The notes below the pieces were generated by a model that saw only the letters and a program-made list of their open reading frames with translations, made no database searches and was not told where the DNA came from. Shown one piece after another: positions 1-64,000 of a stretch of DNA of 64,000 nt. Positions within the stretch are counted from its first letter, which is position 1. Each line of letters opens with the position of its first letter. This DNA comes from a virus, in UHGV virus genome UHGV-0298424; one strand, 5' to 3'. The position numbers and the translations under genes are program-made.

Positions 1-20
1 AGAAAAAAATAAGAAAGTTA

Positions 21-44
21 ACCTACCTCCTTTCGGAGGTAGGT
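21..44. terminator. intrinsic terminator hairpin
   Basis: ACCTACCTCC-TTTC-GGAGGTAGGT with A-run upstream and T-run downstream. Confidence 0.5.
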
Positions 45-52
45 GCTTTTGT

Positions 53-883
53 TTATTTCGCCAAGTCTGCTTCTTTTACAAAGATACCGTCGGCGTTCAG
101 GTAACCTTTACGGTCTTTGATTTCATGCCAGGCTAAAGAGAAGCAATGGCGAATATCCAATTTATAATACAAGGCGATACGAGCAAGATGGGCTAAACCC
201 AGGCTAACGAAATCGAAACCATGATCTTTACCTTCCATAAAGGTTGTGGCAAAACTTTCAATAGCGTGAAGGTATTGTTGATGTGGGTATCCAGCGTTGT
301 TTAAATTTTCTTCAACTTCAGCTACATCTTCCACGTCTAAGCGTAGACCAGACTCAATGCAGTCTTCTGCCATTGTAGGAAGGTCAGAATACCTATTCCC
401 TAATTCGATGATATTTACCAGAACCACCAACGCATCACCGATACCGTCCATGATTAGCTCAGGTTTGTTTTTACTGATACCAGCGGCGATTTCACCAAAT
501 TCTTCAAAGAACTTCGTGATTTGTGTTTCTAGTTTACCGTTATCTAGGATGCCGCGTTCTTTGGACCAACCAAGAACATTGGCCACGCACTCCTTCACAG
601 AGAAGAGAGAAACGCGAACGGGCGACATTACCATATTAACGAACACTGCTCTTTTGGTATCGAGATTTAGTTCGCAGTCGTTAACATCCAAAAGAGAATC
701 GCCGCGTGATATTCTACCTTGAACACGAACCTTACCATTGAGAGTATTCATCGCCATACCCCAGATGGTTTCGAATTCGAAATCCCCACCTTCAGCTTTA
801 ATAGCAGGATTAACTTGATACAGCATGTCGTCGTTGATACGAATAACTTTGAATGGAATTTGAATAGTGAAAGTTTCGCCCAT
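53..883 (-). CDS. putative all-alpha NTP pyrophosphohydrolase (MazG / dimeric dUTPase-like)
   Basis: 276-aa ORF; EEFGE and DGIGDALVVLVNI acidic-helix motifs resemble MazG/HisE-type signatures; terminator hairpin at 21-44 just past the stop. Confidence 0.4.
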   Translation of the reverse strand: MGETFTIQIPFKVIRINDDMLYQVNPAIKAEGGDFEFETIWGMAMNTLNGKVRVQGRISRGDSLLDVNDCELNLDTKRAVFVNMVMSPVRVSLFSVKECVANVLGWSKERGILDNGKLETQITKFFEEFGEIAAGISKNKPELIMDGIGDALVVLVNIIELGNRYSDLPTMAEDCIESGLRLDVEDVAEVEENLNNAGYPHQQYLHAIESFATTFMEGKDHGFDFVSLGLAHLARIALYYKLDIRHCFSLAWHEIKDRKGYLNADGIFVKEADLAK

Positions 884-924
884 TTTAAAAACTCCGTTAG
901 ATTAAACAAAAAGAATAAGGATTA

Positions 925-945
925 GGGGTGCTACATAAGCACCCC
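925..945 (-). terminator. intrinsic terminator hairpin
   Basis: GGGGTGCT-ACAT-AAGCACCCC; T-rich tract follows on the minus strand. Confidence 0.45.
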
Positions 946-1139
946 GTGAACTGTTAAATTTTGCAAGCCCCGCCTGAGCAGTTATCGTCTTCCGTGGTTG
1001 GGTCAGCACCCTTATCTACGGTAGCTTCCGGGTCTAAGCCAGGGATTGCAAATTCGTCAGTTTCTTTAACGGTTTCTACTTTAACTTCTTCAGTCATTTT
1101 AGTTCCCAAATTTCTTACAAAGGTGTTAGCAGTTTTGAT

Positions 1140-1322
1140 TTAACGATGGCGAGTGTGAGACAGAAGCAGGCCCATCCGTAATGGAACTGACGCAGTCATT
1201 GCCTTTTTATACTGCACAGTGCGTACTTTCGATTTACCAGGTCCCTTACGTACGCGGTTGTAGCCAATAAAATATAGAGTACCTGTAAAGAATCTGAGGT
1301 TATGAAAATATGGCTTCTTCAT
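1140..1322 (-). CDS. small basic protein, KGP-motif family member 1
   Basis: 60-aa ORF with RKGPGKSKV motif shared with two neighbouring small ORFs. Confidence 0.35.
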   Translation of the reverse strand: MKKPYFHNLRFFTGTLYFIGYNRVRKGPGKSKVRTVQYKKAMTASVPLRMGLLLSHTRHR

Positions 1323-1504
1323 TGTTCCTCCTTCTCGAATGGGTTAGATTCAAGGAACTTGGAATAATCAAATTGAATTACTTGGAAACGTTTACGTCCT
1401 TTACGTGGCCCTTTGCGGCAACGTGTAACAATGGTACGAAATTTTCCCGGTTCGAAATATATCACTGTGGCATTAATAACACAATCTAACGTATCAACCC
1501 CCAT
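1319..1504 (-). CDS. small basic protein, KGP-motif family member 2
   Basis: 61-aa ORF; RKGPRKGRKRFQVIQFDY motif; 4-nt overlap with the downstream ORF. Confidence 0.35.
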   Translation of the reverse strand: MGVDTLDCVINATVIYFEPGKFRTIVTRCRKGPRKGRKRFQVIQFDYSKFLESNPFEKEEQ

Positions 1505-1512
1505 AGGTTGCC

Positions 1513-1902
1513 TTAATCGGTGTGCATAGTGAGATAATTGCTTTCAAAATCGAAGGTTTCGATTAGTTTTTGCAGTTCTTCCAATGCGTGCTGTTTCCAG
1601 TCGTCTCGTGGCGTAGGCTGATCCAATTCTTCAATATATTGTTTAAAGGTGGTAAGTTGTTCTTTACTGATTGCGAATTCACTACTACCGCATACCGTCG
1701 TTATATTGAATTCGGATTTAAGTTTGTTAAACGCATTCCAACAAAACGACAGCCTTTCTGTCCACACCAAGTTACCCTGATCGAATATTTCTCCGAGTAT
1801 GTCGTCAACATGATCGACGTAATATTGGTGCTCCCAAGCCTGTCGCACGGATTCTTTTACAGCGGATTTTGAGTATGAATAAACGTAGATATCGATTGAC
1901 AT
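1513..1902 (-). CDS. hypothetical protein
   Basis: 129-aa ORF co-directional with neighbours. Confidence 0.4.
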   Translation of the reverse strand: MSIDIYVYSYSKSAVKESVRQAWEHQYYVDHVDDILGEIFDQGNLVWTERLSFCWNAFNKLKSEFNITTVCGSSEFAISKEQLTTFKQYIEELDQPTPRDDWKQHALEELQKLIETFDFESNYLTMHTD

Positions 1903-1930
1903 AATGAATTTACTCCCTGAGTTAATTTAA

Positions 1931-2182
1931 TCAGTAAGGTCGGATTATAACCTTTTCGAAGTATTTATAAATAAATACCTTCTTGTTTTGATGTTTTCTT
2001 GGACCTTTCTTGATACGAGAGATCAAAATACGATCGATGTAACATTCTTTTATAACGCGTCTTCTAGGAATGTAACAGGGAACCGCCTCTAATTCTTCCA
2101 TAGAACTAACTGGATTATCTTTAGAATCCAGGTCGATTAAATCTTCTACTGCGATGTTATGGCTAACATGAGTTTTGGTCAT
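1931..2182 (-). CDS. small basic protein, KGP-motif family member 3
   Basis: 83-aa ORF; KKGPRKHQNKKVFIYKYF motif. Confidence 0.35.
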   Translation of the reverse strand: MTKTHVSHNIAVEDLIDLDSKDNPVSSMEELEAVPCYIPRRRVIKECYIDRILISRIKKGPRKHQNKKVFIYKYFEKVIIRPY

Positions 2183-2241
2183 TTCAATGTTCCCTTTTTA
2201 GTTAGGTAGTGGTTCAGATATAGATTGCATGTGAAACAACT

Positions 2242-2538
2242 TTACTGAAAATCACGTTTAGCCTTGCTAATGATTTGAGATATTCGGCTTGGCGTCACTC
2301 CGTGTATTTCGGCCAATTTCTTGTTACTTAGGCCACCCAATTTACCAACAAGAATATTCAATACACGTAAGTCTTTTAACGTTGCCGAAATCTTCTCTAA
2401 GATTTCGATATCAGCTTGATCAAACTTACCTTTAGTCTGTAATGCTATCCCAGCACGCTCAGTAACAGTTTTTAGCTCAGCTAATCGACTAATGCCGAAA
2501 GAAGTTAACTCCACGTACGATTTCTCATTAATCATCAT
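2242..2538 (-). CDS. helix-turn-helix protein (sigma-70 region 4-like)
   Basis: 98-aa ORF; C-terminal LSNKKLAEIHGVTPSRISQIISKA resembles region 4.2 / LuxR-type HTH. Confidence 0.4.
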   Translation of the reverse strand: MMINEKSYVELTSFGISRLAELKTVTERAGIALQTKGKFDQADIEILEKISATLKDLRVLNILVGKLGGLSNKKLAEIHGVTPSRISQIISKAKRDFQ

Positions 2539-2545
2539 GTACCCC

Positions 2546-3586
2546 TTAGACAGCTATGGGAGCTTTAATTGTGTCGTGCGATTGATAACCAACTAATTCG
2601 AAGTCTTCGTATTTGTAATCGAAGATGGAATCAGGTTTACGTTTGATAACCAGTTTAGGTAGCGGGTAAGGTTCGCGAGTAAGTTGTAGTTTTGCCTGCT
2701 CCAGATGGTTAGAGTAAAGATGAACGTCTACACCACTATAAACCAACTCGTCTGGAACCATGTTCAACTGCTGTGCAATCATGTGAGTTAACAACGCGTA
2801 CGAAGCGACGTTAAATGGCGCGCCAAGTAGGTAATCGTTGCTCCGCATCATGTAAAAACATGAAAGTTTACGGCGTGGAATACCTTCACGATCTAAAGTT
2901 TCATGAAGTCGCTCTTCATCATCAATATCTTCGTGATTAATAAGCGGTGCGCTCGCAAATTTTTCCGGCTCGTTTACTTCGTACCAATCCAGTCGCTCAA
3001 GCAGTGTCATTTCTGTAGTGTAGAATTGGAAATAGTTGTGGCATGGGTTAAGTGCCATATCGTCCAGGTCACCTACATTCCAGGCACTAACAATAATACG
3101 ACGGGAGTCAGGGTCTTCACGAAGTTGCTGGATAACTTTGCTGATCTGGTCGTGAGATTTGCGATAAATAACGATACTTTCTTCAGGATCGTCCTTTGCT
3201 ATAGTCCCAACGTAGCGATATCCTCGTTTTCTCAACACGTCTTTACTACGCTCGTCCCAAAGATAAACCATCTTGGTATCCATCCATTCCCGCCACTGGT
3301 GTCCGTAGACAGGGCCTAATTCCCCTTCTTCATTCGCCCATGAATCCCAAATTTTTACCCCGTTCTCTTGCAGGTACTTCACGTTAGTGTCGCCATTTAA
3401 GAACCACAGCAGTTCATGAATGATACTTTTCAGGTGAACCTTTTTCGTAGTAACTAATGGGAAACCTTCTTTTAGGTCGAAACGTAGTTGGCGACCAAAT
3501 ACAGAAAGTGTCCCTACGCCTGTACGGTCTTTCTTGACAACACCGTTATCTAGAATGTCTTGCATTAACGCTAAATACTGTTTCAT
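2546..3586 (-). CDS. thyA: thymidylate synthase (ThyA family, with two in-frame insertions)
   Basis: 346 aa; near-collinear with E. coli ThyA from memory ([57 protein letters not shown]-terminal KAPIAV); about 30-aa and 40-aa insertions. Confidence 0.8.
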
Positions 3587-3900
3587 TTGTTATTCTCCAT
3601 ACGTTTCGTTAAAATGTCTAAATTACGTTGCGCTTGCTCAGGACTAAAAATAATGTTTTCCTGGCTATACGTTACATGGAAATGTTTTTTGTTAACAATC
3701 TCAACCTTAAGGCCACGAACTTCGAATTGCCGTTTAGCCTCTTCAACCTTTTTTGGTGAGATTCTAAGAAGACCTGGAAATAGTTCGTCTGCAGGAACGT
3801 AGTATTTGATTTCCTTAGTTTCGGGAATTAATTCGATCCTATCTAAACTGACGCTTATGATTTCGTCAATCTTTTTCTTTATATTGTCGTTCACAGTCAT
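3583..3900 (-). CDS. hypothetical protein
   Basis: 105-aa ORF; 4-nt overlap with the thyA start. Confidence 0.4.
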
Positions 3901-4208
3901 CAGATTTTGTCCTTTTCGAGTTCAGTTAAAATTTCAAACAGGTCTGCGTTGGACTGCAGTACGATTTCACTGCCTTCTGCTACAACAGTAATTAAAGGCT
4001 TCTTACCACGTAGCAAGAACTCCCAACGCATTGTTCTTACGTGGCTGTCGAGTAACTGTTTTAATTTGTGGTTAACTTCAACTTCCAATTTGCCCAGTAA
4101 CTGTGGTGTAATGCTTTCACCTGAGTTTTTGTTATAAAGTGTACGCACTAAAGAACGTAAAGAATAGCCAATGCACTGCGAAATTGCCCAACCCGAATAG
4201 TTTTCCAT
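3900..4208 (-). CDS. hypothetical protein
   Basis: 102-aa ORF in operon-like array. Confidence 0.4.
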   Translation of the reverse strand: MENYSGWAISQCIGYSLRSLVRTLYNKNSGESITPQLLGKLEVEVNHKLKQLLDSHVRTMRWEFLLRGKKPLITVVAEGSEIVLQSNADLFEILTELEKDKI

Positions 4209-4209
4209 G

Positions 4210-4755
4210 TTAATCCTTCAAAATGTCTTTAAGTTTTAGTTTTGTATAGAACGGAGAACTACTTAGTTCTTCTGTCCAACTTATACGTCCGTTCTGTAGA
4301 ACCCGGTCGAAGATTAGGCCGTTCATCTTTACAATTCTGGCCAATTGATAAAAGAGTGTCGCGAGATGTAGACGACGCTCCATTTGTGCGCGAGCGGTAC
4401 AACTTCGTACCGCTTTGATAGCAAGTACCGCTTCTGGCATCAACGTAACCGCGATTGACTCAGGATGTTCGTTTTTCCATTTCTTAATGGCTAGTAGTCG
4501 GTGTAGTGATTTTTCAAGGGGACGTAAATCCCCGTTATTCATCACGTAAACTAGAGCAGCAATATCCCACAAGGCGTTACCCACCGCTTTAGCAACAAAC
4601 AACCCGTCGTGTGATGTCGTGGATTCACAGACTTTGCCAATACTTCCATAAACACGTGCAGTCCATGCGTCTGTCTGTTCGCCGGGTTTTATACCCGCGT
4701 TATCCAGAAAGTGTTTAAACGCATTAACGTGATCAGTTAACTGTATTTGTTTCAT
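4210..4755 (-). CDS. hypothetical protein
   Basis: 181-aa ORF. Confidence 0.4.
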   Translation of the reverse strand: MKQIQLTDHVNAFKHFLDNAGIKPGEQTDAWTARVYGSIGKVCESTTSHDGLFVAKAVGNALWDIAALVYVMNNGDLRPLEKSLHRLLAIKKWKNEHPESIAVTLMPEAVLAIKAVRSCTARAQMERRLHLATLFYQLARIVKMNGLIFDRVLQNGRISWTEELSSSPFYTKLKLKDILKD

Positions 4756-4769
4756 TTCCGATACCCGAT

Positions 4770-5234
4770 TTAGTCACGAGACTTTATTTTAAGGTACGCA
4801 ACCGCAGCTCCCACGATTGCAATACCGGCGCCCCAACCTATCTTTTCTATTACACTCATATCGTCCCATCTTTTCTCTTCGTTACGTCGTTTGGCCTCGT
4901 CTGCCCGTTCTCTCCACATCGCTTCGCGTTCCAGACAGCTGGGATTTATTTCCTCTTCACAACGACGTTTCCGCTCTTCTTCCCTAACCAGTTCTTCTAA
5001 ATAGAGCCTCGTTTCTTCCACAGCTTGTTCATAGACGTCTATGCGTTCGGGAAGAATTCTCCTGTGAGCGGCTTTGTTGCGAACGGAAGCAATCATGTGG
5101 AGTTTCCGTTCGTATTTTGGTTCGAGAAGATGAGCTATGCTTTTGGTCTTCCCATGAAGCCCATGACCGGTACCGCCGAGTTTTTCCACAAGTTCTTCTA
5201 CAGAAATTGCAAGATCGAGAATATATCCACGCAT
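4770..5234 (-). CDS. hypothetical protein with C-terminal transmembrane helix
   Basis: start moved to ATG at 5234 with GGAGA SD; Glu/Arg-rich helix then GWGAGIAIVGAAVAYL hydrophobic tail. Confidence 0.4.
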   Translation of the reverse strand: MRGYILDLAISVEELVEKLGGTGHGLHGKTKSIAHLLEPKYERKLHMIASVRNKAAHRRILPERIDVYEQAVEETRLYLEELVREEERKRRCEEEINPSCLEREAMWRERADEAKRRNEEKRWDDMSVIEKIGWGAGIAIVGAAVAYLKIKSRD

Positions 5235-5294
5235 AATTGTTTCTCCGCTTAAACGCAGTCTTGGGAGACATAAGTCTGTTCCCAACTGTAAAAA

Positions 5295-5663
5295 TCATTT
5301 CAACAAAACAAGATGAATTTGGTATTCGTCATCAGCAGGAGAAGAATAATCGCCAGCTTCAGGTAACGTTATATCTCCCAGTAGAGCGTGGAAGGGTAAT
5401 CCACGAGCAGCCTCAACTATTCGTACAAGCGGAAAACCTGTTCTTTTAATCCAATTGTAATCAACAAACATAACACCACCAGGACTTCCCGAACCTTCCC
5501 ACACACGAATTTCCACAGTCTTTCCCGAAAAGTTGGCAAGTACGGTGCGTAGTCCTAATCGCACATAACTGGGAAAGGGTACTTCAATAACTTGTTTTGG
5601 TAAAACAAATTCAGGGAATTTAAAACCGAAACCTTTGGGTGTACTAAAAAACTGAGCTTGCAT
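5295..5663 (-). CDS. hypothetical protein
   Basis: 122-aa ORF. Confidence 0.4.
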   Translation of the reverse strand: MQAQFFSTPKGFGFKFPEFVLPKQVIEVPFPSYVRLGLRTVLANFSGKTVEIRVWEGSGSPGGVMFVDYNWIKRTGFPLVRIVEAARGLPFHALLGDITLPEAGDYSSPADDEYQIHLVLLK

Positions 5664-5694
5664 GATAATTCTCCTTTAGGGTAAAAAATGAAAA

Positions 5695-5722
5695 TACCCT
5701 ACTCCTGTCTAGGAGTAGGGTA
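5695..5722 (-). terminator. intrinsic terminator hairpin
   Basis: TACCCTACTCCT-loop-AGGAGTAGGGTA followed by T-run on minus strand. Confidence 0.55.
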
Positions 5723-5726
5723 GGTA

Positions 5727-6386
5727 TTACATACGGGTAACTGAATCCCAGTAATCGCGAAGATATTCTTGATCTTCAGGATCTTTCGGTGTAGCCGGAA
5801 TGTGGCCGTCAAACTCAAACGGAATTACAGACAGAACATCCGCAATCTCGTAACGCTCGACTTCCAGTTCAACTTTCACCCAGTCACCGACGCTGGTACT
5901 ACTACGCATCTCGGTGAGGAGATCGTTAAAGTCAGCCGAAACTTCAATTGCAGGGTGTCCGGTGGTGATAGTGAAAATATCAATATCCCAATGCTTAGCG
6001 CCTTTATCGGCTAATTCACCCGGTTCTAAGTGGATACGTTTCACCAGGTGAGCCAAATAACCGTCCTTGTAAAAAGAGAGTGCAGAACTAATACCGATAT
6101 CCGAATTCTCTTCAACCTTTCCGTCCAGGAATTTACGCTTAAGCGTTAGCTGTGCTGTACCGTCTTCTTTAATACGGATACGACGACGCCCACCTTCTAT
6201 CGGCATGAGAATGTCCATGAACATCTTAGTGGACTGTGCGTGTAGCCAATCCCATCCCGCTTGCGTGGGTTTTACCCAAACGCAATATTCCTTTTCCACT
6301 TCGCGTTTAATGGATTCGCCTGCAACGCGAATAACCTCTTCTTCCTGCGCTTTTTCCAATTGCGCAAGGGTATCGAATAATCCCAT
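5727..6386 (-). CDS. hypothetical protein
   Basis: 219-aa ORF; terminator hairpin 5695-5722 after stop. Confidence 0.45.
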   Translation of the reverse strand: MGLFDTLAQLEKAQEEEVIRVAGESIKREVEKEYCVWVKPTQAGWDWLHAQSTKMFMDILMPIEGGRRRIRIKEDGTAQLTLKRKFLDGKVEENSDIGISSALSFYKDGYLAHLVKRIHLEPGELADKGAKHWDIDIFTITTGHPAIEVSADFNDLLTEMRSSTSVGDWVKVELEVERYEIADVLSVIPFEFDGHIPATPKDPEDQEYLRDYWDSVTRM

Positions 6387-7207
6387 TAGATTAATCCCAT
6401 ACTTTCACTGACGCTCGTAATGTCGAACGTTGTGTCGTTAAAGTCGATGTTTTCTACAATAGAAACCACCAGATTAGGAAGCCATTCTGAATGGGGTGGT
6501 GTAATAACCCGGCCGTTCATAACGTAGTAATGCAAGAACGGTAGTCCCATCGAATGGCAGTACGATAACACATTACCTAAGCAACTTCCGTCAAACTTCA
6601 AGAGTCGGAGCTTACGCAGTAATGCGTTTTGAAATGCACCGCTTGCGTAATTGCTAAACTCGCCAGGTCGATAATCCGTGCCCCCGTAGATACTCGCCTT
6701 TAATCGCCGACCGCGTTGTATACATTCAGCCCCAGTCAGGGTTCGTAATAAACGAATGTCTGGATATTCAGTTTCCAAACGACCCAAAGCGTTTATTCCG
6801 TAGCCCTTGTAGAACAGATAGTCTACGATCCTTAAATAATGATAGTAACCTTCCAACGTTAAAAACTGACCGTGAATTGTGTCGAATTTAGCACCGTTAG
6901 GTTGCGCGTAGAAGTTACTGATCATTTTCCCTACGGTAGTACGACCGTTAGAGTAAAGGTTAAGGTGGTTGATACCGTCGGTAAAAGGGAGTTTTTCGGG
7001 TAACGCACAAACGTAGCCTAAACGACGAAGGTATAGGACATAAACAAAGCGCTCATCAGGAGTAAGCACAATGTTTGACGCGTTAACGTATGTATTAGGA
7101 TTATTTCGGCCAGGTTGATAACCCAGCGTTAAAGCCAATGCTTGATTGTCTTCGCTCTGACTTTTGATCTTCTTTAATACGGAACGCAGTAATTGTGGTT
7201 CGGACAT
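6386..7207 (-). CDS. hypothetical protein
   Basis: start at ATG 7207 preceded by AAGAGG; track ORF extends to 7228. Confidence 0.45.
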   Translation of the reverse strand: MSEPQLLRSVLKKIKSQSEDNQALALTLGYQPGRNNPNTYVNASNIVLTPDERFVYVLYLRRLGYVCALPEKLPFTDGINHLNLYSNGRTTVGKMISNFYAQPNGAKFDTIHGQFLTLEGYYHYLRIVDYLFYKGYGINALGRLETEYPDIRLLRTLTGAECIQRGRRLKASIYGGTDYRPGEFSNYASGAFQNALLRKLRLLKFDGSCLGNVLSYCHSMGLPFLHYYVMNGRVITPPHSEWLPNLVVSIVENIDFNDTTFDITSVSESMGLI

Positions 7208-7217
7208 AACCGGCCTC

Positions 7218-8492
7218 TTAAATTGCAAAATAGTCTTCCACGATTTTATCGGTAGACTGGTAACTTACACTGCCTGCAGCAATCACGTAATTACGTTTCT
7301 CAGTGGTCAGTAGTGCCTGAATCGCATTTACGCCCGCGTAGGTGTAAAGTTTAAGTTCAGTCATCTCCGGCGTGATGTTCTTCGCTTTGTCCCACTTTGC
7401 ATCTAATCCTTTAAATAGCGTTAATATGCGAGTACCATACGTTTTGAAACTGACACCAGGTTCAACCCGAAGGTTAGCCATGAGGTTTTGGATAACGGTG
7501 GCTGCGATCTGAGTCCCTTGTCCCGGTTGCAGTTTATCCAGATAGTATTCCGTTGAATCCAGATTACCTGTCGCTGCCGCCTGAATCATCAGCTCGCCGT
7601 ACAGTACCTCTTTTGCTTGTGCGTCGGTAATCGCTTGAAGCATCGGCTCAATTTTAGCCGGTAAACCATAACTGTTCAGTTTGGTAGAGAGGCCATAAAT
7701 CAGCGCCGAAGAGGTATTAATGTCTAACGCGGAGAAACTGTTGCTGCCTTTAAAGCTGTTAATCAGGTTATCGATGGCTAAGAAGTCGTCTAAGTCTTTG
7801 TAGCTGTCGAAAGTATGTTGTACGTCATCAACGATCGAGGTGATTTGATAACGCATACTGTTGACTTCAGACATAAACCCGTTGACTTCTTGACTAACTT
7901 CCGAGGGGAGTTTAGCCAGTTGTCCAGCAATGTTCATCGTCCCTTCGAGACGTTTTTTCACCGAGTTAAAGTCAGTACCGATACCGGATAAAACGGAGTC
8001 GTTTAAGCTGCCGATACTATCCCACCCTTTACCTAACAGCTTCCCCATCCCACCTGGACTTAGGTAGTCTAGCGCTTTTAGGCCATCTTCATCCTTTTTC
8101 TTAAAGGGTTCAGAAACGTCACGCTTTTGTGGGTCGAGGACAGGAAGCGTTTCTTTGGTATTAGATGCAAAACCGGGAACCTTTTGTCCTGGCGACACCC
8201 CGGAGGCTGAACTCCCCGCAGTCTTAGTTCCCCCAACACTGGCGGTATCGCTACCGCCAAAAAGGTTACCAATTTTGCTGGTCAGCTCGTTGCCGCCGCT
8301 AATGAGTTTGTTGAAAGTTTCACCAGCGCGGTCTGATAGTCGGCTGACGCTATCGACCGTGTTCTTAATACCACGCTCCGCATTTTCCACTGTTGTTTGT
8401 ACGCGGTTTGTGGCGCTCTTTGCCGTATTAACGGAATTATCGATTGCCGACTGACCTTTATTTATCTGACTGGTTATTTGGTCGATTTTCAT
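7218..8492 (-). CDS. hypothetical protein with Gly/Ser/Thr-rich segment (possible virion protein)
   Basis: start at ATG 8492 with GGAGA SD; N-terminal helical region then low-complexity G/S/T stretch. Confidence 0.45.
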   Translation of the reverse strand: MKIDQITSQINKGQSAIDNSVNTAKSATNRVQTTVENAERGIKNTVDSVSRLSDRAGETFNKLISGGNELTSKIGNLFGGSDTASVGGTKTAGSSASGVSPGQKVPGFASNTKETLPVLDPQKRDVSEPFKKKDEDGLKALDYLSPGGMGKLLGKGWDSIGSLNDSVLSGIGTDFNSVKKRLEGTMNIAGQLAKLPSEVSQEVNGFMSEVNSMRYQITSIVDDVQHTFDSYKDLDDFLAIDNLINSFKGSNSFSALDINTSSALIYGLSTKLNSYGLPAKIEPMLQAITDAQAKEVLYGELMIQAAATGNLDSTEYYLDKLQPGQGTQIAATVIQNLMANLRVEPGVSFKTYGTRILTLFKGLDAKWDKAKNITPEMTELKLYTYAGVNAIQALLTTEKRNYVIAAGSVSYQSTDKIVEDYFAI

Positions 8493-9303
8493 TCTGGTCT
8501 CCAATTTGGTATTCGTCAAGGTTTACCGTGACCTGAACTTCGTAGATCTTATTGTCTTTCTGACGCCTTAAGGTCAAAAGGATTTCGAAACTACGAACAT
8601 CAATTGCCTTGAGTACCCTCATAAACCATTTCCAGGAAAACTTCTTTTTTAACCTTAGATTGTGCTGCATATTGTGCCGCAAATCATTTCGTTTCGACGG
8701 CGTCTGCTCACAGTTAGCGGGATCGTTAACGAAGTTTGTGGAAAGACGGTACCACCAATCCGCATTCATTTTCATGTTTGCGAAGATAGTCCAAGTTAAC
8801 CGAGATAACGGATGTACCATCATCTTTGCGGTCTCACCACAGTTCTGGAAATAACGGTTCAGTTGCGCCGTTGCAGACTCCTTAGGTCGTTCGTCGTTAT
8901 CTTCGAACAAATCCCGAGCGAGATCTTCACGCACGCGTGTGGTAACTTCAGATACGGTTTTTGTTTTGAAGTGTCCTCGGTAAGTGGTTACACAAATCCG
9001 CAGTGTTTCCACTCCGGTAATCACCAACCCTTCTGTAAAACCTCGCCAGGTAAGATCGACAGGTAGTGCAGGGATGTTACCTGAACTCAGCTTCGTGGAG
9101 ATACGTTGTATTCGATCGTCCATCGTTGCTTTTGAACGTGTTTTAAATTCTGGAGACAGAATATGTTTGGCGACGGCGAGTTTGTAATCCGAAGGCTTCC
9201 ATCCGATCAATTCTTTATAATTCCAATAAAGCGTTTGAAGTGGTCCGCCAGCACGTTCGTCTTCAGCGTCCACGACCACACTTACTTTTTTGCTATCCAT
9301 CAC
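8458..9303 (-). CDS. hypothetical protein
   Basis: 281-aa ORF. Confidence 0.45.
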   Translation of the reverse strand: MMDSKKVSVVVDAEDERAGGPLQTLYWNYKELIGWKPSDYKLAVAKHILSPEFKTRSKATMDDRIQRISTKLSSGNIPALPVDLTWRGFTEGLVITGVETLRICVTTYRGHFKTKTVSEVTTRVREDLARDLFEDNDERPKESATAQLNRYFQNCGETAKMMVHPLSRLTWTIFANMKMNADWWYRLSTNFVNDPANCEQTPSKRNDLRHNMQHNLRLKKKFSWKWFMRVLKAIDVRSFEILLTLRRQKDNKIYEVQVTVNLDEYQIGDQNENRPNNQSDK

Positions 9304-9333
9304 ATCACCTTGTTACAAGGGGTTACTGGTTTG

Positions 9334-9882
9334 TTAAATAGGGCGTTCTAAAAGGTAGTGTTCGATCAGTGTTTCCAACTCCCGGAATAAATGCGCTGTT
9401 TGGTTTACCAACGCTTTGTCTTCGTCGGACTCCGGTTTAAGGAACGTCGATTCATAAGGTTGAATTAGCGCGAGTAATTTACCCAATTTATAAGCGGCAA
9501 CCTCAGGACTGGACGTCCCAAAATAAGTGTCTAGCCATCGGTATTCTGCCAAGTCGTTTCGTTTATTTAAAGCATCGGGCAATGGTAGCCATTCAATTGA
9601 ACTCCTGTTAATTGCTCGTTGGTATTCGTTAATGAGAAATGCTAAACGTTGATAAAGAATGTCAATGTTATTAACGCGCAATTCGAGGAAACCGCGAAGG
9701 CTGGGGCGAAAGGGTTCTTCATTTATGTTTAAAGGCAATGTAAGCAATTGTAAGCCGGTAAAGACTCTGACATAGGGGTTGTGGGTGTTCTTATGGAACT
9801 CCTGCTTCAAAGACTCTCTGAGGGCTTTTAAACGGTTATTCTCTAACCGTTGTTTAAAACGAGTTATTATTCCTGTTAACAT
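9334..9882 (-). CDS. hypothetical protein
   Basis: 182-aa ORF. Confidence 0.4.
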   Translation of the reverse strand: MLTGIITRFKQRLENNRLKALRESLKQEFHKNTHNPYVRVFTGLQLLTLPLNINEEPFRPSLRGFLELRVNNIDILYQRLAFLINEYQRAINRSSIEWLPLPDALNKRNDLAEYRWLDTYFGTSSPEVAAYKLGKLLALIQPYESTFLKPESDEDKALVNQTAHLFRELETLIEHYLLERPI

Positions 9883-9953
9883 AATTCACTCCTAAAGAAT
9901 GTCTCACGTAGATAATATCTGTCTGACTTCTTTTTGAAATTGAGGTAGTAAGA

Positions 9954-10418
9954 ATGGCTGACGAAGAAGTGAAATATCAGGCGTTTGATGGAGATGTGGA
10001 CGACGAAGAATCGCTTCTCCGCCAAACGCAACAAGCCCGTGTACGGATTGTGAACCTCATCTTAGACGATCCACAAGCACACAAAGACTTGAAAACGGTA
10101 GACCGTCTAGGGTCTTTGCTTAACGACGTTGATAAACAAATCATTTCCAAACGTCGTGTCGCCGCTGCACAGAAAAACAGCGAAGCTAACCAAGATTTGG
10201 CGAATGCACTTAATAGCATCCTCATGCAACGTGGTAATATCAAAATACGACGTCATGATGAGGAAATCGAAGAAACCCAGGGCTACCAGCCCCCCGTTCC
10301 TGCTATTCCCAATGTTGAGGTAACAGAAGGGGAGCTGGCACCAGTAGGTGAACAAATCGATGTTAAGTCCATTATGATGGCGGCGTTTGCACGTCCTGAA
10401 CAGGACGAGCAAGACTAA
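9954..10418 (+). CDS. hypothetical acidic protein
   Basis: 154-aa ORF with GAGG SD; isolated plus-strand gene, highly acidic. Confidence 0.4.
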   Translation: MADEEVKYQAFDGDVDDEESLLRQTQQARVRIVNLILDDPQAHKDLKTVDRLGSLLNDVDKQIISKRRVAAAQKNSEANQDLANALNSILMQRGNIKIRRHDEEIEETQGYQPPVPAIPNVEVTEGELAPVGEQIDVKSIMMAAFARPEQDEQD

Positions 10419-11094
10419 ATAAAGCAGCATCCCGTGGGTCGACACCGACCCACTCTGCCATAAACCGGATATGTTCCTTAAACGGGTTAACGCCGTCTTG
10501 TTTGATTTGTTCAACCAACACGCCGGTCAATTCTGGTGTGAGCATGGCAGGGTGTGTGATGGTAAAGCTTGGAATCGGTTTTTTCAAGTGCGAAGCGTTA
10601 AGCTTAATCCACTCGAACCAATCGTACATTATCCAGCAATCCCACGCCAATGATAATCTCCCCGGTGTGAGGTCTTCTAACGACCAAGACACCAATTCGA
10701 CTTGTACGTTATTGTAATACATCCGAAACAGATTCAAAAAGGCTTGAAGTTCTTCGCCTGTTAAATCCGTATAAGGCCATGTATTGATGGTCAGAGTAGG
10801 TTTTTCAATTGGCGAATGCATTTCGATTTCAAGCATCATACACTCGAATTCGTTTTTCATCGTTGCCAATAATTCAGTAGGCTGCGCATTAATCAAAGCG
10901 CGCTTATCCCGCTTCCGCCACTCTTCATCCCATTTTTCAAACCCGAGTACACCCGCCCATGCTTCTGTATAGCGACGCCGATAAACATCGTAGTCTAGTA
11001 AGGCTAAGCTTTCAGGCTTAATGGCTTTTACCCAACCTAAACGCGTATCAAATAACGTATCAATATCGATTAAGAAACGTCGAGATAATCTCAT
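10372..11094 (-). CDS. hypothetical protein
   Basis: 240-aa ORF, convergent with the preceding gene. Confidence 0.4.
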   Translation of the reverse strand: MRLSRRFLIDIDTLFDTRLGWVKAIKPESLALLDYDVYRRRYTEAWAGVLGFEKWDEEWRKRDKRALINAQPTELLATMKNEFECMMLEIEMHSPIEKPTLTINTWPYTDLTGEELQAFLNLFRMYYNNVQVELVSWSLEDLTPGRLSLAWDCWIMYDWFEWIKLNASHLKKPIPSFTITHPAMLTPELTGVLVEQIKQDGVNPFKEHIRFMAEWVGVDPRDAALFSLARPVQDVQTPPS

Positions 11095-11759
11095 GACGGA
11101 TGGCCTATGTTGTTACCGATATGCATCGCTTTGAGGTACGCTGACCACGTCCGTGTTGCTTTAGAACTCGTTCGCTCAGCTCCAGGCAAATCGATACGTC
11201 CTTTACCGGTTTGGCGCAGCGACTGATAGAAAGCACGTTGTAGTGCGTCGTTACCACCACGCGCCCACAAGAACTCTTTCAGTGTCCAGTCGTGACCATC
11301 GGAATACATGATGTATGCTTCTGGGAAGGAGACCCCGGATGCTTTGGAAGGACCGACAACTTGACCGGAGAGTTTATCGCGAACTTTGTCGTTCTTCGCA
11401 ACCGCCATTTTCTTCTCTTGCATCTGCGTCTGACGACGGACAGGCAAGCGTAAGACCAAGTGAGGGTAACGAGTACGGTGATAAACACCTGTTTTTGGTT
11501 CTGTTAGCCACAACCGTTGCTCCAGGTTTACCCCTAGGATTTTGCACACCTCGATATTGCGCAGGTGGTCAATTTCGACTTTACTTCCCACCGGGTTGTA
11601 AATAGGTAAACCGTTACGAAGTCGGTTAAACTGTTCGTCGGTCATTCGTGCGAAGGCTTTCTTCGCGGCTTCGGCATTAATGCCAGAAGGGTCTACCAAC
11701 TTTAAGATTTGTAAGGCGTAGGCTTCCGCCTTTTTACGCCGCGCTGGTTCGAGTTTCAT
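11091..11759 (-). CDS. hypothetical protein
   Basis: 222-aa ORF; 4-nt overlap with downstream gene. Confidence 0.4.
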   Translation of the reverse strand: MKLEPARRKKAEAYALQILKLVDPSGINAEAAKKAFARMTDEQFNRLRNGLPIYNPVGSKVEIDHLRNIEVCKILGVNLEQRLWLTEPKTGVYHRTRYPHLVLRLPVRRQTQMQEKKMAVAKNDKVRDKLSGQVVGPSKASGVSFPEAYIMYSDGHDWTLKEFLWARGGNDALQRAFYQSLRQTGKGRIDLPGAERTSSKATRTWSAYLKAMHIGNNIGHPS

Positions 11760-12033
11760 TGTCTACCGCCTTACGTAAATTGGATAACGTTTCTGCTTCA
11801 AGCAGGTCAATCCAGTAGCTGATAGCTTCCGTGTTTTCAGGAAGTTCGGAACGTACTGGCGCATACCCGTAACGTACTAATAGATTCGAGTAATACTCAG
11901 CGACCTTTAAACAAAAGGATTCCAGATCGGGAAACGGAAGAGTGAAGGCTTCACGAAATTCGGCCGCTGTTTCTAAATTAACACTTGCCAATCCTTCACT
12001 TAAGCGTTCCACAATCTCCGTTTGATAACGCAT
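11734..12033 (-). CDS. hypothetical protein
   Basis: 99-aa ORF; AGGAG-like SD upstream of ATG at 12033. Confidence 0.4.
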   Translation of the reverse strand: MRYQTEIVERLSEGLASVNLETAAEFREAFTLPFPDLESFCLKVAEYYSNLLVRYGYAPVRSELPENTEAISYWIDLLEAETLSNLRKAVDNETRTSAA

Positions 12034-12048
12034 GATGACTCCTTAGGT

Positions 12049-12070
12049 CGGGTAGGGTTTACCCTACCCG
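12049..12070 (+). terminator. hairpin with plus-strand terminator geometry
   Basis: CGGGTAGGGT-TT-ACCCTACCCG then T-rich tract on the plus strand only; lies between two minus genes. Confidence 0.3.
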
Positions 12071-12077
12071 ATCCTAT

Positions 12078-13574
12078 TTATTTCTTTTTCGTCAGGAACT
12101 TCGGTTCTAGTCCATCGACAGCCATACCCAGAATAGTACGTGCAGTCAGTGTACGTTTACCACCTTTGGTTTCCTGGTCTTTAAACATCCAGTATTCTAC
12201 CGTGTTATCCAGAATTTCATTCCAGTCCCACTTCTCGTCAATCAGTTTGTAAATCTCACCCATGCTGAGATGATACTTCATTTCAAGACGGTGGTAGTTG
12301 TTTTGCATATACGCGATTGCCGCCGTGATTTCTAAAGCGCGACGTAAGCGTGCGTTATCAGAAATCATATCACGGATTGTCGTACGTTGGAATTTCACAC
12401 CAGGTAAAATGTCCAGTTCTTTGATAGAACCGCCACTACCGCTTGACGTAAAACCAAAGTCTGACTTCTTCAGCGTGTCACTTAAATAGTGCCACAGGCT
12501 CAGGTGATATAACAGACCCATTTCCTGAGAGAAGATCATCTGGAATTTCACACCGGTGTGACCACCCTTCGCACGATACTGAGTAAAGGTGATAATCTTC
12601 AAGTCGTTTACCGAAGCATTCATCGCTTTAGAACGTGACGTCGGATAAAGTTCTTCGTTAACACCGGTCTGTGCGTTATAGCTCTGGTCTTTCTTCAACT
12701 CCCCTGATTTCGTCGCGACGATAAAAGAGTTTGTTAAAAAGCTAAGCTGACGGCGAGGAATACCTGCGAATTTTAAATCGTCGTTGGCATCGTCAAGAAT
12801 TTTCGCATTTGCTTTTTGTGCCTGACGACCACCTGCCATCGCTTTCCCAGAGTCATCGGCCATCTGTGCCACGAAACCCATATAGAAACCACCGCGTGCA
12901 AACGCAGACGGCCAGCGGCTCATCATGTTCGATTTTTGCAGTGCATCGTGGGCGTTCAGGATGTTCTGATCAGAATCACCGATATCTGTTTTTGCGTGTT
13001 TGTCTTCCAGCGAACTGGAATGCCACTCTGACAAAGAGTCGATAGAATAAAGCCAGGGGTCCAGGATTTCTTTTAACTTCCGACGAACCGGATCGGGGAA
13101 CGGCGTTACACGGGTTTTACCAGACATATACTGCTTGAAGCGTTTTTCAACTTCGTCACGAATATAATCACTGTAATACTGTTCCCCAGGCATTACATCA
13201 GAACCGACCAGGTTATAACGACCTTCGTGGATGAGTTCCAATACGGACGTTCCGTCGTCGATACCGTTGGCGTTCATGGCAGAGATGTACCCAGTTTCTA
13301 AACGATCGAGGGCGGCGGACACTTCTGTATCGTACTTAGAACCCCACTCTGCTTTATAACGTTGCAGGATTTGGAAGATACAGAAATCTAACAAAGTGGA
13401 TTTAAAGGTGTTACCGCGACCTGCGAAACCCATGATGTGGGCAAAACCACCGTTAAGGTAGTACAAACCATCTTCACCTTTTTCGTAGTTACCTAAGGCA
13501 TGATCCATGATGGTGTAAACGTTAAAACGTGGACGAATTACTTCACCGATAACTTGCTTAGTTGGGCCTGCCAT
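12078..13574 (-). CDS. hypothetical protein (498 aa)
   Basis: long ORF; GRGNTFKST is only a weak P-loop-like match; function not recognised. Confidence 0.45.
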   Translation of the reverse strand: MAGPTKQVIGEVIRPRFNVYTIMDHALGNYEKGEDGLYYLNGGFAHIMGFAGRGNTFKSTLLDFCIFQILQRYKAEWGSKYDTEVSAALDRLETGYISAMNANGIDDGTSVLELIHEGRYNLVGSDVMPGEQYYSDYIRDEVEKRFKQYMSGKTRVTPFPDPVRRKLKEILDPWLYSIDSLSEWHSSSLEDKHAKTDIGDSDQNILNAHDALQKSNMMSRWPSAFARGGFYMGFVAQMADDSGKAMAGGRQAQKANAKILDDANDDLKFAGIPRRQLSFLTNSFIVATKSGELKKDQSYNAQTGVNEELYPTSRSKAMNASVNDLKIITFTQYRAKGGHTGVKFQMIFSQEMGLLYHLSLWHYLSDTLKKSDFGFTSSGSGGSIKELDILPGVKFQRTTIRDMISDNARLRRALEITAAIAYMQNNYHRLEMKYHLSMGEIYKLIDEKWDWNEILDNTVEYWMFKDQETKGGKRTLTARTILGMAVDGLEPKFLTKKK

Positions 13575-13589
13575 TTAGCGCTCCGATAA

Positions 13590-13889
13590 TTAACGATTCT
13601 TGGTCGGAAGAAGAAGACGGCGGTTGTGCCAGAATTCAAAGTAGGTCTCTACCCACTCAGTAACTTCTTCCGCATTTTCAGGATAAGGGTTTTCAATAGA
13701 CTCGAAACGGCGTTTGTTACGCTCGTCAATTTCCAGTTCCATAACACGTTTACCGCTCGGGCACGACGTTACGCTCAAGACTTTTCCAACTTGAATAGGC
13801 TTACCGTTCTGACCTTTTTTAACAGGGCTCAGATAAATTTCCGGTTCTAAACGCGGTGTGGTGTTTCGAGTCAGTAATTTGATTTTCAT
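13590..13889 (-). CDS. hypothetical protein
   Basis: 99-aa ORF. Confidence 0.4.
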   Translation of the reverse strand: MKIKLLTRNTTPRLEPEIYLSPVKKGQNGKPIQVGKVLSVTSCPSGKRVMELEIDERNKRRFESIENPYPENAEEVTEWVETYFEFWHNRRLLLPTKNR

Positions 13890-13987
13890 CGAGCTTTACC
13901 TTTATGGAATTGTCTCGGTCATAAGGTTTGGGTGAACTGTAAAAAGACTTTACTATGTAACCCTGACTTATAATCCGAGGTTTTAGA

Positions 13988-14743
13988 ATGAATGTAAATC
14001 CACTTGCAGCGTTATCTAGCTTCGCCGCTAAAGCGTCTGCAATCTTACCGAAAGGCTTTAGTGGCCCTCAACAAGAGATTGCATTAACCACTTATGACGA
14101 GATGTCGGACGTTTCCAAGTGGATGCAACAAGAAAAATTCCTTCACTTTGCGGGAATGTTGGTTATCGTTCCACCTGGGTTTAATACCTACGTGATGGAT
14201 CATTTGAACCGCTTAGAATCCGTATGGAGTTCACTGCAAAACATTTATACGGGTATTCTGTTCCCGGTCGATAAACAACTTTCGGCCCTTACACATGATG
14301 TGGGTGTACTGTCATTACCGATTGGTTTCCGTTACAAAAATGTTAATATACCTTTACGTAACGTTAACCCGAAAGATCTGGTTAACTTGTTAGCGAAATC
14401 GTACACTAACAACGTTATTGACCAGCGACCAATCGAGAAGACGTATCACAGCGCGTCCGAAATTGATGTTGCGTTCAATCGTGCTAAGGCACTGAACGTT
14501 GAAATCACAAAACGTCTACGGACAAACATCGACAAGTCAATCGAGTCTATTCGCACTACGTCAGAAATCTTGTCAGAACAAAACATTCATCCGAATGTAG
14601 CAAAAGAACTGACGATGATGTTAGATTTTGCTTCCGATTGGGTGGAGCTGTTTGGTTTGTTCATGAAACAGGTTAACGAATTAATCGAATGCCTGAACGT
14701 TACTGCCGAACGCTTAAAAGCGCTTAAGGCAAACAAAAAATAA
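13988..14743 (+). CDS. hypothetical protein
   Basis: 251-aa plus-strand ORF ending at bidirectional terminator 14756-14781. Confidence 0.4.
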   Translation: MNVNPLAALSSFAAKASAILPKGFSGPQQEIALTTYDEMSDVSKWMQQEKFLHFAGMLVIVPPGFNTYVMDHLNRLESVWSSLQNIYTGILFPVDKQLSALTHDVGVLSLPIGFRYKNVNIPLRNVNPKDLVNLLAKSYTNNVIDQRPIEKTYHSASEIDVAFNRAKALNVEITKRLRTNIDKSIESIRTTSEILSEQNIHPNVAKELTMMLDFASDWVELFGLFMKQVNELIECLNVTAERLKALKANKK

Positions 14744-14755
14744 AAAAGTAAAGCT

Positions 14756-14781
14756 ACCCCTAGACCACACGGTCTAGGGGT
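14756..14781. terminator. bidirectional terminator between convergent genes
   Basis: ACCCCTAGACC-ACAC-GGTCTAGGGGT flanked by A-run and T-run. Confidence 0.55.
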
Positions 14782-14788
14782 AAACTAT

Positions 14789-15688
14789 TTATTTCCCACG
14801 ATAAAATCCAGAGATGTAGCTTGGCGCTATCCATCGCCATTCGCGCCAACGCATTTCTGACATTTTACCACACCATACACGCTTCCAATGAGCACGACGG
14901 ATATGTGCTGCGCAATAAATCGCCAAACAAACCTCGTGTCCCTCCTTGCGTTGTTGTTCTATATCTTCCCATTGTACCGGACTTACGTCTAAAACGACCG
15001 CTTCACTACGTGGGCGAATCTCTGTATCAGGAACATAACGAATGGTCCTCCCGCGAAATTCTTTCTTCTCACGTTCAGTTCGTTTAATTCGCGATGAAAG
15101 ATATAGTCCGATATAGACGGCGTCGAGTAGTCGTTGATTCTCCTTAACCGAAGTAAGGAGCGGCTTTAACTCCACGAAATCATCATTACTTTTATCGATC
15201 GTGTAAATCTCAAACTCCATGTATACCGACTCGTCATGTTCTTCGCATGACATCACAAAGAGAACTTCTTCACCTTCGTAAAGACGTCTTCCGATAAATA
15301 ACGTGATTGGACATTCGTCGAGATTTACGGTAACCGAGAAAGTAAATGAAGGGATGGTTTCTATCCAGAAGTACGGGATATTTTTTAGTCTCTCAGTTTT
15401 TGCTAAGAGCGCCATCAGTTCTTCATCCGAGATGATTTCAACAGCAGCGTATTGCCATCCTAGTCCCAGGGACTGCTTAATCAGTCTGGGAATCTGTTCG
15501 GTAACGCCATATTCACGATAGGTCGGATCTTTAACTGGCATAAACGTTACGGGTATTTGTCGTTTATGCTCGTTAATGAACCGAATAAAACGGCACTGAT
15601 CTAATCCGTGAATTGTTTGGTGTGCTTTTTCTATCTGTTCGCTCATGCGTCTTAGCGCTTTCCCGTAAAGTCTATTATTCGTTGTCAT
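14789..15688 (-). CDS. hypothetical protein, AHIRRAHW-motif family member A
   Basis: start at ATG 15688 with AGGAG SD; C-terminal AAHIRRAHWKRVW basic/Trp motif shared with upstream paralog. Confidence 0.45.
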   Translation of the reverse strand: MTTNNRLYGKALRRMSEQIEKAHQTIHGLDQCRFIRFINEHKRQIPVTFMPVKDPTYREYGVTEQIPRLIKQSLGLGWQYAAVEIISDEELMALLAKTERLKNIPYFWIETIPSFTFSVTVNLDECPITLFIGRRLYEGEEVLFVMSCEEHDESVYMEFEIYTIDKSNDDFVELKPLLTSVKENQRLLDAVYIGLYLSSRIKRTEREKKEFRGRTIRYVPDTEIRPRSEAVVLDVSPVQWEDIEQQRKEGHEVCLAIYCAAHIRRAHWKRVWCGKMSEMRWREWRWIAPSYISGFYRGK

Positions 15689-15713
15689 TTTAATGCTCCT
15701 AAACACTTTTAGC

Positions 15714-16640
15714 TTAATTGTGGGGTACGTAGCCACGGACAAATGTAGGTGGAATCCAACAAAGTTTTCTTTTTCTTTCCCCATCTCTTGGACCGACCCA
15801 ATATCTGCGCCAGTGCGCGCGACGAATATGTGCGGCCTTGGCGTGTTTGATACCTTCCATGGTTTTCAAGTCGGTGTTAAATCCCTTTAGATATTTCACT
15901 TGTTCTGGTGTGATGTCTATTTTAACGTCACGTTCACGAGGTTTGATTTCGTGACTTATGCTACCATTCTTTTTGATTTCTTTGAACTTAATGTCATTGA
16001 AAGACCCTCTGAGATTGGGCGGGATTAGCGTACAGAGAAATATCAACGATATGGCGGTTTTGGCCAGTGATAACCATAACGTCTTCTCTTGTTCGGTCTG
16101 TACGCCAGTTGTATAATCGATTTCAACAAGCCCGTTTCCAACACTACATATCTCTAACGAGCAGGTGGCGATTGTGGTAACGCCTTCTGTTAACCCGTAA
16201 TCAGTATTTGTAGCAATTATAATAAACCTTCTATTCCCATTTTTTCGATAACCGAGAAAGAAAGTCTCATCTTCTTTACCTACATCGATTGCTACAGTCC
16301 AAGTAGGTATAAAGTCTAACCACTCTTCAGGGAATTTACTGGGCATCTCAGTCTCGAAAACAAGTTCTCTAAGTGCTCGATCGGATATTAAGGAAGCACC
16401 ACCGTATAGCCATCCAATTGCCAATGTTTGAGCGTGAAGAGAACGGAGATCTTTGAGACCTAACTCAGCGTCGTAGGGTATAAAGGCATTAGTTAAATGC
16501 TTACGATTCTTTTTTATCCATTTCGAGACGGGATTTTCTTTTGTTTGATTTTCTTCCATGACATTTTCTAGATGCTGACTCCCCATTTGTCTAAGGCAGT
16601 CTTTAACACCTTTTACTTTTTTACTTTTGTACAAATACAC
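15714..16640 (-). CDS. hypothetical protein, AHIRRAHW-motif family member B
   Basis: 308 aa; C-terminal KAAHIRRAHWRRYWVGP motif and similar central architecture. Confidence 0.45.
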   Translation of the reverse strand: MYLYKSKKVKGVKDCLRQMGSQHLENVMEENQTKENPVSKWIKKNRKHLTNAFIPYDAELGLKDLRSLHAQTLAIGWLYGGASLISDRALRELVFETEMPSKFPEEWLDFIPTWTVAIDVGKEDETFFLGYRKNGNRRFIIIATNTDYGLTEGVTTIATCSLEICSVGNGLVEIDYTTGVQTEQEKTLWLSLAKTAISLIFLCTLIPPNLRGSFNDIKFKEIKKNGSISHEIKPRERDVKIDITPEQVKYLKGFNTDLKTMEGIKHAKAAHIRRAHWRRYWVGPRDGERKRKLCWIPPTFVRGYVPHN

Positions 16641-16699
16641 GGTATATTCTCCTAAAATGGTTAAAAATAAAGTTACCCTAGCCGAAGCTAGGGTGTCTA

Positions 16700-17188
16700 T
16701 TAGTCGATTTTGACGTAGTCGGGATAGTTAGCTTTTAACCACTCCCATAGCTGTAAGGAAAGTAGGTTTTCACTACGTTCGATGATTTCCATGATATCTG
16801 CCACGTAAGACCCACCAATCCAAATTCGTCTATAAAAATTTTCCCATTCCGGTTCTGTATAGGGAACAATCGGTGTAGGAAATTTCTCTAAATTGTACGC
16901 ATCGGTAACTTTTCTTAAGAACTGATACCGGCAATCGCGAAGGCGTTGTCGAACGTCTGTTTCTGTTATGTGGTCGTTTGATGGATTGAAGAAATCAAAC
17001 AGGTTAGCTGTGTATGCTATTATGCTCTGGCAACTGAAGTAGGCCGCAGCGTAATCTGCCATCCAAGGAGTGGAAGCAACCATTGGGGCCAACTTTTCTT
17101 CTATTTCTTTTCTTACACGCGCACCGTGATTGAGAAATTCATGCACAATATCACTTTTACTAAGATTGATAATATCATTTACGTTCAT
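16700..17188 (-). CDS. hypothetical protein
   Basis: 162-aa ORF. Confidence 0.4.
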   Translation of the reverse strand: MNVNDIINLSKSDIVHEFLNHGARVRKEIEEKLAPMVASTPWMADYAAAYFSCQSIIAYTANLFDFFNPSNDHITETDVRQRLRDCRYQFLRKVTDAYNLEKFPTPIVPYTEPEWENFYRRIWIGGSYVADIMEIIERSENLLSLQLWEWLKANYPDYVKID

Positions 17189-17189
17189 T

Positions 17190-17714
17190 TTACTGTCCTA
17201 AAATTGGGGTGAGTCTGTCTGCGGTGTTTAACAATGCTTTTGTAATTTCGTGGTTGGTCTCTTTTAGGATGGCGCAGCAGAGAGTGGTATAAACCTCGAT
17301 TGCTAAACCGATTTCTTGTTCAGTCAGACACGGTTCGGTGCCGCCAATCCCGTAACGCTGCGCTGCATACTCAATTTCAAGTTTCAAACGTTTTCGTAGT
17401 GCCTCGTCATCAGTTAAACGCGCGCACGCCCGATCGAAACGTCTATTGTAAGCCTCGATCTTGTGGACAATTTCGCGTCGCAGTTGGTCGACCTTTACGT
17501 TATCATCAAGAGTGATGGTGACGTTGTCAACTAAACAGTAATGCACCGCGTGTCGTAAGTTGTGTAATGTGGCGGCAGTAACGACCCGCTCCTGATGGTC
17601 GCTAAAGCCGTGGGCACCACAGAGCTTGCGTGCAACCGCGCCAGAGATTTTCTCCTCTAACGCTATCGGCGTGGCAATGGTTGTTTTCTTACGAAGCTGA
17701 ATTAAAATATCCAC
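17190..17714 (-). CDS. hypothetical protein
   Basis: 174-aa ORF. Confidence 0.4.
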   Translation of the reverse strand: MDILIQLRKKTTIATPIALEEKISGAVARKLCGAHGFSDHQERVVTAATLHNLRHAVHYCLVDNVTITLDDNVKVDQLRREIVHKIEAYNRRFDRACARLTDDEALRKRLKLEIEYAAQRYGIGGTEPCLTEQEIGLAIEVYTTLCCAILKETNHEITKALLNTADRLTPILGQ

Positions 17715-17716
17715 GG

Positions 17717-18259
17717 TTATACTCCTTTAGGTTGTCCGTATTTTGACGATAGGTAGATGAGTTCAGCATGGCAGATTTTCTCAACTAACCCGAGTGTCTC
17801 AAGGAAAATATCCCGGATACGGGACATCGTTTCGTTGGTAAGAATATCGCTCCAACATGTTGTGTCTATTATATCCGTCGTTGAAGATTGGCGCTGCAAT
17901 ATTGCGACATACACTTCGTCGAGGCTATCTGGTGCATTATTCTGTAAGTAATGGGCGGCATGTAGAAAGGCTTTCTCAAGAATCAGCTGAATATCCGTAT
18001 CGGGATCAGTTACCCGTACTAAATGCGGGTATGTCATAGCCGAACTGATTTTTATCACTAACTGCTCAACGAGGTTATTCACCATCGCTTCTGAATCCAG
18101 GATAGTAATATCAGCTCCATCGTGTTCTTCAGAAATCTTATTCTCATGCACTGCTATCGCATCGTGTAATTCAAACGCAACGCGACTTCGCATCTCACTT
18201 AACACTTTGTTTAATTTGTCCCGTGACTCGCTGAGTGAGAAATCGATAAGTATTTTCAT
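17717..18259 (-). CDS. hypothetical protein
   Basis: 180-aa ORF. Confidence 0.4.
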   Translation of the reverse strand: MKILIDFSLSESRDKLNKVLSEMRSRVAFELHDAIAVHENKISEEHDGADITILDSEAMVNNLVEQLVIKISSAMTYPHLVRVTDPDTDIQLILEKAFLHAAHYLQNNAPDSLDEVYVAILQRQSSTTDIIDTTCWSDILTNETMSRIRDIFLETLGLVEKICHAELIYLSSKYGQPKGV

Positions 18260-19002
18260 TATACGTACTCCTGATAAATTGGCCGACCCCGATCTTCTCG
18301 AATCTGGCAGTATGTTACAACAATACCGTTAGGGATTTGTGCGCCGCTGTCTTCAAGGTAAATAACGCCCGTAGCTTCACAGAGATAAAACGACCACAAT
18401 CGTGAGATACCAAGCCGTGCGTTCTCGTAGTGACTGAATGGCCAGAAACCACAGTGAATCTCATCATAGTCTCCCCGTTCTATCCCGTAAGCAATCATTT
18501 CTTTTTCCCACAACGTACATTCAGCGTCGTAAGTCGAAAACCAGAAACCAACGAGATTCTTTGTCCGCTTAACGTTCATTAAGTCGTTATAAATGGGAAA
18601 GAGTGCTTTATTGAAATTTTCTAACATCTCTGGAGAGAATAGAAAATTCATGTAGTATTCTAGCCATTGATAAACGGCTTCCCAGACATCTTCAGAAGAG
18701 AAATGTTCGAATACGGCGTCATCGCAATCGTAGTTATCGAAGATCCCTGAGAGATCTATTTCGACGACGCCGCGAAGGTCAAAGTTTCTGTTGGTATTGA
18801 CAGCGTCAATAACCTCAGCGATGAGACGAGTAAAGACGATTGTGCAGGCGGTTTGTGCGGTATAAAAGAATTCTCCTTGTACGGTTGACCACTTCGGGTC
18901 CTTCAAATGTTCATTGAAGTATTGTGGCCAAATTTTATAAAAGATTCCCTCGAACAACGAGGGATTGATACGTTGTAATTGAGGGACATAAACTTTTAGC
19001 AT
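18259..19002 (-). CDS. hypothetical protein
   Basis: 247-aa ORF. Confidence 0.4.
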   Translation of the reverse strand: MLKVYVPQLQRINPSLFEGIFYKIWPQYFNEHLKDPKWSTVQGEFFYTAQTACTIVFTRLIAEVIDAVNTNRNFDLRGVVEIDLSGIFDNYDCDDAVFEHFSSEDVWEAVYQWLEYYMNFLFSPEMLENFNKALFPIYNDLMNVKRTKNLVGFWFSTYDAECTLWEKEMIAYGIERGDYDEIHCGFWPFSHYENARLGISRLWSFYLCEATGVIYLEDSGAQIPNGIVVTYCQIREDRGRPIYQEYV

Positions 19003-19038
19003 TCTAATAACTCCAATGGTGTTACACCTGGATAATAT

Positions 19039-19707
19039 CTATCTAAGAATATTTTTAATGAAAAAAGGATCGGCTGTAAACTCCTTCACTTGTGAGTCAT
19101 AACCCGAATGTATTTGATCGCTACTGAGCAAATACTGGTCTAGGTCGTGCGGAAGAATCCAAGAATCACCTTGCTTAAAAATACCATAATCTGCTGTTCC
19201 TGCGGAAAAAATGATTTCCTCTGGAAACGAATAGACACGGCGTAAGGCAAGATCGGATGGCTTTAACACGATTAATCGAACGGGATGTTGACTGACTGCC
19301 TCTTTAATAAACTGTTCACGATTAAACCAAATTATTTTTTCGGGGTAAGTTTCGAATTCAGCCCATGCCCGCGTGATAACTAATTTGGAAATCTTTCTCA
19401 ATTCTTCAGAACGCTCTGCGTAGCCGATGCACTCCTTGCGTACTTCATGATTTTCTATCGATGTTGTGAATTTTTGGAATAGGTGTTGTTGGAAAAAGCC
19501 GTTCTCCGGGATATCACAACCCGCGTTGTATAGTGCAATGATCTCCCACAACAACGAAAGAGAAAACACAAATGCTAACTTTTCCACAACTTCCCAATCT
19601 TCGGAGTAAGGGGCTTTAAAGCCCCAATACTGCCGTGCGTTATACATAAAGTGAGTTTGTAAAAACCGAGGGGCTTTTGACAAGACCTCACTATAAACGA
19701 TCAGCAT
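19039..19707 (-). CDS. hypothetical protein
   Basis: 222-aa ORF. Confidence 0.4.
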   Translation of the reverse strand: MLIVYSEVLSKAPRFLQTHFMYNARQYWGFKAPYSEDWEVVEKLAFVFSLSLLWEIIALYNAGCDIPENGFFQQHLFQKFTTSIENHEVRKECIGYAERSEELRKISKLVITRAWAEFETYPEKIIWFNREQFIKEAVSQHPVRLIVLKPSDLALRRVYSFPEEIIFSAGTADYGIFKQGDSWILPHDLDQYLLSSDQIHSGYDSQVKEFTADPFFIKNILR

Positions 19708-21221
19708 TCAAGCTCCTTATCCGTCAATATTCGTTTGTTTGAATAATAGCCGCACCACAAACCATGATATTTTTCCCCGATATAAACCAACGCGTATTCG
19801 ATATACTGCCGTTCTGGACGACGTACAGCCACGTAAAACCGCCCTTCCGGTTCTTTGATACGGTTGATTTCCGTACGCGTCGGTATGTCGATACCTCGAG
19901 TAAGGATAGCTTTAACCTTGTTTTTACTACCAGGGATCTTGATGGTTACGTCAAAACCTTTATCTACGTTACGATAAATGTCTTTCTTCGGCTTACCTTT
20001 CTCATCGTAAAGTACGTCAGTAATGTCATTCAACACTACTGAGTTTTTCCCTTCCATGGCATCGCGTAACCAACCTGCAAGCTCATCACGAATCGCAATA
20101 CAACGATAAGATAATAGCGCAGGACGAAGAATTCGTGTAATCGAAAGATCTTCAAACATCCACAGGTTTTTGTCTTCACTAAAATGCATCCGATCGATAG
20201 GAATGCCGTTAGCAGCGGCTTCTGCGAACTTCTTGCGCTTTACGAATAAGTTAAAAACAACGGCGATTGGATCAAATTGACGTAAACGGGGCACCCCTTC
20301 CCACGCTTTCGCAGAATGGGTATTTACCAACTCGTATACGTTATCCCACGGTTCTTTGGTAAACATTACGCAGAATTGTGCATCTGGAATGTACTTACCA
20401 ACGAAGACGATATCATCCTTCTGTTTTGCGTGGTTTCCACCGAACATGTAATAAAGTTTATTACCGTTAACTGTAACAGTGGGGTGAGGCTCGTTCACCA
20501 TCGGGTAACAGAACTTCGTAACACAGATATCGGGAAAAGTGGACAAATTGACACCCTCACCAACAACTTCCGGTTGCTGTTCTTCCTCAGGCAGTTCGTC
20601 TTTTGACCAATACGGTGTATAGTCTAACCCCTCCCCTCGGGCAGAGATAATTGAGCCTTTCCGCGCTAACTCGTCTGCGCGTTCGTTTCCATAACGTCCA
20701 GAGTGGCCTTTAATTTTAAGGACACGAACACCTTTCCCTTCTTTCTTTAAGCGCTGTTTAACCACCCACATCCGTTGGATTAATTCCAGATTCGCAATAG
20801 GTGTACCGTCCGCACGACGCCAACCACGTGCTGCCCAACCATCAATCCAGTCGTTATACGTGTTGACAACGTAAGATGCGTCGATATAGATAACGTAGTT
20901 TTTGGCAACGAAGGGGGCGTGTTCGAAGACGGTCAGGAAAGCCACGAGTTCTGCAACGTCGGAGTGTGACATTTTTGGTACAGGAACAACTCCGTCAATA
21001 AACTCCACGGTTTCTGGTAAAGGCGGAAGTTTTTCATCTTTGTTTATCTGGCGGTATCCTGACGTCGTAATCCCCTCGGGAATAGTGGGATGGCGGTAAA
21101 CCCGACCATCCTCAATCGCTTCACGATTAAATAAGTATCCATGAATCCCCGCCCCTGTACCGAGCGGGGAAGTCAAATGGCTACCGTCCGTGTAAATTAC
21201 TGCAACATCAACGTTCTTCAT
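19701..21221 (-). CDS. ribonuclease H domain protein with about 320-aa C-terminal extension
   Basis: N-terminus IYTDGS, ELVA, IDASYV, KGHSG..NERADELAR matches RNase HI catalytic motifs; C-terminal half not recognised. Confidence 0.65.
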   Translation of the reverse strand: MKNVDVAVIYTDGSHLTSPLGTGAGIHGYLFNREAIEDGRVYRHPTIPEGITTSGYRQINKDEKLPPLPETVEFIDGVVPVPKMSHSDVAELVAFLTVFEHAPFVAKNYVIYIDASYVVNTYNDWIDGWAARGWRRADGTPIANLELIQRMWVVKQRLKKEGKGVRVLKIKGHSGRYGNERADELARKGSIISARGEGLDYTPYWSKDELPEEEQQPEVVGEGVNLSTFPDICVTKFCYPMVNEPHPTVTVNGNKLYYMFGGNHAKQKDDIVFVGKYIPDAQFCVMFTKEPWDNVYELVNTHSAKAWEGVPRLRQFDPIAVVFNLFVKRKKFAEAAANGIPIDRMHFSEDKNLWMFEDLSITRILRPALLSYRCIAIRDELAGWLRDAMEGKNSVVLNDITDVLYDEKGKPKKDIYRNVDKGFDVTIKIPGSKNKVKAILTRGIDIPTRTEINRIKEPEGRFYVAVRRPERQYIEYALVYIGEKYHGLWCGYYSNKRILTDKELEC

Positions 21222-21223
21222 TC

Positions 21224-21958
21224 TTAATCCCTGGTTAATTGATCACGAATCTGCGGCGCAACATACTCGCCAGTTTTCAGTTCTTCGTGACAGGCTTTGG
21301 CGCGTTCAAACCCGTATTGGCGGGTGACCAAAGCGAGGTGATAAATACGTGCCGTGGTGTAGGCTTCTTTTGCTGCATCCCACATTGCGTGGTGCTCAAA
21401 AGCGGGCTTACCGCGTGTCCAATAAACTTGCTCTACCGTTAAGTCGGGTTCGAAACCAAACGCAAAAGCTAAACGCTCTGCGGTACGATCGCTATCCAAC
21501 GCACTAAATTTACGGAACTTCCCTGGCGGAATATCGCATTGTGCGAAAGCGTTTATGAAAATCGGCGCATCGAAGTCGGGACCGCGCATGGTAATAACAA
21601 ACTCATGTTTTGCGGTGATCTCCCCGAGCCATTTTTGCATCGCCCACAGAGCATCAGGCAATGCTGTTGTTCCACCCCATGCTTCCGCATAGGCTTCACG
21701 AGACGGCGCGTATTCAGGTTCGCCTTTACCTTCCCACCATCCAACCGTTTGTGGGTCTTCGTGGAAAATAGCTTTTGCTTTAGGGTCATTAGGATCGATA
21801 CGGATGTATGAGGAACCAACCATTTTCAAGGTAGGGACGTCAAACGCCACTAAACCTGCACTCAACAGATAAGCGTCGGGACGTAACGATTTGGTTTCTG
21901 CATCGGCACCAATAACCAACGTCGGTGTGTACGGGGTGATAATTTTTGGGTAGGTCAT
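21224..21958 (-). CDS. putative 3'-5' exonuclease (DEDDh-like)
   Basis: VIGADAET (D-x-E) near N-terminus and HHAMWDAAKEAY (H-x-A-x-x-D-A) near C-terminus. Confidence 0.5.
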   Translation of the reverse strand: MTYPKIITPYTPTLVIGADAETKSLRPDAYLLSAGLVAFDVPTLKMVGSSYIRIDPNDPKAKAIFHEDPQTVGWWEGKGEPEYAPSREAYAEAWGGTTALPDALWAMQKWLGEITAKHEFVITMRGPDFDAPIFINAFAQCDIPPGKFRKFSALDSDRTAERLAFAFGFEPDLTVEQVYWTRGKPAFEHHAMWDAAKEAYTTARIYHLALVTRQYGFERAKACHEELKTGEYVAPQIRDQLTRD

Positions 21959-22012
21959 GTTGAATTCTCCTGTTAGTCTACATTAAAATAGTCGTAAACG
22001 TTAAAAAGAAAG

Positions 22013-22042
22013 GCCCTCCTGTACCTCGAAGGGTACAGGAGG
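22013..22042 (-). terminator. intrinsic terminator hairpin
   Basis: CCCTCCTGTACC-TCGAA-GGGTACAGGAGGG; T-run on minus strand. Confidence 0.5.
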
Positions 22043-22047
22043 GAGTG

Positions 22048-22506
22048 TCAGTACAAACACGATGTCAAGTATTGGTTATACGAATCGAGCAGTGCCTGAC
22101 GGTCGGAACGGTAATTCCACAACAAATTATTGAGTTTACGCGATAAATCACGGCTAATCTCCTGGGCCGTTAAAGAGCTCTCATCAAGAAACATGCGCTC
22201 AGGTACAACGTGTAATTTCGGTAACTCATAGCGTTCACAAAGTGGAGCCAACATTGGTGGACTCCAGCCACGTTTAGCGGCTTGCTGGTTTAAATTTCGT
22301 GTGTAGACATAAACGTAATAAGCATAGGTGTTGACATCTGCAACATACTCACGCATTGCATTCTTGTCAATTTTCCAATTCACCATTATTGGCGGTTCAG
22401 GAGGAAGTTCCAGTGGTCTATAAGCTGGACGTTTAACTTCGTCACCGTAGCTATTACTCACCAACCCCACGAACACTACCATGATGAATAATAGCATTTT
22501 CATCAA
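22048..22506 (-). CDS. secreted hypothetical protein
   Basis: N-terminal signal peptide MMKMLLFIMVVFVGLVSNSYG; no lipobox Cys. Confidence 0.45.
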   Translation of the reverse strand: MMKMLLFIMVVFVGLVSNSYGDEVKRPAYRPLELPPEPPIMVNWKIDKNAMREYVADVNTYAYYVYVYTRNLNQQAAKRGWSPPMLAPLCERYELPKLHVVPERMFLDESSLTAQEISRDLSRKLNNLLWNYRSDRQALLDSYNQYLTSCLY

Positions 22507-23010
22507 TCACTCCTTAGAAGACGATAGCGTCTTTATGATCTCCTGTCGAAAACTGTTCGCGTTTAAATTACCAACAGGTCTCGCCGAAGCCTCTTTACGT
22601 TGTTCTGGTGTTGAAGCCGGATTAACAGGAGTTTCTGGTTTTGCCGAGGACAGATCCTTCGTCGTACCGCTCGCTTTCGATGAATTAAACGTGCTTTCAT
22701 ATGGCGGTTTCTGGCCGAGGCAAACGAAGAGTCTGTCGTATAACTTATCATTATCTTCTTTTAGTTTATCTCGATCTTGTTTCATCTCTTGGTAAGACTG
22801 TGACATATAAGTGTCATGAGACTGCACTGCAACGAGCGCGTGAAACTGTTGTACATAGGCGTAGGAGACGAAGCCAGAATACGACAACAAGATCGTGATG
22901 ATTAAAGTCATTATCTTGCTTGCTCTTGATACGTTTTCTCCTTCTCCTGGTTTAAATGCTTCCATTAACATCTGAAGGAAGAACGGAAGCACTTTAAAAA
23001 ATGAACCCAT
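22507..23010 (-). CDS. membrane-anchored coiled-coil protein
   Basis: hydrophobic helix TLIITILLSYSGFVSYAYV then charged helical region and Pro/Thr-rich tail. Confidence 0.4.
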   Translation of the reverse strand: MGSFFKVLPFFLQMLMEAFKPGEGENVSRASKIMTLIITILLSYSGFVSYAYVQQFHALVAVQSHDTYMSQSYQEMKQDRDKLKEDNDKLYDRLFVCLGQKPPYESTFNSSKASGTTKDLSSAKPETPVNPASTPEQRKEASARPVGNLNANSFRQEIIKTLSSSKE

Positions 23011-23035
23011 TGCTCACCTCGGAGTATTTTTAATT

Positions 23036-24409
23036 ATGTTAGACTTACAAGGTTTTATTCAGATACCGGCACTGTTTGACAATCAGGACGGCGTCACCGC
23101 TCCGGTGGGCGAGCTGTCGGATTTGACACTCTCGTACGCGAAGAGTAAACAGACGTTTACCAAAACCAATTTGCAAGTTCAATTGGTGACTTTTACGTCT
23201 AAACGAGAAAAACAGACGGTTGTTGTACCAGCCGAATTTTCTGATCATATTCTAACCGTTTCTCAATGGATATACCAGCAAGCCATCTTGGGGAATCTGA
23301 GAAATGACGAACTTGAATTCCAGCGCCTGTTACTAGGACAATTCCAATCAACCATTTCTGGCGTTCAGTCCGGTGCGATGATCCAGACGAACAGTAACTG
23401 GTTCCCACGCTGGGTGAGCTGGAAATATGAAGCAACAGCAGATCAAGTACAAGATGACACTGATGTAGATAATCAGATCATTGTTTGGTTCTCGGATGAA
23501 GACTTCGATCAAGATTACACAGGGTTCGAAATCGAAGTGCAGATGCCGATTTCACCAATCGACACATTTTTGTCGACCAAGTCAGTCGTTGAAAAGGCGA
23601 TGGAAGGGTTTAACCTCACCGAACACCATAAGAAAATCAATGAGTTAATGGCAGGATTTCCTTACACCGCTATCCAAACCAACTACTATACTTGGCACGA
23701 TAAAGAAAACTACGAGTCCACCCTAGTTGTCCCAATGTCGGTCATTATTTACGGCCGCGCGGGAAAAAACCCAACGAAAATAAAGCAAGCGTTGCGTGAA
23801 CATATTCTCGCTAATTCTAGCTTTACTGTCCCAGTCGGGGTAAAGGTATTTCCTGAAATTTTCACTACCACGAAATTTACAATTGTTCCTGGATGGAAAA
23901 TTCGTGGAATACCTAATGAGGAAGACGTAGCGGCGCTTTATTCCCCTATCCTTCCATATGATTTCTGGGTCAAAGCTATCAGTCGGTTTGGAGAATGGGC
24001 AGACCTGACGGTAGCAGAAAGAAATACTAAAACGATCAGTAAGCCTACGACAGATGTAACTGACTTACCAACCGTTTATAAATCATTAAACTGTGTTGTA
24101 ATCAGTGGGCCGGAAAATGATACGCGGAAAGCGACCTTACACGAAACTATCCCGGATTATGCGTTAATTGCGACGACTAACCCTGATATTGCACGTATGT
24201 CGAAAACAACGACCGAATGGTTGGCGTTATTCTTCCAGGCACTTATTGCTGCGGAAGAATACCACCCGTATCAAACCAGCTTAGACATTGTAAAACTGGT
24301 CGATGAGGCAGACCCTGATAACTATTTCTGGGTATTTGAGTACGATAATGTGGAATATCGAATCCTGTCTCGGAAAGCGAAATGGTACAGCGAGTTAGAC
24401 AAGGAGTAA
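23036..24409 (+). CDS. hypothetical protein (457 aa)
   Basis: plus-strand ORF followed 4 nt later by a second plus ORF; the pair ends at bidirectional terminator 25044-25069. Confidence 0.5.
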   Translation: MLDLQGFIQIPALFDNQDGVTAPVGELSDLTLSYAKSKQTFTKTNLQVQLVTFTSKREKQTVVVPAEFSDHILTVSQWIYQQAILGNLRNDELEFQRLLLGQFQSTISGVQSGAMIQTNSNWFPRWVSWKYEATADQVQDDTDVDNQIIVWFSDEDFDQDYTGFEIEVQMPISPIDTFLSTKSVVEKAMEGFNLTEHHKKINELMAGFPYTAIQTNYYTWHDKENYESTLVVPMSVIIYGRAGKNPTKIKQALREHILANSSFTVPVGVKVFPEIFTTTKFTIVPGWKIRGIPNEEDVAALYSPILPYDFWVKAISRFGEWADLTVAERNTKTISKPTTDVTDLPTVYKSLNCVVISGPENDTRKATLHETIPDYALIATTNPDIARMSKTTTEWLALFFQALIAAEEYHPYQTSLDIVKLVDEADPDNYFWVFEYDNVEYRILSRKAKWYSELDKE

Positions 24410-24412
24410 TGA

Positions 24413-25036
24413 ATGGCTACGCGTTTACCACTACAGGTACCAGTCAACACCACGGGTCTGTTTAAAGTAAAAACACCATTTACTTTAGCCGAGACAGTCA
24501 TTTATACGGTAGAGGCATCGCGTACCTTCCCAGATTTAGTACGTCAGAATATCGACGTTTATAATTCGTATTACCAGCCAGCAGGGCTAGGGCGTGAAGA
24601 ATATTTAGCAGATGCGAATGTTAGTGCGTCGATTTTGACATTTAAATCTCGTGATGGTCAAGTTGTATACATACCTGACACCTACCTGGAATCGTACCCA
24701 GGTTTATCCGGGATCACGTATCAACGAAATGTGTTAGTGGTAGATTTGGCACTAGTACCGGATTACGTGAAAGTGTCGTCTATAACAAAAGACGTTTCAG
24801 ATATTCTCACGCATACTCTGGGGATTGAACCGAAAGTTGAAATTACAACTCTCGAGTATGAGGGGAAGGTAACGGAGGAACAACACTTGCAGATGGAAGC
24901 GGCACGAAAAAATAAAATTCGTGAGTCTATTCCGTTGGGCGAGAAAGTTGCTGCGTTGACAGAAGAAAACAAAAAATTAAAAGAGTTAAACAACCAAATG
25001 TTAGAGATTCTTAAAGCTAACGGGTTAGTTAACTAA
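24413..25036 (+). CDS. hypothetical protein with C-terminal coiled coil
   Basis: 207-aa ORF; C-terminal KVAALTEENKKLKELNNQMLEILKANG heptad-like segment. Confidence 0.5.
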   Translation: MATRLPLQVPVNTTGLFKVKTPFTLAETVIYTVEASRTFPDLVRQNIDVYNSYYQPAGLGREEYLADANVSASILTFKSRDGQVVYIPDTYLESYPGLSGITYQRNVLVVDLALVPDYVKVSSITKDVSDILTHTLGIEPKVEITTLEYEGKVTEEQHLQMEAARKNKIRESIPLGEKVAALTEENKKLKELNNQMLEILKANGLVN

Positions 25037-25043
25037 AAAAGAT

Positions 25044-25069
25044 TACCCTACTCCTTCGGGAGTAGGGTA
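25044..25069. terminator. bidirectional terminator
   Basis: TACCCTACTCC-TTCG-GGAGTAGGGTA between AAAAAA and TTTTATTTT; convergent genes on both sides. Confidence 0.6.
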
Positions 25070-25078
25070 GCTTTTATT

Positions 25079-25627
25079 TTAAATGTCGACTTCTAGTTTA
25101 CGGTAATCGATGACGCCTTGAGCAATCATAGCAGCAACATCGTTCCAAGTACGAAAAATGAAGTAAACGGTATCCCCGTTTAAATAGATATTGGATTCTT
25201 TATCCGGGAAATCATCTTCGCTAAGGTAATAGTAGGGCCTGTCGAATGGGAAGTCGCGTTCATCAGAGGAGCCAAGTACCGCATAACGATTGCCACAATC
25301 AAACAGAATCTTCCAACCAGACATTTCACTATTAATGTCAATACGATCGGCGATTTCAACGGTAATAGGGGAATGATCAAGAAAACTGATTGTAATATCA
25401 CCGTTATAACGCTTGAATCGCCAAATATCTGTAGGTACGATTTCAGACGCCGCTATAAGGGAATAAAGTTGTGTTGAGGTGATCTTTTTGTAAACGTTAG
25501 TTCCATCTCCAAAATGGTTATATAAGAAATTAGCCAGGAAATTTATATCCTTTAAACGTGTGCGGAAAACAGAACCACGGCGAATACCGTAAGCCAGATG
25601 AGTTAAATATTCAGACGATGGAAACAT
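25079..25627 (-). CDS. hypothetical protein, paralog pair member A
   Basis: 182 aa; N-terminus similar to 25689..26633 product. Confidence 0.45.
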   Translation of the reverse strand: MFPSSEYLTHLAYGIRRGSVFRTRLKDINFLANFLYNHFGDGTNVYKKITSTQLYSLIAASEIVPTDIWRFKRYNGDITISFLDHSPITVEIADRIDINSEMSGWKILFDCGNRYAVLGSSDERDFPFDRPYYYLSEDDFPDKESNIYLNGDTVYFIFRTWNDVAAMIAQGVIDYRKLEVDI

Positions 25628-25658
25628 TTTAATACTCCTAAGATGGAAAAAGAATTAA

Positions 25659-25680
25659 CCCTACTCCCGGAGGAGTAGGG
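25659..25680 (-). terminator. intrinsic terminator hairpin
   Basis: CCCTACTCC-CGGA-GGAGTAGGG; T-run on minus strand. Confidence 0.5.
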
Positions 25681-25688
25681 GTCTTAGA

Positions 25689-26633
25689 TTATTTTTTGGT
25701 TTGGCCCAGCTTTTCAAGAACCAGTTCACGAATGTACTTTTGAGTACGTTTCTTCGGTGGTAAAGCCATAAGTGTGTCAACAATTTCCTGGCCACCGATA
25801 ACCTTGCTGACGAGTTGTTGAACTTGGAAGAGTTCTGCTTCTTCGTCGCTAATTTCGTTAGCTTGGTCTTTCTGACACAATGCTTCTACCAGGTCAGCTA
25901 CGGATATTTCATTTTCGTCACCAGGGAAATCCAGGTTTAACGATTCGAAAACATCGCGTTTAACGAGCACAGATTTCAGATCGTCGTAGTTTTCACAGAC
26001 GGCGACTTCTGTGCCAGGTACCGCCGGTTCATTGTACGCAGCAAACAAATCTTCCATTACTTTCTGATTGTGCTCTACTTTCAAAGCGTGGAAAGTTTTG
26101 GAGGCGCTGGTTAAAACGTAACCAATTTGCGGCCAGCTGCTCAGAATGAAGCAAACCGTGTTTCCAGTTAGACCGATATTGCCCTGACGTGCGTCAAAAA
26201 AGATTTCTTCGGTGCGAGAAATCTGTCCAAGTTCGAAATAGGTTTCTTTTTTGGCCGCGACGACTTCATACTGATTCTTACCCTGCTCTACAACAACTAA
26301 CCAGTTACCAAGAATTTCGTGTTGGTAGTTTGATACGGAAAGTGACTCGTTGCCCGCGTGCGGCTTAATGTCAATGGACGCCCGACGCATACCCATTGAG
26401 AAGTTGAACTTAACCCCGTCATGATACGCTGAGGCGTAGTCGATCGGGATAATTTCCGAGACACGTTCGATATCCATAATTGTTTCCTGCGTAACACATG
26501 CAGGATCGGTACCAATTAGATAATTATACAGAAAGTCGGCTGTAACATCTACTGATTTCCGGAAGATTGGGAAATTATGGCTGCGACGGAAAATGTTAGC
26601 CAGTGTGTAAATTACTTCAGATGGAAAAGTCAT
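25689..26633 (-). CDS. hypothetical protein, paralog pair member B
   Basis: 314 aa; shared N-terminal region plus acidic C-terminal extension. Confidence 0.45.
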   Translation of the reverse strand: MTFPSEVIYTLANIFRRSHNFPIFRKSVDVTADFLYNYLIGTDPACVTQETIMDIERVSEIIPIDYASAYHDGVKFNFSMGMRRASIDIKPHAGNESLSVSNYQHEILGNWLVVVEQGKNQYEVVAAKKETYFELGQISRTEEIFFDARQGNIGLTGNTVCFILSSWPQIGYVLTSASKTFHALKVEHNQKVMEDLFAAYNEPAVPGTEVAVCENYDDLKSVLVKRDVFESLNLDFPGDENEISVADLVEALCQKDQANEISDEEAELFQVQQLVSKVIGGQEIVDTLMALPPKKRTQKYIRELVLEKLGQTKK

Positions 26634-26686
26634 TTTAATAGTCCTCTTTTAGGTTTGTTCAAATCAACTAAGGGTTATGTAAAAAG

Positions 26687-27166
26687 TTAAAACAGTGGTA
26701 AGTTACGCCATTGACCTACCGAGTAAAAAGCTTTTGGATGTTTGCGGATATACGCTTTCGCTTCTTCTGGCAACCAACGATCGCCTACCAGTTTTTGTTG
26801 CGCAACAATTACCGCCAACAGTAAATACGGGTTTTTCGCACCGGGGAACTTTGCATTGGTTTCTAGCGCAATATCTAACATTGACGACCAGCCCAGTAAT
26901 TTACGTTGCGCCGGTAAACGTCCTTCAATAAACATTAGCCAGTCCATGATTTGTCTGGGTTTATACGGACACGTATAATTCGCCCAACTCACCATGGCGA
27001 ACTTAATAGCCTTCGCAATAACCCATACAGGAACTGCCACGAAAAGACAGAAAATGGTCAACTGTGAGGCAGGTGCATCGATAAAAGTAACCGCTACAAG
27101 AACCATACACAGTTCAAGCACCACAAACCAAAAACGTGTTGGATAACGCCAAATGAATTTTATCAT
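26687..27166 (-). CDS. putative membrane protein
   Basis: 159 aa; two N-terminal hydrophobic helices; AAGGAA SD. Confidence 0.45.
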   Translation of the reverse strand: MIKFIWRYPTRFWFVVLELCMVLVAVTFIDAPASQLTIFCLFVAVPVWVIAKAIKFAMVSWANYTCPYKPRQIMDWLMFIEGRLPAQRKLLGWSSMLDIALETNAKFPGAKNPYLLLAVIVAQQKLVGDRWLPEEAKAYIRKHPKAFYSVGQWRNLPLF

Positions 27167-27198
27167 ATCTCTGTTCCTTTAGGGAATGAAAATAAAAT

Positions 27199-27228
27199 TA
27201 CCCCTTACTCCGTAAAGGGTAAGGGGTA
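27199..27228 (-). terminator. intrinsic terminator hairpin
   Basis: TACCCCTTAC-loop-GTAAGGGGTA; T-rich after stem on minus strand. Confidence 0.45.
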
Positions 27229-27232
27229 GAGA

Positions 27233-27742
27233 TTAGAAGAACGGCTGATTTGGAATGACAGCGTACTCTAAAATGAACATGTGCTCTGGGGCGTCTTCTT
27301 TACGCCAGACTTTGTGTGTTAACACAAGTTTTTCCAGAATCGTTAGAAAACTACGCTGGCAGTATGTGTTTTCGCCAAGTAGCAGTTTCTGAAGTTCTAC
27401 AGTAGCGTCCATATACGCCTGTTTAAAGACTAGGCTACGGTTATACTGTCCGGTAAAATTCCAAAGCAAGACTTTCCCTTCTTCGGTTTCTTTTACCGTT
27501 GGACGTAAACCACAAATCCACAGCAAGGCAAGGTTGACGTTCCAGTCAAACTCTAAACCTTCCTCTTCGTCATCACCGAATGCTGTAGGTAAAGCATCGT
27601 AAAATTCGTGTTTCTCTGCGAATTCTTCATCCGATTTAATCTCGTCTTCGATGCTGCTTCGGACGATACCGTAAATGTCTTTCGCGGTTAGTTGTGCGGC
27701 TTTTGTAATGCCTTTATACCAATCGGTTACAACGATGCTCAA
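27233..27742 (-). CDS. hypothetical protein
   Basis: 169-aa ORF overlapping the upstream gene by 4 nt. Confidence 0.4.
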   Translation of the reverse strand: MSIVVTDWYKGITKAAQLTAKDIYGIVRSSIEDEIKSDEEFAEKHEFYDALPTAFGDDEEEGLEFDWNVNLALLWICGLRPTVKETEEGKVLLWNFTGQYNRSLVFKQAYMDATVELQKLLLGENTYCQRSFLTILEKLVLTHKVWRKEDAPEHMFILEYAVIPNQPFF

Positions 27743-28464
27743 AGGGTAACTCCTCTATTGATTGGAAAACTCGTGTTTATCGTATCCCAAATTTTACTAA
27801 CTTCCGCCAATTGAATCTGACGTGATGTTTTCTTCGCAAACGCAAGCTGACGTGGGGCCGAGCCCACAACAACAGGCACATCGATTTTCGCGCTATAGAA
27901 CGCGGCATCTTTCATAAAGCCTGCCATTTCTCGTTGTGCTGCTCGAGATTTGCTTTTGATTCGCGTGTGAGCGCCACTTTCACCCCAGTGGTAAGCTAAC
28001 GCAACTTCAGCCATGGTGGGCTTGCGTTTGAGTCGTTTGGTTAACCCCTTCTCAAGATGTTTAACATACGCGGTAGCCAGCAAAACAGCGTTACGCGGAT
28101 TATACAAATCGGCGTTCTGACTAAGACCTAATTCTTTTCCATAAAGCTTTAGCAGACTACGCTTGGTACTTGGAAGCATCTGTACCAGGCTGTGTGCCCG
28201 TGAGCTTTTGTTGTAAGCCTTGGGATCAAAACGTGATTCGCGATAAATCAGCGTAATCATCAGCTTAGGATCAACGCCTTGCTTTCGTGAGATTTCCACA
28301 ATTAACGGACTGACTTTTTCGAACCGATGTTGGATTTGTGTAAACTCACGCTGATGTTTAGTTTGTGGCGTTGACGTTGACGCCTGTGCGTTAAACGCGA
28401 AAAGTGTTACCAGTAAAAGAAAGAAGATACGAAACATTTTGTTTCTCCAGTTGGATTTATACAT
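27739..28464 (-). CDS. secreted lytic transglycosylase (SLT domain)
   Basis: signal peptide; ESRFDPKAYNKSSRAHSLVQM resembles the SLT E-S...GLMQ catalytic motif, followed by AYVKHL. Confidence 0.55.
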   Translation of the reverse strand: MYKSNWRNKMFRIFFLLLVTLFAFNAQASTSTPQTKHQREFTQIQHRFEKVSPLIVEISRKQGVDPKLMITLIYRESRFDPKAYNKSSRAHSLVQMLPSTKRSLLKLYGKELGLSQNADLYNPRNAVLLATAYVKHLEKGLTKRLKRKPTMAEVALAYHWGESGAHTRIKSKSRAAQREMAGFMKDAAFYSAKIDVPVVVGSAPRQLAFAKKTSRQIQLAEVSKIWDTINTSFPINRGVTL

Positions 28465-28537
28465 TTCCGTATTCCGTAAGACGAAATGACGGCGCGGACA
28501 GCTAATACTCCTTTGTTGTGTGCCCTAATGATAATAT

Positions 28538-29098
28538 CTATTTAAAAGAGTTTGGAATTAATGACTCTGCTTCTCGGTACAGCTTATCGGGTAAGTATAA
28601 CGTGTAGTGTTGCCTCCTCGGTTCAAGTTTTTTGTAAAGCCACAAGAAGATTTCTTGCCTTTCCCAGGAATCTAACCACCCATTTGCCATTCCCAGTGGA
28701 GGGATAGCAACGCTGGTATCCAGTTCCTCAACACAATCTGCTAATGCGGTAATGCCCGCAGTAACATAAGAAACCTTGGACTTTAAACGCCAATGTGTTT
28801 TCGTGGGGAGCAAGATGCACTTTTCATCAGGGTAAACGTAAACACTTCCAATCTTGATTTCGTCTTCGCGACACCGCTTACGGTAATCTTGATAAAGGTT
28901 GGGGTAGCGTTCACGGCACGCCAGTGCAATACCGCGACCCATTGCTCCTACACAGTTAATGGTAACGACTTTATAGTCTTCGGGCGCATTAAAAAGATCG
29001 TTACCAATTTTAGATTCTTTACGTACCGTTAACATAACGAATCGGCCATAGTTGATGTGTAGTATTAAAACGTGTACCGCCGATTGATAGCTCGACAA
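28538..29098 (-). CDS. macrodomain protein (TARG1/OARD1-like ADP-ribose hydrolase family)
   Basis: GNDLFNAPEDYKVVTINCVGAMGRGIALACRERYP and AIPPLGMANGWLDSW resemble recalled TARG1 signatures; true start may be ATG at 29035. Confidence 0.5.
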   Translation of the reverse strand: MSSYQSAVHVLILHINYGRFVMLTVRKESKIGNDLFNAPEDYKVVTINCVGAMGRGIALACRERYPNLYQDYRKRCREDEIKIGSVYVYPDEKCILLPTKTHWRLKSKVSYVTAGITALADCVEELDTSVAIPPLGMANGWLDSWERQEIFLWLYKKLEPRRQHYTLYLPDKLYREAESLIPNSFK

Positions 29099-29122
29099 GT
29101 ATAGCGATATATGTTTTACCCA

Positions 29123-29491
29123 TTAGCGATTTTTTGTAATCCATTGTTTGACCGCCGTTTCTAAACCTTCGTGTTGTAAGCCCAGGCGTTGCATAGTCAG
29201 TGCCAAGTTGAGCGTGTGGACAACCTGTTCACGGAACTGATGATCGTTCATGCGGTCCCAGACCTTCTCTACTGAAATATTGTGTTTCCACAGCAAATAA
29301 GCTTCGCGACACGATGCACGACGAACCAAGCTGGGTTTAACAAAAGGTAGCTCGATTTCAGGTAAGTAACCTAAAAGCTTAACTAGCTCTGTTACCTGCG
29401 TCTTACCAAAGTCGTCGCACTGATAACAAATTTGTAGAATGTCAATTTCATTCAACGGTATGCCGTAAATTGATGGGTTCACTGTGAACAT
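29123..29491 (-). CDS. hypothetical protein
   Basis: 122-aa ORF. Confidence 0.4.
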   Translation of the reverse strand: MFTVNPSIYGIPLNEIDILQICYQCDDFGKTQVTELVKLLGYLPEIELPFVKPSLVRRASCREAYLLWKHNISVEKVWDRMNDHQFREQVVHTLNLALTMQRLGLQHEGLETAVKQWITKNR

Positions 29492-29693
29492 TCGTATTCT
29501 CCTCAGGCTCGAAATATGGTTCGGGTGGCAACGTCCCTAAAGCCCCTTGGATACAAGCCGTCAATGAAGGTTTGCCGAAACAGACCTTACCTATTGTCCC
29601 TACATTGGGATGTTGTAAGAACGCTTTTGCACGTTCGTATTCTTTCCAACAAATACTCGTATCCAAACCACCCACTCCGTACGATTTTAACAT
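29448..29693 (-). CDS. hypothetical Cys-containing small protein
   Basis: start at ATG 29693 with AGGAGA SD; avoids overlap with the GNAT gene. Confidence 0.35.
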   Translation of the reverse strand: MLKSYGVGGLDTSICWKEYERAKAFLQHPNVGTIGKVCFGKPSLTACIQGALGTLPPEPYFEPEENTNVHSEPINLRHTVE

Positions 29694-29760
29694 AATTAGC
29701 TCTCCTGACGTAAATTTCTCACACTCATAGTGAGGTACGCCAAGAGAGCTTTTATTGTTT

Positions 29761-30204
29761 TTAGAATGTTTTGCTAAAATCGACCCACTCACGATCGTGT
29801 GAGTAAACCGCCTGATAGCCGCGTCGGATGAAATACTCTTTTGCTTCTTTACATTTCGCATACATGCCAGTAACAATTTCACCGAAAACTTCATCAGCGG
29901 CAATTGCTTTGAAAATCTCTTTCATTACACCCCGCTGACGATAGTCTGGGAGCACGTATACCGAACGTATCTTAAGTGAACCGTTACGATTCCGATAACT
30001 ACAGTATCCTACCGCGACATCATCCTGATACACCAGAACTATGCAGTTACCTTCGATCAGTTGCCGAGCTTTTAATTTCGGTACCGACGTTTTTATTTTT
30101 AGTAATGTAGCCTGGTGGTCCAAGTAACGGTAGTGTAGTTTGAGTAAATCGGCAGCTTGTCGTTCGCCGACTTTAGAAGATGCGTTCAACAAATAAATTT
30201 CCAT
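29761..30204 (-). CDS. GNAT-family N-acetyltransferase
   Basis: about 147 aa; YRQRGVMKEIFKAI resembles GNAT motif A; ATG at 30204. Confidence 0.45.
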   Translation of the reverse strand: MEIYLLNASSKVGERQAADLLKLHYRYLDHQATLLKIKTSVPKLKARQLIEGNCIVLVYQDDVAVGYCSYRNRNGSLKIRSVYVLPDYRQRGVMKEIFKAIAADEVFGEIVTGMYAKCKEAKEYFIRRGYQAVYSHDREWVDFSKTF

Positions 30205-30235
30205 TTGCAAACCTTAGAGACGCAAAAAAGTAAAA

Positions 30236-30364
30236 TTAAAACCAACGCGCGATGACGAATGCCGCTGCGGCTAATATGGCCGTGGTGATTATCAACCCAC
30301 CCCATGAAAGTTCCGCATCGTATAATGCGGATATCGCTACATTCGTAGTGTTTATCGAGGTCAT
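30236..30364 (-). CDS. small single-pass membrane protein (42 aa)
   Basis: not in the 60-aa track; ATG at 30364 with AGGAG SD; own translation MTSINTTNVAISALYDAELSWGGLIITTAILAAAAFVIARWF. Confidence 0.4.
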   Translation of the reverse strand: MTSINTTNVAISALYDAELSWGGLIITTAILAAAAFVIARWF

Positions 30365-30380
30365 TTTCTGCTCCTAGTAA

Positions 30381-30400
30381 TACCCTCACGCCGGAGGGTA
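30381..30400 (+). terminator. hairpin with plus-strand terminator geometry
   Basis: TACCCTC-ACGCC-GGAGGGTA followed by TTTTCCGGATTATTT on plus strand, inside the minus-gene block. Confidence 0.3.
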
Positions 30401-30531
30401 TTTTCCGGATTATTTGGGTGTTTAGTCTTCAAACGCCCATCTGTGTTGTTTAACCAGCAAGTTTAAACCTTTACCGATTAACCACATCGCACCAAGTGTT
30501 AACAGAACCCCTTCAACCATATTCCCTTCTC

Positions 30532-30717
30532 CTAATTCCGCCATTCGCATTCACGTTGACGCCAAATTGAACCCCATGATAGTTTAATCAGATAAGATGA
30601 AACTACCCATAAAATCATCACCACGCAAAACATGACATAAAGAACCGCTAGAATGGACATGAAACCAAACCCCGCCGCGTCCATAAAACGACGGAACCAA
30701 TCAGTTTGCATAAACAA
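30532..30717 (-). CDS. small membrane protein
   Basis: 61-aa ORF with hydrophobic helix FGFMSILAVLYVMFCVVMILWVV; overlaps the Rad50-like stop. Confidence 0.4.
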   Translation of the reverse strand: MFMQTDWFRRFMDAAGFGFMSILAVLYVMFCVVMILWVVSSYLIKLSWGSIWRQRECEWRN

Positions 30718-33205
30718 TTTTTACTCCTTCGTTATACACCGCAGGCAATGTCACTCCTTCCGGTTCGATGACACAGTACGATGCTTCATTAAGTTTAGAA
30801 TGGACCTCAGCTTCGTGGGAAACTACCAAGAGTTGTGAAAATTCTCCCGAGTTTGCTAACGTTTTAATAAAGCCGACCAGGTTATTACGGTGTTCCTCGT
30901 CCATGCCTTCCGAAGGCTCATCCAAAAGCAACGGAAACTGATGCAACTTCAGCGCTTTGTACGCAGTCAGTCTGAACATCAGATTAAATATAGCACGCTG
31001 TGCCTTAGACCCTTTACGCACGTCAGGAACAGGCTCAGGGTGCGTTTTTAGCTGGACAGGAAAAGTATAATCCAAATCACCGTCAGTGAGATCACAGGGC
31101 ATAACACGCATGGGGTACGTCCAGACCTGTTCGATATAACGCGTCATTAACTCTGTGATTCTAACGATAGCGTTGTAAAAATACTTTCTAAGTACACCCT
31201 TTTCTGGCGAGAAGGCTTGAATCATCAGTTTGTTATTGAACTGTTGGGCTTGTAAGTCTGTAAGTTCGCGCTCCAAACTGTTGAGCTGATTCAATTCATT
31301 TTCCATCTGACGATAACGTTCGCGTGCAGTTGTAAAAGCATCCAGCTTCCCTTCCCGCACTCGTAAGAGTTCCTCGACGACCGTATTTGTCAACGTAACC
31401 TTAACATCACTCTCTAACCGTTCGAATAACGCACTGAAATCATCTACAGCACGTTTAACATTCACTAGATAGGTAAGTGTCGTGTTAGCCAGTTCGTGCT
31501 CTCTACGACGCATTGAGAGCATCTCTGTGGCTTTACCTAACCGTGACTGTTGGAAGGCGATCTTTTGTTGTAAAGCACCATCGACGTTACCAACGGCCGC
31601 CACGGCATCCTGCCATTCTTTTTCCGCTTTCACTAACCGTTGTCGGGTTTCATGGTACTCAATAGCAGAGTACAACTCACCGTCAAACGCTGCGCATAGA
31701 CTCCCGAACTGCTCGCGAGACTCTGTGAAAACGTTACGTTCTTGCAAACGCTTAAAGAACATACTCAATACAGGGTCCTTTGAATACGTCAGTACAATCT
31801 CACGAACCTGCCGCATATAAGTTACATCAGATTCTAATTCAACACGATCGCGTAATAAGGTCTCTAGCTGTGTTTGAAGTTCCGTCCGTTGCTGCTGTTG
31901 ACCACGAATCGATGACTCGAGTTCAGGTAAAGAACGCGTAACACCTGGCCGAAACTTAAACCGACACTGCGGACAATCCACTTCTGCTGTTTCTAAGTAG
32001 TGGTTACGTTCGTGATTTAAATTCTGTAAAACGTTCTCCACTCGCTGGAGTCTATCCCGTAATCCTGCGGTTTTTTGATCCATCACCAGAAGGCGTTCTT
32101 CCAAAACATTGAGTTTCTCGGTTGAATGAATAGCGTCCAGTGTTGTTCCCAACCGTTGTCCCCAAACACGCGCATCGGTAGCCGCACGAAGTTGGTCTAA
32201 ACTGACGTTATCGTTAAATAAACCCGGAAAGAGATGCTCGGTGTCCCATTTGGTAAGTAACTCACGTAAACGTGCCAGTGTATTCTTGAGACCTTCGTGG
32301 TTCCGCATCAGGTAGTCTTGTCGTGTTGACTCATCCATCAATAACGACAAGTCTTTATTCAACATCGATACCTCTGTTTCGGTAGAAACGACGGCTTCGC
32401 GGGCTGTCGCTTCATTTTGTCGGGCGGCCAGTATCTGTTCATCAGTAGGCAACCCACCACGATGTTGTAATATTGCGTCGATGGTTGGACCCAAGCCGTT
32501 TAATAAGGCTTGGATTGTTTCGATCGTGACGGCACGATTTAATCCTGGCAACTGTTCGATTTCTCGGTTCAGTTCACGTAAATCCGATTCCAAACCTTTT
32601 AATCTCGTTGCTAATTGTTGTCGTTCTTCCTCGTTCTCAATAACGCGCGTCCGTAATTCGGCAATCTTACGACTGGTGATTTCAATACCCCCATTTAAGG
32701 CGGTAAGGTTTTTACGCAAACGTTGATAAAACCCTAACGCGTATGTAAGATCAGAGGTACTTAAACGGTAAAACCATTTACGGCGTAATTCGGTTCCCGC
32801 ATCGGTTAACAAAACCTCACCATTTAATAGTTCTTTAATTTCTTTCGTAATACCCGTGATTTCTTCAACACGGGAGTTGTAGACCTTCGCATTACCTTGC
32901 TCGACGATCTTTGCTCCCGTGGTCAGATTTTCAATATCGCAAACCAAAGAGTTACCTTTACGGGCAACTTTGAATCGATACCGTTGATCACCAACTAAAC
33001 AGTAGTTCGTGTAAGAACCGCCGTCTCTGAATTCAGTTTTAGCCGGTGCTAAGGGTAAGAATACAGACAGTAGACTGGTTTTCCCGCAACCGTTCCCACC
33101 CAGGATAATTGTTGTTGGAGACTGGATAGTGAAATCGAAAGTTTCAATTTCATGTAATCCCATCCCCGTAAAACCTTTGAGTATAATGCGTTCAACTTTT
33201 AGCAT
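30701..33205 (-). CDS. Rad50/SbcC-like SMC-family ATPase with zinc hook
   Basis: start at ATG 33205 after GGAGGTGGG; N-terminal Walker A GGNGCGKTS, long coiled coils, central CPQC hook, C-terminal LLLDEPSEGMDEEH signature/Walker B. Confidence 0.65.
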   Translation of the reverse strand: MLKVERIILKGFTGMGLHEIETFDFTIQSPTTIILGGNGCGKTSLLSVFLPLAPAKTEFRDGGSYTNYCLVGDQRYRFKVARKGNSLVCDIENLTTGAKIVEQGNAKVYNSRVEEITGITKEIKELLNGEVLLTDAGTELRRKWFYRLSTSDLTYALGFYQRLRKNLTALNGGIEITSRKIAELRTRVIENEEERQQLATRLKGLESDLRELNREIEQLPGLNRAVTIETIQALLNGLGPTIDAILQHRGGLPTDEQILAARQNEATAREAVVSTETEVSMLNKDLSLLMDESTRQDYLMRNHEGLKNTLARLRELLTKWDTEHLFPGLFNDNVSLDQLRAATDARVWGQRLGTTLDAIHSTEKLNVLEERLLVMDQKTAGLRDRLQRVENVLQNLNHERNHYLETAEVDCPQCRFKFRPGVTRSLPELESSIRGQQQQRTELQTQLETLLRDRVELESDVTYMRQVREIVLTYSKDPVLSMFFKRLQERNVFTESREQFGSLCAAFDGELYSAIEYHETRQRLVKAEKEWQDAVAAVGNVDGALQQKIAFQQSRLGKATEMLSMRRREHELANTTLTYLVNVKRAVDDFSALFERLESDVKVTLTNTVVEELLRVREGKLDAFTTARERYRQMENELNQLNSLERELTDLQAQQFNNKLMIQAFSPEKGVLRKYFYNAIVRITELMTRYIEQVWTYPMRVMPCDLTDGDLDYTFPVQLKTHPEPVPDVRKGSKAQRAIFNLMFRLTAYKALKLHQFPLLLDEPSEGMDEEHRNNLVGFIKTLANSGEFSQLLVVSHEAEVHSKLNEASYCVIEPEGVTLPAVYNEGVKIVYAN

Positions 33206-33258
33206 ACCCACCTCCATAAAGACGGAGTGTGGTGTAAAAAGAAAAAAAAACAGAGAAA

Positions 33259-33280
33259 GGGAGAACCCGAAGGTTCTCCC
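33259..33280 (-). terminator. intrinsic terminator hairpin
   Basis: GGGAGAACC-CGAA-GGTTCTCCC with 9-A run upstream (T-run on minus RNA). Confidence 0.55.
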
Positions 33281-33285
33281 AAACG

Positions 33286-33894
33286 TTATTTGGTATACGG
33301 CTGATAACCCATTGAAGTCCAATAATCGATATTCTTCGCGTTTTCTACCCAAACCTGTCCCGCCTTTGTGGCTAAGACTTCCATTGTCAGTGCACAGATC
33401 AGGTTTGTTACCGGAATGCAATTTCCTGGCGTAACGTCGTCCAGATAAACCGGGTATAAAAACGGTGATTTAATGGATTGGTACGGATAAGAATAGTGAT
33501 TGCCGACCTTCCACCCTTCCTCTACAGGACAGAGATTAAACGTACGTGTTTCTGGAACTGCGTTTTCAGAGATCCAGTTAACAACATCGGCTTTAATTCG
33601 GTCGTGGTCGATATAGTAGAACACGACACGTTGTGGGATACTTGTGGTACCAGCCGGGTCTAAAGCCTCCAACGCCTTGAAAGGCGTCGTTAACAATGTT
33701 GAACTGTTCTCAAGTGCGTAAACCAATTTTTCGTAAGCAGTCGGCGTTTTACGTTTAAAATACTCCCGTAAGCGTGGATACGCCAGGAAGCCCTCTACTT
33801 CCTCTTCCATTAAGTCGATGAATAAAGGCGTATGCGAATAACGCTCTGCATTTTGCATCGCTTCAAGAAAACGAACTAATGTAATTTCGTTCAT
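33286..33894 (-). CDS. hypothetical protein
   Basis: 202-aa ORF upstream of the Rad50-like gene; no metallophosphatase motifs seen. Confidence 0.4.
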   Translation of the reverse strand: MNEITLVRFLEAMQNAERYSHTPLFIDLMEEEVEGFLAYPRLREYFKRKTPTAYEKLVYALENSSTLLTTPFKALEALDPAGTTSIPQRVVFYYIDHDRIKADVVNWISENAVPETRTFNLCPVEEGWKVGNHYSYPYQSIKSPFLYPVYLDDVTPGNCIPVTNLICALTMEVLATKAGQVWVENAKNIDYWTSMGYQPYTK

Positions 33895-33924
33895 CTGGTC
33901 TTTCCTTTTAGATCAAAAAAAGAA

Positions 33925-33941
33925 GCCCCGAATAAACGGGG
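33925..33941 (-). terminator. intrinsic terminator hairpin
   Basis: GCCCCG-loop-GGGGC; T-run on minus strand. Confidence 0.4.
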
Positions 33942-33950
33942 CCGGGCTAA

Positions 33951-34427
33951 TTATAGCCCTAAGTGCGTGAGTGATAAAATAGGCTGTGTTTCACCTTTAA
34001 TCGTCGCGAAGGAACGATACATTTCTGCGTTACTTGAAAAAACTTCGTTAGCAACGATACATTCACCCGTCTCTAAAGAAAGGAGATAAATGTAGTCGCT
34101 CCATACGCTTTGTACCAATACCCATTCGAGCGCGGTGTCATTTTCGCGTGTTGTCCGCAGGTGGTGAAAGTAAGGCCGGATTGCGTCGACCGCTGCATTA
34201 AAACGGCGATGATAAATTCGGGTTAAATCAAATGTCCAGATTGTTTCCAGGTCAACTGGGTGTAATGTGCGCACAGTGTCGATAATCGTCGACTGATCGT
34301 TAAGGCGTGCGGCTTCAGCGATGCGCAGCAGTTTCCAGGCCACCGTTAAGTTGTGACGAATTTGTTCAGGTTTAGCCGACAGGTCATGATGAAATTGCGC
34401 AGCTTGATAGACGTTAGATAATTGCAT
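33951..34427 (-). CDS. hypothetical protein
   Basis: 158-aa ORF. Confidence 0.4.
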   Translation of the reverse strand: MQLSNVYQAAQFHHDLSAKPEQIRHNLTVAWKLLRIAEAARLNDQSTIIDTVRTLHPVDLETIWTFDLTRIYHRRFNAAVDAIRPYFHHLRTTRENDTALEWVLVQSVWSDYIYLLSLETGECIVANEVFSSNAEMYRSFATIKGETQPILSLTHLGL

Positions 34428-34464
34428 TTTAATACTCCTTTAGGTAAAACATGTCGTAAAAAAG

Positions 34465-34485
34465 GACCCCGGACATTCCGGGGTC
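34465..34485 (-). terminator. intrinsic terminator hairpin
   Basis: GACCCCGGA-CAT-TCCGGGGTC; T-run on minus strand. Confidence 0.5.
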
Positions 34486-34495
34486 AAGACTACAC

Positions 34496-34885
34496 TCAAT
34501 GATCTAATTCGATAGCGCCAGCCATCTTGCCCCGTTCTTCGATAACGATCAGATAACGGTCGCGAGATTTGCTTTTAGCGAGAGTTAAGACAACAGTAGG
34601 GTCGCACGTTTTCGTGGTGATAGGAAGAACCTCTCTTGCAACGGAATCGAGTAGAAAGTAATAACCTGCGGGACACATTGTGCCACCATCAGCTTTTACC
34701 AGAATATAGCGCCCGTCTGCGCCGACTTCTTGGCAGATTGTTTCACCGACTTCACAAACTTCAAACCCCGGGGGATTATACTGATAATCGGTATTGTTGT
34801 TTGAGGTTAGCAGTAAATCATTAACCTGGGTAGATGCCGCTACACTCAGGGAGAAGAAGAATGCTAAAGCGCAGATGAGACGCAT
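34496..34885 (-). CDS. small secreted protein 1
   Basis: signal peptide MRLICALAFFFSLSVAAS; 6 Cys in mature part. Confidence 0.45.
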   Translation of the reverse strand: MRLICALAFFFSLSVAASTQVNDLLLTSNNNTDYQYNPPGFEVCEVGETICQEVGADGRYILVKADGGTMCPAGYYFLLDSVAREVLPITTKTCDPTVVLTLAKSKSRDRYLIVIEERGKMAGAIELDH

Positions 34886-34895
34886 GAGTTACTCC

Positions 34896-35306
34896 TTAAA
34901 TTTTAAGTTTATCCATAGCTACAACGATAGGTTTTTCCGAAGTGTCTAATATCCCTACCATCGGTACACCATTTTTGATTTCGAAGAACGGTTTGTTATT
35001 GCCAGAGCACAAACGTTTGTCGTTGTATTCGAGACGTTGTGCCTTCCACGTTTCGAGGTTGAGTACGGACATAGGGCTGTCGTAGCACCAGGCCCCACCC
35101 TGCTCAACGATGAACACGTATCTGCTACCTTTGTATTTAAACAGGCTCTTCGCCTGACAGTACAGGCCGTCAATTTCTGTACAGTAGAAATCGTCGGCAC
35201 TATTGACGTACTTAATTCCAGCTGGCAACTGTGTTATTTTTGCTGATACGTTAACAGAGAACAGAATAGCAATTGCAATGAGAAGAGTGTTGATGATAGT
35301 TTTCAT
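34896..35306 (-). CDS. small secreted protein 2
   Basis: signal peptide MKTIINTLLIAIAILFSVNVSA. Confidence 0.45.
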   Translation of the reverse strand: MKTIINTLLIAIAILFSVNVSAKITQLPAGIKYVNSADDFYCTEIDGLYCQAKSLFKYKGSRYVFIVEQGGAWCYDSPMSVLNLETWKAQRLEYNDKRLCSGNNKPFFEIKNGVPMVGILDTSEKPIVVAMDKLKI

Positions 35307-35316
35307 GATAAACTCC

Positions 35317-35802
35317 TTAGTATTTAGATTGTTCTACGTACTTCTTAACCAGATAACCGAATTCAGCAACGCCGATTTCGCCGAACCAAACCAGATAACC
35401 GGGGTCGATGTTGTAGTAATAACCGACGAGTTTCTTGGTGTGTGGGTTGTATAGCGTTACGATATATTCCCAGCCACAAGCGTTAGCTTTACAACCACCA
35501 CTTTCAATCCAGATTTTGTTGTTGATATTTACCGGATACATGTTACCGCCAGGGCCATCCATGTAACCTTTAGAGCCGAACATTCCATCCAGTCCCACCG
35601 GATCTAGTGTTTTATCAACAACACCTTTAAATGACTTATCGGTATCGTACAAGTCGTTGATGTTTGGACACGCATTTGGCTGACCTTCCCGAGCGTTCCC
35701 ATCGCAGGTAAGCAATTCGTCTACGGAGGCCGCATCTACAGTAGGTGTGGCACCGATAAACAAGAAAACCAGAAAGAACATCAGTGTATGTAAACGTTTC
35801 AT
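35317..35802 (-). CDS. small secreted protein 3
   Basis: signal peptide MKRLHTLMFFLVFLFIGATPTVDA. Confidence 0.45.
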   Translation of the reverse strand: MKRLHTLMFFLVFLFIGATPTVDAASVDELLTCDGNAREGQPNACPNINDLYDTDKSFKGVVDKTLDPVGLDGMFGSKGYMDGPGGNMYPVNINNKIWIESGGCKANACGWEYIVTLYNPHTKKLVGYYYNIDPGYLVWFGEIGVAEFGYLVKKYVEQSKY

Positions 35803-35820
35803 TGTGACTACTCCTTTAGA

Positions 35821-36213
35821 TTATTCAGCAGGACGATTTAAAGTAACACGGCCAATTAATTCGGCGTTATGAAAGAAGTCCACAGCGGTATAGTTACCAA
35901 CTGATAACGGATGTATGCTAACCGACATGACTTTTGGTTGTTCACAGGCGATATCGGTCAAACGTTGGTAGACTTGTGCACGGGTGTCAGCAATGAGTAA
36001 TCCTGTACATGTTTCACCACGTACTAAACGATAAACTTGCAGTTTACCGAAACTGCGCATTAACGTAGGTGTCTCATCCGGGTTGATAATCGGTGAGTCA
36101 GGAGCGGGTTCGTAATGGTTGACATCCGAACCGCCGAAAGCGTAAGTGCCAGTAATGCCGATTGCACAGAAAACAATGATAGTATAAAGTATAGTTCTAA
36201 TATTCATTTTCAC
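35821..36213 (-). CDS. small secreted protein 4
   Basis: signal peptide MKMNIRTILYTIIVFCAIGITGTYA. Confidence 0.45.
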   Translation of the reverse strand: MKMNIRTILYTIIVFCAIGITGTYAFGGSDVNHYEPAPDSPIINPDETPTLMRSFGKLQVYRLVRGETCTGLLIADTRAQVYQRLTDIACEQPKVMSVSIHPLSVGNYTAVDFFHNAELIGRVTLNRPAE

Positions 36214-36235
36214 GCACTCTAAAAAAGATTAATAC

Positions 36236-36697
36236 TTATTTGTTAGGACGGGTGTGTCCACAGTTCTGGAAGAAAGTTTCAGATAGACGTTCGCCTTCTA
36301 CGGTAAAGTTAGCGGCGTCATTACCATTGATACTCACGCTGAAATTTTTGGCATTACCGATAGCATTAACGAAAGCAACCCAAGCGAGTTCTGCTTTGTC
36401 ACTACCATCCACGGTAGGGATGTTATAGGTTTTGCCGTTTACGACAATATCCATCGTGTTATCTTCAGCGTTAGTTGCACCTACAGGTTCCCCGTAATAC
36501 CAAACCATGCGACCGTAAAATTTGCGATTCGCGGTTTCAGTGTCACAGTTGATAGACAGTCCGTTTCCGGTGGTGTCTTCGATTTCGTAAACTGCCTGAC
36601 CAGGGTTCTGTATTTGTTCCCAGCTGTTGATAGCGGCGTGTGCAGTATTGAATCCGAAAGTTAAAATGGTTACTAAGAACGCGATAAAAGTTTTCAT
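36236..36697 (-). CDS. small secreted protein 5
   Basis: start at ATG 36697 with AAGGAG SD gives signal peptide MKTFIAFLVTILTFGFNTAHA. Confidence 0.45.
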   Translation of the reverse strand: MKTFIAFLVTILTFGFNTAHAAINSWEQIQNPGQAVYEIEDTTGNGLSINCDTETANRKFYGRMVWYYGEPVGATNAEDNTMDIVVNGKTYNIPTVDGSDKAELAWVAFVNAIGNAKNFSVSINGNDAANFTVEGERLSETFFQNCGHTRPNK

Positions 36698-36743
36698 TGA
36701 AATGCTCCTTCGGGTTATGGGAAAGTTCCCACAAATCATGAAA

Positions 36744-37166
36744 TTAAATGAGAAAGTGGGCAACTCTTTTAATCTGTCTATAACTATCATCGATACCTCT
36801 TATTATTTCCAGACGTTCTTCTGAAGAAAGGCATTGGTTAATGTCTTCGTCAAGATTGAACAATGTCATGAGTTTTGCAATCGAAACTGCCAGGTTGTCC
36901 GATAGCTCGTTGTTTTTACGCCATTCTTCGTTACGGAAAATACAGATAAGGTCTTTCACCTGGTTTTCAGCGAGCGGTTTGGCTAACTGTGCGTCGCGCT
37001 GTTCGAGAAGGTATGCTTCGTTGGTAAGTAATTGTTTCAGGTCTTCTGGGTAAAGGGCAGCGCGAGTAACGATCAGTAATACAACAAACGGGTCTTTGAA
37101 CAATTCGTTTTTCATCTTTAGTTCTCCTAAAATGGTTTCGTTAAGTGAGAGTAACTGAACTCTCAC
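36744..37166 (-). CDS. hypothetical protein
   Basis: 140-aa ORF; conserved 21-bp motif and hairpin immediately upstream. Confidence 0.4.
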   Translation of the reverse strand: MRVQLLSLNETILGELKMKNELFKDPFVVLLIVTRAALYPEDLKQLLTNEAYLLEQRDAQLAKPLAENQVKDLICIFRNEEWRKNNELSDNLAVSIAKLMTLFNLDEDINQCLSSEERLEIIRGIDDSYRQIKRVAHFLI

Positions 37167-37190
37167 CTAAGTAATATATATCTGAAATTA
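37141..37190 (+). promoter_or_regulatory. hairpin plus conserved TAAGTAATATATATCTGAAAT motif (copy 1)
   Basis: GTGAGAGT...ACTCTCAC stem followed by the motif; near-identical element at 41520-41590. Confidence 0.35.
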
Positions 37191-37219
37191 TTTTTAATGT
37201 TGACGAACAAAAAATAAAA

Positions 37220-37239
37220 GGTGGGGGTAAACCCCCACC
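37220..37239 (-). terminator. intrinsic terminator hairpin
   Basis: GGTGGGGGT-AAA-CCCCCACC preceded by AAAAAATAAAA. Confidence 0.55.
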
Positions 37240-37243
37240 GACG

Positions 37244-37822
37244 TTATACATCGAACCGATACTGCCGGGAGTTAATGAGGAACTCAGTATTCAGCTCAAT
37301 CCATTCGAGTAAATCCCCCAACGGTAATCGGTTTGGGTTTTCTAACTCGATAGATGCAACCGGATAAGAGTTTACTAATTCCGTAATCGCCTCAATGCCC
37401 TCTTGCGTTCCATCGTCTTCTAAGGTGATTGTAAACGGCATATCGGTACGTTCCGCATTAGGATTGTACAAACTGACTTTCGTTGCTTGCACAAACGCAG
37501 TCAGGTCGTCTCGCATAATGCGAATATCTGGCGCTAGAACTACCCAGAGATGTTGCCCTGGCTGGAGTTTACGTTTTGCGTAGTTTACGAAAGGACTTGC
37601 CGTCAAGTTATCTAAACCACAACAGATGTTACGTAAACGAATTCCGCGCGGATCTTTGTAATCCACGTCGAAAATCCCCACAGGTTCATTCGCTGCCCGC
37701 TTTATCAGAAAGGCTAATACCGTGTCCGCTCTTTCTGGTAAGGAAAGCTCTATTCCCTCAAGCTCCCCATCGACGAGATTTTCTAACCAAACGTCTTTTC
37801 GCATTTCTATTAATCGGTACAC
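37244..37822 (-). CDS. hypothetical protein
   Basis: 192-aa ORF; terminator 37220-37239 after stop. Confidence 0.4.
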   Translation of the reverse strand: MYRLIEMRKDVWLENLVDGELEGIELSLPERADTVLAFLIKRAANEPVGIFDVDYKDPRGIRLRNICCGLDNLTASPFVNYAKRKLQPGQHLWVVLAPDIRIMRDDLTAFVQATKVSLYNPNAERTDMPFTITLEDDGTQEGIEAITELVNSYPVASIELENPNRLPLGDLLEWIELNTEFLINSRQYRFDV

Positions 37823-37834
37823 GGTTCCACCTCA

Positions 37835-38608
37835 CTAATAATTAAGTTTTACATCGGCAATAAACAGCAACTGTTTACCGTGTTGCTGCACTTCTTTCCA
37901 ACCTAGTTTCATAGCAGCGTCAACAACATCTATCATGCTGTAACGAGACATCAACGCGGTTGATTTTGTTCCTGACATTAAGTAAAGCGGCTCGTTGGGG
38001 CAACGGTCGCGTGCATCAGGAAGTTCCCGAGAGACTGCTGAGCCTTCGGGTACGGTAACAACATGAATCACGGTAAATGGTCTTTTGTGGGTTAAATAAA
38101 TACGAAACCCAACGTGTTCAGACTCATGAAAGACTTTCTTTACAACCACATCTTTTAGTGTCGTCTGAACATCAATCCCAGGTAATATCGTGGATTCGCG
38201 AGAAACAAAACAACGACTATTTTCAACCATGGAGAAATAATTACGTATCGGTAAACTGGCGTTATGATCGCGCAGTTTTTTGCTCAGTAGATCGAAGTTC
38301 AGTTCTTTAACTTTCTCTAGCCATTCTTTGGCTTGTTGTATGTAATAACTACCAACGGTGCGATAAGTCAATACCTTGCCTGTGCTTACTTTCCAAAGTT
38401 TAACGCTTAGTGAATTCGGCTTATAGCGACGATACTCACCCCGCGTATAGTTGATGCGCTCGTAACGCTCTACATCGTCAACGGGCGCAGATTCGATCGA
38501 TTGTAATTGCAACGTACGATCTAATCTATCGGCGAATAGTAGTGATGTTAGCGGACCTTCGATCAAATACGGTTCGGTTTTAAAGATATCATCTAGATGG
38601 ATTTTCAT
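37835..38608 (-). CDS. hypothetical protein, QLLF-tail paralog family member 1
   Basis: N-terminus MKIHLDDIF and C-terminus GWKEVQQHGKQLLFIADV shared with three adjacent genes. Confidence 0.45.
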   Translation of the reverse strand: MKIHLDDIFKTEPYLIEGPLTSLLFADRLDRTLQLQSIESAPVDDVERYERINYTRGEYRRYKPNSLSVKLWKVSTGKVLTYRTVGSYYIQQAKEWLEKVKELNFDLLSKKLRDHNASLPIRNYFSMVENSRCFVSRESTILPGIDVQTTLKDVVVKKVFHESEHVGFRIYLTHKRPFTVIHVVTVPEGSAVSRELPDARDRCPNEPLYLMSGTKSTALMSRYSMIDVVDAAMKLGWKEVQQHGKQLLFIADVKLNY

Positions 38609-38630
38609 TTCTATTTCCTTCTTAACAAAA

Positions 38631-38649
38631 GCCGCGACTAAAGCGCGGC
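38631..38649 (-). terminator. intrinsic terminator hairpin
   Basis: GCCGCG-ACTAAAG-CGCGGC; T-rich tract on minus strand. Confidence 0.4.
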
Positions 38650-38675
38650 AGTTAGAGAAAGTCTATTTTTACTTA

Positions 38676-39827
38676 TTAGAGGTCAGCAACAAACAACAGC
38701 TGGCAGCCGTACTTTTGTACGTCCGCCCAACCGTAGTCTTTTCCGATTATAGGTAGATGTAAAAAATCCAGCTTCTCGTCTTTCGCTTTTAGTTTCGCCA
38801 TTAACGTATTGGACTCCTCAGCACTGAGCAGTAATGCGGGCTCTTTTTCAGTACGTCCTTCTGCGGTTGGGAAGAAATTGTAATAGCTGCGAGTAGGTAA
38901 ATCGACAGAAAAACTACGATTGCCTATTCTGGCGATGAACGCAACTCCTTCACAGTTAGCATCTACACTACACGACCATCCCGCCTCCGTTAAAAGGTCT
39001 TTTAACAGACACCACACTTTAAGTTGGTTCTTAGAAACTGTACGGTAAATAGCAAGATGTTCAGGAAGTAAATGTACGCCCATAACCACGTTTTCAGATT
39101 TCTCGTCAAGCAACTCTGGATGCTGTATCGGGAACAATAATTCAGTGATACCCACGTTATCAATTTTGTTAACAAAATCAGTTAATTCATCTTTTAAGGT
39201 ACACACGGATTTTTCTCCTTTGTCTTCAATAATCAGGTGGGGTTCGCCGCTAATTAAAATGTGGTAAACGAGATCGTCAGTAGAACGGTAAGTGAGCTTG
39301 ATTGCTTTATCACTTAATATTTCGTAGCGGAAGAAACTTTCGTACCAACTTGAGCCGAAATCGTTTTGTGTGAGTTCCTGCTCAACTTTGATGGTTTTTG
39401 CTTCAAAGCCGATTAACTCGCTTAATAACGCGAGTTCTTGTTTAGTTAAAATAGTTACACCGTGAAAGGGCACTTGTTCAAGCTGAAAACATAACTTAGT
39501 GACTTCACCATTTGGGAAGACCTTAAACATAATCTTCCGGTTGCTACTCTTTTCCCTAACAACAAGTTTACGGTAATTTAGTCCACAATTTGTGTAAGAC
39601 GTGAACTGGTAACCTTCAATTTCTTCATCGAAAGTACAGACATCGACAGGCGCGATAATCTCATTGTATTCACTAAGTACACAGCAGCCCAATTTATAAC
39701 CAAACAACGTATGTTGTAAAAAATAGTCGAGGGTTAAGCTTGGTAGTGGCCAAGCCCGATTATAGCATCTGTCCATCAGTTCTTTTAGGTACTTGGCATG
39801 TCTTGGTTTAGAAATAATATTTCGCAT
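38676..39827 (-). CDS. hypothetical protein, QLLF-tail paralog family member 2
   Basis: 383 aa; C-terminus FFPT...GWADVQKYGCQLLFVADL; appears to contain an internal duplication of the domain. Confidence 0.45.
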   Translation of the reverse strand: MRNIISKPRHAKYLKELMDRCYNRAWPLPSLTLDYFLQHTLFGYKLGCCVLSEYNEIIAPVDVCTFDEEIEGYQFTSYTNCGLNYRKLVVREKSSNRKIMFKVFPNGEVTKLCFQLEQVPFHGVTILTKQELALLSELIGFEAKTIKVEQELTQNDFGSSWYESFFRYEILSDKAIKLTYRSTDDLVYHILISGEPHLIIEDKGEKSVCTLKDELTDFVNKIDNVGITELLFPIQHPELLDEKSENVVMGVHLLPEHLAIYRTVSKNQLKVWCLLKDLLTEAGWSCSVDANCEGVAFIARIGNRSFSVDLPTRSYYNFFPTAEGRTEKEPALLLSAEESNTLMAKLKAKDEKLDFLHLPIIGKDYGWADVQKYGCQLLFVADL

Positions 39828-39859
39828 TTTTACTCTCCTTTAGGGGGTTTTTTCGTTAC

Positions 39860-40414
39860 TTAAGCAGGGCAAGCTAAGAACAACAACTGCTGACCGATTT
39901 TACGTACGGTATACCAACCGTGGGCTTTAGCGACCGCGATCAACGTTTCCCAGTCATCAACATCACATTGCTCGTTCCGAAGTTTTGTAAAGAGTGCTTC
40001 GGCTTCGTCTTGGTTTAATAACTTACCTGGATTATCAGGGGTGGTGCCAGAAGGGGTTGGAAAGAAATCGTATTGACGCGCTAAGAGAAAATCAACCAGA
40101 TACTTGGTGTTCTCTTTATAAACCAGCGTGGAAGTCTTCCCTTCGTGGAAGAAGCTGCCTGTTTTCCAAACGCTATCTTTCAGTAAGCTCTGAAGGTAAT
40201 CTGTAAAGCCCGTTCTAAATGGGATATGCGTTTTACGCGTGATGTTGCGACGCAGCGGGGTTTCCTCTACAGCTTGTACACTTACCCCTACTATCATCGC
40301 ACCTGGCTGGATAATGGTATTGGTCAGTACGGTATAAGGACGGACAAAGAAATGTTCGCCTACGCCTTTTTCAAGGGTTTGGATAATTTCATTTTTCAGT
40401 TCAGTTTGAAACAT
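39860..40414 (-). CDS. hypothetical protein, QLLF-tail paralog family member 3
   Basis: 184 aa; C-terminus FFPTPSG...HGWYTVRKIGQQLLFLA. Confidence 0.45.
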   Translation of the reverse strand: MFQTELKNEIIQTLEKGVGEHFFVRPYTVLTNTIIQPGAMIVGVSVQAVEETPLRRNITRKTHIPFRTGFTDYLQSLLKDSVWKTGSFFHEGKTSTLVYKENTKYLVDFLLARQYDFFPTPSGTTPDNPGKLLNQDEAEALFTKLRNEQCDVDDWETLIAVAKAHGWYTVRKIGQQLLFLACPA

Positions 40415-40445
40415 GGTATATTCTCCTTTTTTTCGGTTTTCTTAA

Positions 40446-41183
40446 TTACGCGGTTTTAATTAACAGCAGATAGTCCTTCGTAATCTCAGCACAACTCCAC
40501 CCTCTCATCGTGGCGATTTTACGAAGATCAATTTTCTCGTGATATTTCAATAAGGGATCGTCTGAGTTAATCTCAACCAGGTGGGTGGCTTTAGAAATCG
40601 TTTCCACATCTGGGATCTGTTTTGCTAAGTCGGATGCAATCAGTTCAATAACGCGGTAACCCTTTAACACAGAAACATAGATGCGCAAACCATATAGCGT
40701 GCCCTCGTCTTCTAATGGACAAAGATCGATGCCGGGTCCAAGCAGTGATAACTCGACGTTATCGGGAAGGTTTTCTGCATTTCGGAGTAACCCTATCCCA
40801 TTTCTAAACAGAGGGAAGTAAGAGAATAGTGGTGGTAAAGCCCAACCGTTCCCAATAAGCACATCATCGATACTAGTAGGCGTGTTCGCAAGAAGACGAA
40901 TGTGGTCAGCCACAACTTCAAGTTCGGCATCACTGATCAACTTATAGATTAACATGACACTGGTTTCGGTATTAATAACGAAGAAGACGCGGTTGGCGTA
41001 ACTGCCTATCACGTATTCGTCAATCATACAGTCGATAACGTCAGTGTCTGGATAATCTTCAGGTTTAATTGTTCCAGCATCGATTAACTTAGCAGGTTGC
41101 GATTGTTTTAATAGTTCGTTAACAACAGTAGAAGAAAGTTCTAAACTGGTGTTAGTAAAGATATCGTCTAATAATTCTCTCAT
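40446..41183 (-). CDS. hypothetical protein, QLLF-tail paralog family member 4
   Basis: N-terminus MRELLDDIF, C-terminus RGWSCAEITKDYLLLIKTA; first gene of the minus block. Confidence 0.45.
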   Translation of the reverse strand: MRELLDDIFTNTSLELSSTVVNELLKQSQPAKLIDAGTIKPEDYPDTDVIDCMIDEYVIGSYANRVFFVINTETSVMLIYKLISDAELEVVADHIRLLANTPTSIDDVLIGNGWALPPLFSYFPLFRNGIGLLRNAENLPDNVELSLLGPGIDLCPLEDEGTLYGLRIYVSVLKGYRVIELIASDLAKQIPDVETISKATHLVEINSDDPLLKYHEKIDLRKIATMRGWSCAEITKDYLLLIKTA

Positions 41184-41279
41184 GATTTACTCGCTAATCT
41201 TAATAAAGGGAAGTCTATTATTATGGATTGTAAAAGAGGTATAAGGAAGTCACTACGTTCCTCTGGGAAGAGTATGTCG

Positions 41280-41340
41280 GTATACTACGTATACCTCCGC
41301 TATTTATATCCGTATACATAATGCCCCCTACCCCCTACCG
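41280..41340. promoter_or_regulatory. cluster of GTATAC palindromes and CCCCTACC direct repeats
   Basis: three GTATAC hexamers within 40 bp (41280-41317) followed by CCCCCTACCCCCTACC; lies in the 420-bp divergent intergenic region. Confidence 0.3.
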
Positions 41341-41519
41341 GTATCCCGAGTAGCAGAATAAAGGGACAGACTGTAAAATTTTAGTACCTGTTATCGGAAG
41401 GTACTAAATGGAGTGTAGTCTTTAAGCCGTTTGTGCAGCTCATTGAGACTTTCTTTTTTTAGTAGACATGATCTGTCTCCCCAAATGGTTTAATCAATCC
41501 GTTTCGAATGAAACGTGTC

Positions 41520-41590
41520 CGTAGGGACTGAAGTGCCAGTTCAGTCCCTATTCACTTAAGTAATATATATCTGAAATCAATTCCGATCTA
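41520..41590 (+). promoter_or_regulatory. hairpin plus conserved TAAGTAATATATATCTGAAAT motif (copy 2)
   Basis: AGGGACTGAA-loop-TTCAGTCCCT stem followed by the motif, about 15 nt upstream of the first plus-strand structural gene. Confidence 0.4.
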
Positions 41591-41602
41591 AGGAACGTCC
41601 CG

Positions 41603-42568
41603 ATGGAGAAATCCAGTGTTGATTTTTTCTCAATTGGTATCGTCGCGGAAGACAAACCCCGTGGTACAGATCGGGTAAAAGTGATACCAATTGAAACTAA
41701 TTTTGCTAACCCTACCGTGGTGCAATCTGTTTCTTCAGCAACTGAAAAGACACATGAAACATCTGGTGCAACAGATAACCTAACCATTAAGACGGGTAAC
41801 ACGATAACAGCAAAGTGGTGGAAGTTTAACTCCAACCGAATTAATTCCCCTGACGTTAAACGAGAAGATTACGTTATCTTGTTACGTTTGGGGAAAACCG
41901 ATATTTATTTTTGGATTGATCTGAACTTCGCTAACGTTAAGCGATTAGAGGATGCGGTTTACGCGTGGTCTGCTGACCCTGAAAACCAGATGGCGGATGA
42001 CCTGTCCAATGCGTATGTGTTGAATATCTCGACGATTGACAAACATATCACGCTAAGAACAAGTATGGTGAACGGTGAGAAAGCGGCGTGGTTATTTCAG
42101 TTTGATAATGCAAATGGCACGTGGCAGTGTGTTGACCACAAAGGGAATAAGTATTACATTAACTCGGTGGAAGACGATTTAGGTTTTGAGAATGCGATGC
42201 TCTCAAAAGTGAACATCAACAAAGAAGATGCGTTCATTTATTCAAAGCGTTCTATTAACCTGGAAACGAAAACGATTAATGAAAAATGCGAAGTTCGCAA
42301 TACGGAAGCAGCGAAATCCGTTACGTTTAAAACACAAACCTGGTTAACGGAAGCAGGGAGTTCGACAACATTTAAAACGCCGAACTTTAAACAAGAAGGG
42401 AAGGAAGCGATGTTCACCGGTAATCTGGAAGTCGCTAAGAACTTCAAATACGGTGGTACGGGCAAAGGCGTCGGTGTCTTTACGGTTAAAGATGCCGTTA
42501 TTTCTGGTATTACCTTTAGCGTTCACATTCACCAAGGTAAACATGGCCCGACATCACCTCCGCAATAA
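41603..42568 (+). CDS. hypothetical protein (possible baseplate/tail component)
   Basis: 321-aa ORF, first of the plus-strand structural block; AAGGAA SD. Confidence 0.45.
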   Translation: MEKSSVDFFSIGIVAEDKPRGTDRVKVIPIETNFANPTVVQSVSSATEKTHETSGATDNLTIKTGNTITAKWWKFNSNRINSPDVKREDYVILLRLGKTDIYFWIDLNFANVKRLEDAVYAWSADPENQMADDLSNAYVLNISTIDKHITLRTSMVNGEKAAWLFQFDNANGTWQCVDHKGNKYYINSVEDDLGFENAMLSKVNINKEDAFIYSKRSINLETKTINEKCEVRNTEAAKSVTFKTQTWLTEAGSSTTFKTPNFKQEGKEAMFTGNLEVAKNFKYGGTGKGVGVFTVKDAVISGITFSVHIHQGKHGPTSPPQ

Positions 42569-42774
42569 TTCCCCTTTTTCTTACGTTGTTTTTATATATT
42601 GTGACCTGACGTTGGTAAAACTTTTTATCAACACTTTTCTTAAACCCATCGTTTAGTTAAGCAGGCCACTTTTTTCGCGCACTCTACTCCTCCCTACGGG
42701 GAGGAGCTATCTTATGCTTCGGTTGTAATACACGTCGGTCTTAGACCACTAACCTTTTGAAATGGAGAGCTGTT

Positions 42775-42984
42775 ATGTCTATTAAAGAGTTCTCTTCTGC
42801 TGAGCATATTCCAGAAGAGTTTAAGAAAATCGGTAACGTTAGCGCTTTCGGCGATACCGTTGATCATGTAACTGGTAAACTGGCTGCTGAAGCCGAAAAA
42901 ATTGGCGGCGACGCATTCAAAGTTATAGGTATTTCCGGCAACAACAAACTGCACGGTAACGCGATTGTCTACAAAAAAGACTAA
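42775..42984 (+). CDS. DUF1471 (YdgH/BhsA/McbA-like) domain protein
   Basis: ATG 42775 after GGAGAG; KIGNVSAFGDT...LAAEAEKIGGDAFKVIGISGNNKLHGNAIVYKK resembles the enterobacterial DUF1471 fold; no signal peptide. Confidence 0.5.
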   Translation: MSIKEFSSAEHIPEEFKKIGNVSAFGDTVDHVTGKLAAEAEKIGGDAFKVIGISGNNKLHGNAIVYKKD

Positions 42985-43003
42985 GCGAAAAAAAAACGTG
43001 CTA

Positions 43004-43028
43004 CTCCTACCCTCTTAGAGGGTAGGAG
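43004..43028. terminator. bidirectional terminator
   Basis: CTCCTACCCTC-TTAG-GAGGGTAGGAG flanked by A9 and T7 runs; between convergent genes. Confidence 0.6.
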
Positions 43029-43034
43029 GTTACT

Positions 43035-44297
43035 TTATTTTTTTCGTGCCCTAAAGCGATGCATTTCTAAATACACTTTTTCCCAGGGACCGAATGGACC
43101 AACGATTGCTTGAGCGTCGTTAATCTTCTTCTGATTATACCACCGGGCTTCACGAAAGACGTAGTTTTGACTGTCGAATTCGGTAGTGTTAAATACCCAC
43201 TCACCTTCCTCCCACGTAGGCCAATAACCTACCGTCTTACCAAATCGATTATTTAAGTACCCTAATGGTTTTTCAGAATCAGGATCGTTGGGGTCCTTGA
43301 GATAACAACGTCCCCAAACGGCGTTATGCGAAACGCCCACAACTTCTTCTTCTAAATACGGATTATCTACCGTAAAGATAAAAGAGGATTCGTGCAGTAA
43401 AAGCGCTTTCAGTGTTTCAGGGTTACGAATACGTTGAACGTTGGTAGGCGATGATAAATCCCCTACACCAATGCTATCCCAGTCGTAATAACGGCGGGTT
43501 TCCAGAACGGTCCGTGCAAGATCAAAATTCGGTAAAGAAATCATGATCGCGCGGTCAGAGAAATAACCGTCCGGGGGTAACCAACGTAACAATCCGCCTA
43601 TGACGAAACCCACGGTTTTCCCCGTAATAGACTCAGGCAGCGATATCATTAACGTGGAGTAATAGTCGCGTGTAGTGTCGAGCTTGTTTAGCGTAAGGTT
43701 GGCGATTGGGTAAGTTTTAACATTCCCTAGCTGACCAAAAACCATACAGCCAATATCTGGCGTACATGCTCTCCGTACAATTTTACCGGCCCCAGGCAAC
43801 CGCACACCTACGGTATCCGTCTGGTGCGGTACCCATTGACCGTTAATGTTGTACAGCACACTATTACGGTATTTGTCTTTCCACTTGTCCTCACAAACGA
43901 CGACAACGTCATCAGCATCGTCTAGGCTGAAATCTTGACTGTGGTGGTACCCTGGTGGACACAGATATGTTTCGACAGGTACATCGGCATTAATTGATTG
44001 GTAGTGTGCCCAACTGAATTCCAGTTTCGGCAATCCAGCCTTTAGAGTGGGAATGACGTTTCCGGCCTTTTCGTTTAACCAATCTTGTAAAGTGTCTGTT
44101 CGGTTTTGTAGTTCGGCAAGATGGTATTGACTGACTAACGTATAGTCTTTACCAAGTGCACTTAAACCGATCTCAAAGGTGTGGTAGTCTGAACACAACG
44201 TAGTTAAAGGTTGCGTGACATCGATGGCTCCCCAGGTACGGGACTCTCGAGAGAAGCCAAAAGCGCTGTCGGGTCGCACTTGATAAGCAGTAGTCAC
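43035..44297 (-). CDS. hypothetical protein (420 aa)
   Basis: only minus-strand gene inside the structural block; bidirectional terminator 43004-43028 at its 3' end. Confidence 0.45.
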   Translation of the reverse strand: MTTAYQVRPDSAFGFSRESRTWGAIDVTQPLTTLCSDYHTFEIGLSALGKDYTLVSQYHLAELQNRTDTLQDWLNEKAGNVIPTLKAGLPKLEFSWAHYQSINADVPVETYLCPPGYHHSQDFSLDDADDVVVVCEDKWKDKYRNSVLYNINGQWVPHQTDTVGVRLPGAGKIVRRACTPDIGCMVFGQLGNVKTYPIANLTLNKLDTTRDYYSTLMISLPESITGKTVGFVIGGLLRWLPPDGYFSDRAIMISLPNFDLARTVLETRRYYDWDSIGVGDLSSPTNVQRIRNPETLKALLLHESSFIFTVDNPYLEEEVVGVSHNAVWGRCYLKDPNDPDSEKPLGYLNNRFGKTVGYWPTWEEGEWVFNTTEFDSQNYVFREARWYNQKKINDAQAIVGPFGPWEKVYLEMHRFRARKK

Positions 44298-44366
44298 AGC
44301 TCTTTTTCCTCTATAGATTCAAGTCATAGTATGAACTTCGACGCCCACGGACTATAGGAGTAGATA

Positions 44367-47300
44367 ATGGCTGTCGTCTTAGACCCACACTTCAAAAAAC
44401 CGGGGAATAAAATAACCGGTGAAGCGGTCGCCGTCATTGGTACGAAATACCGAATGTTGGTACCTGCCCACGCCCCTTTTTTCACCACATCCCTGGTGGT
44501 CAAGAGCGGCGGCAAAATACTGACCTTAGGCGACGATTACGTTATTACACACCCGTACGAGACTGGTATGTTGCGCACAGCCTATCTCATTCACGGGATG
44601 ATTTGGATTGTTAATGACAAATACAAATCGAACTTTACTGTAGATTACCATGCTGTTGGTTGTGGCCAGGCTACTCAGCAGCAGATTACCGCAGAGCGCG
44701 AGCTTAATAAAGGTAAATACCCCTCCGCGTGTCAGTGGGACACCGTTATCGGAGACGTTTACTTTCCACCGGTCGATATCCAGTTCGATTGGGAGAATTG
44801 GAAAGGTGAACTGGAGCTAATGCAGGCCATTGCTGGGGTAGGCGATTCGTTAGGGGAAGTCGTGAGTCGTCTTAACCCAATCGCACGCAATACACTGGAT
44901 TTGGAATATCGTGCTAATAGCAAGGTTATCACTTCCGAGCAGTATGCTGCGTACGATAATAAAGGCGGTTTCACCTACAACACAGCTCGCCACCGTTATA
45001 GCCTGAGTTATAAAGCGACAACCTTTAACAACTATTCCCTGTCGGTGAAACACAGAATTCCTGCTATTCTGCCAGACATGACAAAGTTGAATCCGAACGA
45101 ACAGATCGATTGGATGCTCTGTTATGCCAACGGCGGTGCAAGTATTCTACGGTTACAGCTAAAACAGCGCAAAATCTCACTGGTCTTAACTGTCGCTATT
45201 GGCAGTGGTTCAACAAACTACGATTATACTTTAATCAACGGTTTAACTGACGATGAGTTAAAAAACGATATCGATTTTAGTGTAACCCGACAACCCGGAA
45301 ACGGCGTTTACGTAATCGTAGTAAAAACAAATAAACAGACCATGGATTATACGTTCAACGTCGATACGCCGCCTGATGAGTTCTCGGCAGGGTATTCGAA
45401 AACGGATGTAGCCAAATGGTTGAAGTCTAAAACGAACATTAACCTGAACTGGTATGCGGCTGAAAACGATTATGTTCAAATTCGTTCTTTACCCGGCGCG
45501 CCGGAGCCTGACGTCGATAACGATGTTTACCAGTTAATAGTTAAGTATCATCAGTTGGTTGAGCAGCTGTATCGTAATGCGCCTGCGCACGAACACGTTA
45601 CACGTAAGGACAACCCACACACAGATACGTGGGGTCCGATCCGTGCGTTAGAGTTGAACGGTATTGCGTCGGATGCAGCATTAGCTTACGGAAAAACGAA
45701 GCCGCAGTTAACGGATTATGTTAATGCTAAGTATCCAACACAAGCGACGCTGACAGCACAAAAGAAACTATTGCGCACGTCAGCTACGAAAACGGCTAAC
45801 GGAACTATTGGAACGCTGCCCGGTTTTACTTCGTTCACGACGGAAGTTGACCCGGTGTCAATGTCGAAATACGTGAGTCCTCGTTTTAGCGAAAGCTACG
45901 TTAGTAATGGTCACAGGTATCACGGTGCGCTTCGTTACACAGGAACGAAGAGTGGATTCGCCACTTCTTTTAATGCGGTACCTGCTAACCTGCAAGATAT
46001 TGACTTTATTGTTACCGGACGTAAAACAGCGTCTGGTAATGAAGCTGTCGGTACGGTTAGCCTACGTTTCTATCAGAAACCTGGTACTAACTCTGGAAAA
46101 TTTATCCAGCTTACAGGTGAAATTTCTGCGGGTAAAGTCGGCGTTAAGTTGGAACTGAACGGTTTTTCGAATCCCACACCGGAAGTTCAGTATCTTTCCC
46201 AAGCTCCTAATCCAGCAATACCGGATGGGGATTTTACGCTGCGTTTTCAACTGAAACGCACAGGGAACGTGTTTGATGTCGTTATTACCATAAACGGCAA
46301 GACATACAGTGCACGTGTTAACTTCACTAACATGGACGCTGCACTAGAAGCATTGGAGAATAGCCACCACTTTAAATCATTGATCAGTAATGTTGCTGAC
46401 AATGTCACTATTAGCTCGGGGAATAAAGGTAACACGGTTACCATTAAGAAAGCGCCCGACGTCGTTGACGGGACCAGTTTAGGTGCCCAGTTTGTCGTTG
46501 ACCCGAAATCCATTAAGTTTATTGGACAAGGTTCAACCGAGGTTAATGCGGGGAATAACCCTGTAACGTTTCAAGCAGGTACTAACCAACTTATATTGTA
46601 TCCTGATGATCGTGGGTTACAGTGGCGTGGTAAGAAACTCTTAGACCCCACTACCGTGGCTCCGTATCTGCCAGGCAATACCGCGGGCGGTACGGGATTA
46701 TTCTACGGTACATCTACAACCACGGTAGAACTTACCGGTAGCGGGATAAAAGCATCGCCGTTCGTAGCGACTTTTATTCTCCCTACCGCGACCGATACAA
46801 CAGCCCTGGCAGCTTGGCAGTTGACCGATGAGTTTGGTACCGCTGAAAACCTTGCAGCAACGCCAGCACTGATTGAAAAACTCGATGCGGAGTTCACCGG
46901 TAAATTAGTTGCGGTTAAATCGTACATTAACGACATGCAACTTACCAGCTCGGTCACTATCGACAAAATTACCTTTGGTTTAGGTAACGTTGCGAATACA
47001 CCCGATGTCAATTTACCGATTTCTACAGCACAACGTGCGGAGTTAGATAAATACTCGCCTAAAGTTCACCAACACCCGTTTACCGCTTTTGGTACTGGGA
47101 ACGCAACCACAGCGAAACGTGGTCTGATTAAATTTGGTCTGGATGTGGATGATGCGACTTTAGCACTCGATGGGAGTGTGGTAATGGCGCAGACTTCCCA
47201 GATTGAAAAATTGGAAAATGCTGTCGGTGGCGTTGACTCGGGTGCTCGCGTTGACATTATTCGTTTCGGCAAGTCTGGTGACGACTTAATTAACGTTACG

Positions 47301-48689
47301 GTTAAAGACAAAATTCTGGCTATGCTCCCCGCTTCAACGTACTTTGTTGGTGGTGAGACGTATGACGTACCGTTAATGTCGGTTAACGTCACTGAACGTT
47401 TCCCGAATCCGAAAACGTTGATCTACGCAGGAATTTTTGTTGATATTGTTGACAACAAAGCGAAGTATGTTATCCACGACAGCTACAATCAGGCTGAAAC
47501 GGATACCATGACGCGCGTGGGAAGACTCGTTGTCAATGAGCTTTCCGAAGTGGACGTAGTGGAATTGCGTAACGTGACACGATTAGGCGAATTCCACGAG
47601 CTGAAAGACCACATCGCTAATGACAACGCACACATTCAACGTTCTGCTTCGCGCGCAGTATTGGGGTTAAGTGATTTAACAGTAGGTGCACCTTGCTGGG
47701 CTTCTGGACTCCAGGCAGTAGTGCGTGGTGAAGCAGATTGGCGTTATGTTGTTCGTGGACAGTATAAAGCATTAGACGGGGTGAAATACGACCAGATCGC
47801 ATCAAAGTGGATTTTCGATGCGAAAGGGGTAAGTGACAACGTTCACGGGTTTATTCACAACTTATTCCCGACTTTCAAAAACGCAGGAATGCGGGTAAGT
47901 TGGGAAACAGAAAGCAACGCAAAAACCGGAACAGTGTTAGAAACTGTTTTAGGTTGTTGGAAGAACACCGACGGCGAGTTTATGCGGTTGTCATTACTTA
48001 TCACTCGCGGTTATCGTTTAACTGACAGTAACGGTGAATATTGTTACGCAGGGTTCGGTTTGAACTTCGGTAGCGGGAAATCGGTAGTGGTAGGTTTCAC
48101 ACCAACGAAGCGTGTTACGCCTGCACCGTGGAGTTCATTACGACCTGACGTAACGTTTACCCACACCCGTGGTGCAAACAACGCAATAACGTTTAATGCA
48201 TCGCTGACTTTAGCTGGCACTGTGTATACTATCGTGGTGTTTTTATCCGCGACAGATAAATACGTAAGCTGTACGGCGGCAGGGGGAACTACGCAGAAAA
48301 TCCCATTAGCCGACCGTTTAACCGGGTTCAATATCGAACCTATCGTTAATGATCCGTATACCCCTATTTACTACGGTTTAGGGGGACTTTATGAGGATGA
48401 GGTTCGTGCCAACATCCGCTCTACAGCAGACAGCGCAACTGCGAACAAAGTCTACGGTACGTTGTTGGACTATGTTAGCAACTATTCCTCATTAAATCGA
48501 GTACGCGTCATGGAATTGTCCGGTGTCAGCTCAGACCCCGAAACGCTTAATGCGTTAGTGGCAACTGAATTTAATAACAACCTGGCAGATTACGCTGCGT
48601 TACCGATACCTCCTTATCTTAACAAGGAGCGCGTAATGTCGTTTATCGACACCGACAATAAAGTGCAGGCGGTAATCATTCGCGATTAA
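44367..48689 (+). CDS. tail fibre protein (1440 aa)
   Basis: TAGGAG SD; N-terminal P-x-x-PFF...G-DY-x-x domain shared with the next three genes; KITFGLGNVANTPDVNLPIS fibre-type repeat. Confidence 0.65.
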   Translation: MAVVLDPHFKKPGNKITGEAVAVIGTKYRMLVPAHAPFFTTSLVVKSGGKILTLGDDYVITHPYETGMLRTAYLIHGMIWIVNDKYKSNFTVDYHAVGCGQATQQQITAERELNKGKYPSACQWDTVIGDVYFPPVDIQFDWENWKGELELMQAIAGVGDSLGEVVSRLNPIARNTLDLEYRANSKVITSEQYAAYDNKGGFTYNTARHRYSLSYKATTFNNYSLSVKHRIPAILPDMTKLNPNEQIDWMLCYANGGASILRLQLKQRKISLVLTVAIGSGSTNYDYTLINGLTDDELKNDIDFSVTRQPGNGVYVIVVKTNKQTMDYTFNVDTPPDEFSAGYSKTDVAKWLKSKTNINLNWYAAENDYVQIRSLPGAPEPDVDNDVYQLIVKYHQLVEQLYRNAPAHEHVTRKDNPHTDTWGPIRALELNGIASDAALAYGKTKPQLTDYVNAKYPTQATLTAQKKLLRTSATKTANGTIGTLPGFTSFTTEVDPVSMSKYVSPRFSESYVSNGHRYHGALRYTGTKSGFATSFNAVPANLQDIDFIVTGRKTASGNEAVGTVSLRFYQKPGTNSGKFIQLTGEISAGKVGVKLELNGFSNPTPEVQYLSQAPNPAIPDGDFTLRFQLKRTGNVFDVVITINGKTYSARVNFTNMDAALEALENSHHFKSLISNVADNVTISSGNKGNTVTIKKAPDVVDGTSLGAQFVVDPKSIKFIGQGSTEVNAGNNPVTFQAGTNQLILYPDDRGLQWRGKKLLDPTTVAPYLPGNTAGGTGLFYGTSTTTVELTGSGIKASPFVATFILPTATDTTALAAWQLTDEFGTAENLAATPALIEKLDAEFTGKLVAVKSYINDMQLTSSVTIDKITFGLGNVANTPDVNLPISTAQRAELDKYSPKVHQHPFTAFGTGNATTAKRGLIKFGLDVDDATLALDGSVVMAQTSQIEKLENAVGGVDSGARVDIIRFGKSGDDLINVTVKDKILAMLPASTYFVGGETYDVPLMSVNVTERFPNPKTLIYAGIFVDIVDNKAKYVIHDSYNQAETDTMTRVGRLVVNELSEVDVVELRNVTRLGEFHELKDHIANDNAHIQRSASRAVLGLSDLTVGAPCWASGLQAVVRGEADWRYVVRGQYKALDGVKYDQIASKWIFDAKGVSDNVHGFIHNLFPTFKNAGMRVSWETESNAKTGTVLETVLGCWKNTDGEFMRLSLLITRGYRLTDSNGEYCYAGFGLNFGSGKSVVVGFTPTKRVTPAPWSSLRPDVTFTHTRGANNAITFNASLTLAGTVYTIVVFLSATDKYVSCTAAGGTTQKIPLADRLTGFNIEPIVNDPYTPIYYGLGGLYEDEVRANIRSTADSATANKVYGTLLDYVSNYSSLNRVRVMELSGVSSDPETLNALVATEFNNNLADYAALPIPPYLNKERVMSFIDTDNKVQAVIIRD

Positions 48690-48702
48690 GGAGAATTTTT
48701 TG

Positions 48703-51700
48703 ATGAAAGCGTATCCTTACGATCCTCGGGGGACGAAAACCGAGAATCACTTCTTAGAGGAGCGTATCATCGGGTCAGAAAACAACAACGATCGGGTGGT
48801 GATTTTAGACCATCGCCCGTTCTTTGAAGATTTAGTCGTCAGACAACCAGGTTCAACCACCCCACTGAGTCGTGGGGTGGACTACGAACTGCAATATCAG
48901 CTGACGGAACTGGATGACTCGGTAGCAGCCAACGTGTATTGTGGGGTACACCTTATCAACCCTTCCATCAAAGGCATCGTAACCTTTGAAGGACAAATGC
49001 TCGGCGGTACGTTCTACGACCCGTTTGTTGATATTCTCGATGAGCTGGTGAAATATTTGAATAACCCAGTCAGCGCTGACTGGTTGTTATTAGAAGGCAG
49101 ACCGTCGTTATACCCGGCTACGCCTGCGGCAACGTCTTGGGCGGATTTGCTAAACAAAAAATATTTAGCGTCGGCAGTCCACGATGTTGAATTGAAAACC
49201 GATGACGCTAACCAGTTAATTAAAGATAAATTAGCCGAAGTTAAAGCGTTAGTCGCCGCGCTGGGTAAAGAAATCGAGACATTTAACTACCCGGCACACA
49301 TCGCGGAAACCAACCCGCACCAAACCACTTCTGCACAGATTAACGCACATCCTGTTAACTTGAAAACACCCGACACCTTTATGGCGTACGGGTTAAAGTT
49401 GAAAGCATTGACGGATGAGCTGAAAGCGTTTCGTTTACCACAGTCAGTTATTGACACGTATATCTCCCACTGGATTTCTTCAGAAGTACGGGGTGTGTTT
49501 AACTGTACGGTGTCAGGAAACCGTGCACAGTTCCGCTCAAAAAACGGTGAGTCAGAAATCATTTTTGCGAATGATGGCTTTACGTTAAAATCCAACGGTT
49601 CTGTAGTGTTAGCGGTAGGGCATCTGGAAGGAACGGGTGCAGGACGTTACATTAACTGGCGTGCTGGTAAAAACATCCTACGTATCGAGTCAACAGGCGA
49701 TGCTTTAGGGATGAACAAACTCACCCTAAACGGTAACCCGTTACTGACCACCACAGCATTGATGGAATACCAACAAGATCCTGATGCTGGCGGGAGCGGT
49801 GGCGGTGACCCCGACGACTCAAAGGTGTACATCGAAGGCCGTAATGGGATTAGCTTCACCGGTAAAGGCTCTCGGACCGATCCTATCGTGGGTACTATCG
49901 ACCCGACGAAAGCGACAACCACTGAAAAAGGTGTTGTTAAGCTTAAAACTGGTAAAGGTACAGAAATCGTTGGGGTTGCAGCAACTCCGGCTTCGTTAGC
50001 GCCATATGCGACCGACCTATCGGGGTATGTGGCTAAAACGACCATGATTAACGGTAAGCCAATGAATGACGGCTCCAGGACAATCACGAAAGCTGACCTG
50101 GGGTTAGGGCAAGCGGATAATACCGCAGATCTTGACAAACCGTTGTCAACCAAGTTAACTGAGGCGGTTAGCGGTCTAGCAGATGTGGGCCATCATCACG
50201 ATTGGTCGGAGTTAGGTATTTATAAAGCTTCTCAATCTGTTTACGGTATTGGTCGTTATGCAACTAACCAGAACGGTTTGGTTGAAAACCGTGCAGTGGT
50301 ACCGAACATCCTAAAAGAGCTTTCGGCACGTTTAAGTGTGGTCGCTGCGGCAATTGCAAATGCGAAAGAAGGAACAGTCACGGATTTCGCTGCTGTAAAA
50401 GGCGCAGACTGGCGATTTAATAGCCAGGGTACGGCAATCTCCGTTCAGGATTTGAAATATTTCTATTTGCTGGACGGCATGAAAGGTGACAGTACCGTTA
50501 CCGGTGCGATTGACCTGCAAACCACTCCGATGTTTAACTGGTTCTCACCGAACAACCAACTTGAGCTGACTTGGCCTACGGGTAAGGTGAGTAAAGGTAC
50601 CGGGATTAGTTGGGATGGAATTGTTGATCCCCCAACAATGGGGTTTCAGTCAGTTCCGGTAGGTAAAAGCGCCACCCAGATGGGCGTTCAGTCCGTTGTA
50701 TCGGTACTGGCTAAAACGCGCGTCAAAGCTCGTCAGAAAAGGCTGTTTGTTTATGCCGCTGGCGGTGGGACAATAACCGTTTATGTAAATGGTGTTGTAG
50801 GCGCTACTGGTGCGTCGCCATTGTTAATGAACTATGGAACGTCTCCAGATGTTGAAAACTACACAATTGCTGTTAAAGCAGAGTGTAGTGACACGGCTAA
50901 ATCTGCAGCGGTACAGTTCGAAGTTTACGATGGTGACTACCCCGTTTATTTCAGTGGTCCTGAAACGCGTGTAGAGCTTCTCCAGGAGTTTGTCACAACG
51001 CATGTAGGTATTCGTCATTATTTGTACGTTAACATGCTCACAGGCTCTCTGTATTCGCGTGCTGAACCAGTTCAAGGATTTGAGGTCGATCCAGAACGCG
51101 GATATATCGGTTATGTTGATATCGTTCCTGGTCAGTCTTACGCGAATAAAACCGTGGGATTTGAAACCACGTTTGATTTCGGGAAAAGTGCGGAAGTTAG
51201 CGAGCATAATAGTATTCGTAAGGCACACGGTCTCAACGCTGCGGACTGGTCACTGACGGATAACCCACGGTTGCCGTTATTAAACCGTGCTATTGCCGAA
51301 CCAAGAGCGTGTATCTTTAGGAAACCGTTAGCAACCGCTACAGGGGATGTTTTCCATCTTGTCAGTCGTGGTCTTTATACTTACGCACACAACCAAAACG
51401 TGAAGTCGAGTCTTCAATACGTTGTGATACCTGAAGGTGCTACGCCGTATTGTTGGTTTACACCATTTAACCCGAAAGAAAACAACGCACCGACATTCGA
51501 AGGCTCGTTTGCGTTCGATGTTGACGATGTTGGTGGAACGCAAGCCCTTGCTGCTGCGCCGGATTTGGTTCTATGCACGTCAACGCAAGGTAGCAGCGTT
51601 AAACGTCGCTATCTGCGCATTGACCTAACTACCAAAACCTGTAAGTTGGGGATTGGTTCCCGTTCAGATTCTGCTGTTACGGATATTCCGTTAGTGATGG

Positions 51701-52884
51701 AGGAGTCTGGGGAAACGGCAGTGGCCGCAACGTTTAAGGATGTGTTGTTCAACGGTGAGGAAACCAACGCGGCGACGCTCGACTTGATAGGTTGGGGTGC
51801 CAGCCGAGATAAAATTTCTGCAAACCATGCACCTCGTGGCATGATTCGCTATCGTTACAACGTAAACAGTCGGGTATTACGTTTAGCACTGACGTTCTCA
51901 CAGTTCGGAACGACAACAGTTAAACATCGACAGCTGGAGATTCAATTCCCGTTCGATTTAGTGGATTATTTCACTGGCGACGGTGTGGGATTGTCGTTTA
52001 AAGAACTGTCTGCGAAATGCCGTGTAACGATTAGTCACGCGCTGATTGATCCGGCTACGAGTAACGTCGACATTGATAAGTACCATTACTTACGTTCGTT
52101 GTTCGAATCGTATCTGGATTCGTCCGTTGGGTATTTGGCTGATACCAAAGACGTTGATTTTAGTCAGACTGTGATTGACCCCGCGACTTATGAGATTAGT
52201 CAGAAATACCGCGTTACAGAAAGCATCGCGCTGCCAACCGGCCAGGGAAGTGTTGCTGTTTCACATGACGGTCAGTTGCCTGCGCAGTTCTTTGACCGTA
52301 AGCTGTCTCGTGGTGCCTTGATGGCCAAGAAAGGTGAACTCAACGCTTCCTGGAATAATGAGTGGAGCACGACTAAAGCTGCTGCGAGTCGTTATCGCCA
52401 TAAACTCATTCTACGCTTTGCACAAGGTGCTGATAAACAGCAGTATCGCGTTGCAAAAGTGGCCGGGACGGTGAAGTCTAACTGGCCGGGTAAAGTGATT
52501 ATCGGTGATGCCGGGAAGGACCCGTATGTATCGGCTATTGATAGCGTATCTTTTGCGCTTTCGACCGCCTCTGATACAGGTAAAGCGATTACTCTTACGC
52601 CAAAGGACTTACGTGTAGGTCAGGACATTTATATTGTCTTAGAACCGCCCGGCAATAATCCGGAAGGTTATGAACTTAACTTTACCTGTTCGTTAGATGT
52701 CACTGACGAGAAAGGTGTCCGTCAAGATCAACTCAATGCACAGAGTTTCGAACTCCGTAGCGGCGAAAGTCAGTTCTTAATGGAGAAACGCAACCCGTAC
52801 CATATCACGAGTAAAGCGTGGAAGTGGATTTTGGCTGTACTGAAACGTGAACTTAACGGGAAGCAGTTAGGGGATCGTACTTAG
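48703..52884 (+). CDS. tail fibre protein (about 1393 aa)
   Basis: ATG 48703 after AAGGAGA; shared N-terminal domain; KATTTEKGVVKL and TITKADLGLGQADNTADLDKPLS fibre-shaft motifs; tandem terminator hairpins after stop. Confidence 0.7.
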   Translation: MKAYPYDPRGTKTENHFLEERIIGSENNNDRVVILDHRPFFEDLVVRQPGSTTPLSRGVDYELQYQLTELDDSVAANVYCGVHLINPSIKGIVTFEGQMLGGTFYDPFVDILDELVKYLNNPVSADWLLLEGRPSLYPATPAATSWADLLNKKYLASAVHDVELKTDDANQLIKDKLAEVKALVAALGKEIETFNYPAHIAETNPHQTTSAQINAHPVNLKTPDTFMAYGLKLKALTDELKAFRLPQSVIDTYISHWISSEVRGVFNCTVSGNRAQFRSKNGESEIIFANDGFTLKSNGSVVLAVGHLEGTGAGRYINWRAGKNILRIESTGDALGMNKLTLNGNPLLTTTALMEYQQDPDAGGSGGGDPDDSKVYIEGRNGISFTGKGSRTDPIVGTIDPTKATTTEKGVVKLKTGKGTEIVGVAATPASLAPYATDLSGYVAKTTMINGKPMNDGSRTITKADLGLGQADNTADLDKPLSTKLTEAVSGLADVGHHHDWSELGIYKASQSVYGIGRYATNQNGLVENRAVVPNILKELSARLSVVAAAIANAKEGTVTDFAAVKGADWRFNSQGTAISVQDLKYFYLLDGMKGDSTVTGAIDLQTTPMFNWFSPNNQLELTWPTGKVSKGTGISWDGIVDPPTMGFQSVPVGKSATQMGVQSVVSVLAKTRVKARQKRLFVYAAGGGTITVYVNGVVGATGASPLLMNYGTSPDVENYTIAVKAECSDTAKSAAVQFEVYDGDYPVYFSGPETRVELLQEFVTTHVGIRHYLYVNMLTGSLYSRAEPVQGFEVDPERGYIGYVDIVPGQSYANKTVGFETTFDFGKSAEVSEHNSIRKAHGLNAADWSLTDNPRLPLLNRAIAEPRACIFRKPLATATGDVFHLVSRGLYTYAHNQNVKSSLQYVVIPEGATPYCWFTPFNPKENNAPTFEGSFAFDVDDVGGTQALAAAPDLVLCTSTQGSSVKRRYLRIDLTTKTCKLGIGSRSDSAVTDIPLVMEESGETAVAATFKDVLFNGEETNAATLDLIGWGASRDKISANHAPRGMIRYRYNVNSRVLRLALTFSQFGTTTVKHRQLEIQFPFDLVDYFTGDGVGLSFKELSAKCRVTISHALIDPATSNVDIDKYHYLRSLFESYLDSSVGYLADTKDVDFSQTVIDPATYEISQKYRVTESIALPTGQGSVAVSHDGQLPAQFFDRKLSRGALMAKKGELNASWNNEWSTTKAAASRYRHKLILRFAQGADKQQYRVAKVAGTVKSNWPGKVIIGDAGKDPYVSAIDSVSFALSTASDTGKAITLTPKDLRVGQDIYIVLEPPGNNPEGYELNFTCSLDVTDEKGVRQDQLNAQSFELRSGESQFLMEKRNPYHITSKAWKWILAVLKRELNGKQLGDRT

Positions 52885-52946
52885 GACAGACTGCCTGCGG
52901 GCAGTTGTCTGTCCGTAGGTAACCCCTCCCTGTAATGGGGAGGGGT
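52884..52946 (+). terminator. tandem hairpins after the 1393-aa fibre gene
   Basis: GGACAGACTGCC...GGCAGTTGTCTGTCC then ACCCCTCCC-TGTAAT-GGGGAGGGGT followed by ATTTTATTT. Confidence 0.5.
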
Positions 52947-52978
52947 ATCCATTTTATTTAAAAGTAGGAGTCTTTACG

Positions 52979-55900
52979 ATGCCGAGAGAAGACGCGGCGC
53001 AGTTTAACGGTACGCTAAGCACAGCGACGTACCCTAACCGATTTAACGTGGTCATTCCGCCTGAAGGACCTTTTTATCGTATCGGATTAAAACTCACAGT
53101 AGCCGACGATACCGCGCCTAACGGACGTCGTACTCTGATTGAGGGGTTGGACTACTATTTAGGCTATTACTTTAAAGAACTCGCAGAAGCTGAACAAGAT
53201 CAGATTTATGGCGGGTTTATGTTGCTTACTGCAACAGAAATCGAATATGAGATTTTAGGGGTAGCACGGCAGTATCGTGTACCGCAATCTGAAATCGGGA
53301 AGTTCTTAGTTCGTACTGACCTGAAAGACCCGCGTAACGTGGACTGGTCGGAGTTAATGGCGTACGCGCCGGTTATTCAACCAATCGACCCCCCTGCTAA
53401 CTTAGAAGAAGCTATTCTGAGGGACGAGGTCGTTAAAGCGTTGAACGATATCCGTAAGAAAATCGTTCAGCGTTCAACAGAGTTAGATGCGGCCTTCACC
53501 GAAGTCACTAACCTGATTTACGAGAACGGTAAAAAGATTTTCGATGAAGAACTATACCAACACCACCTTAATCCTAACGCTCACCAGTATACGACCAATG
53601 ACGTTGGGGCCCTTCCGGTTTTAGGACGTGCTGTTGACGCTACAAAAGCGTTTGGGTTGACAATTGACCAACTGGCTACGCTGATGGGTTCGGCGGGCAT
53701 TGAGCAATCAGACGTTGAACAGCTAATGGGTGAAGCCCTCGGTACCGTTTACGGTCGTTGGGGCACCACGAACGGTAACGAACTAACGTTTAAAACACCG
53801 GGTGGACACATCATCAGCATCCGTGGTGATAAGTGGTTAATTACCTCCCCGCAACCGTTAGTGATTAAAGCAGACCAAGACAACAACGAATCCGGTTTGG
53901 CGGTTGAGTTTAGTGCGGGACTGAATACGCTTTGGGTACACTCTGGGTCAGAACAGGATGTATTAGCACCGGTCTATAACTCTGTGTATCTCGTTACACC
54001 AGAAATGGTGAACATGTACCTGACGTCTGTAACGTTACTTGAAGCGAATGCCTATTTCAAACCGTCAGACACCGTAAAACCGTACGGTACAGCGAAGCAG
54101 TCTAACCCACTAACGTTGAACGCGAATATTCCCACAGCAACCGAGTCGGTTTATGGGGTGTTTTCGATTACGAATATCGCAACCTCTGTAGCGCTAGGCA
54201 CTGCTATTTCCCAAAAGGCTGTGACCGAGTTAAAAAACCGGTTGGACTTGTACGTTGACGACGACTACACGGTTAACGGTAAAGGGTTTGTTAAGACAGG
54301 CGACAACATGGTGTTAACCTTAACGAAGGCCGATTTCGGTATCGATAAGATGAATAACACCACACCCATCGCTAAACCGGTAACAAAAGCATTAGCGAAC
54401 GTGCTGAAAAATAAAAGTTTGAAGGTACACACGCACACTACCGCTGATTTGGATAATGTCCCGATTGGTAGCGCAACAGTTGACGGTATCTTACAGCTGT
54501 GGGATGCGATTGATACCACGAATGATAAAGCCGTCACATCACGCCAAGGGTGGCTGTTCGCAAAAGAGATTAAGAAGGTCTCTGATAAACTGAATACCCT
54601 CTTGCCCGCATGGACAACGGCCGGGAGCAAATATACCAACAATTCGATATTGCCGATCTTGTCGATGGGTAATTACGAAGGTTATGGTAAAAACATGGAT
54701 GCGCTCCAGATGGTTATAGGGGTACAACAAGGTAAGCTTTATGCTTTAATTAGCTCTAAATCCGCCCTTCCGGGAACTGAGGGTATTTATTACGCTGTTG
54801 CTGGGTTAAAAAACGACAAAAGTCTCGGTGAAATTTACAAAACAACTTTCCGTTATAAGCCGAAAGGGTTAGAGACGAATTATCCGGGGGTGGAACTAAA
54901 AGAAATTACCGTTACTGGTACCGAAGCATTTATAGCGAAGGGCAGCGACGATAATTATTATTTAGTTAAACTGAACGGTTCAATGGATTACACCAAACAT
55001 ACCGATGTCAGGTTGGTAACTTTCTCAGAATTTGTTTCAGAAACAACATGGGAATTTGTGCCGAATATGTTCATGGATCGTGTGGTCATAGCCGATAACG
55101 GCGTCTATGTTTTGCGTACGATGCTAATGGCCGATCTGAAAAACAATACTCTGGTGGACTACATTAAGGATACCCCACAACCCATGTTCCGTGTTGGCTT
55201 ATTGCGGCTTAATAAAACCGATCGGTTTGAACAGGTTGATTTAAGGTCTACACGAAAAATCGGTAAGTGTGCCGATTTGGTTGAACCTGGCGCGTTCGAT
55301 GTAGATAATCCGAATACGAAGCGTCTTGCCTACTTCACTGCGGAAGGCAAAGCGTTGTGGACAGTGAACTTACAATTAACTAGAGGGTCGTCAAGATGGA
55401 TAACGCCCGTTGTTAAGGACGGTCACTTGTTAACCGTCGGCGTGTCTGGTGTTTGTCTTGGTTTTTCTTCAACGAAAGGTACCACATTCGGGCCATGGAA
55501 TGGTGCTTATCGTCTTGACCTATTAACCGGGGAGGTTGGGTTAGAGACAACTAACGTCTTCCCAATCAAAATCGATACTACAGGTTGTTACTTAAAAGAC
55601 GGAACAAAAATAGAGCTGAAATGGAAATGGGCTACTCGAAGTTCTGGCTATATGGCCGACAATAGAATCTGTGTCGGTGATATGGTTTATTCTTGCTGCT
55701 GTTCGACAGAAAAACAACTCGCACCATCTCTCCATTACCAGAAACTCCCAGAAGGAGTTAGTTATCTGGACTATGTTAAGTTGAGTGTGGGGTATGAGGG
55801 GCAATCTACGTTTGAAAATCGGATAAACCCTGTGGTGGGTTCGGTGTGGAAACCGTCTATGACCTTCCCATTGTTCTTCCCAGGAACAAACAAAGTATGG

Positions 55901-58165
55901 CTTAAACATCAAAAATCGGCTTATTTCATTGAAGCCGAATATGATAAAAATACGACCTATGGTTATCCTGGATACGGTGGTTTTGGACCAACATCCCGCC
56001 GTGTTGAAAAAACAGCGAACGAATACGGCATATTGACAAATATACCGCTGGTTGTTACGCCAGAAATACCGAACGGCCTACTAGAAGGGGCTTATTTTAT
56101 CGGTGCCGAAAGTAAACCGTGTACAGTTGTTTACGGTACCACTACGGTGGGTAGTGATCGGTTGTCTATCGATGCGGCAGAATGGGCGAAGCTGACTAAT
56201 ATTGTTCAGTCCAGCCAGTTCTCCGGGGCATCTAACGGCAACGCCTATGAGCGGATTAGCGTAGCTAAGACCAAAAAGAACAACTACAGTTTGTCCTTTT
56301 GGGTGCTTGGTCAAACGATGTCTGGTGGTCCGCTTTGTATCGCGATAGTGAGTCTTATCTATAAAGACACTGACGGGGTAAATAAGTTTGCTTTTTACTT
56401 CTTTCAGGTAAAACCGACTATAACCAACGGGGTCATAAGGTTCGTTAGTTCGGAAGCGAGAATGATGACGTTCAGGGAAAAAGTGGCCAGTAACGCCATT
56501 AATCTCTCACCCACAGCTTTTAATGGTGAACTTAAACAACGCTCCGGTCAAGTTTTCCTTTATTCGCAAGACGGACAAAAGTTCAGATTCTCAATACATA
56601 ACCTGGTTGGTGGGAATCTTGTAGGATCAGAGATTTCTTTTGCTTTTGGGATAAACTTGACTAAAAAAGGCGAATGGTTTACCGGCGAAATTCATCGGGC
56701 GTGGGGCTATACGTATACGCTGAATAATACATCTGAAGTCTATATACCCGATCTCTCGGGCATCGCGCTATTGACTTGTAACTCGGAAGATTTAAACGAG
56801 TTGTATCTCGGCGGCGAACAGTATAGAATCTCTGATTTGTTTAACAAAAAATATACTGTTATCGATAAGATTATTATTGGCGGCGTACAAACACAGAGCG
56901 GTTGGAATTTCTATCTGACGGAGGAAACCGAGTTAAGTTTTGGAAATAAAAGATATACCGTTCCAAGATGGTCCGTTGATTTAAGCGATGAATTCCCGAC
57001 TAATCACGCTAACCAGACGTTCTACGTTTATGCTGAAGTGGTCGGTTCTACTGCCCAATACCGCATCGGTTTAGAGCAGTTAGCTGATACCTCGTCGAGA
57101 CTGTTTGTTGGGACAGTAACCACTGATTCGAACCGTATTACGGATATCAGTATCGATAAAGTAAAACGGTTAGGTCGTGTAAAAGAGCTGGAAAATCATG
57201 CCTCGATTGTTGATCAACACGATGTGGCGCAGGCATTCGACAGGAAAACTGGCCCACTATTAACGCTGGTTAATAAACCCGTTAAAGTCGTTACAGCATC
57301 TGCGAGCAAGGGTGCTGGGTATGTCGATGGTCAGAAATGGAATACGTTGTCCGGGATTACAACACGTTCCAGGTTGCCGGTACAGGAAACCTATTCAGGT
57401 TATAAAAGTATCAGCAGGGTGGCGTATGAGAACTGCGCTGACCAGTTCTGGCAGAAAGCGGTTGCTGCGAACGTTGCAGCGGCTACTGCTTCTGAGAACA
57501 AACAAGCAGCAACCGCGAACATGAAGTGGTTGGGCGCGTATACGAAACCGACTACTGGCGAGTATGCATATCTGGCATTGAGTCTGCGTGTTAAAGTACC
57601 TGGCGATCCTGGTACTGCTAATCGTAGACTGAAAATCAGGCTTGCGGCCCCGACAGGTATAACTCAAGTTCGTTACGGGCTAAATCAGTCTGGCGGTACG
57701 ATGACTGAACAGACAGTAACGCTAACTGCTAACAGTTACCTGGAAAAAGAACACGCGGGATTTAAGCCAGCCGCCGAAGTCCGCCTTCATGCTACGTTTG
57801 TCATTCCAAAAAATGAATACGATAGTTACCGGACCAAATTTGGTGCTGTTCAGCTGATTGACGTTGAGACGAACACTGTCATTAAACAGACAGATATCGA
57901 CACACCGTTTATCGTGTACACCGCCACAGAGCAAGCGGCACAATCTGGTTTGGTGTATAAAGCGGTTAAGAGTCAGTTTCGTCAACTCCCGGCTCAACCT
58001 GTCGTCATTGTAACTGATGGACAGACAGGGACTACACCACCGGTGAAAACCGCGTTTTCTGACGGGACATTAACGGTCTACGTGGCAACCACGTACGATG
58101 CGGTTAACCCAGCACAAACTCGCGATATCGATAAGCTCCAGTTCAATCTTATGTTTACATCTTAA
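52979..58165 (+). CDS. tail fibre protein (1728 aa)
   Basis: shared N-terminal domain (PPEGPFYRIGL...GLDYYLGYYF); LTLTKADFGIDKMNNTTPIAKPVT motif; very long ORF. Confidence 0.65.
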   Translation: MPREDAAQFNGTLSTATYPNRFNVVIPPEGPFYRIGLKLTVADDTAPNGRRTLIEGLDYYLGYYFKELAEAEQDQIYGGFMLLTATEIEYEILGVARQYRVPQSEIGKFLVRTDLKDPRNVDWSELMAYAPVIQPIDPPANLEEAILRDEVVKALNDIRKKIVQRSTELDAAFTEVTNLIYENGKKIFDEELYQHHLNPNAHQYTTNDVGALPVLGRAVDATKAFGLTIDQLATLMGSAGIEQSDVEQLMGEALGTVYGRWGTTNGNELTFKTPGGHIISIRGDKWLITSPQPLVIKADQDNNESGLAVEFSAGLNTLWVHSGSEQDVLAPVYNSVYLVTPEMVNMYLTSVTLLEANAYFKPSDTVKPYGTAKQSNPLTLNANIPTATESVYGVFSITNIATSVALGTAISQKAVTELKNRLDLYVDDDYTVNGKGFVKTGDNMVLTLTKADFGIDKMNNTTPIAKPVTKALANVLKNKSLKVHTHTTADLDNVPIGSATVDGILQLWDAIDTTNDKAVTSRQGWLFAKEIKKVSDKLNTLLPAWTTAGSKYTNNSILPILSMGNYEGYGKNMDALQMVIGVQQGKLYALISSKSALPGTEGIYYAVAGLKNDKSLGEIYKTTFRYKPKGLETNYPGVELKEITVTGTEAFIAKGSDDNYYLVKLNGSMDYTKHTDVRLVTFSEFVSETTWEFVPNMFMDRVVIADNGVYVLRTMLMADLKNNTLVDYIKDTPQPMFRVGLLRLNKTDRFEQVDLRSTRKIGKCADLVEPGAFDVDNPNTKRLAYFTAEGKALWTVNLQLTRGSSRWITPVVKDGHLLTVGVSGVCLGFSSTKGTTFGPWNGAYRLDLLTGEVGLETTNVFPIKIDTTGCYLKDGTKIELKWKWATRSSGYMADNRICVGDMVYSCCCSTEKQLAPSLHYQKLPEGVSYLDYVKLSVGYEGQSTFENRINPVVGSVWKPSMTFPLFFPGTNKVWLKHQKSAYFIEAEYDKNTTYGYPGYGGFGPTSRRVEKTANEYGILTNIPLVVTPEIPNGLLEGAYFIGAESKPCTVVYGTTTVGSDRLSIDAAEWAKLTNIVQSSQFSGASNGNAYERISVAKTKKNNYSLSFWVLGQTMSGGPLCIAIVSLIYKDTDGVNKFAFYFFQVKPTITNGVIRFVSSEARMMTFREKVASNAINLSPTAFNGELKQRSGQVFLYSQDGQKFRFSIHNLVGGNLVGSEISFAFGINLTKKGEWFTGEIHRAWGYTYTLNNTSEVYIPDLSGIALLTCNSEDLNELYLGGEQYRISDLFNKKYTVIDKIIIGGVQTQSGWNFYLTEETELSFGNKRYTVPRWSVDLSDEFPTNHANQTFYVYAEVVGSTAQYRIGLEQLADTSSRLFVGTVTTDSNRITDISIDKVKRLGRVKELENHASIVDQHDVAQAFDRKTGPLLTLVNKPVKVVTASASKGAGYVDGQKWNTLSGITTRSRLPVQETYSGYKSISRVAYENCADQFWQKAVAANVAAATASENKQAATANMKWLGAYTKPTTGEYAYLALSLRVKVPGDPGTANRRLKIRLAAPTGITQVRYGLNQSGGTMTEQTVTLTANSYLEKEHAGFKPAAEVRLHATFVIPKNEYDSYRTKFGAVQLIDVETNTVIKQTDIDTPFIVYTATEQAAQSGLVYKAVKSQFRQLPAQPVVIVTDGQTGTTPPVKTAFSDGTLTVYVATTYDAVNPAQTRDIDKLQFNLMFTS

Positions 58166-58205
58166 CGCCACGAGACAAGGACGTCTCGGATTAAGGAGAG
58201 TGGCC

Positions 58206-59405
58206 ATGGCCTCCATTGTATACCAATACCCTTTAGATTTAACGGGAACCCTAACCTCTAACGCCGTGGAGCGTCAGATTACGTTAGGTACAGGCAAAGT
58301 TAACCGTGCGTTTGCTTTCCCTGATGGTCCGTTTTATGCCGATACGTTCCGCTTGCGGGTTGCCAATCGACCTGGAGCGACATATGAGCGTGGAACGGAC
58401 TATGAACTGATTTTTGCACACCCGGCTTATGAGAAATTGACGAAGAACCGGGAAGTGGTAATGGCGGTTGTTGTAACGAACACCGCGATTCCGACCGATA
58501 TCACGGTATCGGCGCAAGTAGTTGGTGGTCCGCAGTCTGCAAATGTGACCGCGATTGAGCAAGCGATTGCCGAGTTGAAACTCGATAATCGAACTGTTGG
58601 CTTTAAAGACTTGCGAAATGTGCCGGACACGTTTCCTTCAGCACCAACGTATAAAGACGTCGGTGATATTTACGGCTTCGAATATATCATTACAGTGCTC
58701 GCTGGCATTAAAGATGCGATAACTGCGGGTGATGCTGTACAGCTTGAGAACATCAAAGCGATTCTCGAAAGCCTGAAAAACGATTTCCTGGACGCGCTGA
58801 ACGCGCACATTAACTCCACTGGTAACGTCCACCATCTGGATATTCATCAGGTTAACGGGTTAACAGAAACGGAAATCCGCGCTTTAATTCGCAGTGTTCA
58901 GACAGCCATTGATGCAACGATTGCCGATATCAATGCATTGAAGAAAGCGGACGTAGCGTTAGGAAAACGTATTGATGCCGTTGTCAAATCTCTGGAAGCG
59001 TGGAACGACCAACTTAACGTCGTTGCACAAAACTACCAGAAAATGGCACTGGCAATGGCGAACCTAAACTCGTTAGTGTTACAGTTACAGAAAAATATCA
59101 ACGATCTGAGCACCAAACTCAACCAAGCGATTCAACGTATTGCTGCGTTAGAGCAACGGGGTAATGAGACTGATCAGAAAATTGATAAACTGCAACAAAA
59201 CCTGGATGCGCTTAAACAACAGGTTGCGAATAACACGAACGCTATTAGTCAGGCGAATCAGAACCTACAAAACCACATTGCGGCGGATAATCCACACACA
59301 GGTTACCTGCACAAGAAATACGGTGGCGTGGTTCAGGCTTCAGTACACGTTAACGCTAACTTGACGTCCCGTGATGACGTTCAGGCAGAAGCAGGTACGA
59401 AATAA
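58206..59405 (+). CDS. coiled-coil fibre protein (fibritin-like)
   Basis: ATG 58206 after AAGGAGAG; N-terminal domain FPDGPFYADTFRL...GTDYELIF homologous to the three giant fibres; long heptad-repeat region. Confidence 0.6.
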   Translation: MASIVYQYPLDLTGTLTSNAVERQITLGTGKVNRAFAFPDGPFYADTFRLRVANRPGATYERGTDYELIFAHPAYEKLTKNREVVMAVVVTNTAIPTDITVSAQVVGGPQSANVTAIEQAIAELKLDNRTVGFKDLRNVPDTFPSAPTYKDVGDIYGFEYIITVLAGIKDAITAGDAVQLENIKAILESLKNDFLDALNAHINSTGNVHHLDIHQVNGLTETEIRALIRSVQTAIDATIADINALKKADVALGKRIDAVVKSLEAWNDQLNVVAQNYQKMALAMANLNSLVLQLQKNINDLSTKLNQAIQRIAALEQRGNETDQKIDKLQQNLDALKQQVANNTNAISQANQNLQNHIAADNPHTGYLHKKYGGVVQASVHVNANLTSRDDVQAEAGTK

Positions 59406-59414
59406 TTTAATTAC

Positions 59415-59460
59415 AGGAGGAACTATGTTTATGGACGTAGTCCTCCATTCTTTTTTATTT
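59415..59460 (+). terminator. hairpin plus T-run between fibre gene and Cys-rich gene A
   Basis: AGGAGGA...TCCTCC stem then TTTTTTATTTT; also contains a 12-codon mini-ORF after AGGAGG. Confidence 0.3.
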
Positions 59461-59472
59461 TAAGGATACGTG

Positions 59473-59865
59473 ATGGCGATCAGTGTTAAAAATGTGCGTG
59501 ACCGAATCACCAACGTAGAGAACCAAATGGCAACTGGCCCACGTGTTGATCCGCAAGTTGCGTCGAAAGCACATAACGCTGCTGATTCATTTTCAGGTTG
59601 GACACCCGGTCGATTAGATTGTGGAGGTAGCTGTAGCTGGACATGCTCAAACGGTTGTACGCATGGTTGTACGAGTTGTTCAGGTACATGTACATCGGTG
59701 TGCGTAGGAAGCTGTTCCTCTGCGTGTGGTAATCAATGCAGTGGTTGTAGCGGAACGTGTTCGGGTGGTTGTTCAGGATGTAGTGGGACTTGTAGTGGGG
59801 GATGTGCTGGACGTTGTTCCTCGGGGTGTAGCGGTTCTTGTGCAGGTGGTTGTTCTAACCCATAA
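59473..59865 (+). CDS. Cys-rich precursor-like protein A
   Basis: about 130 aa; leader-like N-terminus then DCGGSCSWTCS and about 30 Cys in C-S/T-G-x-C repeats; AAGGA SD. Confidence 0.6.
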   Translation: MAISVKNVRDRITNVENQMATGPRVDPQVASKAHNAADSFSGWTPGRLDCGGSCSWTCSNGCTHGCTSCSGTCTSVCVGSCSSACGNQCSGCSGTCSGGCSGCSGTCSGGCAGRCSSGCSGSCAGGCSNP

Positions 59866-59884
59866 AAAATAAGGATCAATTCGA

Positions 59885-60799
59885 ATGGAAGAACTTACTA
59901 GACCGACGGTATCCGATAAGCTCTACAGTAATCCGAGAACGTTAAACGTGATTACAACATCCAAATGTAATCTGGACTGTAGCTTCTGCGGCGGAGCCTA
60001 TTACATGCATAGAGAGGATACAACCGCAGAAGTACAAAAGGAAAGTATTATCGAGGCGCTGGAAAATAACCCGACTATCACAAATATCCAATGGTCAGGG
60101 GGCGAACCATTACTTGCCACGCGTAAAATTGATACCCTTATAGAAGAGATAAGGGAGAAGTATCCTCGTTGCGAACATTACCTGTATACCAACGGTTTAA
60201 AAATGCGTAAATCGCATCTACCGTTGTTAAAGGGTTTTGATAGTATCTTTTTTAGCATGGATGGATTCAAAGAATCAGAGCGTCCGTTCATGCGGATTAT
60301 CGAAGAAAAACAATACGAGGTTTTGGAGACAATTTACGAATTGAAAAATATTCGTACTTGGGCGGTTTTGACACGCGAGCGTATTGGGGATAAACGTTGG
60401 TACGAAGATATAATTGCGTTACATAACCACATTTACCATTATGGTTTTTGTGAGATGTCGCTGGTTTTGGACAAAAACATGCCAAAACCGTTATCTCCCG
60501 ATCACGTTATGAACTTTATTTACGGGTATTTTAGAATTCAGGAGAATATAGAAAGACTGAATTCGTCCAATCGAAGCGAATGTGCGTTTACGCTAAATGC
60601 GTTATTTGATGAACCCTGTAACACATGTAGTCGTTGTTTTCGCATTGAGTCTGACGGTGCCCAGAACCAAGTAAAGAACGTTGAAATCGTAACGCAACAC
60701 GGCTGTAGTGACTTGGCCAGAAAGGTTGGATTAGATGCTTACGACTATATACGTCGTGTGGTAGGGGCTAAGAATAGAGTCTCAGAAAAACTACGATAA
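59885..60799 (+). CDS. radical SAM enzyme 1 (SPASM/twitch-like)
   Basis: 304 aa; CNLDCSFC (Cx3Cx2C) at residues 28-35, SGGEPLL SAM motif, C-terminal Cys cluster EC...CNTCSRC...GC. Confidence 0.7.
   Translation: MEELTRPTVSDKLYSNPRTLNVITTSKCNLDCSFCGGAYYMHREDTTAEVQKESIIEALENNPTITNIQWSGGEPLLATRKIDTLIEEIREKYPRCEHYLYTNGLKMRKSHLPLLKGFDSIFFSMDGFKESERPFMRIIEEKQYEVLETIYELKNIRTWAVLTRERIGDKRWYEDIIALHNHIYHYGFCEMSLVLDKNMPKPLSPDHVMNFIYGYFRIQENIERLNSSNRSECAFTLNALFDEPCNTCSRCFRIESDGAQNQVKNVEIVTQHGCSDLARKVGLDAYDYIRRVVGAKNRVSEKLR
59957..60556 (+). repeat. three identical nucleotide blocks shared with radical SAM 2
   Basis: 54 nt (59957-60010 = 62919-62972), 41 nt (60191-60231 = 63153-63193) and about 84 nt (60473-60556 = 63436-63519) identical inside otherwise diverged paralogs. 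Confidence 0.6.
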
Positions 60800-60857
60800 T
60801 TTTACAGAAAGCGAATTATAATGTGTCCTAGGGGGCACTAAACCAGTAGGTATTAAA

Positions 60858-61256
60858 ATGGCGATTGGTTTATCTTCTTTAAAGGCCCGGCTAGATAACA
60901 TAGACTCTACTGCATTAAAAAATACAGGTGCGGTGCAGAACTATATTCGTGGTAAAGCCACTAATAATAGCGATCTGTTTGGAGGACAGCCGAGAAATCA
61001 CTATGACTGTGGAGGTAGCTGTAGCTGGACGTGCTCAAGTTGTTCGGGCGGCTGTACCGGCAACGCCTCCGGCGGCTGCGGTTCTTCCTGTTCAGCGAAC
61101 TGTGTTTCAGGATGTAGTACAGGTTGCACAGGTTGTAGCAGTACCTGCTCAGGAGGGTGCACAGGTAATTGCTCGGGCGGTTGTTCAAGTAGTTGCACCG
61201 GAACATGTTCAGGTTCATGTCGAGGCGGATGTCAGCAATCGTGTACTGGAAGATAA
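60858..61256 (+). CDS. Cys-rich precursor-like protein B
   Basis: 132 aa; same architecture as A with 23-nt identical stretch at the DCGGSCSWTCS codons. Confidence 0.6.
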   Translation: MAIGLSSLKARLDNIDSTALKNTGAVQNYIRGKATNNSDLFGGQPRNHYDCGGSCSWTCSSCSGGCTGNASGGCGSSCSANCVSGCSTGCTGCSSTCSGGCTGNCSGGCSSSCTGTCSGSCRGGCQQSCTGR

Positions 61257-61259
61257 GAA

Positions 61260-61463
61260 ATGATAAGTCTTAAAAACATACGCGACAGATTAGTAACGGC
61301 GGAGGGATATATCACCACCGCTAATGCAAACAACTATATTGCAAACCAAGGAACGGTTTCCTCAACCAACAATCTCGCAGGATTACCTTTAAGTCATTAT
61401 AATTGTAATGGCGGATGTAGTTGGTCGTGCAGCGGTAGCTGTAGTAAGGGGGCGGGGGGGTAA
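61260..61463 (+). CDS. Cys-rich precursor-like protein C (short core, ends in G7 run)
   Basis: 67 aa; starts 3 nt after the B stop; leader ISLKNIRDRL..., core NCNGGCSWSCSGSCSKGAGG; stop directly after the poly-G tract. Confidence 0.5.
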   Translation: MISLKNIRDRLVTAEGYITTANANNYIANQGTVSSTNNLAGLPLSHYNCNGGCSWSCSGSCSKGAGG

Positions 61464-61924
61464 GTAAGCCCTCTAGCGGTGGTTCTACGCCAACCCCTTC
61501 AAGACCAACCTACGACAACAAAGCCGTTGTTTATGTTGAGTCTAAGCTACACGCTAAAGATACTGTTCGTATCAATTTCTCTACTGGGGCTGTCTTTATT
61601 CAATGCGTAACGTTAACCGGTAGAGAGAAACCGATAAGGGTCTTTAAATCGTTACTGTCTGGAAAGTCCTACGCCTACCCTCAAGTTGCAATGGGTAATG
61701 GTATCACTGTTAATTTTACAGACGCGGCTAGTTTTAAGATAGACTCTATCGGTAATGCATCTTCTGCTTCTATCTCATTAGAAGTATTAAGTAATTCCGG
61801 CGGAAGCATGGCGATTAAGCAGCAACCGAGTAAATCAAACGGCTTTACTGCAGAATTTGAAGTTACCGGCAGGCAATGGCGTGGCGGGTTCTATACCTTG
61901 AACGTCAGATTGACCGTAAAATAA
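61448..61924 (+). CDS. possible C-terminal extension of protein C via -1 frameshift
   Basis: -1 frame open for about 158 codons from inside the G-run to 61924 with no ATG/GTG/TTG before 61691. Confidence 0.3.
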   Translation, partial: GGGGVSKPSSGGSTPTPSRPTYDNKAVVYVESKLHAKDTVRINFSTGAVFIQCVTLTGREKPIRVFKSLLSGKSYAYPQVAMGNGITVNFTDAASFKIDSIGNASSASISLEVLSNSGGSMAIKQQPSKSNGFTAEFEVTGRQWRGGFYTLNVRLTVK

Positions 61925-61936
61925 TTGGAGTAATCA

Positions 61937-62824
61937 ATGAAAAACGATTTGCATTTAGCCTATAAAACAATTTTCAACCACCCACTTCATATTTCTTCCC
62001 CCGATTCAATACGCGCTCATTTGGAAGATAAAGTTCGTTTGTTAACCCAGTTACCTGGCGAATGGCCCAAAGTGCGTGGTCGTTTTTTTACCGATCGCAA
62101 TAACTATTCAGTAGAAAACACTTTTAAAATACGCGATCTGACAGCAGAAAGCGTAGTGGTGTTTACCGGTGATTCAGATTTACGCGGTAAATTGGTTGAC
62201 GGTAAATATTTCTTTAGTGACGGTATTCTGAATAATTCTGTAGATTTGGAATTGTTCTTTACGCCATTTAAAGAGTTGAATGCGAAGCCTGTAGCACGAC
62301 GTTGGTGGTCTCCAGACTATCTTGGTTCATTCCCGTACTTTTATGCCCTGGTTCCTGTAGAAACAAAAAACTATGTTGATACTGAACCGTATATTGAAAT
62401 AGAAGGTTACGAGGAACTTGGCATCAACTGTTTAGCAGATCTGATGGCGTACAGTTACAAATTTATGTGGGATCGTGAACGTTCAGTATGGGTTGCCCTT
62501 ACAGATGAACATGAAATCACAAAACGTATTCGTAAACCATGGATGCAGCATTTAATTCAAACACGTATTGGTGAACATCCGTCATCGGAAGCAGATTTAG
62601 CGAAACTTGTTAGTTTCTTAATGACGAAAGTCACGTTAACTGATGAAGAAAAAGCGGCAGTGTCGGCGGTATTGGAACGTAACGTAACGTTAGCGGATCT
62701 AGAACGTTTAAACGTGCGTTATAAAGACCTTAATCGTATTATTGAGGCTTACAATTCACCGTTTGTATTAAAACCTGGAGTTAACGCTTACGACGATCCT
62801 TTGTTATCCATTGGCTATATTTAA
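61937..62824 (+). CDS. hypothetical protein in the radical SAM cluster
   Basis: 295-aa ORF with GGAG SD between the precursors and radical SAM 2. Confidence 0.5.
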   Translation: MKNDLHLAYKTIFNHPLHISSPDSIRAHLEDKVRLLTQLPGEWPKVRGRFFTDRNNYSVENTFKIRDLTAESVVVFTGDSDLRGKLVDGKYFFSDGILNNSVDLELFFTPFKELNAKPVARRWWSPDYLGSFPYFYALVPVETKNYVDTEPYIEIEGYEELGINCLADLMAYSYKFMWDRERSVWVALTDEHEITKRIRKPWMQHLIQTRIGEHPSSEADLAKLVSFLMTKVTLTDEEKAAVSAVLERNVTLADLERLNVRYKDLNRIIEAYNSPFVLKPGVNAYDDPLLSIGYI

Positions 62825-62831
62825 AAAATAG

Positions 62832-63770
62832 ATGGACTCACCTGCAATGACAACCTACGTAGAGCCAAGGTTATCGAATCGTTTATACAATAAACCCACC
62901 GTATTGTCCGTAGTTGCTACATCCAAATGTAATCTGGACTGTAGCTTCTGCGGCGGAGCCTATTACATGCATCGTGAAGATTCTCCGCGAGAGTTTCAAC
63001 GTGAACGAATTTTGAAAGCGTTGGCGTCTAACCCAACCATTACTGAAATTCAGTGGACTGGCGGTGAACCGCTACTGGCAACTCGAAAGATTGAGGCGTT
63101 TGTCGACGAATTAAAAACGATCCGTCCTGAACTCAAACACCAGATGTTCACGAACGGTTTAAAAATGCGTAAATCGCATCTACCGTTGTTAAAACAATTC
63201 GATGCTATATATGTTAGCATCGATGGGTTTAATCTTTCTGAACGGCCTTTTAAGCGCTTTATTGATGATAATTGTCATGAAGCGTTAGAAGTAATTTACA
63301 GCTTGAATAATGTTAACACTTGGGCTGTTGTTACGAGGGAGAATTTATCCAATAAAAGATGGCATGAAGATATCATTCAATTACATACTGCTATCTATCA
63401 TTACGGTTTTCGTTCCATGTCCTTATTACTAGATAAAAACATGCCAAAACCGTTATCTCCCGATCACGTTATGAACTTTATTTACGGGTATTTTAGAATT
63501 CAGGAGAATATAGAAAGATTAAACGTTCTAAATTCTAGAGACTGCGGTTTTATTGTAAACAGATTCTTCGATCATGCTTGTAATGTCTGTAGCGAAAGTC
63601 TCAGGATAGACGCGGACGGGGAAGAAAACCAACTTAAAAATGTACCAATAACTACAAAAGCAGGGTGTAACCAACTAGCCTCCTCAATAGGTGTAGAAGC
63701 TTACGAGTACATTCGTCGTGTAGTGATGGCAGAGCGTAATAGAGGGGCGGAAAATGAGTCAAGAAAATAG
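62832..63770 (+). CDS. radical SAM enzyme 2 (paralog of enzyme 1)
   Basis: 312 aa; CNLDCSFCGGAYYMHRED, TGGEPLL, C-terminal Cys cluster; three nucleotide blocks identical to enzyme 1. Confidence 0.7.
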   Translation: MDSPAMTTYVEPRLSNRLYNKPTVLSVVATSKCNLDCSFCGGAYYMHREDSPREFQRERILKALASNPTITEIQWTGGEPLLATRKIEAFVDELKTIRPELKHQMFTNGLKMRKSHLPLLKQFDAIYVSIDGFNLSERPFKRFIDDNCHEALEVIYSLNNVNTWAVVTRENLSNKRWHEDIIQLHTAIYHYGFRSMSLLLDKNMPKPLSPDHVMNFIYGYFRIQENIERLNVLNSRDCGFIVNRFFDHACNVCSESLRIDADGEENQLKNVPITTKAGCNQLASSIGVEAYEYIRRVVMAERNRGAENESRK

Positions 63771-64000
63771 TTATCCTAAACAACTGACTTATCAAATTGT
63801 TACAAATTTATCGTGTAACTTGGACTGTGAGTATTGTTACGAACGTAAGTATCCCCGTAATAACAAAGCGGCGGATATTGTTGATTTTCTACACGCTTGT
63901 TTTGAACGAGATAAAGATCTGACAAACATCGAGGTCGTTATCGATATCATCGGTGGTGAGCCGTTTATGCAGCCTAAACTATTAAAGGCGGCATTTGAAA
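63754..64000 (+). CDS. radical SAM enzyme 3 (partial, runs off window)
   Basis: ATG 63754 overlaps enzyme 2 stop; own translation MSQENSYPKQLTYQIVTNLSCNLDCEYCYERK...IGGEPFM. Confidence 0.6.
   Translation, partial: MSQENSYPKQLTYQIVTNLSCNLDCEYCYERKYPRNNKAADIVDFLHACFERDKDLTNIEVVIDIIGGEPFMQPKLLKAAFE

What the first reader, a model, noticed from the sequence alone, without database searches (positions are those of the whole stretch)
44367..59405. Four consecutive fibre genes share an N-terminal domain; three are 1393-1728 aa
The N-termini of the 1440-, 1393-, 1728- and 399-aa proteins share a pattern (P-x-x-PF[FY]...G-x-DY-x-L...), consistent with a common attachment domain fused to different distal regions. 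The shafts carry fibre-type repeats (KADLGLGQADNTADLDKPLS-like). Four fibres of this size plus a coiled-coil fibritin-like protein suggest a branched, multi-receptor adsorption apparatus, and they are the natural candidates to interact with products of the downstream radical SAM cluster.
Basis: partly seen in the sequence, partly recalled or inferred. Interest (0 to 1): 0.45.

Follow-up and report, generated by a model that had tools for sequence, protein, structure and literature searches.

The report
Jumbo-phage baseplate fibre paralog cluster
Four neighbouring genes of an uncultured SPN3US-like giant phage share the baseplate-anchoring N-terminal domain known from phiKZ gp131 and carry different, swappable outer parts, so this is a new example of a fibre gene family already described in related phages.

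Summary
All four proteins (A 1440 aa, B 1393, C 1728, D 399) carry one homologous N-terminal domain, and no other ORF in the 64-kb window does. It is the "gp131-like N-terminal domain" of phiKZ gp131/133/134/135. The four genes are orthologues of SPN3US gp170/169/168/167, phiEaH2 gp092-089 and CR5 161-158. In SPN3US these are virion tail proteins; gp168-170 are published as "paralog family C".

The shared part is larger than reported. A, B and C share a collinear ~535-aa proximal module with invariant His motifs. D shares only the first ~215 aa and continues as a coiled coil.

The divergent gene upstream (43035-44297) is the homologue of phiKZ gp130, the platform under which fibres dock in the 2026 phiKZ cryo-EM atlas.

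Against a close metagenomic relative, the proximal parts are 95-100% identical. C residues 600-1300 are only 20-43% identical, which points to a swapped cassette; the distal-region model of C contains a beta-propeller.

The "fibre repeat" occurs once per large protein, not as an array.

The proposed radical SAM link is not supported. That cluster has its own Cxxx-repeat target peptides.

Verdict: new member of a known kind, low to moderate interest.

The parts
43035..44297 (-). Homologue of phiKZ gp130 and SPN3US gp171 (420 aa). Predicted peripheral-baseplate platform under which the fibres dock. Transcribed divergently from fibre gene A.
   Evidence: BLASTP against phiKZ-type gp130 (KTN4_165): E 3e-12 over the full length. 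PHROG 3337, E 4e-144. SPN3US gp171 is an essential tail protein (PMC5105663). In the phiKZ atlas, fibre sites lie beneath gp130.
44367..48689 (+). Fibre paralog A (1440 aa), orthologue of SPN3US gp170, phiEaH2 gp092 and CR5_161.
   Evidence: PHROG 7557, E 0. BLASTP to orthologues. N-domain HMM, E 1.4e-11.
44382..44960 (+). A: gp131-like N-terminal domain plus helix (aa 6-198).
44961..45509 (+). A: class-A-specific insertion 1 (aa ~199-381), between the N-domain and the rest of the shared proximal module. Present in all A orthologues.
   Evidence: hhalign A 382-923 ~ B 168-519. HMM of this segment hits only A orthologues.
45849..46391 (+). A: lineage-specific insertion 2 (aa ~495-675). Absent from the phiEaH2, SEGD1 and CR5 orthologues. 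Present in the metagenomic relative P0016/L012.
   Evidence: BLASTP breaks at 492/494 -> 672/677. No tblastn hit in the phage collection. P0016 is 91% identical over 1440 aa.
46533..47159 (+). A: distal half of the shared proximal module (aa ~723-931), with the single fibre motif FGLGNVANTPDVNLPIS (aa 870) and an HxH motif (VHQHP).
47262..47666 (+). A: second shared module (aa 966-1100), homologous to C aa 1291-1425. Contains RLG..EL..H......AH.
   Evidence: hhalign E 5.5e-10. phmmer hits in A-, B- and C-class proteins.
48703..52884 (+). Fibre paralog B (1393 aa), orthologue of SPN3US gp169, phiEaH2 gp091 and CR5_160.
   Evidence: PHROG 8078, E 0, full length. 52% identity to phiEaH2 gp091.
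48703..50262 (+). B: proximal module (aa 1-520). Components: beta-rich N-domain aa 1-105 with helix 108-119; long helix 153-194; H199/H206 motif; fibre motif LGLGQADNTADLDKPLS at aa 466; HxH at 497-499.
   Evidence: AF2 model pLDDT 77-92 for aa 1-100, helix 153-194. Invariant residues. hhalign B 32-518 ~ C 24-506, E 8.7e-27.
52922..52946 (+). Strong hairpin (11 bp stem, 7 G-C pairs) in the 94-nt gap between B and C. Possible attenuator or terminator within the cluster.
52979..58165 (+). Fibre paralog C (1728 aa), orthologue of SPN3US gp168, phiEaH2 gp090 and CR5_159. Its N-domain groups with phiKZ gp131.
   Evidence: PHROG 7449, E 0. NJ tree. BLASTP.
53048..54496 (+). C: shared proximal module (aa 24-506), with motif FGIDKMNNTTPIAKPVT at aa 453 and HTH.
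54776..56878 (+). C: hypervariable cassette (aa ~600-1300). Beta-rich and lies within the distal model that contains a beta-propeller. Candidate receptor-binding or glycan-acting region.
56849..57253 (+). C: second shared module (aa 1291-1425), homologous to A aa 966-1100.
   Evidence: PHROG 3573
58206..59405 (+). Paralog D (399 aa), orthologue of SPN3US gp167, phiEaH2 gp089 and CR5_158. Its N-domain groups with phiKZ gp135/134/133.
   Evidence: PHROG 2163, E 1e-103. tblastn to phiKZ-type KTN4_170. NJ tree. SPN3US gp167 detected in virions.
58221..58865 (+). D: gp131-like N-terminal domain plus helix (aa 6-220).
58863..59279 (+). D: long coiled-coil segment (aa ~220-358), followed by a short His-containing C-terminal end (HIAADNPH).
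   Evidence: Only sub-threshold coiled-coil family hits. Sequence read directly.

Best explanation
These four genes encode the peripheral baseplate fibre and receptor-binding set of an uncultured SPN3US/phiEaH2-like jumbo myovirus of about 225 kb. They belong to the phiKZ gp131 paralog family.

Each protein begins with a ~105-residue beta-rich domain, followed by a linker and a ~40-residue helix. By homology with phiKZ, six such domains and six helices (a six-helix bundle) form the root of each fibre. That root docks under the gp130-like platform encoded divergently just upstream.

Beyond the root, A, B and C continue through a shared ~535-aa proximal shaft module. This module carries invariant Hx6H and HxH motifs, inferred to be metal-binding nodes as in T4 gp37 and gp12. 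The three proteins then diverge into large, beta-rich distal regions that act as exchangeable host-recognition modules. D is a short coiled-coil member.

Shown here:
- homology of the N-domain to phiKZ gp131/133/134/135;
- synteny of the cluster with related phages;
- the conserved-proximal, variable-distal pattern.

Taken from orthologues: virion and tail location.

Inferred: the docking geometry, metal binding and receptor binding.

Not resolved: how the six root positions are divided among A, B, C and D.
For: - N-domain HMM hits phiKZ gp131 (9e-29), gp135 (7e-24), gp134 (3e-17), gp133 (3e-16) and window A (1.4e-11). It hits only four ORFs in the window.
- The gp130 homologue is adjacent and divergent. 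The same order, gp130(-) followed by a paralog array, is seen in phiKZ/KTN4, 201phi2-1, phiEaH2, SEGD1, CR5, Vibrio pVp-JHP1101 and RTH11.
- The phiKZ atlas reports six gp131-like N-domains and a six-helix bundle beneath gp130, at 12 sites (PMC13250141).
- SPN3US gp167-170 are in virions at similar low abundance; gp168-170 are absent from a tailless mutant and gp168 is assigned as a tail protein (PMC5694885, PMC5105663).
- The AF2 model of B 1-545 has a confident N-domain and a long helix at 153-194.
- The shared 535-aa module is supported by hhalign and carries invariant His residues.
- The proximal regions are conserved while the distal regions vary against relative L012, including a swapped cassette at C 600-1300.
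- The distal model of C contains a beta-propeller of the lectin, glycosidase or sialidase fold class.
- The domain always sits at the extreme N-terminus of 3191 protein clusters ranging from 159 to 2488 aa.
Against: - No virion data exist for this phage itself.
- No solved structure of the N-domain is in the PDB copies searched. Foldseek's best hit has E 0.088, and phmmer with gp135 finds nothing. The structural equivalence therefore rests on sequence homology and on a ~4.4-4.6 A rigid-body fit published for phiKZ, whose composition the authors call 'candidate'.
- The propeller match is fold-level only. The gp131 C-terminal structure 4gbf is not among the listed top hits, and the profile comparison with gp131 C is null (E 0.69).
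- The receptor-binding role of any of the four proteins is untested.
Confidence: 0.85

Rival explanations
1. Four independent homotrimeric fibres. Each paralog forms its own homotrimer, and two trimers share each six-membered root. With two roots per baseplate lobe, there is one A3, one B3, one C3 and one D3 per lobe, giving 18 copies of each per virion.
For: - Four paralogs recur in phiKZ, 201phi2-1, the SPN3US-like phages and the Vibrio phage. This matches four trimer slots per lobe if each of the 12 roots holds two trimers (geometry).
- The SPN3US authors report similar relative abundances for gp168-170.
- Known phage fibres are almost always homotrimers (general knowledge).
- HxH motifs fit three-fold metal sites.
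Against: - The phiKZ authors assign gp131x3+gp133+gp134+gp135 to both roots.
- SPN3US gp167 (D) is consistently 1.5-2.4 times more abundant per unit mass than gp168-170 (my calculation from the counts).
- No multimer prediction could be run here.
Confidence: 0.4
2. Heteromeric roots as proposed for phiKZ. One homotrimer (here most likely D3, a coiled coil) joins one copy each of A, B and C. The collinear proximal modules of A, B and C would form a pseudo-three-fold heterotrimeric shaft that then splits into three different heads.
For: - The phiKZ candidate model is 3+1+1+1.
- A, B and C share a collinear 535-aa module with the same invariant His motifs.
- In SPN3US mass spectrometry A, B and C are roughly equal and D is higher.
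- The distal part of C is predicted as globular, monomer-foldable domains (pTM 0.57).
Against: - By N-domain class the phiKZ x3 subunit (gp131) corresponds to C, not D, and C is not in excess in SPN3US.
- A carries two insertions of ~180 aa inside the module.
- Heterotrimeric phage fibres are rare.
- Spectral counts are only semi-quantitative.
Confidence: 0.3
3. The fibres are substrates or partners of the downstream radical SAM enzymes.
For: Adjacency of the fibre cluster to radical SAM genes is conserved in the window, phiEaH2, SEGD1/SPN3US and CR5.
Against: - Each radical SAM gene in the window lies downstream of a small Cxxx-repeat protein. Both small proteins reach NCBIfam TIGR04114 'tSAM_targ_Cxxx' (20.1 and 22.3 bits, cutoff 20). 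These peptides are the expected substrates.
- No product numbered gp162-166 appears in the SPN3US virion tables.
- Vibrio pVp-JHP1101, phiKZ, 201phi2-1 and RTH11 have the fibre cluster without nearby radical SAM genes.
Confidence: 0.05
4. The proteins are structural baseplate components with no role in host recognition.
For: Annotations say only 'virion structural protein'. The gp131 location was originally given as the baseplate periphery (PMC5105663).
Against: - The distal cassette is replaced between close relatives while the anchoring parts stay 95-100% identical. That is the signature of receptor-binding proteins.
- The distal model of C contains a propeller of the lectin or glycosidase fold class.
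- A tail-fibre motif and fibre PHROG hits are present.
Confidence: 0.08

Closest known systems
phiKZ gp131, gp133, gp134 and gp135 (with 201phi2-1 gp216 and gp218-220)
   Same: - Homologous N-terminal domain plus helix (E 1e-16 to 1e-28).
- Tandem paralog array immediately downstream of, and divergent from, the gp130 gene.
- Virion proteins, per the record notes.
- N-domain class C groups with gp131 and class D with gp133-135.
   Different: - The phiKZ proteins are much shorter (457-771 aa against 1393-1728 aa).
- phiKZ has no class A or class B members, but has three D-like paralogs.
- In this sample the 535-aa proximal module with fibre motif and HxH was detected collinearly only in the SPN3US-like and Vibrio-phage proteins and in metagenomic representatives.
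- No detectable sequence similarity to the gp131 C-terminal propeller.
SPN3US gp167-gp170 ('paralog family C' = gp168-170), phiEaH2 gp089-092, CR5 158-161
   Same: One-to-one orthologues in the same order and with the same neighbours: a gp171/gp130-like gene upstream and a radical SAM cluster downstream. In SPN3US they are virion proteins (gp168 assigned as a tail protein; gp168-170 absent from a tailless mutant).
   Different: - Identities are only 31-78%.
- A carries an extra ~180-aa insertion (aa 495-675).
- The published family C lists three members. The fourth, gp167/D, shares the domain too.
- The window has a second copy of the small radical SAM gene and of its target peptide.
T4 gp37 and gp12 type fibre segments with HxH metal sites (analogy, from general knowledge)
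   Same: Invariant HxH and Hx6H motifs inside a beta-rich shaft module. A widespread tail-fibre motif G-L-G-x-x-x-N-T-x-D-x-x-K-P-x-S is present.
   Different: No significant sequence or fold match to T4 fibre structures. 5nxh (gp34) has E 1.5 and 5iv5 has E 7.5. Metal binding was not tested.
Multi-RBP adsorption devices of rV5, CBA120 or G7C-like phages and PhiKp24
   Same: Several different receptor-binding proteins are encoded in tandem and share N-terminal attachment modules.
   Different: No homology detected. Pfam, NCBIfam and PDB sequence searches were empty, and fold searches returned no match to those proteins. The attachment logic here is six N-domains and a six-helix bundle under gp130, not fibre-on-fibre branching.

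Membership tests
phiKZ gp131-like baseplate fibre paralog family (SPN3US paralog family C) | gp131-like N-terminal domain at the extreme N-terminus | tested here: met
   HMM built without A or phiKZ sequences hits phiKZ gp131/135/134/133 at 9e-29 to 3e-16 and window A at 1.4e-11. All four hit PHROG 2163. The domain starts at residues 1-10 in nearly all of the 150 best library hits.
phiKZ gp131-like baseplate fibre paralog family (SPN3US paralog family C) | A long helix after the N-domain, able to join a six-helix bundle | tested here: inconclusive
   The AF2 monomer model of B predicts a helix at 153-194 (pLDDT 66-85) after a low-confidence linker. The bundle itself could not be modelled because no multimer tool was available. 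The other three paralogs were aligned but not modelled.
phiKZ gp131-like baseplate fibre paralog family (SPN3US paralog family C) | Tandem paralog array next to, and divergent from, the gp130-type platform gene | tested here: met
   43035-44297(-) against phiKZ-type gp130: E 3e-12, full length. The same layout is seen in seven phage genomes.
phiKZ gp131-like baseplate fibre paralog family (SPN3US paralog family C) | Presence in the virion tail or baseplate | not testable with these tools
   Known only for orthologues. SPN3US gp167-170 were found by mass spectrometry; gp168-170 are absent from a tailless mutant and gp168 is assigned as a tail protein. 201phi2-1 gp216-220 were also found by mass spectrometry.
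phiKZ gp131-like baseplate fibre paralog family (SPN3US paralog family C) | Six N-domains per docking site beneath gp130 (a hexameric root) | not testable with these tools
   Reported for phiKZ only. The coordinates are not in the PDB copies searched.
gp131 proper (C-terminal seven-bladed beta-propeller, PDB 4gbf) | C-terminal propeller homologous to gp131 C | tested here: inconclusive
T4 fibritin (Wac) | Trimeric coiled coil ending in a foldon, with sequence or Pfam match to fibritin | tested here: not met
   D has a coiled-coil segment but only sub-threshold generic coiled-coil hits. No fibritin family or PDB fibritin match was found. Its N-terminus is the baseplate gp131-like domain, not a neck-binding one.
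Pfam phage tail fibre repeat families (PTR PF12789 and similar) | Repeat units above the family threshold, in multiple copies | tested here: not met
   Best hit is PTR at 15.1 bits against a cutoff of 27, in C only. The regex finds a single motif copy in each of A, B and C.

The most novel reading that the evidence does not exclude
The four paralogs are not four separate fibres but obligate partners of one hetero-oligomeric root. A D3 coiled-coil trimer would join a pseudo-three-fold A-B-C heterotrimer, held in register by the shared 535-aa module with common HxH metal nodes. The heterotrimer would then split into three different monomeric receptor-binding heads. This would be a heterotrimeric, three-headed phage fibre, conserved as four ancient N-domain classes across SPN3US-like and Vibrio jumbo phages.
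Probability: 0.2. Interest if true: 0.55.

Novelty: new member of a known kind. Interest (0 to 1): 0.22.

Why it matters
The result places an uncultured ~225-kb phage, seen in many metagenome assemblies, in the SPN3US/phiEaH2 group. It also identifies the phage's adsorption genes and their likely docking partner.

Three points add modestly to the literature:
- The small coiled-coil protein (the SPN3US gp167 orthologue) belongs to the same N-domain family as 'paralog family C'.
- A, B and C share a much longer proximal module, with invariant His motifs.
- The N-domain is a very large family (more than 3000 clusters at 50% identity) with no Pfam or NCBIfam model in the copies searched, and it is always N-terminal. 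Together with the conserved-anchor, swapped-cassette pattern, this suggests a plug-in anchor for exchangeable receptor-binding modules.

The C cassette at aa 600-1300 is a concrete target for host-range engineering. None of this changes the current picture of jumbo-phage baseplates.

Tried and rejected
- Pfam and NCBIfam scans of all four proteins gave no family for the N-domain or the distal parts, only coiled-coil noise for D.
- PDB sequence searches with A, B, C, D and phiKZ gp135 found nothing relevant. Only the gp131 C-terminus (4gbf) is deposited in the copy searched.
- Foldseek of the B 1-545 model against PDB gave no significant hit. The best were the phage Milano baseplate receptor-binding complex (E 0.088), and E217, Pa193 and T4 baseplate chains at E > 2.
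- I tested whether A's extra insertion (aa 495-675) is a duplicate of A aa 199-385. It is not significant (hhalign E 0.01, probability 4%; HMM E 0.37). It has no tblastn match in the phage collection.
- I tested whether the distal regions of A, B or C are homologous to the gp131 propeller at profile level. The result was null.
- The search for homologous proteins with D 1-227 returned only close D orthologues because of its word-index sensitivity. The exhaustive HMM search was needed.
- The Goslar structure preprint does not resolve the fibres.
- The sigma-70 promoter scan found fewer sites than shuffled controls, so it is uninformative for this phage type.
- Exact-sequence counts in metagenomes (D in 66 blocks, C in 39, B in 16, A in 0) were not interpreted further. 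They depend on protein length and contig fragmentation.


Full report
**What is in the sequence**

The region holds four same-strand genes:
- A, 44367-48689 (1440 aa)
- B, 48703-52884 (1393 aa from the ATG; the ORF list starts one codon earlier at a TTG)
- C, 52979-58165 (1728 aa)
- D, 58206-59405 (399 aa; orthologues start at this ATG, not at the upstream 58098 ATG)

The gaps between them are 13, 94 and 40 nt. A 420-aa gene lies divergently upstream at 43035-44297 on the minus strand.

Megablast of the 15-kb region against 50,697 phage records finds only short 72-85% matches, to Erwinia phages (phiEaH2, Asesino, Stratton) and to SPN3US-like Salmonella phages. The window is therefore a new relative of the SPN3US, Erskinevirus and CR5 group of jumbo myoviruses. 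Identical D and C proteins occur on ~225-kb metagenome scaffolds.

**Check of the observation**

All four proteins match PHROG 2163 with their N-termini, at E 5.6e-17, 6.4e-30, 2.9e-40 and 1e-103. Pairwise BLAST is significant for B-C (2e-18, aa 28-504 against 20-491) and B-D (1e-7, aa 4-214 against 8-217). For A against the others it is only 0.1-0.3.

I built an HMM from the first 220 aa of the B, C and D orthologues of four phages, leaving out A and phiKZ. It finds window A at 1.4e-11 (aa 6-198). In a six-frame scan of the whole window it hits exactly these four ORFs out of 279.

P39, F40 and D60 (B numbering) are invariant and G58 nearly invariant in a 41-sequence alignment.

Two details need correction:
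- The tail-fibre motif ([FL]G[LI][GD]...N[TS]...KP[LVI][ST]) occurs once in each of A (aa 870), B (aa 466) and C (aa 453), and not in D. Pfam's phage tail repeat model stays below threshold. These are single motifs, not repeat arrays.
- The 399-aa protein is itself the coiled-coil protein (aa ~220-358; only generic sub-threshold coiled-coil hits). The set is three large proteins plus one small one.

**What the domain is**

The same HMM hits phiKZ-type gp131 (9e-29), gp135 (7e-24), gp134 (3e-17) and gp133 (3e-16) (phiKZ genes read from KTN4).

The 2026 cryo-EM atlas of phiKZ describes fibre-attachment sites beneath gp130. [quoted passage not shown] There are twelve such sites per baseplate, with a candidate composition of gp131x3+gp133+gp134+gp135 (PMC13250141).

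The window's upstream divergent gene is the gp130 homologue (BLASTP 3e-12 over the full length). It corresponds to SPN3US gp171, an essential tail protein (PMC5105663).

The layout "gp130 gene on one strand, paralog array on the other" recurs in phiKZ/KTN4, 201phi2-1 (gp216-220, annotated as paralogs and virion proteins), phiEaH2 (gp092-089), SEGD1/SPN3US, CR5, Vibrio phage pVp-JHP1101 and Xanthomonas phage RTH11.

In SPN3US:
- gp168, gp169 and gp170 (188, 149 and 135 kDa) are published as "paralog family C", described as baseplate or tail-fibre candidates similar to gp131. They are found in virions and missing from a tailless mutant (PMC5694885).
- gp167 (44.8 kDa, the D orthologue) is also a virion protein but was not listed in that family.

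**Extent of the family**

A profile of the four window N-termini was searched against 1.84 billion representative proteins. It finds 3191 clusters at E<=1e-3 and 2272 at E<=1e-10. Among the 150 best hits the domain sits at residues ~1-200 in nearly every case, in proteins from 159 to 2488 aa. Neither Pfam nor NCBIfam has a model for it. Among cultured phages, tblastn with D finds it in 231 records; all listed records are 197-316-kb jumbo phages.

**Anatomy beyond the N-domain**

- B 32-518 aligns with C 24-506 (E 8.7e-27).
- A 382-923 aligns with B 168-519 (3.4e-16).
- A 335-928 aligns with C 138-512 (5e-11).
- A second module, A 966-1100, aligns with C 1291-1425 (5.5e-10).

A, B and C thus share a collinear proximal module of about 535 aa. 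D shares only the first ~215 aa.

A carries two insertions inside the module. One (aa ~199-381) is common to all A orthologues. The other (aa ~495-675) is absent from phiEaH2, SEGD1 and CR5 but present in a 91%-identical metagenomic relative.

About 40 library representatives carry the module collinearly. Others tolerate insertions of up to ~1100 aa at a few fixed positions.

The invariant residues include H199 and H206 (an Hx6H motif) and H497 and H499 (an HxH motif). By analogy with the HxH metal sites of T4 gp37 and gp12, I infer metal-stabilised trimeric nodes. That analogy comes from general knowledge and was not tested here.

An AF2 model of B 1-545 (mean pLDDT 71.6) gives:
- a confident beta-rich domain at aa 1-105 (pLDDT 77-92) with a helix at 108-119;
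- a disordered linker;
- a 42-residue helix at 153-194.

This is the expected arrangement for a domain-plus-bundle root. Foldseek against the PDB found no significant match (best E 0.088, to a phage Milano baseplate receptor-binding complex chain). The phiKZ fibre-root coordinates are not in the PDB copies available.

**Which parts vary**

A relative contig (L012) carries the same cluster. Its gp130 homologue and baseplate gene are 98.8% identical to the window's. Its A, B and C are 91%, 87% and 65% identical.

In all three proteins the first ~500 aa are 95-100% identical. C aa 600-1300 drops to 20-43% and recovers to 85-100% after aa 1400. B is lowest (64-78%) between aa 800 and 1200. This is the pattern expected for conserved anchoring parts and exchangeable receptor-binding cassettes.

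An AF2 model of C 540-1728 (pLDDT 72.5, pTM 0.57) is beta-rich. Its structural matches are:
- by Foldseek, beta-propeller proteins (E down to 3e-10), GH43 enzymes and the phage phi11 receptor-binding protein;

This is a fold-class match only. The gp131 propeller (4gbf) is not among the listed hits, and profile comparison with gp131 C is null.

**Paralog classes and stoichiometry**

A neighbour-joining tree of the N-domains has no support values, so it is indicative only. It groups them into four classes:
- A, with Vibrio gp126;
- B, with Vibrio gp125;
- C, with Vibrio gp124 and with phiKZ gp131, 201phi2-1 gp216 and RTH11 142;
- D, with Vibrio gp122, RTH11 141 and phiKZ gp133-135.

The four-way split is therefore old, and four members recur in several lineages.

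The spectral counts per kDa in SPN3US are:

| Protein | SC per kDa |
|---|---|
| gp170 (A) | 1.00 |
| gp169 (B) | 1.41 |
| gp168 (C) | 1.08 |
| gp167 (D) | 1.90 |
| Portal (12 copies) | 0.93 |

In three further data sets D is 1.5-2.4 times the mean of the others (my calculation).

Two arrangements fit six N-domains per root:
- Two homotrimers per root, that is one A3, B3, C3 and D3 per baseplate lobe.
- A hetero-hexamer as proposed for phiKZ, here most simply D3 plus one each of A, B and C.

The data do not decide between them, and no multimer prediction was available.

**The radical SAM idea**

The genes after D are two paralogous small ORFs, 59470-59865 and 60858-61256 (E 3e-17 to each other). 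Each has a conserved ~57-aa N-terminal part and a Cys/Gly/Ser-rich CxxxC-repeat tail. Both reach NCBIfam TIGR04114 "tSAM_targ_Cxxx" (20.1 and 22.3 bits, cutoff 20). One also weakly matches "Cys-Xaa-Xaa-Xaa repeat radical SAM target protein".

Each is followed, directly or after a 295-aa gene, by a ~300-aa radical SAM gene (59885-60799 and 62832-63770). Both are homologues of the single SEGD1_167/phiEaH2 gp084 gene.

The expected substrates of these enzymes are therefore the adjacent peptides, not the fibres. SPN3US virion tables list no product numbered gp162-166. The fibre cluster also occurs without nearby radical SAM genes in phiKZ, 201phi2-1, RTH11 and the Vibrio phage.

**Verdict**

The finding is a correct observation of a gene family that is already described: 201phi2-1 gp216-220, phiKZ gp131-135 and SPN3US paralog family C. 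The window adds new, divergent members (31-78% identity to cultured orthologues). It also supplies the modest refinements set out above: the fourth family member (D), the longer shared module, the variable cassette in C, and the size of this N-domain family, which has no Pfam or NCBIfam model.

Novelty: new member of a known kind. Interest: 0.22.

Noticed in passing
window 59470-59865, 59885-60799, 60858-61256, 61937-62824, 62832-63770: RiPP-like radical SAM cluster. Two paralogous small proteins have a conserved ~57-aa leader-like N-terminus and a CxxxC-repeat Cys/Gly/Ser-rich tail, and both reach NCBIfam TIGR04114 'tSAM_targ_Cxxx' just above its cutoff. Each is associated with a ~300-aa radical SAM gene. 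The small radical SAM gene and its target are duplicated here, relative to the single copy in SEGD1, phiEaH2 and CR5.
   Followed up: partly
window 42687-42706, 43004-43028, 52922-52946: Three strong G+C-rich hairpins of similar sequence type (CTCCTCCC.../...GGGAGGAG, ACCCCTCCC.../...GGGGAGGGGT). Two flank the small gene at 42757-42984 and one sits in the 94-nt gap between fibre genes B and C. They may be terminators or attenuators.
   Followed up: no
window 42757-42984 (+): Small ORF (about 69-75 aa) between the baseplate gene and the gp130 homologue. Its counterpart in the relative contig L012 carries a Pfam YdgH_BhsA-like (PF07338) hit. Same-position small genes exist in phiEaH2 (gp094), SEGD1 (177) and CR5 (163).
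   Followed up: no
window 45849-46391 (A aa 495-675): A lineage-specific ~180-aa insertion in fibre protein A. It has no match in 50,697 phage records and is not significantly related to the neighbouring A-specific insertion. It is also the most variable proximal stretch against relative L012 (71% identity).
   Followed up: partly
L012 15742-20925 vs window 54776-56878: A close relative has gp130 and baseplate genes 98.8% identical to the window's, yet carries a C protein whose central ~700 aa are only 20-43% identical. Both flanks are conserved. This indicates cassette exchange inside the gene rather than at its C-terminal tip.
   Followed up: partly
L003 12771-17953 (SEGD1_173 and SEGD1_172): The SEGD1 orthologue of C is annotated as two overlapping ORFs (645 + 1088 aa). 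Together they align with the single 1728-aa window protein. This is probably a frameshift or a sequencing error in that record.
   Followed up: no
L005 17561-17956; L006 18468-19076: The Vibrio phage pVp-JHP1101 and Xanthomonas phage RTH11 fibre clusters include an annotated tail-fibre assembly or chaperone gene. No homologue was seen in the window cluster: Vp_123 has no BLAST hit to any window protein tested.
   Followed up: partly
L002 8806-9138 (phiKZ-type gp132), L007 11818-12141: gp132 and 201phi2-1 gp217 (~110 aa) are not N-domain paralogs. They match a short unit that is repeated several times after the N-domain in gp131, gp133, 201phi2-1 gp216 and RTH11 141 and 142. No BLAST match to this unit was found in window A-C; only a marginal hit to D (E 0.058).
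   Followed up: no

What the first reader, a model, noticed from the sequence alone, without database searches (positions are those of the whole stretch)
59470..64000. Radical SAM and Cys-rich precursor cluster directly after the tail-fibre module
Three consecutive genes (A 59473-59865, B 60858-61256, C 61260-61463) encode proteins with a related 40-60 aa leader-like N-terminus, a conserved (D/N)C(G/N)GSCSW(T/S)CS junction, and in A and B a core with about 30 cysteines spaced every 3-4 residues among Gly/Ser/Thr. They are interleaved with three radical SAM genes carrying CNLDC(S/E)(F/Y)C, a GGEP motif and a C-terminal Cys cluster, as in SPASM/twitch peptide maturases. This is the architecture of a RiPP locus (thioether-crosslinked sacti-/ranthipeptide-like), but it sits in a phage, co-oriented with and immediately after the fibre genes. 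Alternatives are radical-SAM modification of a fibre-associated structural protein or a phage-delivered modified peptide. I do not recognise this as a described phage system.
Basis: partly seen in the sequence, partly recalled or inferred. Interest (0 to 1): 0.92.

Follow-up and report, generated by a model that had tools for sequence, protein, structure and literature searches.

The report
Radical-SAM maturation of phage fibre tips
Right after its tail-fibre genes this giant phage encodes small proteins with a cysteine every fourth residue plus three radical-SAM enzymes. In unrelated phages the same cysteine tract is fused to the end of a tail fibre, so the enzymes most likely cross-link a fibre tip rather than make a free antibiotic-like peptide, and no such virion modification turned up in the literature I could search.

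Summary
Genes A, B and C encode proteins with a roughly 50-residue N-terminal part and an invariant C-x3-CSW(T/S)C junction. A and B then carry a CXXX-repeat tract with 21 and 20 cysteines, not about 30. They sit among two complete small radical SAM genes, a 295-residue protein of unknown fold, and the first 82 codons of a large SPASM-type radical SAM enzyme.

The window is a relative of the SPN3US-like jumbo phages. The module corresponds to SPN3US gp163-gp166 and occurs in about 60 sequenced phages, where the Cys-rich genes are unannotated or called in the wrong frame.

The nearest relatives outside the jumbo phages lie in prophages and phage-like contigs, again directly after tail-fibre genes. 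In several of them the same junction and CXXX tract form the C-terminus of the fibre protein itself. Of 90 loci then in hand, 86 carry a co-oriented CXXX protein beside a related enzyme, and the annotated neighbours are baseplate and fibre genes.

My best reading is radical-SAM maturation of a Cys-rich fibre tip, probably by thioether cross-links (confidence 0.6). A classical free RiPP is less likely.

The enzymes belong to a known kind, close to the uncharacterised TIGR04114/04115 "CXXX-repeat" system and to PapB. The virion-fibre substrate appears undescribed. The chemistry and virion location are untested.

The parts
52979..58165 (+). Context: 1728-aa baseplate/fibre protein, the orthologue of SPN3US gp168 and the last of three paralogues (the others are 44367-48689 and 48700-52884)
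   Evidence: It matches phrog_7449 over its full length. It is 38.5% identical to the JN03 orthologue. SPN3US gp168-170 are virion proteins, absent from a tailless mutant, and similar to phiKZ gp131 (PMC5694885 and PMC5105663).
58203..59405 (+). 400-aa coiled-coil virion protein, the orthologue of SPN3US gp167 and a candidate shaft for the Cys-rich tip proteins
   Evidence: It is 78.5% identical to JN03 'virion structural protein 20'. It matches phrog_2163, whose N-terminal domain is shared with the three big paralogues. Pfam gives only coiled-coil-type hits. gp167 is detected in SPN3US virions. Full-length homologues occur in 65 phage records, essentially the set that has the radical SAM module.
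59473..59865 (+). Cys-rich protein A: 50-aa N-terminal fibre-type segment, DCGGSCSWTCS junction, then a CXXX tract with 21 Cys
   Evidence: It matches phrog_6085 at 138 bits and TIGR04114 at 20.1 bits against a cutoff of 20. The codon-position test supports this reading frame, and 21/21 Cys are conserved against JN03.
59885..60799 (+). Small radical SAM enzyme 'a', an extra paralogue absent from SPN3US and JN03
   Evidence: PF04055 scores 52.6 bits. It is 62.5% identical to enzyme b and 56% identical to the JN03 gp164 orthologue. It is present in L005, L176 and L177 but absent from the close relative L178.
60858..61256 (+). Cys-rich protein B: N-terminal segment ending KATNNSDLFGGQPRNHYD, then the junction and a CXXX tract with 20 Cys
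   Evidence: It matches phrog_6085 at 135 bits and TIGR04114 at 22.3 bits. It is 41% identical over 121 aa to the C-terminal part of the Deferribacter prophage fibre-like protein.
61260..61463 (+). Protein C: the same N-terminal architecture and an NCNGGCSWSCS junction, but only 4 Cys
   Evidence: It matches phrog_6085 at 88 bits. At 91% identity to JN03 it is the most conserved of the three.
61691..61924 (+). 77-aa ORF in a variable insert; whether it belongs to the module is doubtful
   Evidence: It has no family hit. The region is replaced by an unrelated 140-aa ORF in L005 and is absent from JN03.
61937..62824 (+). 295-aa accessory protein, the orthologue of SPN3US gp165, with a fold that has no known relative
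62832..63770 (+). Small radical SAM enzyme 'b', the orthologue of SPN3US gp164, with a reduced auxiliary-cluster region
   Evidence: PF04055 scores 50.0 bits. It has 34 homologue clusters, essentially all from this phage group. The invariant cysteines are C33, C37 and C40 plus C250, C253 and C279. The profile alignment with the large enzyme covers the barrel and stops where SPASM begins. The model has pLDDT 86, and the best Foldseek PDB hits are CteB, SuiB and anSME.
63754..64000 (+). First 82 codons of the large radical SAM/SPASM maturase, the orthologue of SPN3US gp163; cut by the window end
   Evidence: The full 440-aa protein was read from L005, and the shared part is 82/82 identical. TIGR04115 scores 118.9 bits and PapB 116 bits, both aligned over nearly the full profile length. 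The SPASM-type cysteines are C278, C286, C296, C340, C343, C349, C352 and C377. CteB (5wgg) is the only PDB sequence hit.

Best explanation
The locus is a tail-fibre maturation module.

**Proposed parts.**
- A, B and C are small fibre-tip proteins. Each has a short N-terminal docking or fibre-type segment ending in an N-x-x-L-x-G...Y motif, then the junction C-x3-CSW(T/S)C. A and B continue with about 80 residues of C-(S/T)-G-x repeats.
- In prophages the same unit forms the C-terminus of the tail-fibre polypeptide. In SPN3US-like jumbo phages it has become separate polypeptides encoded just after the fibre genes (the gp168-170 paralogues and gp167).

**Proposed mechanism.**
- During assembly in the reducing cytoplasm, the large radical SAM/SPASM enzyme and the small radical SAM enzyme(s) act on the cysteine tract. 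The 295-aa accessory protein helps as a chaperone or substrate presenter.
- Each enzyme cleaves SAM at its [4Fe-4S] cluster, abstracts a hydrogen atom from the substrate, and joins cysteine sulfur to a carbon of a neighbouring residue (Ser, Thr, Gly or Asn).
- The result would be many thioether bridges that turn a low-complexity tract into a rigid tip resistant to reduction and proteases.
- The enzymes and the accessory protein stay out of the virion.

**Shown here by computation:** the enzyme families, the conserved four-part module, its strict association with CXXX proteins and with fibre/baseplate genes, and the fusion to fibres in other phages.

**Inferred:** that A, B and C are in the virion, that they are the substrates, that the product is a thioether, and what the accessory protein does.
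For: **Enzymes.**
- All three carry CX3CX2C and GGE motifs and pass PF04055.
- The large enzyme aligns end to end with the TIGR04115 and PapB profiles and has 8 C-terminal cysteines, 7 of them invariant across 18 homologues.
- The small enzyme's model is closest to CteB, SuiB and anSME.

**Substrate linkage.**
- Of the 90 loci in hand at that point (80 of them IMG/VR loci picked by similarity to the large enzyme), 86 have a CXXX-tract ORF on the same strand as the enzyme, most of them within about 2 kb of it.
- In a set dominated by other radical SAM/SPASM families, only 10 of 80 loci do.
- All 16 IMG/VR loci found by searching with the junction peptide carry 1-3 radical SAM genes within about 3.5 kb downstream.

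**Fibre linkage.**
- In the Campylobacter P2-like prophage, a 384-aa protein with the Pfam Phage_tail_fib domain (138.8 bits) ends in the CXXX tract. It is followed by a 250-aa protein, then a large and a small radical SAM gene, then the sheath and tube genes.
- The Deferribacter locus (L008) and contig L171 each have a GpJ-like tail protein, followed by fibre-like proteins ending '...KATNADQLGGQAGSYYRCSDCSWTCSS...' and '...AANASKLAGQTSGYYRCSGCSWTC...'. Window B reads '...KATNNSDLFGGQPRNHYDCGGSCSWTCSS...'.
- L021 has a 568-aa fibre-like protein with the same junction, encoded after a baseplate wedge gene.
- In L172 and L173, T7-tail-fibre-like genes are immediately followed by 76-79-aa CXXX peptides.
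- Among 73 ORFs just upstream of the carriers in 42 dereplicated viral loci, the recurrent annotated families are mostly tail-fibre, baseplate and tail proteins, besides the radical SAM enzyme itself.

**Accessory and small enzymes.** These are conserved across lineages.

**Carriers do not look like RiPP precursors.** Median length is 220 aa with a median of 30 Cys. The tract is C-terminal in 40 of 52 carriers and internal in a 937-aa protein.

**SPN3US virion mass spectrometry.** It lists gp167-171 but not the annotated gp163-165 (PMC5694885).
Against: - There is no direct evidence that A, B or C is in any virion. Published SPN3US proteomics could not have seen them, because A and C are unannotated and B is called in the wrong frame.
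- In the jumbo phages the Cys-rich proteins are free-standing polypeptides of about 130 aa. That is also what a long-leader RiPP precursor looks like.
- Some relatives in bacterial genome assemblies have 47-69-aa precursors typical of RiPPs.
- No modification has been demonstrated for any CXXX-repeat system.
- Pfam's SPASM model is not reported for the large enzyme at E <= 0.01.
- The acceptor residue cannot be the Asp that PapB uses, because the A and B cores contain no Asp or Glu.
- The accessory protein has no recognisable fold.
- The evidence for tail context in the IMG/VR loci is descriptive, with no formal enrichment statistic.
Confidence: 0.6

Rival explanations
1. Classical RiPP pathway. 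A, B and C are precursors whose N-terminal leader guides the radical SAM enzymes. The leader is then removed, and a free thioether-bridged peptide (sacti- or ranthipeptide-like) is released at lysis as an antimicrobial, signal or superinfection-exclusion factor.
For: A and B reach the TIGR04114 cutoff. The enzymes are nearest to RiPP maturase families, namely TIGR04115, PapB, CteB and HxsB. Some related loci in bacterial genome assemblies encode 47-69-aa CXXX precursors. A, B and C are free-standing small proteins.
Against: No leader protease, exporter, immunity gene or RRE is present in the locus or in its conserved relatives. The N-terminal part is 69-90% conserved between phages whose large fibre protein (the gp168 orthologue) is only 38% identical, and it is homologous to the pre-tract segment of fibre proteins. 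The tract is fused to fibres of 258-568 aa and is internal in a 937-aa protein. The neighbours in many phage lineages are fibre and baseplate genes.
Confidence: 0.13
2. The cysteine tract is a structural or metal-binding fibre domain (metallothionein-like, or disulfide-bonded after lysis) that the radical SAM enzymes do not modify. The enzymes act on something else, such as another residue of a fibre protein, a cofactor, or a host surface or nucleotide substrate.
For: Cysteine-based covalent stabilisation of tails by plain disulfides is known in phage Pam3 (PMC9942802), and a paper on phage Milano reports it by title (PMC10811340). No chemistry has been shown for CXXX systems. The small enzymes also resemble viperin and MoaA folds.
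Against: CXXX ORFs co-occur almost perfectly with this particular radical SAM clade, in both search directions (86/90 and 16/16, against 10/80 in the control set). The large enzyme belongs to the peptide/protein-modifying SPASM group, not to small-molecule enzymes. Fibre genes without a tract were not found next to these enzymes in the sampled group-i loci.
Confidence: 0.1
3. The substrate is the same (a fibre-tip Cys tract) but the chemistry differs. The paired enzymes might convert cysteines to formylglycine or dehydro-residues, epimerise residues, or make C-C or C-S links other than sactionine/ranthionine types. The large and small enzymes might carry out two distinct steps.
For: Two different radical SAM classes are conserved together in three lineages, as in the HxsB/HxsC pair. 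anSME and the epimerase EpeE are among the structural neighbours of the small enzyme. The PapB-type Asp acceptor is absent from the A and B cores.
Against: The nearest characterised relatives by sequence, PapB and CteB, both make Cys thioethers. A tract made of one quarter cysteine is most simply read as a sulfur donor array.
Confidence: 0.15

Closest known systems
NCBIfam/TIGRFAMs 'CXXX-repeat' radical SAM system (TIGR04114 repeat, TIGR04115 maturase, TIGR04117/04118 precursors); defined bioinformatically, and I found no paper on it
   Same: The substrate has tandem Cys-x-x-x repeats rich in Gly, Ser and Thr, next to a radical SAM/SPASM maturase that lacks an N-terminal RRE. A and B reach the TIGR04114 cutoff. 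TIGR04115 is the best-scoring family for the large enzyme, aligned over almost its whole length.
   Different: The large enzyme scores 119-126 bits against a cutoff of 350. The window family adds a second, small radical SAM enzyme and a 295-aa protein. The substrate carries the CSW(T/S)C junction and a fibre-type N-terminal part. The context is a phage fibre module. A sister group of viral loci scores much closer to TIGR04115 (290 bits) and also sits among baseplate and fibre genes.
PapB/freyrasin and CteB/thermocellin (SCIFF): ranthipeptide thioether maturases
   Same: These are radical SAM/SPASM enzymes that link Cys sulfur to side-chain carbons in repeated motifs. PapB's profile is the second-best hit (116 bits). 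CteB is the only PDB sequence hit for the large enzyme and the best structural match for the small one.
   Different: Both fall below the family cutoffs. PapB uses Cys-x3-Asp, and no Asp or Glu exists in the A and B cores. CteB has an N-terminal RRE, which is absent here. Their products are small released peptides (from my own knowledge of these systems).
QhpD (cross-links the QhpC subunit of quinohemoprotein amine dehydrogenase) and anSME (matures sulfatases)
   Same: These are SPASM enzymes that modify cysteines in proteins that remain functional structural or enzymatic subunits, rather than released peptides. They are the best precedent for modification of a fibre protein. Both families appear among the profile or structural hits.
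   Different: They are only distant relatives (55-90 bits). Their substrates are enzymes, not virion proteins, and only a few residues are modified rather than 20 or more.
His-Xaa-Ser system HxsABCD (Haft and Basu; uncharacterised)
   Same: A low-complexity repeat substrate is paired with two radical SAM enzymes, one large SPASM type (HxsB) and one small (HxsC), plus an accessory protein. Both profiles give weak hits to the corresponding phage enzymes.
   Different: Scores are far below the cutoffs (about 78 against 370, and about 42 against 268). The repeat chemistry differs (His/Ser, not Cys), and there is no phage context.
Low-complexity fibre-tip adhesins (T-even/S16 gp38, Pam3 gp24 glycine-rich domains) and disulfide-stabilised tails (Pam3, Milano)
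   Same: In phage S16 a small separate adhesin (gp38) carries a glycine-rich domain that was compared with the tip domain of the Pam3 fibre. Covalent cysteine chemistry stabilises tail parts (PMC9942802; PMC10811340, title only).
   Different: There is no sequence relationship. Those domains rely on hydrogen-bonded polyglycine lattices or spontaneous disulfides, not on dedicated enzymes.

Membership tests
Radical SAM superfamily (PF04055) | CX3CX2C motif for the SAM-binding [4Fe-4S] cluster and a score above the Pfam gathering threshold | tested here: met
   Enzymes a and b carry CNLDCSFC and score 52.6 and 50.0 bits. The large enzyme carries CNLDCEYC, and its full-length L005 copy scores 56.7 bits. 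The cutoff is 29.5.
Radical SAM superfamily | GGE-type SAM-binding motif | tested here: met
   The small enzymes have TGGEPLL and the large enzyme has IGGEPFM. G and E are invariant in both alignments.
SPASM subfamily (large enzyme) | C-terminal 7-8-cysteine motif able to bind two auxiliary [4Fe-4S] clusters | tested here: met
   The cysteines are C278, C286, C296, C340-x2-C343-x5-C349-x2-C352 and C377. Seven are invariant in 18 homologues. The protein aligns to the end of the PapB and TIGR04115 profiles. Caveat: Pfam's SPASM model is not reported at E <= 0.01.
SPASM subfamily (small enzymes a, b) | Seven-cysteine SPASM motif | tested here: not met
   Only three C-terminal cysteines are invariant (C250, C253, C279), and a fourth is common but not invariant. 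The profile alignment with the large enzyme ends where SPASM starts.
Twitch-domain radical SAM (small enzymes) | A shortened auxiliary domain binding one extra cluster | tested here: inconclusive
   The three to four conserved cysteines and the beta-hairpin region at 239-267 in the model are compatible with this. The best structural hits are CteB, SuiB and anSME at TM 0.5-0.6. The NCBIfam twitch model scores only 37-39 bits against a cutoff of 170.
TIGR04115 radical SAM maturase, CXXX-repeat target family | Score at or above the curated cutoff of 350 bits | tested here: not met
   The full-length L005 copy scores 118.9 bits and the JN03 orthologue 125.6 bits. It is the best-scoring family but well below the cutoff.
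TIGR04114 Cys-rich (CXXX) repeat | Score at or above the curated cutoff of 20 bits | tested here: met
   A scores 20.1 and B scores 22.3 bits. C has no hit.
PapB-family ranthipeptide maturase (NF047865) | Score at or above 340 bits, and a Cys-x3-Asp substrate | tested here: not met
   The score is 116 bits. There is no Asp or Glu in the A and B cores.
RiPP biosynthetic locus | A recognition element for the leader (an RRE/PqqD-like domain) in a maturase or partner protein | tested here: not met
RiPP biosynthetic locus | Leader removal and export functions (protease, transporter) | tested here: not met
   No such domain appears in any ORF of the locus or in the conserved downstream genes of relatives.
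Sactipeptide / ranthipeptide | A thioether bond from Cys sulfur to the alpha carbon (sacti) or a side-chain carbon (ranthi) of another residue | not testable with these tools
   This needs mass spectrometry or NMR of the modified protein.
Phage tail-fibre protein (for A, B, C) | Homology to a fibre polypeptide | tested here: met
   Window B residues 19-131 are 41% identical to residues 169-284 of the Deferribacter prophage fibre-like protein (E 6e-12 in a 15-sequence database, 52 bits). The shared N-x-x-L-x-G...Y and C..CSW(T/S)C junction is seen in the fibre-like proteins of L008, L021 and L171. The Campylobacter Phage_tail_fib protein ends in a CXXX tract.
Phage tail-fibre protein (for A, B, C) | Presence in the virion | not testable with these tools
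   Published SPN3US virion proteomics used an annotation that lacks A and C and has B in the wrong frame.
His-Xaa-Ser system (HxsB/HxsC) | Scores at or above 370 bits (HxsB) and 268 bits (HxsC) | tested here: not met
   The scores are 77.7 bits for the large enzyme and 41-42 bits for the small ones.

The most novel reading that the evidence does not exclude
Dedicated radical SAM enzymes install many covalent cross-links in the receptor-distal tip of phage tail fibres. This would be an enzyme-made, reduction-proof staple on a virion structural protein. The same module serves myovirus-, siphovirus- and podovirus-type fibres as well as jumbo phages. Much of what databases file as a 'CXXX-repeat RiPP' family would then be a phage structural maturation system.
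Probability: 0.45. Interest if true: 0.9.

Novelty: new variant of a known kind. Interest (0 to 1): 0.8.

Why it matters
Covalent stabilisation of tails by spontaneous disulfides has been described, but I found no report of an enzyme-installed radical cross-link in a virion protein.

If it is confirmed, several things follow:
- It adds a new class of post-translational modification to phage assembly.
- It gives a function to the long-unexplained radical SAM genes of the model giant phage SPN3US (gp163/gp164) and to three unannotated genes next to them.
- It recasts an uncharacterised 'RiPP' family as largely phage-structural.
- It points to a naturally stapled, cysteine-rich scaffold that could be of use in protein engineering.
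- It bears on host range and virion robustness in phages of Salmonella, Erwinia, E. coli and Campylobacter that are under study for biocontrol.

The system can be tested directly, because SPN3US has amber-mutant genetics and published virion mass-spectrometry analyses.

Tried and rejected
- **DNA similarity.** Megablast of the locus against phages found only a 187-bp match to JN03, so relatives had to be found at protein level.
- **Genome-collection scan.** The scan with the large-enzyme alignment was swamped by other radical SAM/SPASM families. I used it only as a negative control.
- **Reciprocal search from the junction.** A four-sequence alignment worked.
- **Promoters and terminators.** The scan found nothing above the shuffled expectation and no + strand terminator.
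- **Literature.** Ten full-text searches found no description of the system. The SPN3US infection-proteomics paper (PMC6384053) is not held.
- **Considered and set aside.**
  - An artefact of low-complexity DNA read in a false frame. I rejected this on the codon-position pattern and the in-frame conserved N-termini.
  - A classical RiPP as the main reading (see rivals).
  - An A:B:C heterotrimer. This remains pure speculation, since C lacks the long tract.

Full report
**1. What is in the window**

On the + strand after 59,470 the ORF list gives ten features.
- A: 59470/59473-59865
- A small radical SAM gene: 59885-60799 (304 aa)
- B: 60858-61256
- C: 61260-61463
- A 77-aa ORF: 61691-61924
- A 295-aa ORF: 61937-62824
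- A second small radical SAM gene: 62832-63770 (312 aa)
- From 63754, overlapping the previous stop, the start of a third radical SAM gene that runs off the window

The spacing is 4 residues apart from a few gaps of 3 and one of 8. Cys, Gly, Ser and Thr make up about 85% of the cores. The estimate of about 30 cysteines was therefore too high, but the rest of the description holds.

Both complete enzymes pass Pfam Radical_SAM, with 52.6 and 50.0 bits against a cutoff of 29.5.

The Cys-rich frame is the coding frame. Against Salmonella phage JN03, the core differences fall mainly on third codon positions (20/17/51 in A, 16/16/53 in B). Cysteines are retained at 21/21 and 19/20. The non-repetitive N-termini are in frame with the tracts, and all three proteins match phrog_6085.

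**2. Whose genome it is**

The only DNA-level match is a short stretch of Salmonella phage JN03, a Seoulvirus (SPN3US-like, 241 kb). The region is syntenic with JN03 and SPN3US.
- Three very large paralogues lie upstream (window 44367-58165 = SPN3US gp170, gp169 and gp168).
- A 400-aa coiled-coil virion protein follows (58203-59405 = gp167).
- Then come A, B and C, the 295-aa protein (gp165), the small radical SAM enzyme (gp164) and the large one (gp163).

The SPN3US literature treats gp168-170 as baseplate/fibre candidates. They are related to phiKZ gp131 and are missing from a tailless mutant (PMC5105663, PMC5694885). The published virion tables list gp160 and gp167-171 but none of gp161-166.

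In SPN3US and JN03, A and C are not annotated, and 'gp166' is an ORF called in the wrong frame across B. Those proteomic searches therefore could not have detected the Cys-rich proteins. The annotated enzymes and gp165 could have been detected and were not.

The N-terminal part of A is found by tblastn in 60 phage records of 197-251 kb infecting Erwinia, Salmonella, Escherichia and Proteus. The large enzyme is found in 65 records. Full-length gp167 homologues also occur in 65 records, and other phiKZ-like phages share only its N-terminal domain.

The window phage has an extra small radical SAM paralogue between A and B. The two copies are 62.5% identical. Some close relatives have the extra copy and others lack it.

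**3. The enzymes**

The window holds only 82 codons of the large enzyme. A contig about 98% identical over the shared part (L005) supplies all 440 residues, and the overlap is 82/82 identical.
- Its best NCBIfam families are TIGR04115, 'radical SAM peptide maturase, CXXX-repeat target family' (118.9 bits, profile positions 3-345 of 359), and PapB (116 bits). Both are far below their cutoffs of 350 and 340.
- The cluster motif begins at residue 21, so there is no N-terminal RRE.
- The C-terminal half carries C278, C286, C296, C340-x2-C343-x5-C349-x2-C352 and C377. Seven of these are invariant across 18 homologues down to 30% identity. This is a SPASM-type pattern, although Pfam's SPASM model is not reported.
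- The only solved structure found by sequence is CteB.

The small enzymes form a family confined to this phage group, with 34 clusters.
- They keep three invariant C-terminal cysteines.
- They align with the large enzyme across the barrel but stop where SPASM starts.
- The confident model built for enzyme b (pLDDT 86) is closest to CteB, SuiB and anSME, followed by viperin, MoaA and EpeE.
- They are therefore peptide-maturase-like radical SAM enzymes with a reduced auxiliary domain, not SPASM proteins.

**4. The 295-aa protein**

**5. The decisive comparison**

The large enzyme has 591 homologues at E <= 1e-5. Beyond the jumbo phages, the next ones, at 35-40% identity, lie in prophages or phage contigs, and in every case examined a Cys-rich carrier is encoded just before the enzymes.

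- **Campylobacter pinnipediorum.** The order is P2-type baseplate genes, then a 384-aa protein with the Phage_tail_fib domain (138.8 bits), a 250-aa protein, the large radical SAM enzyme, the small one, DUF1353, sheath and tube. The fibre protein itself ends '...GCNGCSGSCSGSCSSGCTACSGCSGSCSGKSDGCGCRHS'.
- **Deferribacter abyssi and contig L171.** After a GpJ-like tail protein come fibre-like proteins with HxHDxRYYTE repeats. They end '...KATNADQLGGQAGSYYRCSDCSWTCSSSC...' (about 29 Cys) and '...AANASKLAGQTSGYYRCSGCSWTCTTNC...'. Window B, for comparison, reads '...KATNNSDLFGGQPRNHYDCGGSCSWTCSS...'. Window B is 41% identical over 121 aa to the Deferribacter protein.
- **A 213-kb viral contig (L021).** A 568-aa fibre-like protein follows a baseplate wedge gene and has the same junction.
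- **Two further assemblies (L172, L173).** T7-tail-fibre-like genes are immediately followed by 76-79-aa CXXX peptides.
- **Two phage-like contigs (L174, L175).** These have 110-116-aa carriers.

The protein that follows the fibre is homologous to the window's 295-aa protein: hhalign gives 97% probability for the Deferribacter one, and the Campylobacter one links through Deferribacter. The small enzymes are also homologous across lineages.

The unit is thus a conserved four-part module: a CXXX tract at a fibre C-terminus, a gp165-like protein, a small radical SAM enzyme and a large radical SAM/SPASM enzyme. It is attached to myovirus-, siphovirus- and podovirus-type fibres. In the jumbo phages the tract-bearing part is a separate small protein.

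**6. How general and how specific**

- Searching IMG/VR with the large-enzyme alignment gave 226 relatives, of which 80 loci were kept. A six-frame scan for at least six cysteines spaced 3-4 residues apart found such an ORF in 86 of the 90 loci then in hand. It was always on the enzyme's strand and in most loci within about 2 kb of the enzyme.
- The same scan on 80 bacterial-genome loci, mostly other radical SAM/SPASM families, found 10, mainly the full-length relatives.
- In the reverse direction, a search with the junction peptide [DTH]CGG[ST]CSW found 16 confirmed viral loci. All of them have 1-3 radical SAM genes within about 3.5 kb downstream.
- Most IMG/VR loci belong to a sister group. 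The enzyme is about 25% identical to the window's, and one example scores 290 bits on TIGR04115. The carrier has a conserved N-domain of about 110 aa and a different junction. These loci too sit among baseplate hub, wedge, DUF2612 and fibre-like genes.
- Among 73 ORFs immediately upstream of carriers in 42 dereplicated loci, the recurrent annotated PHROG families are mostly tail-fibre, baseplate and tail proteins, besides the enzyme itself.
- Carriers are long for RiPP precursors: median 220 aa and 30 Cys, with up to 126 Cys. The tract is C-terminal in 40 of 52, and in one 937-aa protein it lies between two other domains.

**7. How it most likely works**

I propose that A, B and C are fibre-tip proteins. 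I propose further that the radical SAM enzymes, helped by the gp165-like protein, convert the cysteine array into covalent cross-links while the fibre is assembled in the reducing cytoplasm, where disulfides cannot form.

By analogy with the nearest characterised enzymes (PapB, CteB, and the protein-modifying QhpD), the links would be thioethers from Cys sulfur to a carbon of a neighbouring Ser, Thr, Gly or Asn. They cannot be PapB's Cys-Asp links, because the A and B cores contain no acidic residues.

The enzymes and gp165 would be assembly factors, which is consistent with their absence from SPN3US virions.

The conservation of each paralogue's own N-terminus is notable. It is 69-90% between phages, but under 50% between A, B and C. 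This suggests that each docks to a different partner, perhaps gp167 or the three big paralogues, but that is inference.

Everything about chemistry, virion location and function remains untested.

**8. Rivals**

- **A classical, released RiPP.** This is possible, since small free-standing precursors exist in some bacterial relatives. It fits poorly with the fibre fusions, the internal tract, the lack of an RRE, protease or exporter, and the fibre/baseplate neighbourhood.
- **A tract that is merely metal-binding or disulfide-forming, with the enzymes acting elsewhere.** The two-way co-occurrence argues against this.
- **A different radical chemistry on the same substrate.** This remains open, and I treat it as a variant of the main reading.

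**9. Relation to what is known**

The enzymes are of a known kind, radical SAM/SPASM peptide or protein maturases. The substrate type is recognised bioinformatically as TIGR04114/04115, for which I found no publication. The window's enzymes fail the curated cutoffs of TIGR04115, PapB and Hxs, so they are relatives and not members.

What appears new is the system as a whole: a two-enzyme plus accessory module dedicated to the end of phage tail fibres. It is present in the model phage SPN3US but hidden by missing or wrong-frame annotation. No paper in ten full-text searches links radical SAM enzymes to a tail fibre.

**10. Verdict**

The enzyme assignment is supported. The 'RiPP' label is supported as a mode of chemistry, but not as a free-peptide pathway. 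I rate it as a new variant of a known kind, with interest 0.8.

Noticed in passing
L001 6543-6878 (JN03 QNI20864) and SPN3US gp166; L001 6067-6459 and 6890-7096: The annotated 'hypothetical protein' gp166 is a wrong-frame ORF lying across the true Cys-rich gene B. Genes A and C are unannotated in SPN3US, JN03 and many related records. Automatic gene calls on metagenomic contig L005 also pick wrong frames.
   Followed up: yes
window 59885-60799: The extra small radical SAM paralogue between A and B is variable. It is present in the window, L005, L176 and L177, and absent from the close relative L178 and from JN03 and SPN3US. It may be a substrate-specific duplicate.
   Followed up: partly
window 61464-61936: This is a variable insert between gene C and the 295-aa gene. 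The window has a 77-aa ORF with no family hit, the 98%-identical contig L005 has an unrelated 140-aa ORF, and JN03 has nothing.
   Followed up: partly
L041 3976-6789: This 937-aa viral protein has its CXXX tract in the middle, followed by a domain of repeats of the form 'W(K/R)NxDGTGTGTGPF'. The arrangement suggests the tract can serve as a stalk between domains.
   Followed up: no
L069 5991-7559: This 522-aa viral protein has 126 cysteines, the most extreme CXXX carrier seen.
   Followed up: no
L174 2234-4502 and L175 2269-4537: These phage-like contigs carry two S-adenosylmethionine lyase genes a few kb upstream of their radical SAM pair. That is an odd combination, since the enzymes need SAM.
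   Followed up: no
proteins P0089-P0125: Many contigs of about 240 kb carrying this module are deposited as Salmonella, E. coli or 'Curtobacterium' genome assemblies. This suggests a carrier state or phage contamination of isolates.
   Followed up: no
window 58203-59405: Full-length homologues of the gp167-like coiled-coil protein occur in 65 phage records, essentially the same set that has the radical SAM module. Other phiKZ-like phages share only its N-terminal 200 residues or so. Vibrio phage pVp-JHP1101 and Xanthomonas phage Xoo-sp14 have near-full-length homologues but no radical SAM hit.
   Followed up: partly
LR535921.1 (Salmonella phage SPFM2) 139998-141284: Automatic annotation names the large enzyme 'albA, subtilosin biosynthesis protein'. 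So a sactipeptide-maturase label already sits in a public phage record without comment.
   Followed up: no
window 1-64000: No tRNA genes were found. Genes run on the minus strand up to about 41 kb and on the plus strand from 41.6 kb, starting with a baseplate assembly protein at 41603-42568.
   Followed up: no

What the first reader, a model, noticed from the sequence alone, without database searches (positions are those of the whole stretch)
59957..63519. Radical SAM paralogs share blocks of 100% nucleotide identity
Radical SAM 1 and 2 are diverged over most of their length but share three perfectly identical stretches of 54, 41 and about 84 nt, covering the CNLDCSFCGGAYYMH cluster-binding site, RKSHLPLLK and DKNMPKPLSPDHVMNFIYGYFRIQENIERL. 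Precursors A and B likewise share 23 identical nt at the DCGGSCSWTCS codons. Perfect DNA identity within diverged paralogs suggests recent gene conversion or recombination, or nucleotide-level constraint.
Basis: seen in the sequence. Interest (0 to 1): 0.5.

Follow-up and report, generated by a model that had tools for sequence, protein, structure and literature searches.

The report
Gene-conversion islands between phage rSAM paralogs
Two old, diverged copies of a radical SAM enzyme gene in an uncultured SPN3US-like giant phage keep three short stretches of DNA identical because one copy is repeatedly pasted over the other there, which is a clear but ordinary case of gene conversion.

Summary
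rSAM1 (59885-60799) and rSAM2 (62832-63770) are 62% aa and 66% nt identical. They share perfect runs of 84, 54 and 41 nt; the next longest run is 8 nt. In the blocks, synonymous divergence is 0 of 33 sites, against 0.84 (saturated) outside them. The same codons diverge normally between single-copy orthologues, so there is no nucleotide-level constraint. Fifteen independent assemblies from at least three lineages carry the same two-gene layout. Each has its own block variants, and these are identical in both of its paralogs. That is recurrent, ongoing short-tract gene conversion. The direction is mainly rSAM1 into rSAM2. rSAM1 is an extra gene inserted between Cys-rich precursors A and B; SPN3US, Huxley and other relatives lack it. 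The 23-nt A/B identity is real and also co-varies, but the evidence is weaker. Three short metagenomic contigs are rSAM1/rSAM2 chimeras that break exactly in the blocks. They may be real recombinants or assembler path switches. This is a new example of a known process, of moderate interest.

The parts
59885..60799 (+). rSAM1: an extra ~304-aa radical SAM gene inserted between precursors A and B. It is absent from SPN3US, Huxley and L005-type relatives.
   Evidence: ORF. Pfam PF04055 scores 52.6 bits against a cutoff of 29.5. Synteny comparison. It branches outside the rSAM2+SPN3US clade on non-block residues.
62832..63770 (+). rSAM2: the positional orthologue of SPN3US gp164. Gene callers use the ATG at 62847, giving 307 aa.
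   Evidence: Its p-distance is 23% to the single-copy L005 gene and 42% to rSAM1.
59957..60010 (+). Block 1, rSAM1 copy (54 nt). It covers the CX3CX2C cluster-binding motif.
   Evidence: The block is 51-60 nt in other genomes.
62919..62972 (+). Block 1, rSAM2 copy
60191..60231 (+). Block 2, rSAM1 copy (41 nt; TNGLKMRKSHLPLLK)
   Evidence: Each lineage has its own variant, shared by both of its copies.
63153..63193 (+). Block 2, rSAM2 copy
60473..60556 (+). Block 3, rSAM1 copy (84 nt)
   Evidence: The block is 83-95 nt in other genomes.
63435..63518 (+). Block 3, rSAM2 copy. It carries the r1-type residues (DKN, ENIERL).
59470..59865 (+). Cys-rich precursor A. Its A/B island lies at 59620-59642 (23 nt).
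   Evidence: PHROG 6085. TIGR04114 scores 20.1 bits against a cutoff of 20.
60858..61256 (+). Cys-rich precursor B. Its A/B island lies at 61008-61030.
   Evidence: TIGR04114 scores 22.3 bits.
61260..61463 (+). Short precursor C. It ends in a G7 run (61454-61460) followed by TAA.
61937..62824 (+). gp165-like protein of unknown function (PHROG 8030). It lies inside the 2962-nt interval between the repeats.
63754..64000 (+). Start of the third radical SAM/SPASM gene (SPN3US gp163-like). It runs off the window.
   Evidence: The full-length L003 homologue hits TIGR04115 (CXXX-repeat maturase) best, at 120 bits against a cutoff of 350.

Best explanation
The blocks are products of recurrent, short-tract, non-reciprocal homologous recombination (gene conversion) between two direct-repeat paralogs 2962 nt apart. 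Shown: rSAM1 is an additional radical SAM gene that some lineages of this SPN3US-like jumbo phage carry between Cys-rich precursors A and B, and rSAM2 is the resident gp164 orthologue. Inferred: heteroduplex can form only where the two genes are similar enough, which is the three most conserved catalytic-core motifs. Each conversion restores perfect identity there and so makes the next one easier, while flanks that are about 40% diverged stop the tracts. This would give self-perpetuating homology islands with slightly mobile edges. The net direction has been rSAM1 into rSAM2. A weaker island of the same kind links precursors A and B. The recombinase involved is unknown.
For: (1) Runs of 84/54/41 nt against a maximum of 8 elsewhere; 55/55 same codons inside against 35.5% outside; P about 2e-25. 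pS is 0 inside against 0.84 outside. (2) All 15 two-copy assemblies, made by different assemblers and from different sources, keep the three blocks. (3) Co-variation: in the 158-nt core, r1-r2 shows 0 differences in every genome listed. W differs from L003 at 4 sites, W from L004 at 5, and L003 from L004 at 1. Every one of these is changed in both paralogs, including the non-synonymous S->T change and variants private to L003 or to L004. (4) Incongruence: outside the blocks W_r2 is 23% from its orthologue L005 and 41% from L003_r1. Inside the blocks it is 20/158 from L005 but only 4/158 from L003_r1. (5) No constraint in single-copy genomes: pS in block codons is about the same as outside. (6) Block edges move between near-identical strains, for example W 84 nt against L006 95 nt. 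At adjacent edge sites L006 took one base from r2 and one from r1, as expected from patchy heteroduplex repair. (7) Direction: the r1-type residues DKN and ENIERL appear in rSAM2 only in two-copy genomes. Block divergence between W and L003 (pS 0.15-0.18) is far below that of the rSAM2 flanks and the locus backbone (0.6-0.76). (8) The A/B island co-varies: GGA/GGA, GGT/GGT and GGC/GGC in three lineages, and full 34-nt identity with a private TGC in L006. It is absent from single-rSAM genomes.
Against: No recombination event has been observed directly. GGEPLLATRKI (33 nt of identical amino acids) has not become an island, which a pure homology-threshold model does not explain. Blocks are less diverged between the W and L003 lineages than the rSAM1 flanks are (pS 0.12-0.18 vs 0.37-0.42; only 33 synonymous sites), so exchange between phage lineages or a mild constraint may contribute. 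The A/B island shows unhomogenised SNPs in some strains (L020, L021, L023). The rSAM1 origin (horizontal acquisition or old duplication with acceleration) is unresolved.
Confidence: 0.87

Rival explanations
1. Nucleotide-level functional constraint: the blocks are RNA or DNA elements (a structure, a binding site or an antisense target) that must keep a given sequence in both genes.
For: Block 2 contains a small hairpin (ATGCG-N5-CGCAT, plus an outer stem) with z = -2.7 on the + strand and -4.5 on the - strand. A promoter-like site on the minus strand sits just 3' of block 3 in rSAM2.
Against: The block sequences differ between lineages at synonymous sites and at one non-synonymous site. Single-copy orthologues show no synonymous conservation in these codons. 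There are no Rfam hits. Blocks 1 and 3 fold no better than shuffles. Promoter-like hits are fewer than in shuffled sequence (3 vs 10.5). The hairpin arises from the Met-Arg...His codons and is broken in SPN3US and Huxley.
Confidence: 0.03
2. Assembly or consensus artefact: assemblers collapsed or homogenised near-identical stretches of the two copies.
For: The data are metagenome assemblies. Three short contigs show path switches at exactly these blocks.
Against: The blocks (38-95 nt) are shorter than typical reads and shorter than the final k of several assemblies (k141, k119). Fifteen assemblies from different pipelines agree. L018 keeps a copy-specific SNP inside block 1, so such differences do get resolved. 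An artefact would not produce lineage-specific variants shared by both copies.
Confidence: 0.02
3. A single historical event, such as a mosaic origin of rSAM1 or one old conversion, followed by slow divergence, with no ongoing process.
For: Within the W group alone the data cannot separate one event from many.
Against: Variants private to L003 (three sites) and to L004 (one site) occur in both paralogs, although the two genomes differ by only 1.7-4.7% in the flanks. Block edges differ between W and L006, which are 1-2% apart. One event cannot produce parallel changes in both copies on several branches.
Confidence: 0.04
4. Selected recombination linkers: the identical blocks are maintained because they let the phage population shuffle maturase segments, or delete or duplicate the precursor B/C-gp165 cassette, and so diversify a fibre-associated Cys-rich protein system.
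For: There are three chimeric contigs from three samples. L011 is the deletion junction at block 3. L012 is rSAM1 carrying a 600-nt rSAM2 tract from the start of block 1 to the end of block 3. L013 is the reciprocal junction. The locus lies next to tail and baseplate-fibre genes and also has a hypervariable poly-G tract.
Against: Chimeric proteins occur only on 1.3-2.7 kb contigs and on none of the long contigs seen, which number more than 60. Switches use only the blocks of 54 nt or more, as expected from k=55 graph junctions; this rests on my own reasoning about assemblers. Two donors give little diversity. Conversion alone explains the identity without invoking selection.
Confidence: 0.06

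Closest known systems
Concerted evolution of bacterial paralogs by RecA-type gene conversion (tufA/tufB in Salmonella and E. coli; rrn operons)
   Same: Intragenomic paralogs are kept identical by non-reciprocal recombination. Lineage-specific variants are shared by both copies. The tufA/tufB case is from my own knowledge. For rrn operons, PMC8022953 turned up, but I saw only its title and abstract.
   Different: Here only three islands of 40-95 nt are homogenised, inside genes that are otherwise saturated at synonymous sites. The genome is a jumbo phage, and the recombinase is unknown.
Micro-conversion tracts between diverged duplicates (for example globin or MHC paralogs)
   Same: Short patches of identity are embedded in diverged paralogs, and the test logic is GENECONV-like. 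A beta-globin example (PMC6209878) appeared; I saw only its title and abstract.
   Different: The setting is a virus rather than a eukaryote. The islands coincide with catalytic motifs and are stable in position across lineages.
Cassette-type antigenic variation (Neisseria pilE/pilS)
   Same: Conserved linker blocks alternate with variable segments, and segmental conversion ends in the linkers (own knowledge).
   Different: Both copies here are intact, expressed-looking genes and there are no silent cassettes. No evidence for a programmed initiator or for high-frequency variants was obtained.
CXXX-repeat peptide / radical SAM maturase systems (NCBIfam TIGR04114/TIGR04115)
   Same: Cys-rich repeat proteins are encoded beside a radical SAM/SPASM enzyme, and TIGR04115 is the best hit for the gp163-like enzyme.
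   Different: The maturase scores 120 bits against a cutoff of 350. The locus is phage-borne, next to tail genes, with two extra short rSAM enzymes. The precursors have ~50-60-aa N-terminal regions resembling tail-fibre motifs; that resemblance is my reading and was not tested.

Membership tests
Gene conversion / concerted evolution between paralogs | Segments with significantly lower (synonymous) divergence than the rest of the paralog pair | tested here: met
   pS is 0/33 against 0.84. 55/55 same codons against 43/121. Permutation P<=1e-5.
Gene conversion / concerted evolution between paralogs | Phylogenetic incongruence: paralogs of one genome group together in the segment, while orthologues group together in the flanks | tested here: met
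   Distance matrices for the block core and for non-block columns; tree on non-block residues.
Gene conversion / concerted evolution between paralogs | Lineage-specific substitutions shared by both copies on several independent branches | tested here: met
   Register columns 98, 302, 308, 311, 317, 327, 335 and 659 across the W, L003/L024 and L004 lineages.
Gene conversion / concerted evolution between paralogs | Direct observation of conversion events or intermediates | not testable with these tools
   This needs reads or experiments. The chimeric contigs L011-L013 are ambiguous.
Radical SAM superfamily | CX3CX2C cluster motif and a Pfam PF04055 score above the gathering threshold | tested here: met
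   CNLDCSFC is present in both genes. Scores are 52.6 and 50.0 bits against 29.5. A GGE motif is present (alignment).
CXXX-repeat rSAM maturase system (TIGR04114/TIGR04115) | Precursor reaches the TIGR04114 cutoff | tested here: met
   Precursor A scores 20.1 and B scores 22.3 against a cutoff of 20, which is marginal. Precursor C has no hit.
CXXX-repeat rSAM maturase system (TIGR04114/TIGR04115) | Maturase reaches the TIGR04115 equivalog cutoff | tested here: not met
   The gp163-like enzyme scores 120 bits against 350. rSAM1 and rSAM2 reach no family cutoff.
Programmed cassette recombination (pilE/pilS-like) | Silent partial donor cassettes plus one expression locus | tested here: not met
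   Both copies are intact full-length ORFs under purifying selection (r1 pN/pS about 0.08). No further copy was found in the window.
Structured RNA / cis-regulatory element | Match to a known family, or nucleotide conservation across orthologues | tested here: not met
   No Rfam hit at E<=1. No synonymous conservation in single-copy genomes.

The most novel reading that the evidence does not exclude
The identical blocks are not merely a by-product of conversion. On this reading they are maintained as crossover linkers that let this phage population swap segments between its two maturases, and delete or duplicate the precursor B/C-gp165 cassette. Together with the hypervariable poly-G fusion site, this would generate heritable variation in a tail-associated Cys-rich protein system. 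The chimeric contigs L011-L013 would then be real variants.
Probability: 0.08. Interest if true: 0.7.

Novelty: new member of a known kind. Interest (0 to 1): 0.4.

Why it matters
This is an unusually clean natural example of concerted evolution inside a virus. Many near-complete genomes let conversion events be placed on branches, the direction be read, and tract edges be seen moving. It shows that an acquired paralog can overwrite the catalytic motifs of the resident gene while the rest of both genes stays distinct. There are practical consequences too. The blocks are places where assemblers and recombination analyses can go wrong, and trees of these rSAM genes must mask them. The underlying locus is uncharacterised and may deserve more attention than the blocks themselves: three Cys-rich proteins and up to three radical SAM enzymes beside the baseplate-fibre genes of SPN3US-like phages.

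Tried and rejected
- **RNA element:** Rfam gave no hits. Folding gave only a small hairpin in block 2, explainable by the codons.
- **Promoter or terminator inside the blocks:** nothing above the shuffle expectation.
- **Third template copy:** whole-window repeat search found none, and the protein searches found no additional paralog cluster.
- **Compositional sign of foreign origin for rSAM1:** none. GC is 0.41 against 0.40 for rSAM2.
- **Known cultured phage with the same duplication:** none. All listed INPHARED records of the 65 that matched show one place, and megablast of the locus found only a 187-nt hit.
- **Literature on the SPN3US rSAM genes, Cys-rich phage proteins or CXXX-repeat systems:** nothing relevant. 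The only useful point was that gp168 is a tail protein similar to phiKZ gp131 (PMC5105663).
- **Polarising conversion direction with an rSAM1-only genome:** none exists in the data.
- **Structure prediction:** not run, because coordinates are not returned and it would not bear on the question.
Full report
**What is there**

The end of the window is syntenic with Salmonella phage SPN3US genes 168 to 163. The genes in order are:
- a 1728-aa gp168-like protein (52979-58165). In SPN3US, gp168 is a tail protein similar to phiKZ gp131 (PMC5105663).
- a gp167-like coiled-coil protein.
- Cys/Ser/Gly-rich protein A (59470-59865).
- rSAM1 (59885-60799).
- Cys-rich protein B (60858-61256).
- short protein C (61260-61463).
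- a gp165-like protein (61937-62824).
- rSAM2 (62832-63770).
- the start of a gp163-like radical SAM/SPASM gene (from 63754).

SPN3US, Erwinia phage Huxley and four metagenomic relatives (L005, L008-L010) have A-B-C-gp165-rSAM-SPASM with a single ~300-aa rSAM gene. All listed cultured-phage records of the 65 that match have one copy. rSAM1 is therefore an additional gene sitting between A and B. The same two-copy layout occurs in 15 independent assemblies: the window, L006, L003=L007, L004 and L014-L024. Most come from contigs of about 225 kb.

**The observation**

rSAM1 and rSAM2 are 62% identical in protein and 66% in DNA. Among codons that encode the same amino acid in both genes, 55/55 are identical inside the blocks and 43/121 outside. 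The naive P is about 2e-25, and the permutation P for the longest run is <=1e-5 in W and L006 and <=1.4e-4 in L003 and L004. Nei-Gojobori pS is 0/33 inside and 0.84 (saturated) outside. GGEPLLATRKI is conserved in protein but differs at most synonymous positions. Amino-acid conservation alone therefore does not give DNA identity.

**Constraint or conversion**

Two tests separate these readings.
- **No synonymous constraint in single-copy genomes.** In genomes with only one rSAM gene, the block codons diverge at synonymous sites as fast as the rest of the gene. L005-SPN3US gives 0.73 vs 0.76, L005-Huxley 0.85 vs 0.75, SPN3US-Huxley 0.86 vs 0.70, and L005-L009 0.086 vs 0.061.
- **Co-variation within genomes.** The blocks are not the same in all two-copy genomes. 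In the 158 columns common to all blocks, the two paralogs of a genome never differ. W differs from L003 at 4 sites, W from L004 at 5, and L003 from L004 at 1.

Every one of those differences is present in both paralogs of the genome concerned. For example, block 2 reads AACGGTTTAAAAATGCGTAAATCGCATCTA in W, AATGGCTTAAAGATGCGTAAAACGCATCTA in L003 and AACGGTTTAAAGATGCGTAAAACGCATCTC in L004, each in both copies. This includes a Ser-to-Thr change. It also includes variants private to L003 or to L004, whose flanks differ by only 1.7-4.7%. Parallel change of both copies on several branches is the signature of repeated gene conversion. I count at least one event in block 1, three in block 2, one or two in block 3 plus edge events between W and L006, and about three in the A/B island.

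**Edges, direction and history**

Block lengths vary between genomes: 51-60, 38-47 and 83-95 nt. W and L006 differ by 1-2% in the flanks. Even so, block 3 is 84 nt in W and 95 nt in L006. At two neighbouring edge sites, L006 took the rSAM2 base in one case and the rSAM1 base in the other. L018 carries a single synonymous SNP inside block 1 of rSAM2 only. This shows both that the blocks mutate and that assemblies resolve copy-specific differences.

On non-block residues rSAM1 branches outside the clade formed by rSAM2, its single-copy orthologues and the SPN3US group. Between the W and L003 lineages, synonymous divergence is as follows:

| Region | pS, W vs L003 lineage |
|---|---|
| gp167, A, B, C, gp165 and rSAM2 | 0.6-0.76 |
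| rSAM1 flanks | 0.42 |
| blocks | 0.15-0.18 |

The rSAM2 blocks of W are 4/158 from the rSAM1 of L003 but 20/158 from their own orthologue in L005. The flanks show the reverse (41% vs 23%). Residues typical of rSAM1 (DKN, ENIERL) appear in rSAM2 only in two-copy genomes. I infer that rSAM1 is a later-spreading gene and that conversion has run mostly from rSAM1 into rSAM2. Whether rSAM1 arose by horizontal acquisition or by an old duplication is not settled. Both genes are under purifying selection (rSAM1 pN/pS about 0.08).

**Precursors A and B**

The 23-nt identity is real. In W alone it is only modestly significant. However, the Gly codon in DCGG is GGA/GGA in W, GGT/GGT in L003 and GGC/GGC in L004. 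L006 has 34 identical nt with a private TGC in both genes. In single-rSAM genomes A and B use different codons at 5-6 of the 10 degenerate positions. Some W-type strains show unhomogenised SNPs. Conversion therefore acts here too, but less efficiently. I cannot explain why it is seen only in genomes that also carry rSAM1.

**Mechanism proposed**

- **Shown:** identity islands, co-variation, moving edges, and a bias in direction.
- **Inferred:** heteroduplex between the direct repeats forms only in the most conserved motifs. The native versions share runs of just 15-20 nt and about 87% identity there. Conversion makes these motifs identical, which favours further conversion. Flanks that are ~40% diverged, and probably selection to keep the two enzymes distinct, limit the tracts.
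- **Unknown:** the recombinase. The model also does not explain why GGEPLLATRKI is not an island.

**Chimeric contigs**

Three short ENA contigs are clean rSAM1/rSAM2 mosaics with junctions in the blocks.
- L011 joins A-rSAM1 to the rSAM2 3' part and gp163 at block 3. This is the deletion product.
- L012 is rSAM1 carrying rSAM2 sequence from the first base of block 1 to the last base of block 3 (600 nt, 99.7% identical to W).
- L013 joins gp165-rSAM2 to the rSAM1 3' part and B. This is the reciprocal product.

They could be real recombinants. However, chimeric proteins occur only on 1.3-2.7 kb contigs and never on long contigs. Switches use only blocks of 54 nt or more, which is what k=55 graph junctions would give (my reasoning). 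I rate them more likely artefacts than not. Reads are needed to decide.

**What the genes are**

rSAM1 and rSAM2 are bona fide radical SAM proteins (PF04055; CX3CX2C) but reach no NCBIfam family cutoff. The closest solved sequences match only the core, at E about 1e-4. The gp163-like enzyme hits the CXXX-repeat peptide maturase model best but below its cutoff. Precursors A and B just reach the Cys-rich repeat model. The locus therefore resembles a RiPP-like Cys-rich peptide/rSAM system placed beside tail genes. Its chemistry is unknown, and I found no paper on it.

**Verdict**

Gene conversion is supported at high confidence, and nucleotide-level constraint and assembly artefact are rejected. 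This is a new, well-resolved instance of a known process in an unusual setting, so interest is moderate.

Noticed in passing
window 61449-61927 (G-run 61454-61460); L014-L023, L006: Precursor C ends in ...GCG GGG GGG TAA. A 158-codon stop-free frame (-1 relative to C) runs from the G-run to 61924 and has no start codon before 61691. The G-run varies from 7 to 11 among genomes under 1% apart. In L023 (11 G) a 222-aa in-frame C-fusion is called. L005 keeps only a decayed remnant, and L003, L004 and SPN3US lack the extension. Possible explanations are phase variation or slippage, a programmed frameshift, or homopolymer sequencing error.
   Followed up: partly
L011 (1-2733), L012 (1-1482), L013 (1-1366): These short metagenomic contigs are exact rSAM1/rSAM2 chimeras with breakpoints in blocks 1 and 3. 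They correspond to a deletion junction, an internal 600-nt replacement and a reciprocal junction. They may be real recombinants or assembler path switches.
   Followed up: partly
L001 (SPN3US) 4031-4429 and 4848-5066: The SPN3US GenBank record annotates only precursor B (gp166). The homologues of precursor A (~130 aa) and precursor C (~70 aa) are open but unannotated, and the same is true in Huxley.
   Followed up: no
window 59885-60799 versus neighbours: rSAM1 is much less diverged between the W and L003/L004 lineages (pS 0.42, 95% aa) than all neighbouring genes (pS 0.6-0.76). This suggests the extra gene spread between lineages after they split.
   Followed up: partly
window 37163-37193, 41552-41582 (weaker copies at 9904 and 19024): There is a repeated AT-rich motif, TCACyTAAGTAATATATATCTGAAAT. 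It may be a phage promoter or regulatory site.
   Followed up: no
window 60191-60231 / 63153-63193: Block 2 can form a small hairpin (ATGCG-TAAAT-CGCAT within AACGGT...ACCGTT), with z -2.7 and -4.5. It probably follows from the Met-Arg-Lys-Ser-His codons, and it is broken in SPN3US and Huxley.
   Followed up: partly
window 60800-60857: The 58-nt spacer between rSAM1 and precursor B is conserved in L003 and contains the inverted repeat GTGTCCTAGGGGGCAC. Single-rSAM genomes have only about 13 nt between A and B.
   Followed up: no
window 59470-61463 (precursors A, B, C): In all three Cys-rich proteins, the residues just before the DCGG/NCNG motif (NAADSFSGW..., NNSDLFGGQ..., STNNLAGLP...HY) look to me like the conserved NADxLDG-type motif of tail-fibre proteins. 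That would hint at structural fibre-like proteins rather than secreted peptides. This was not tested.
   Followed up: no
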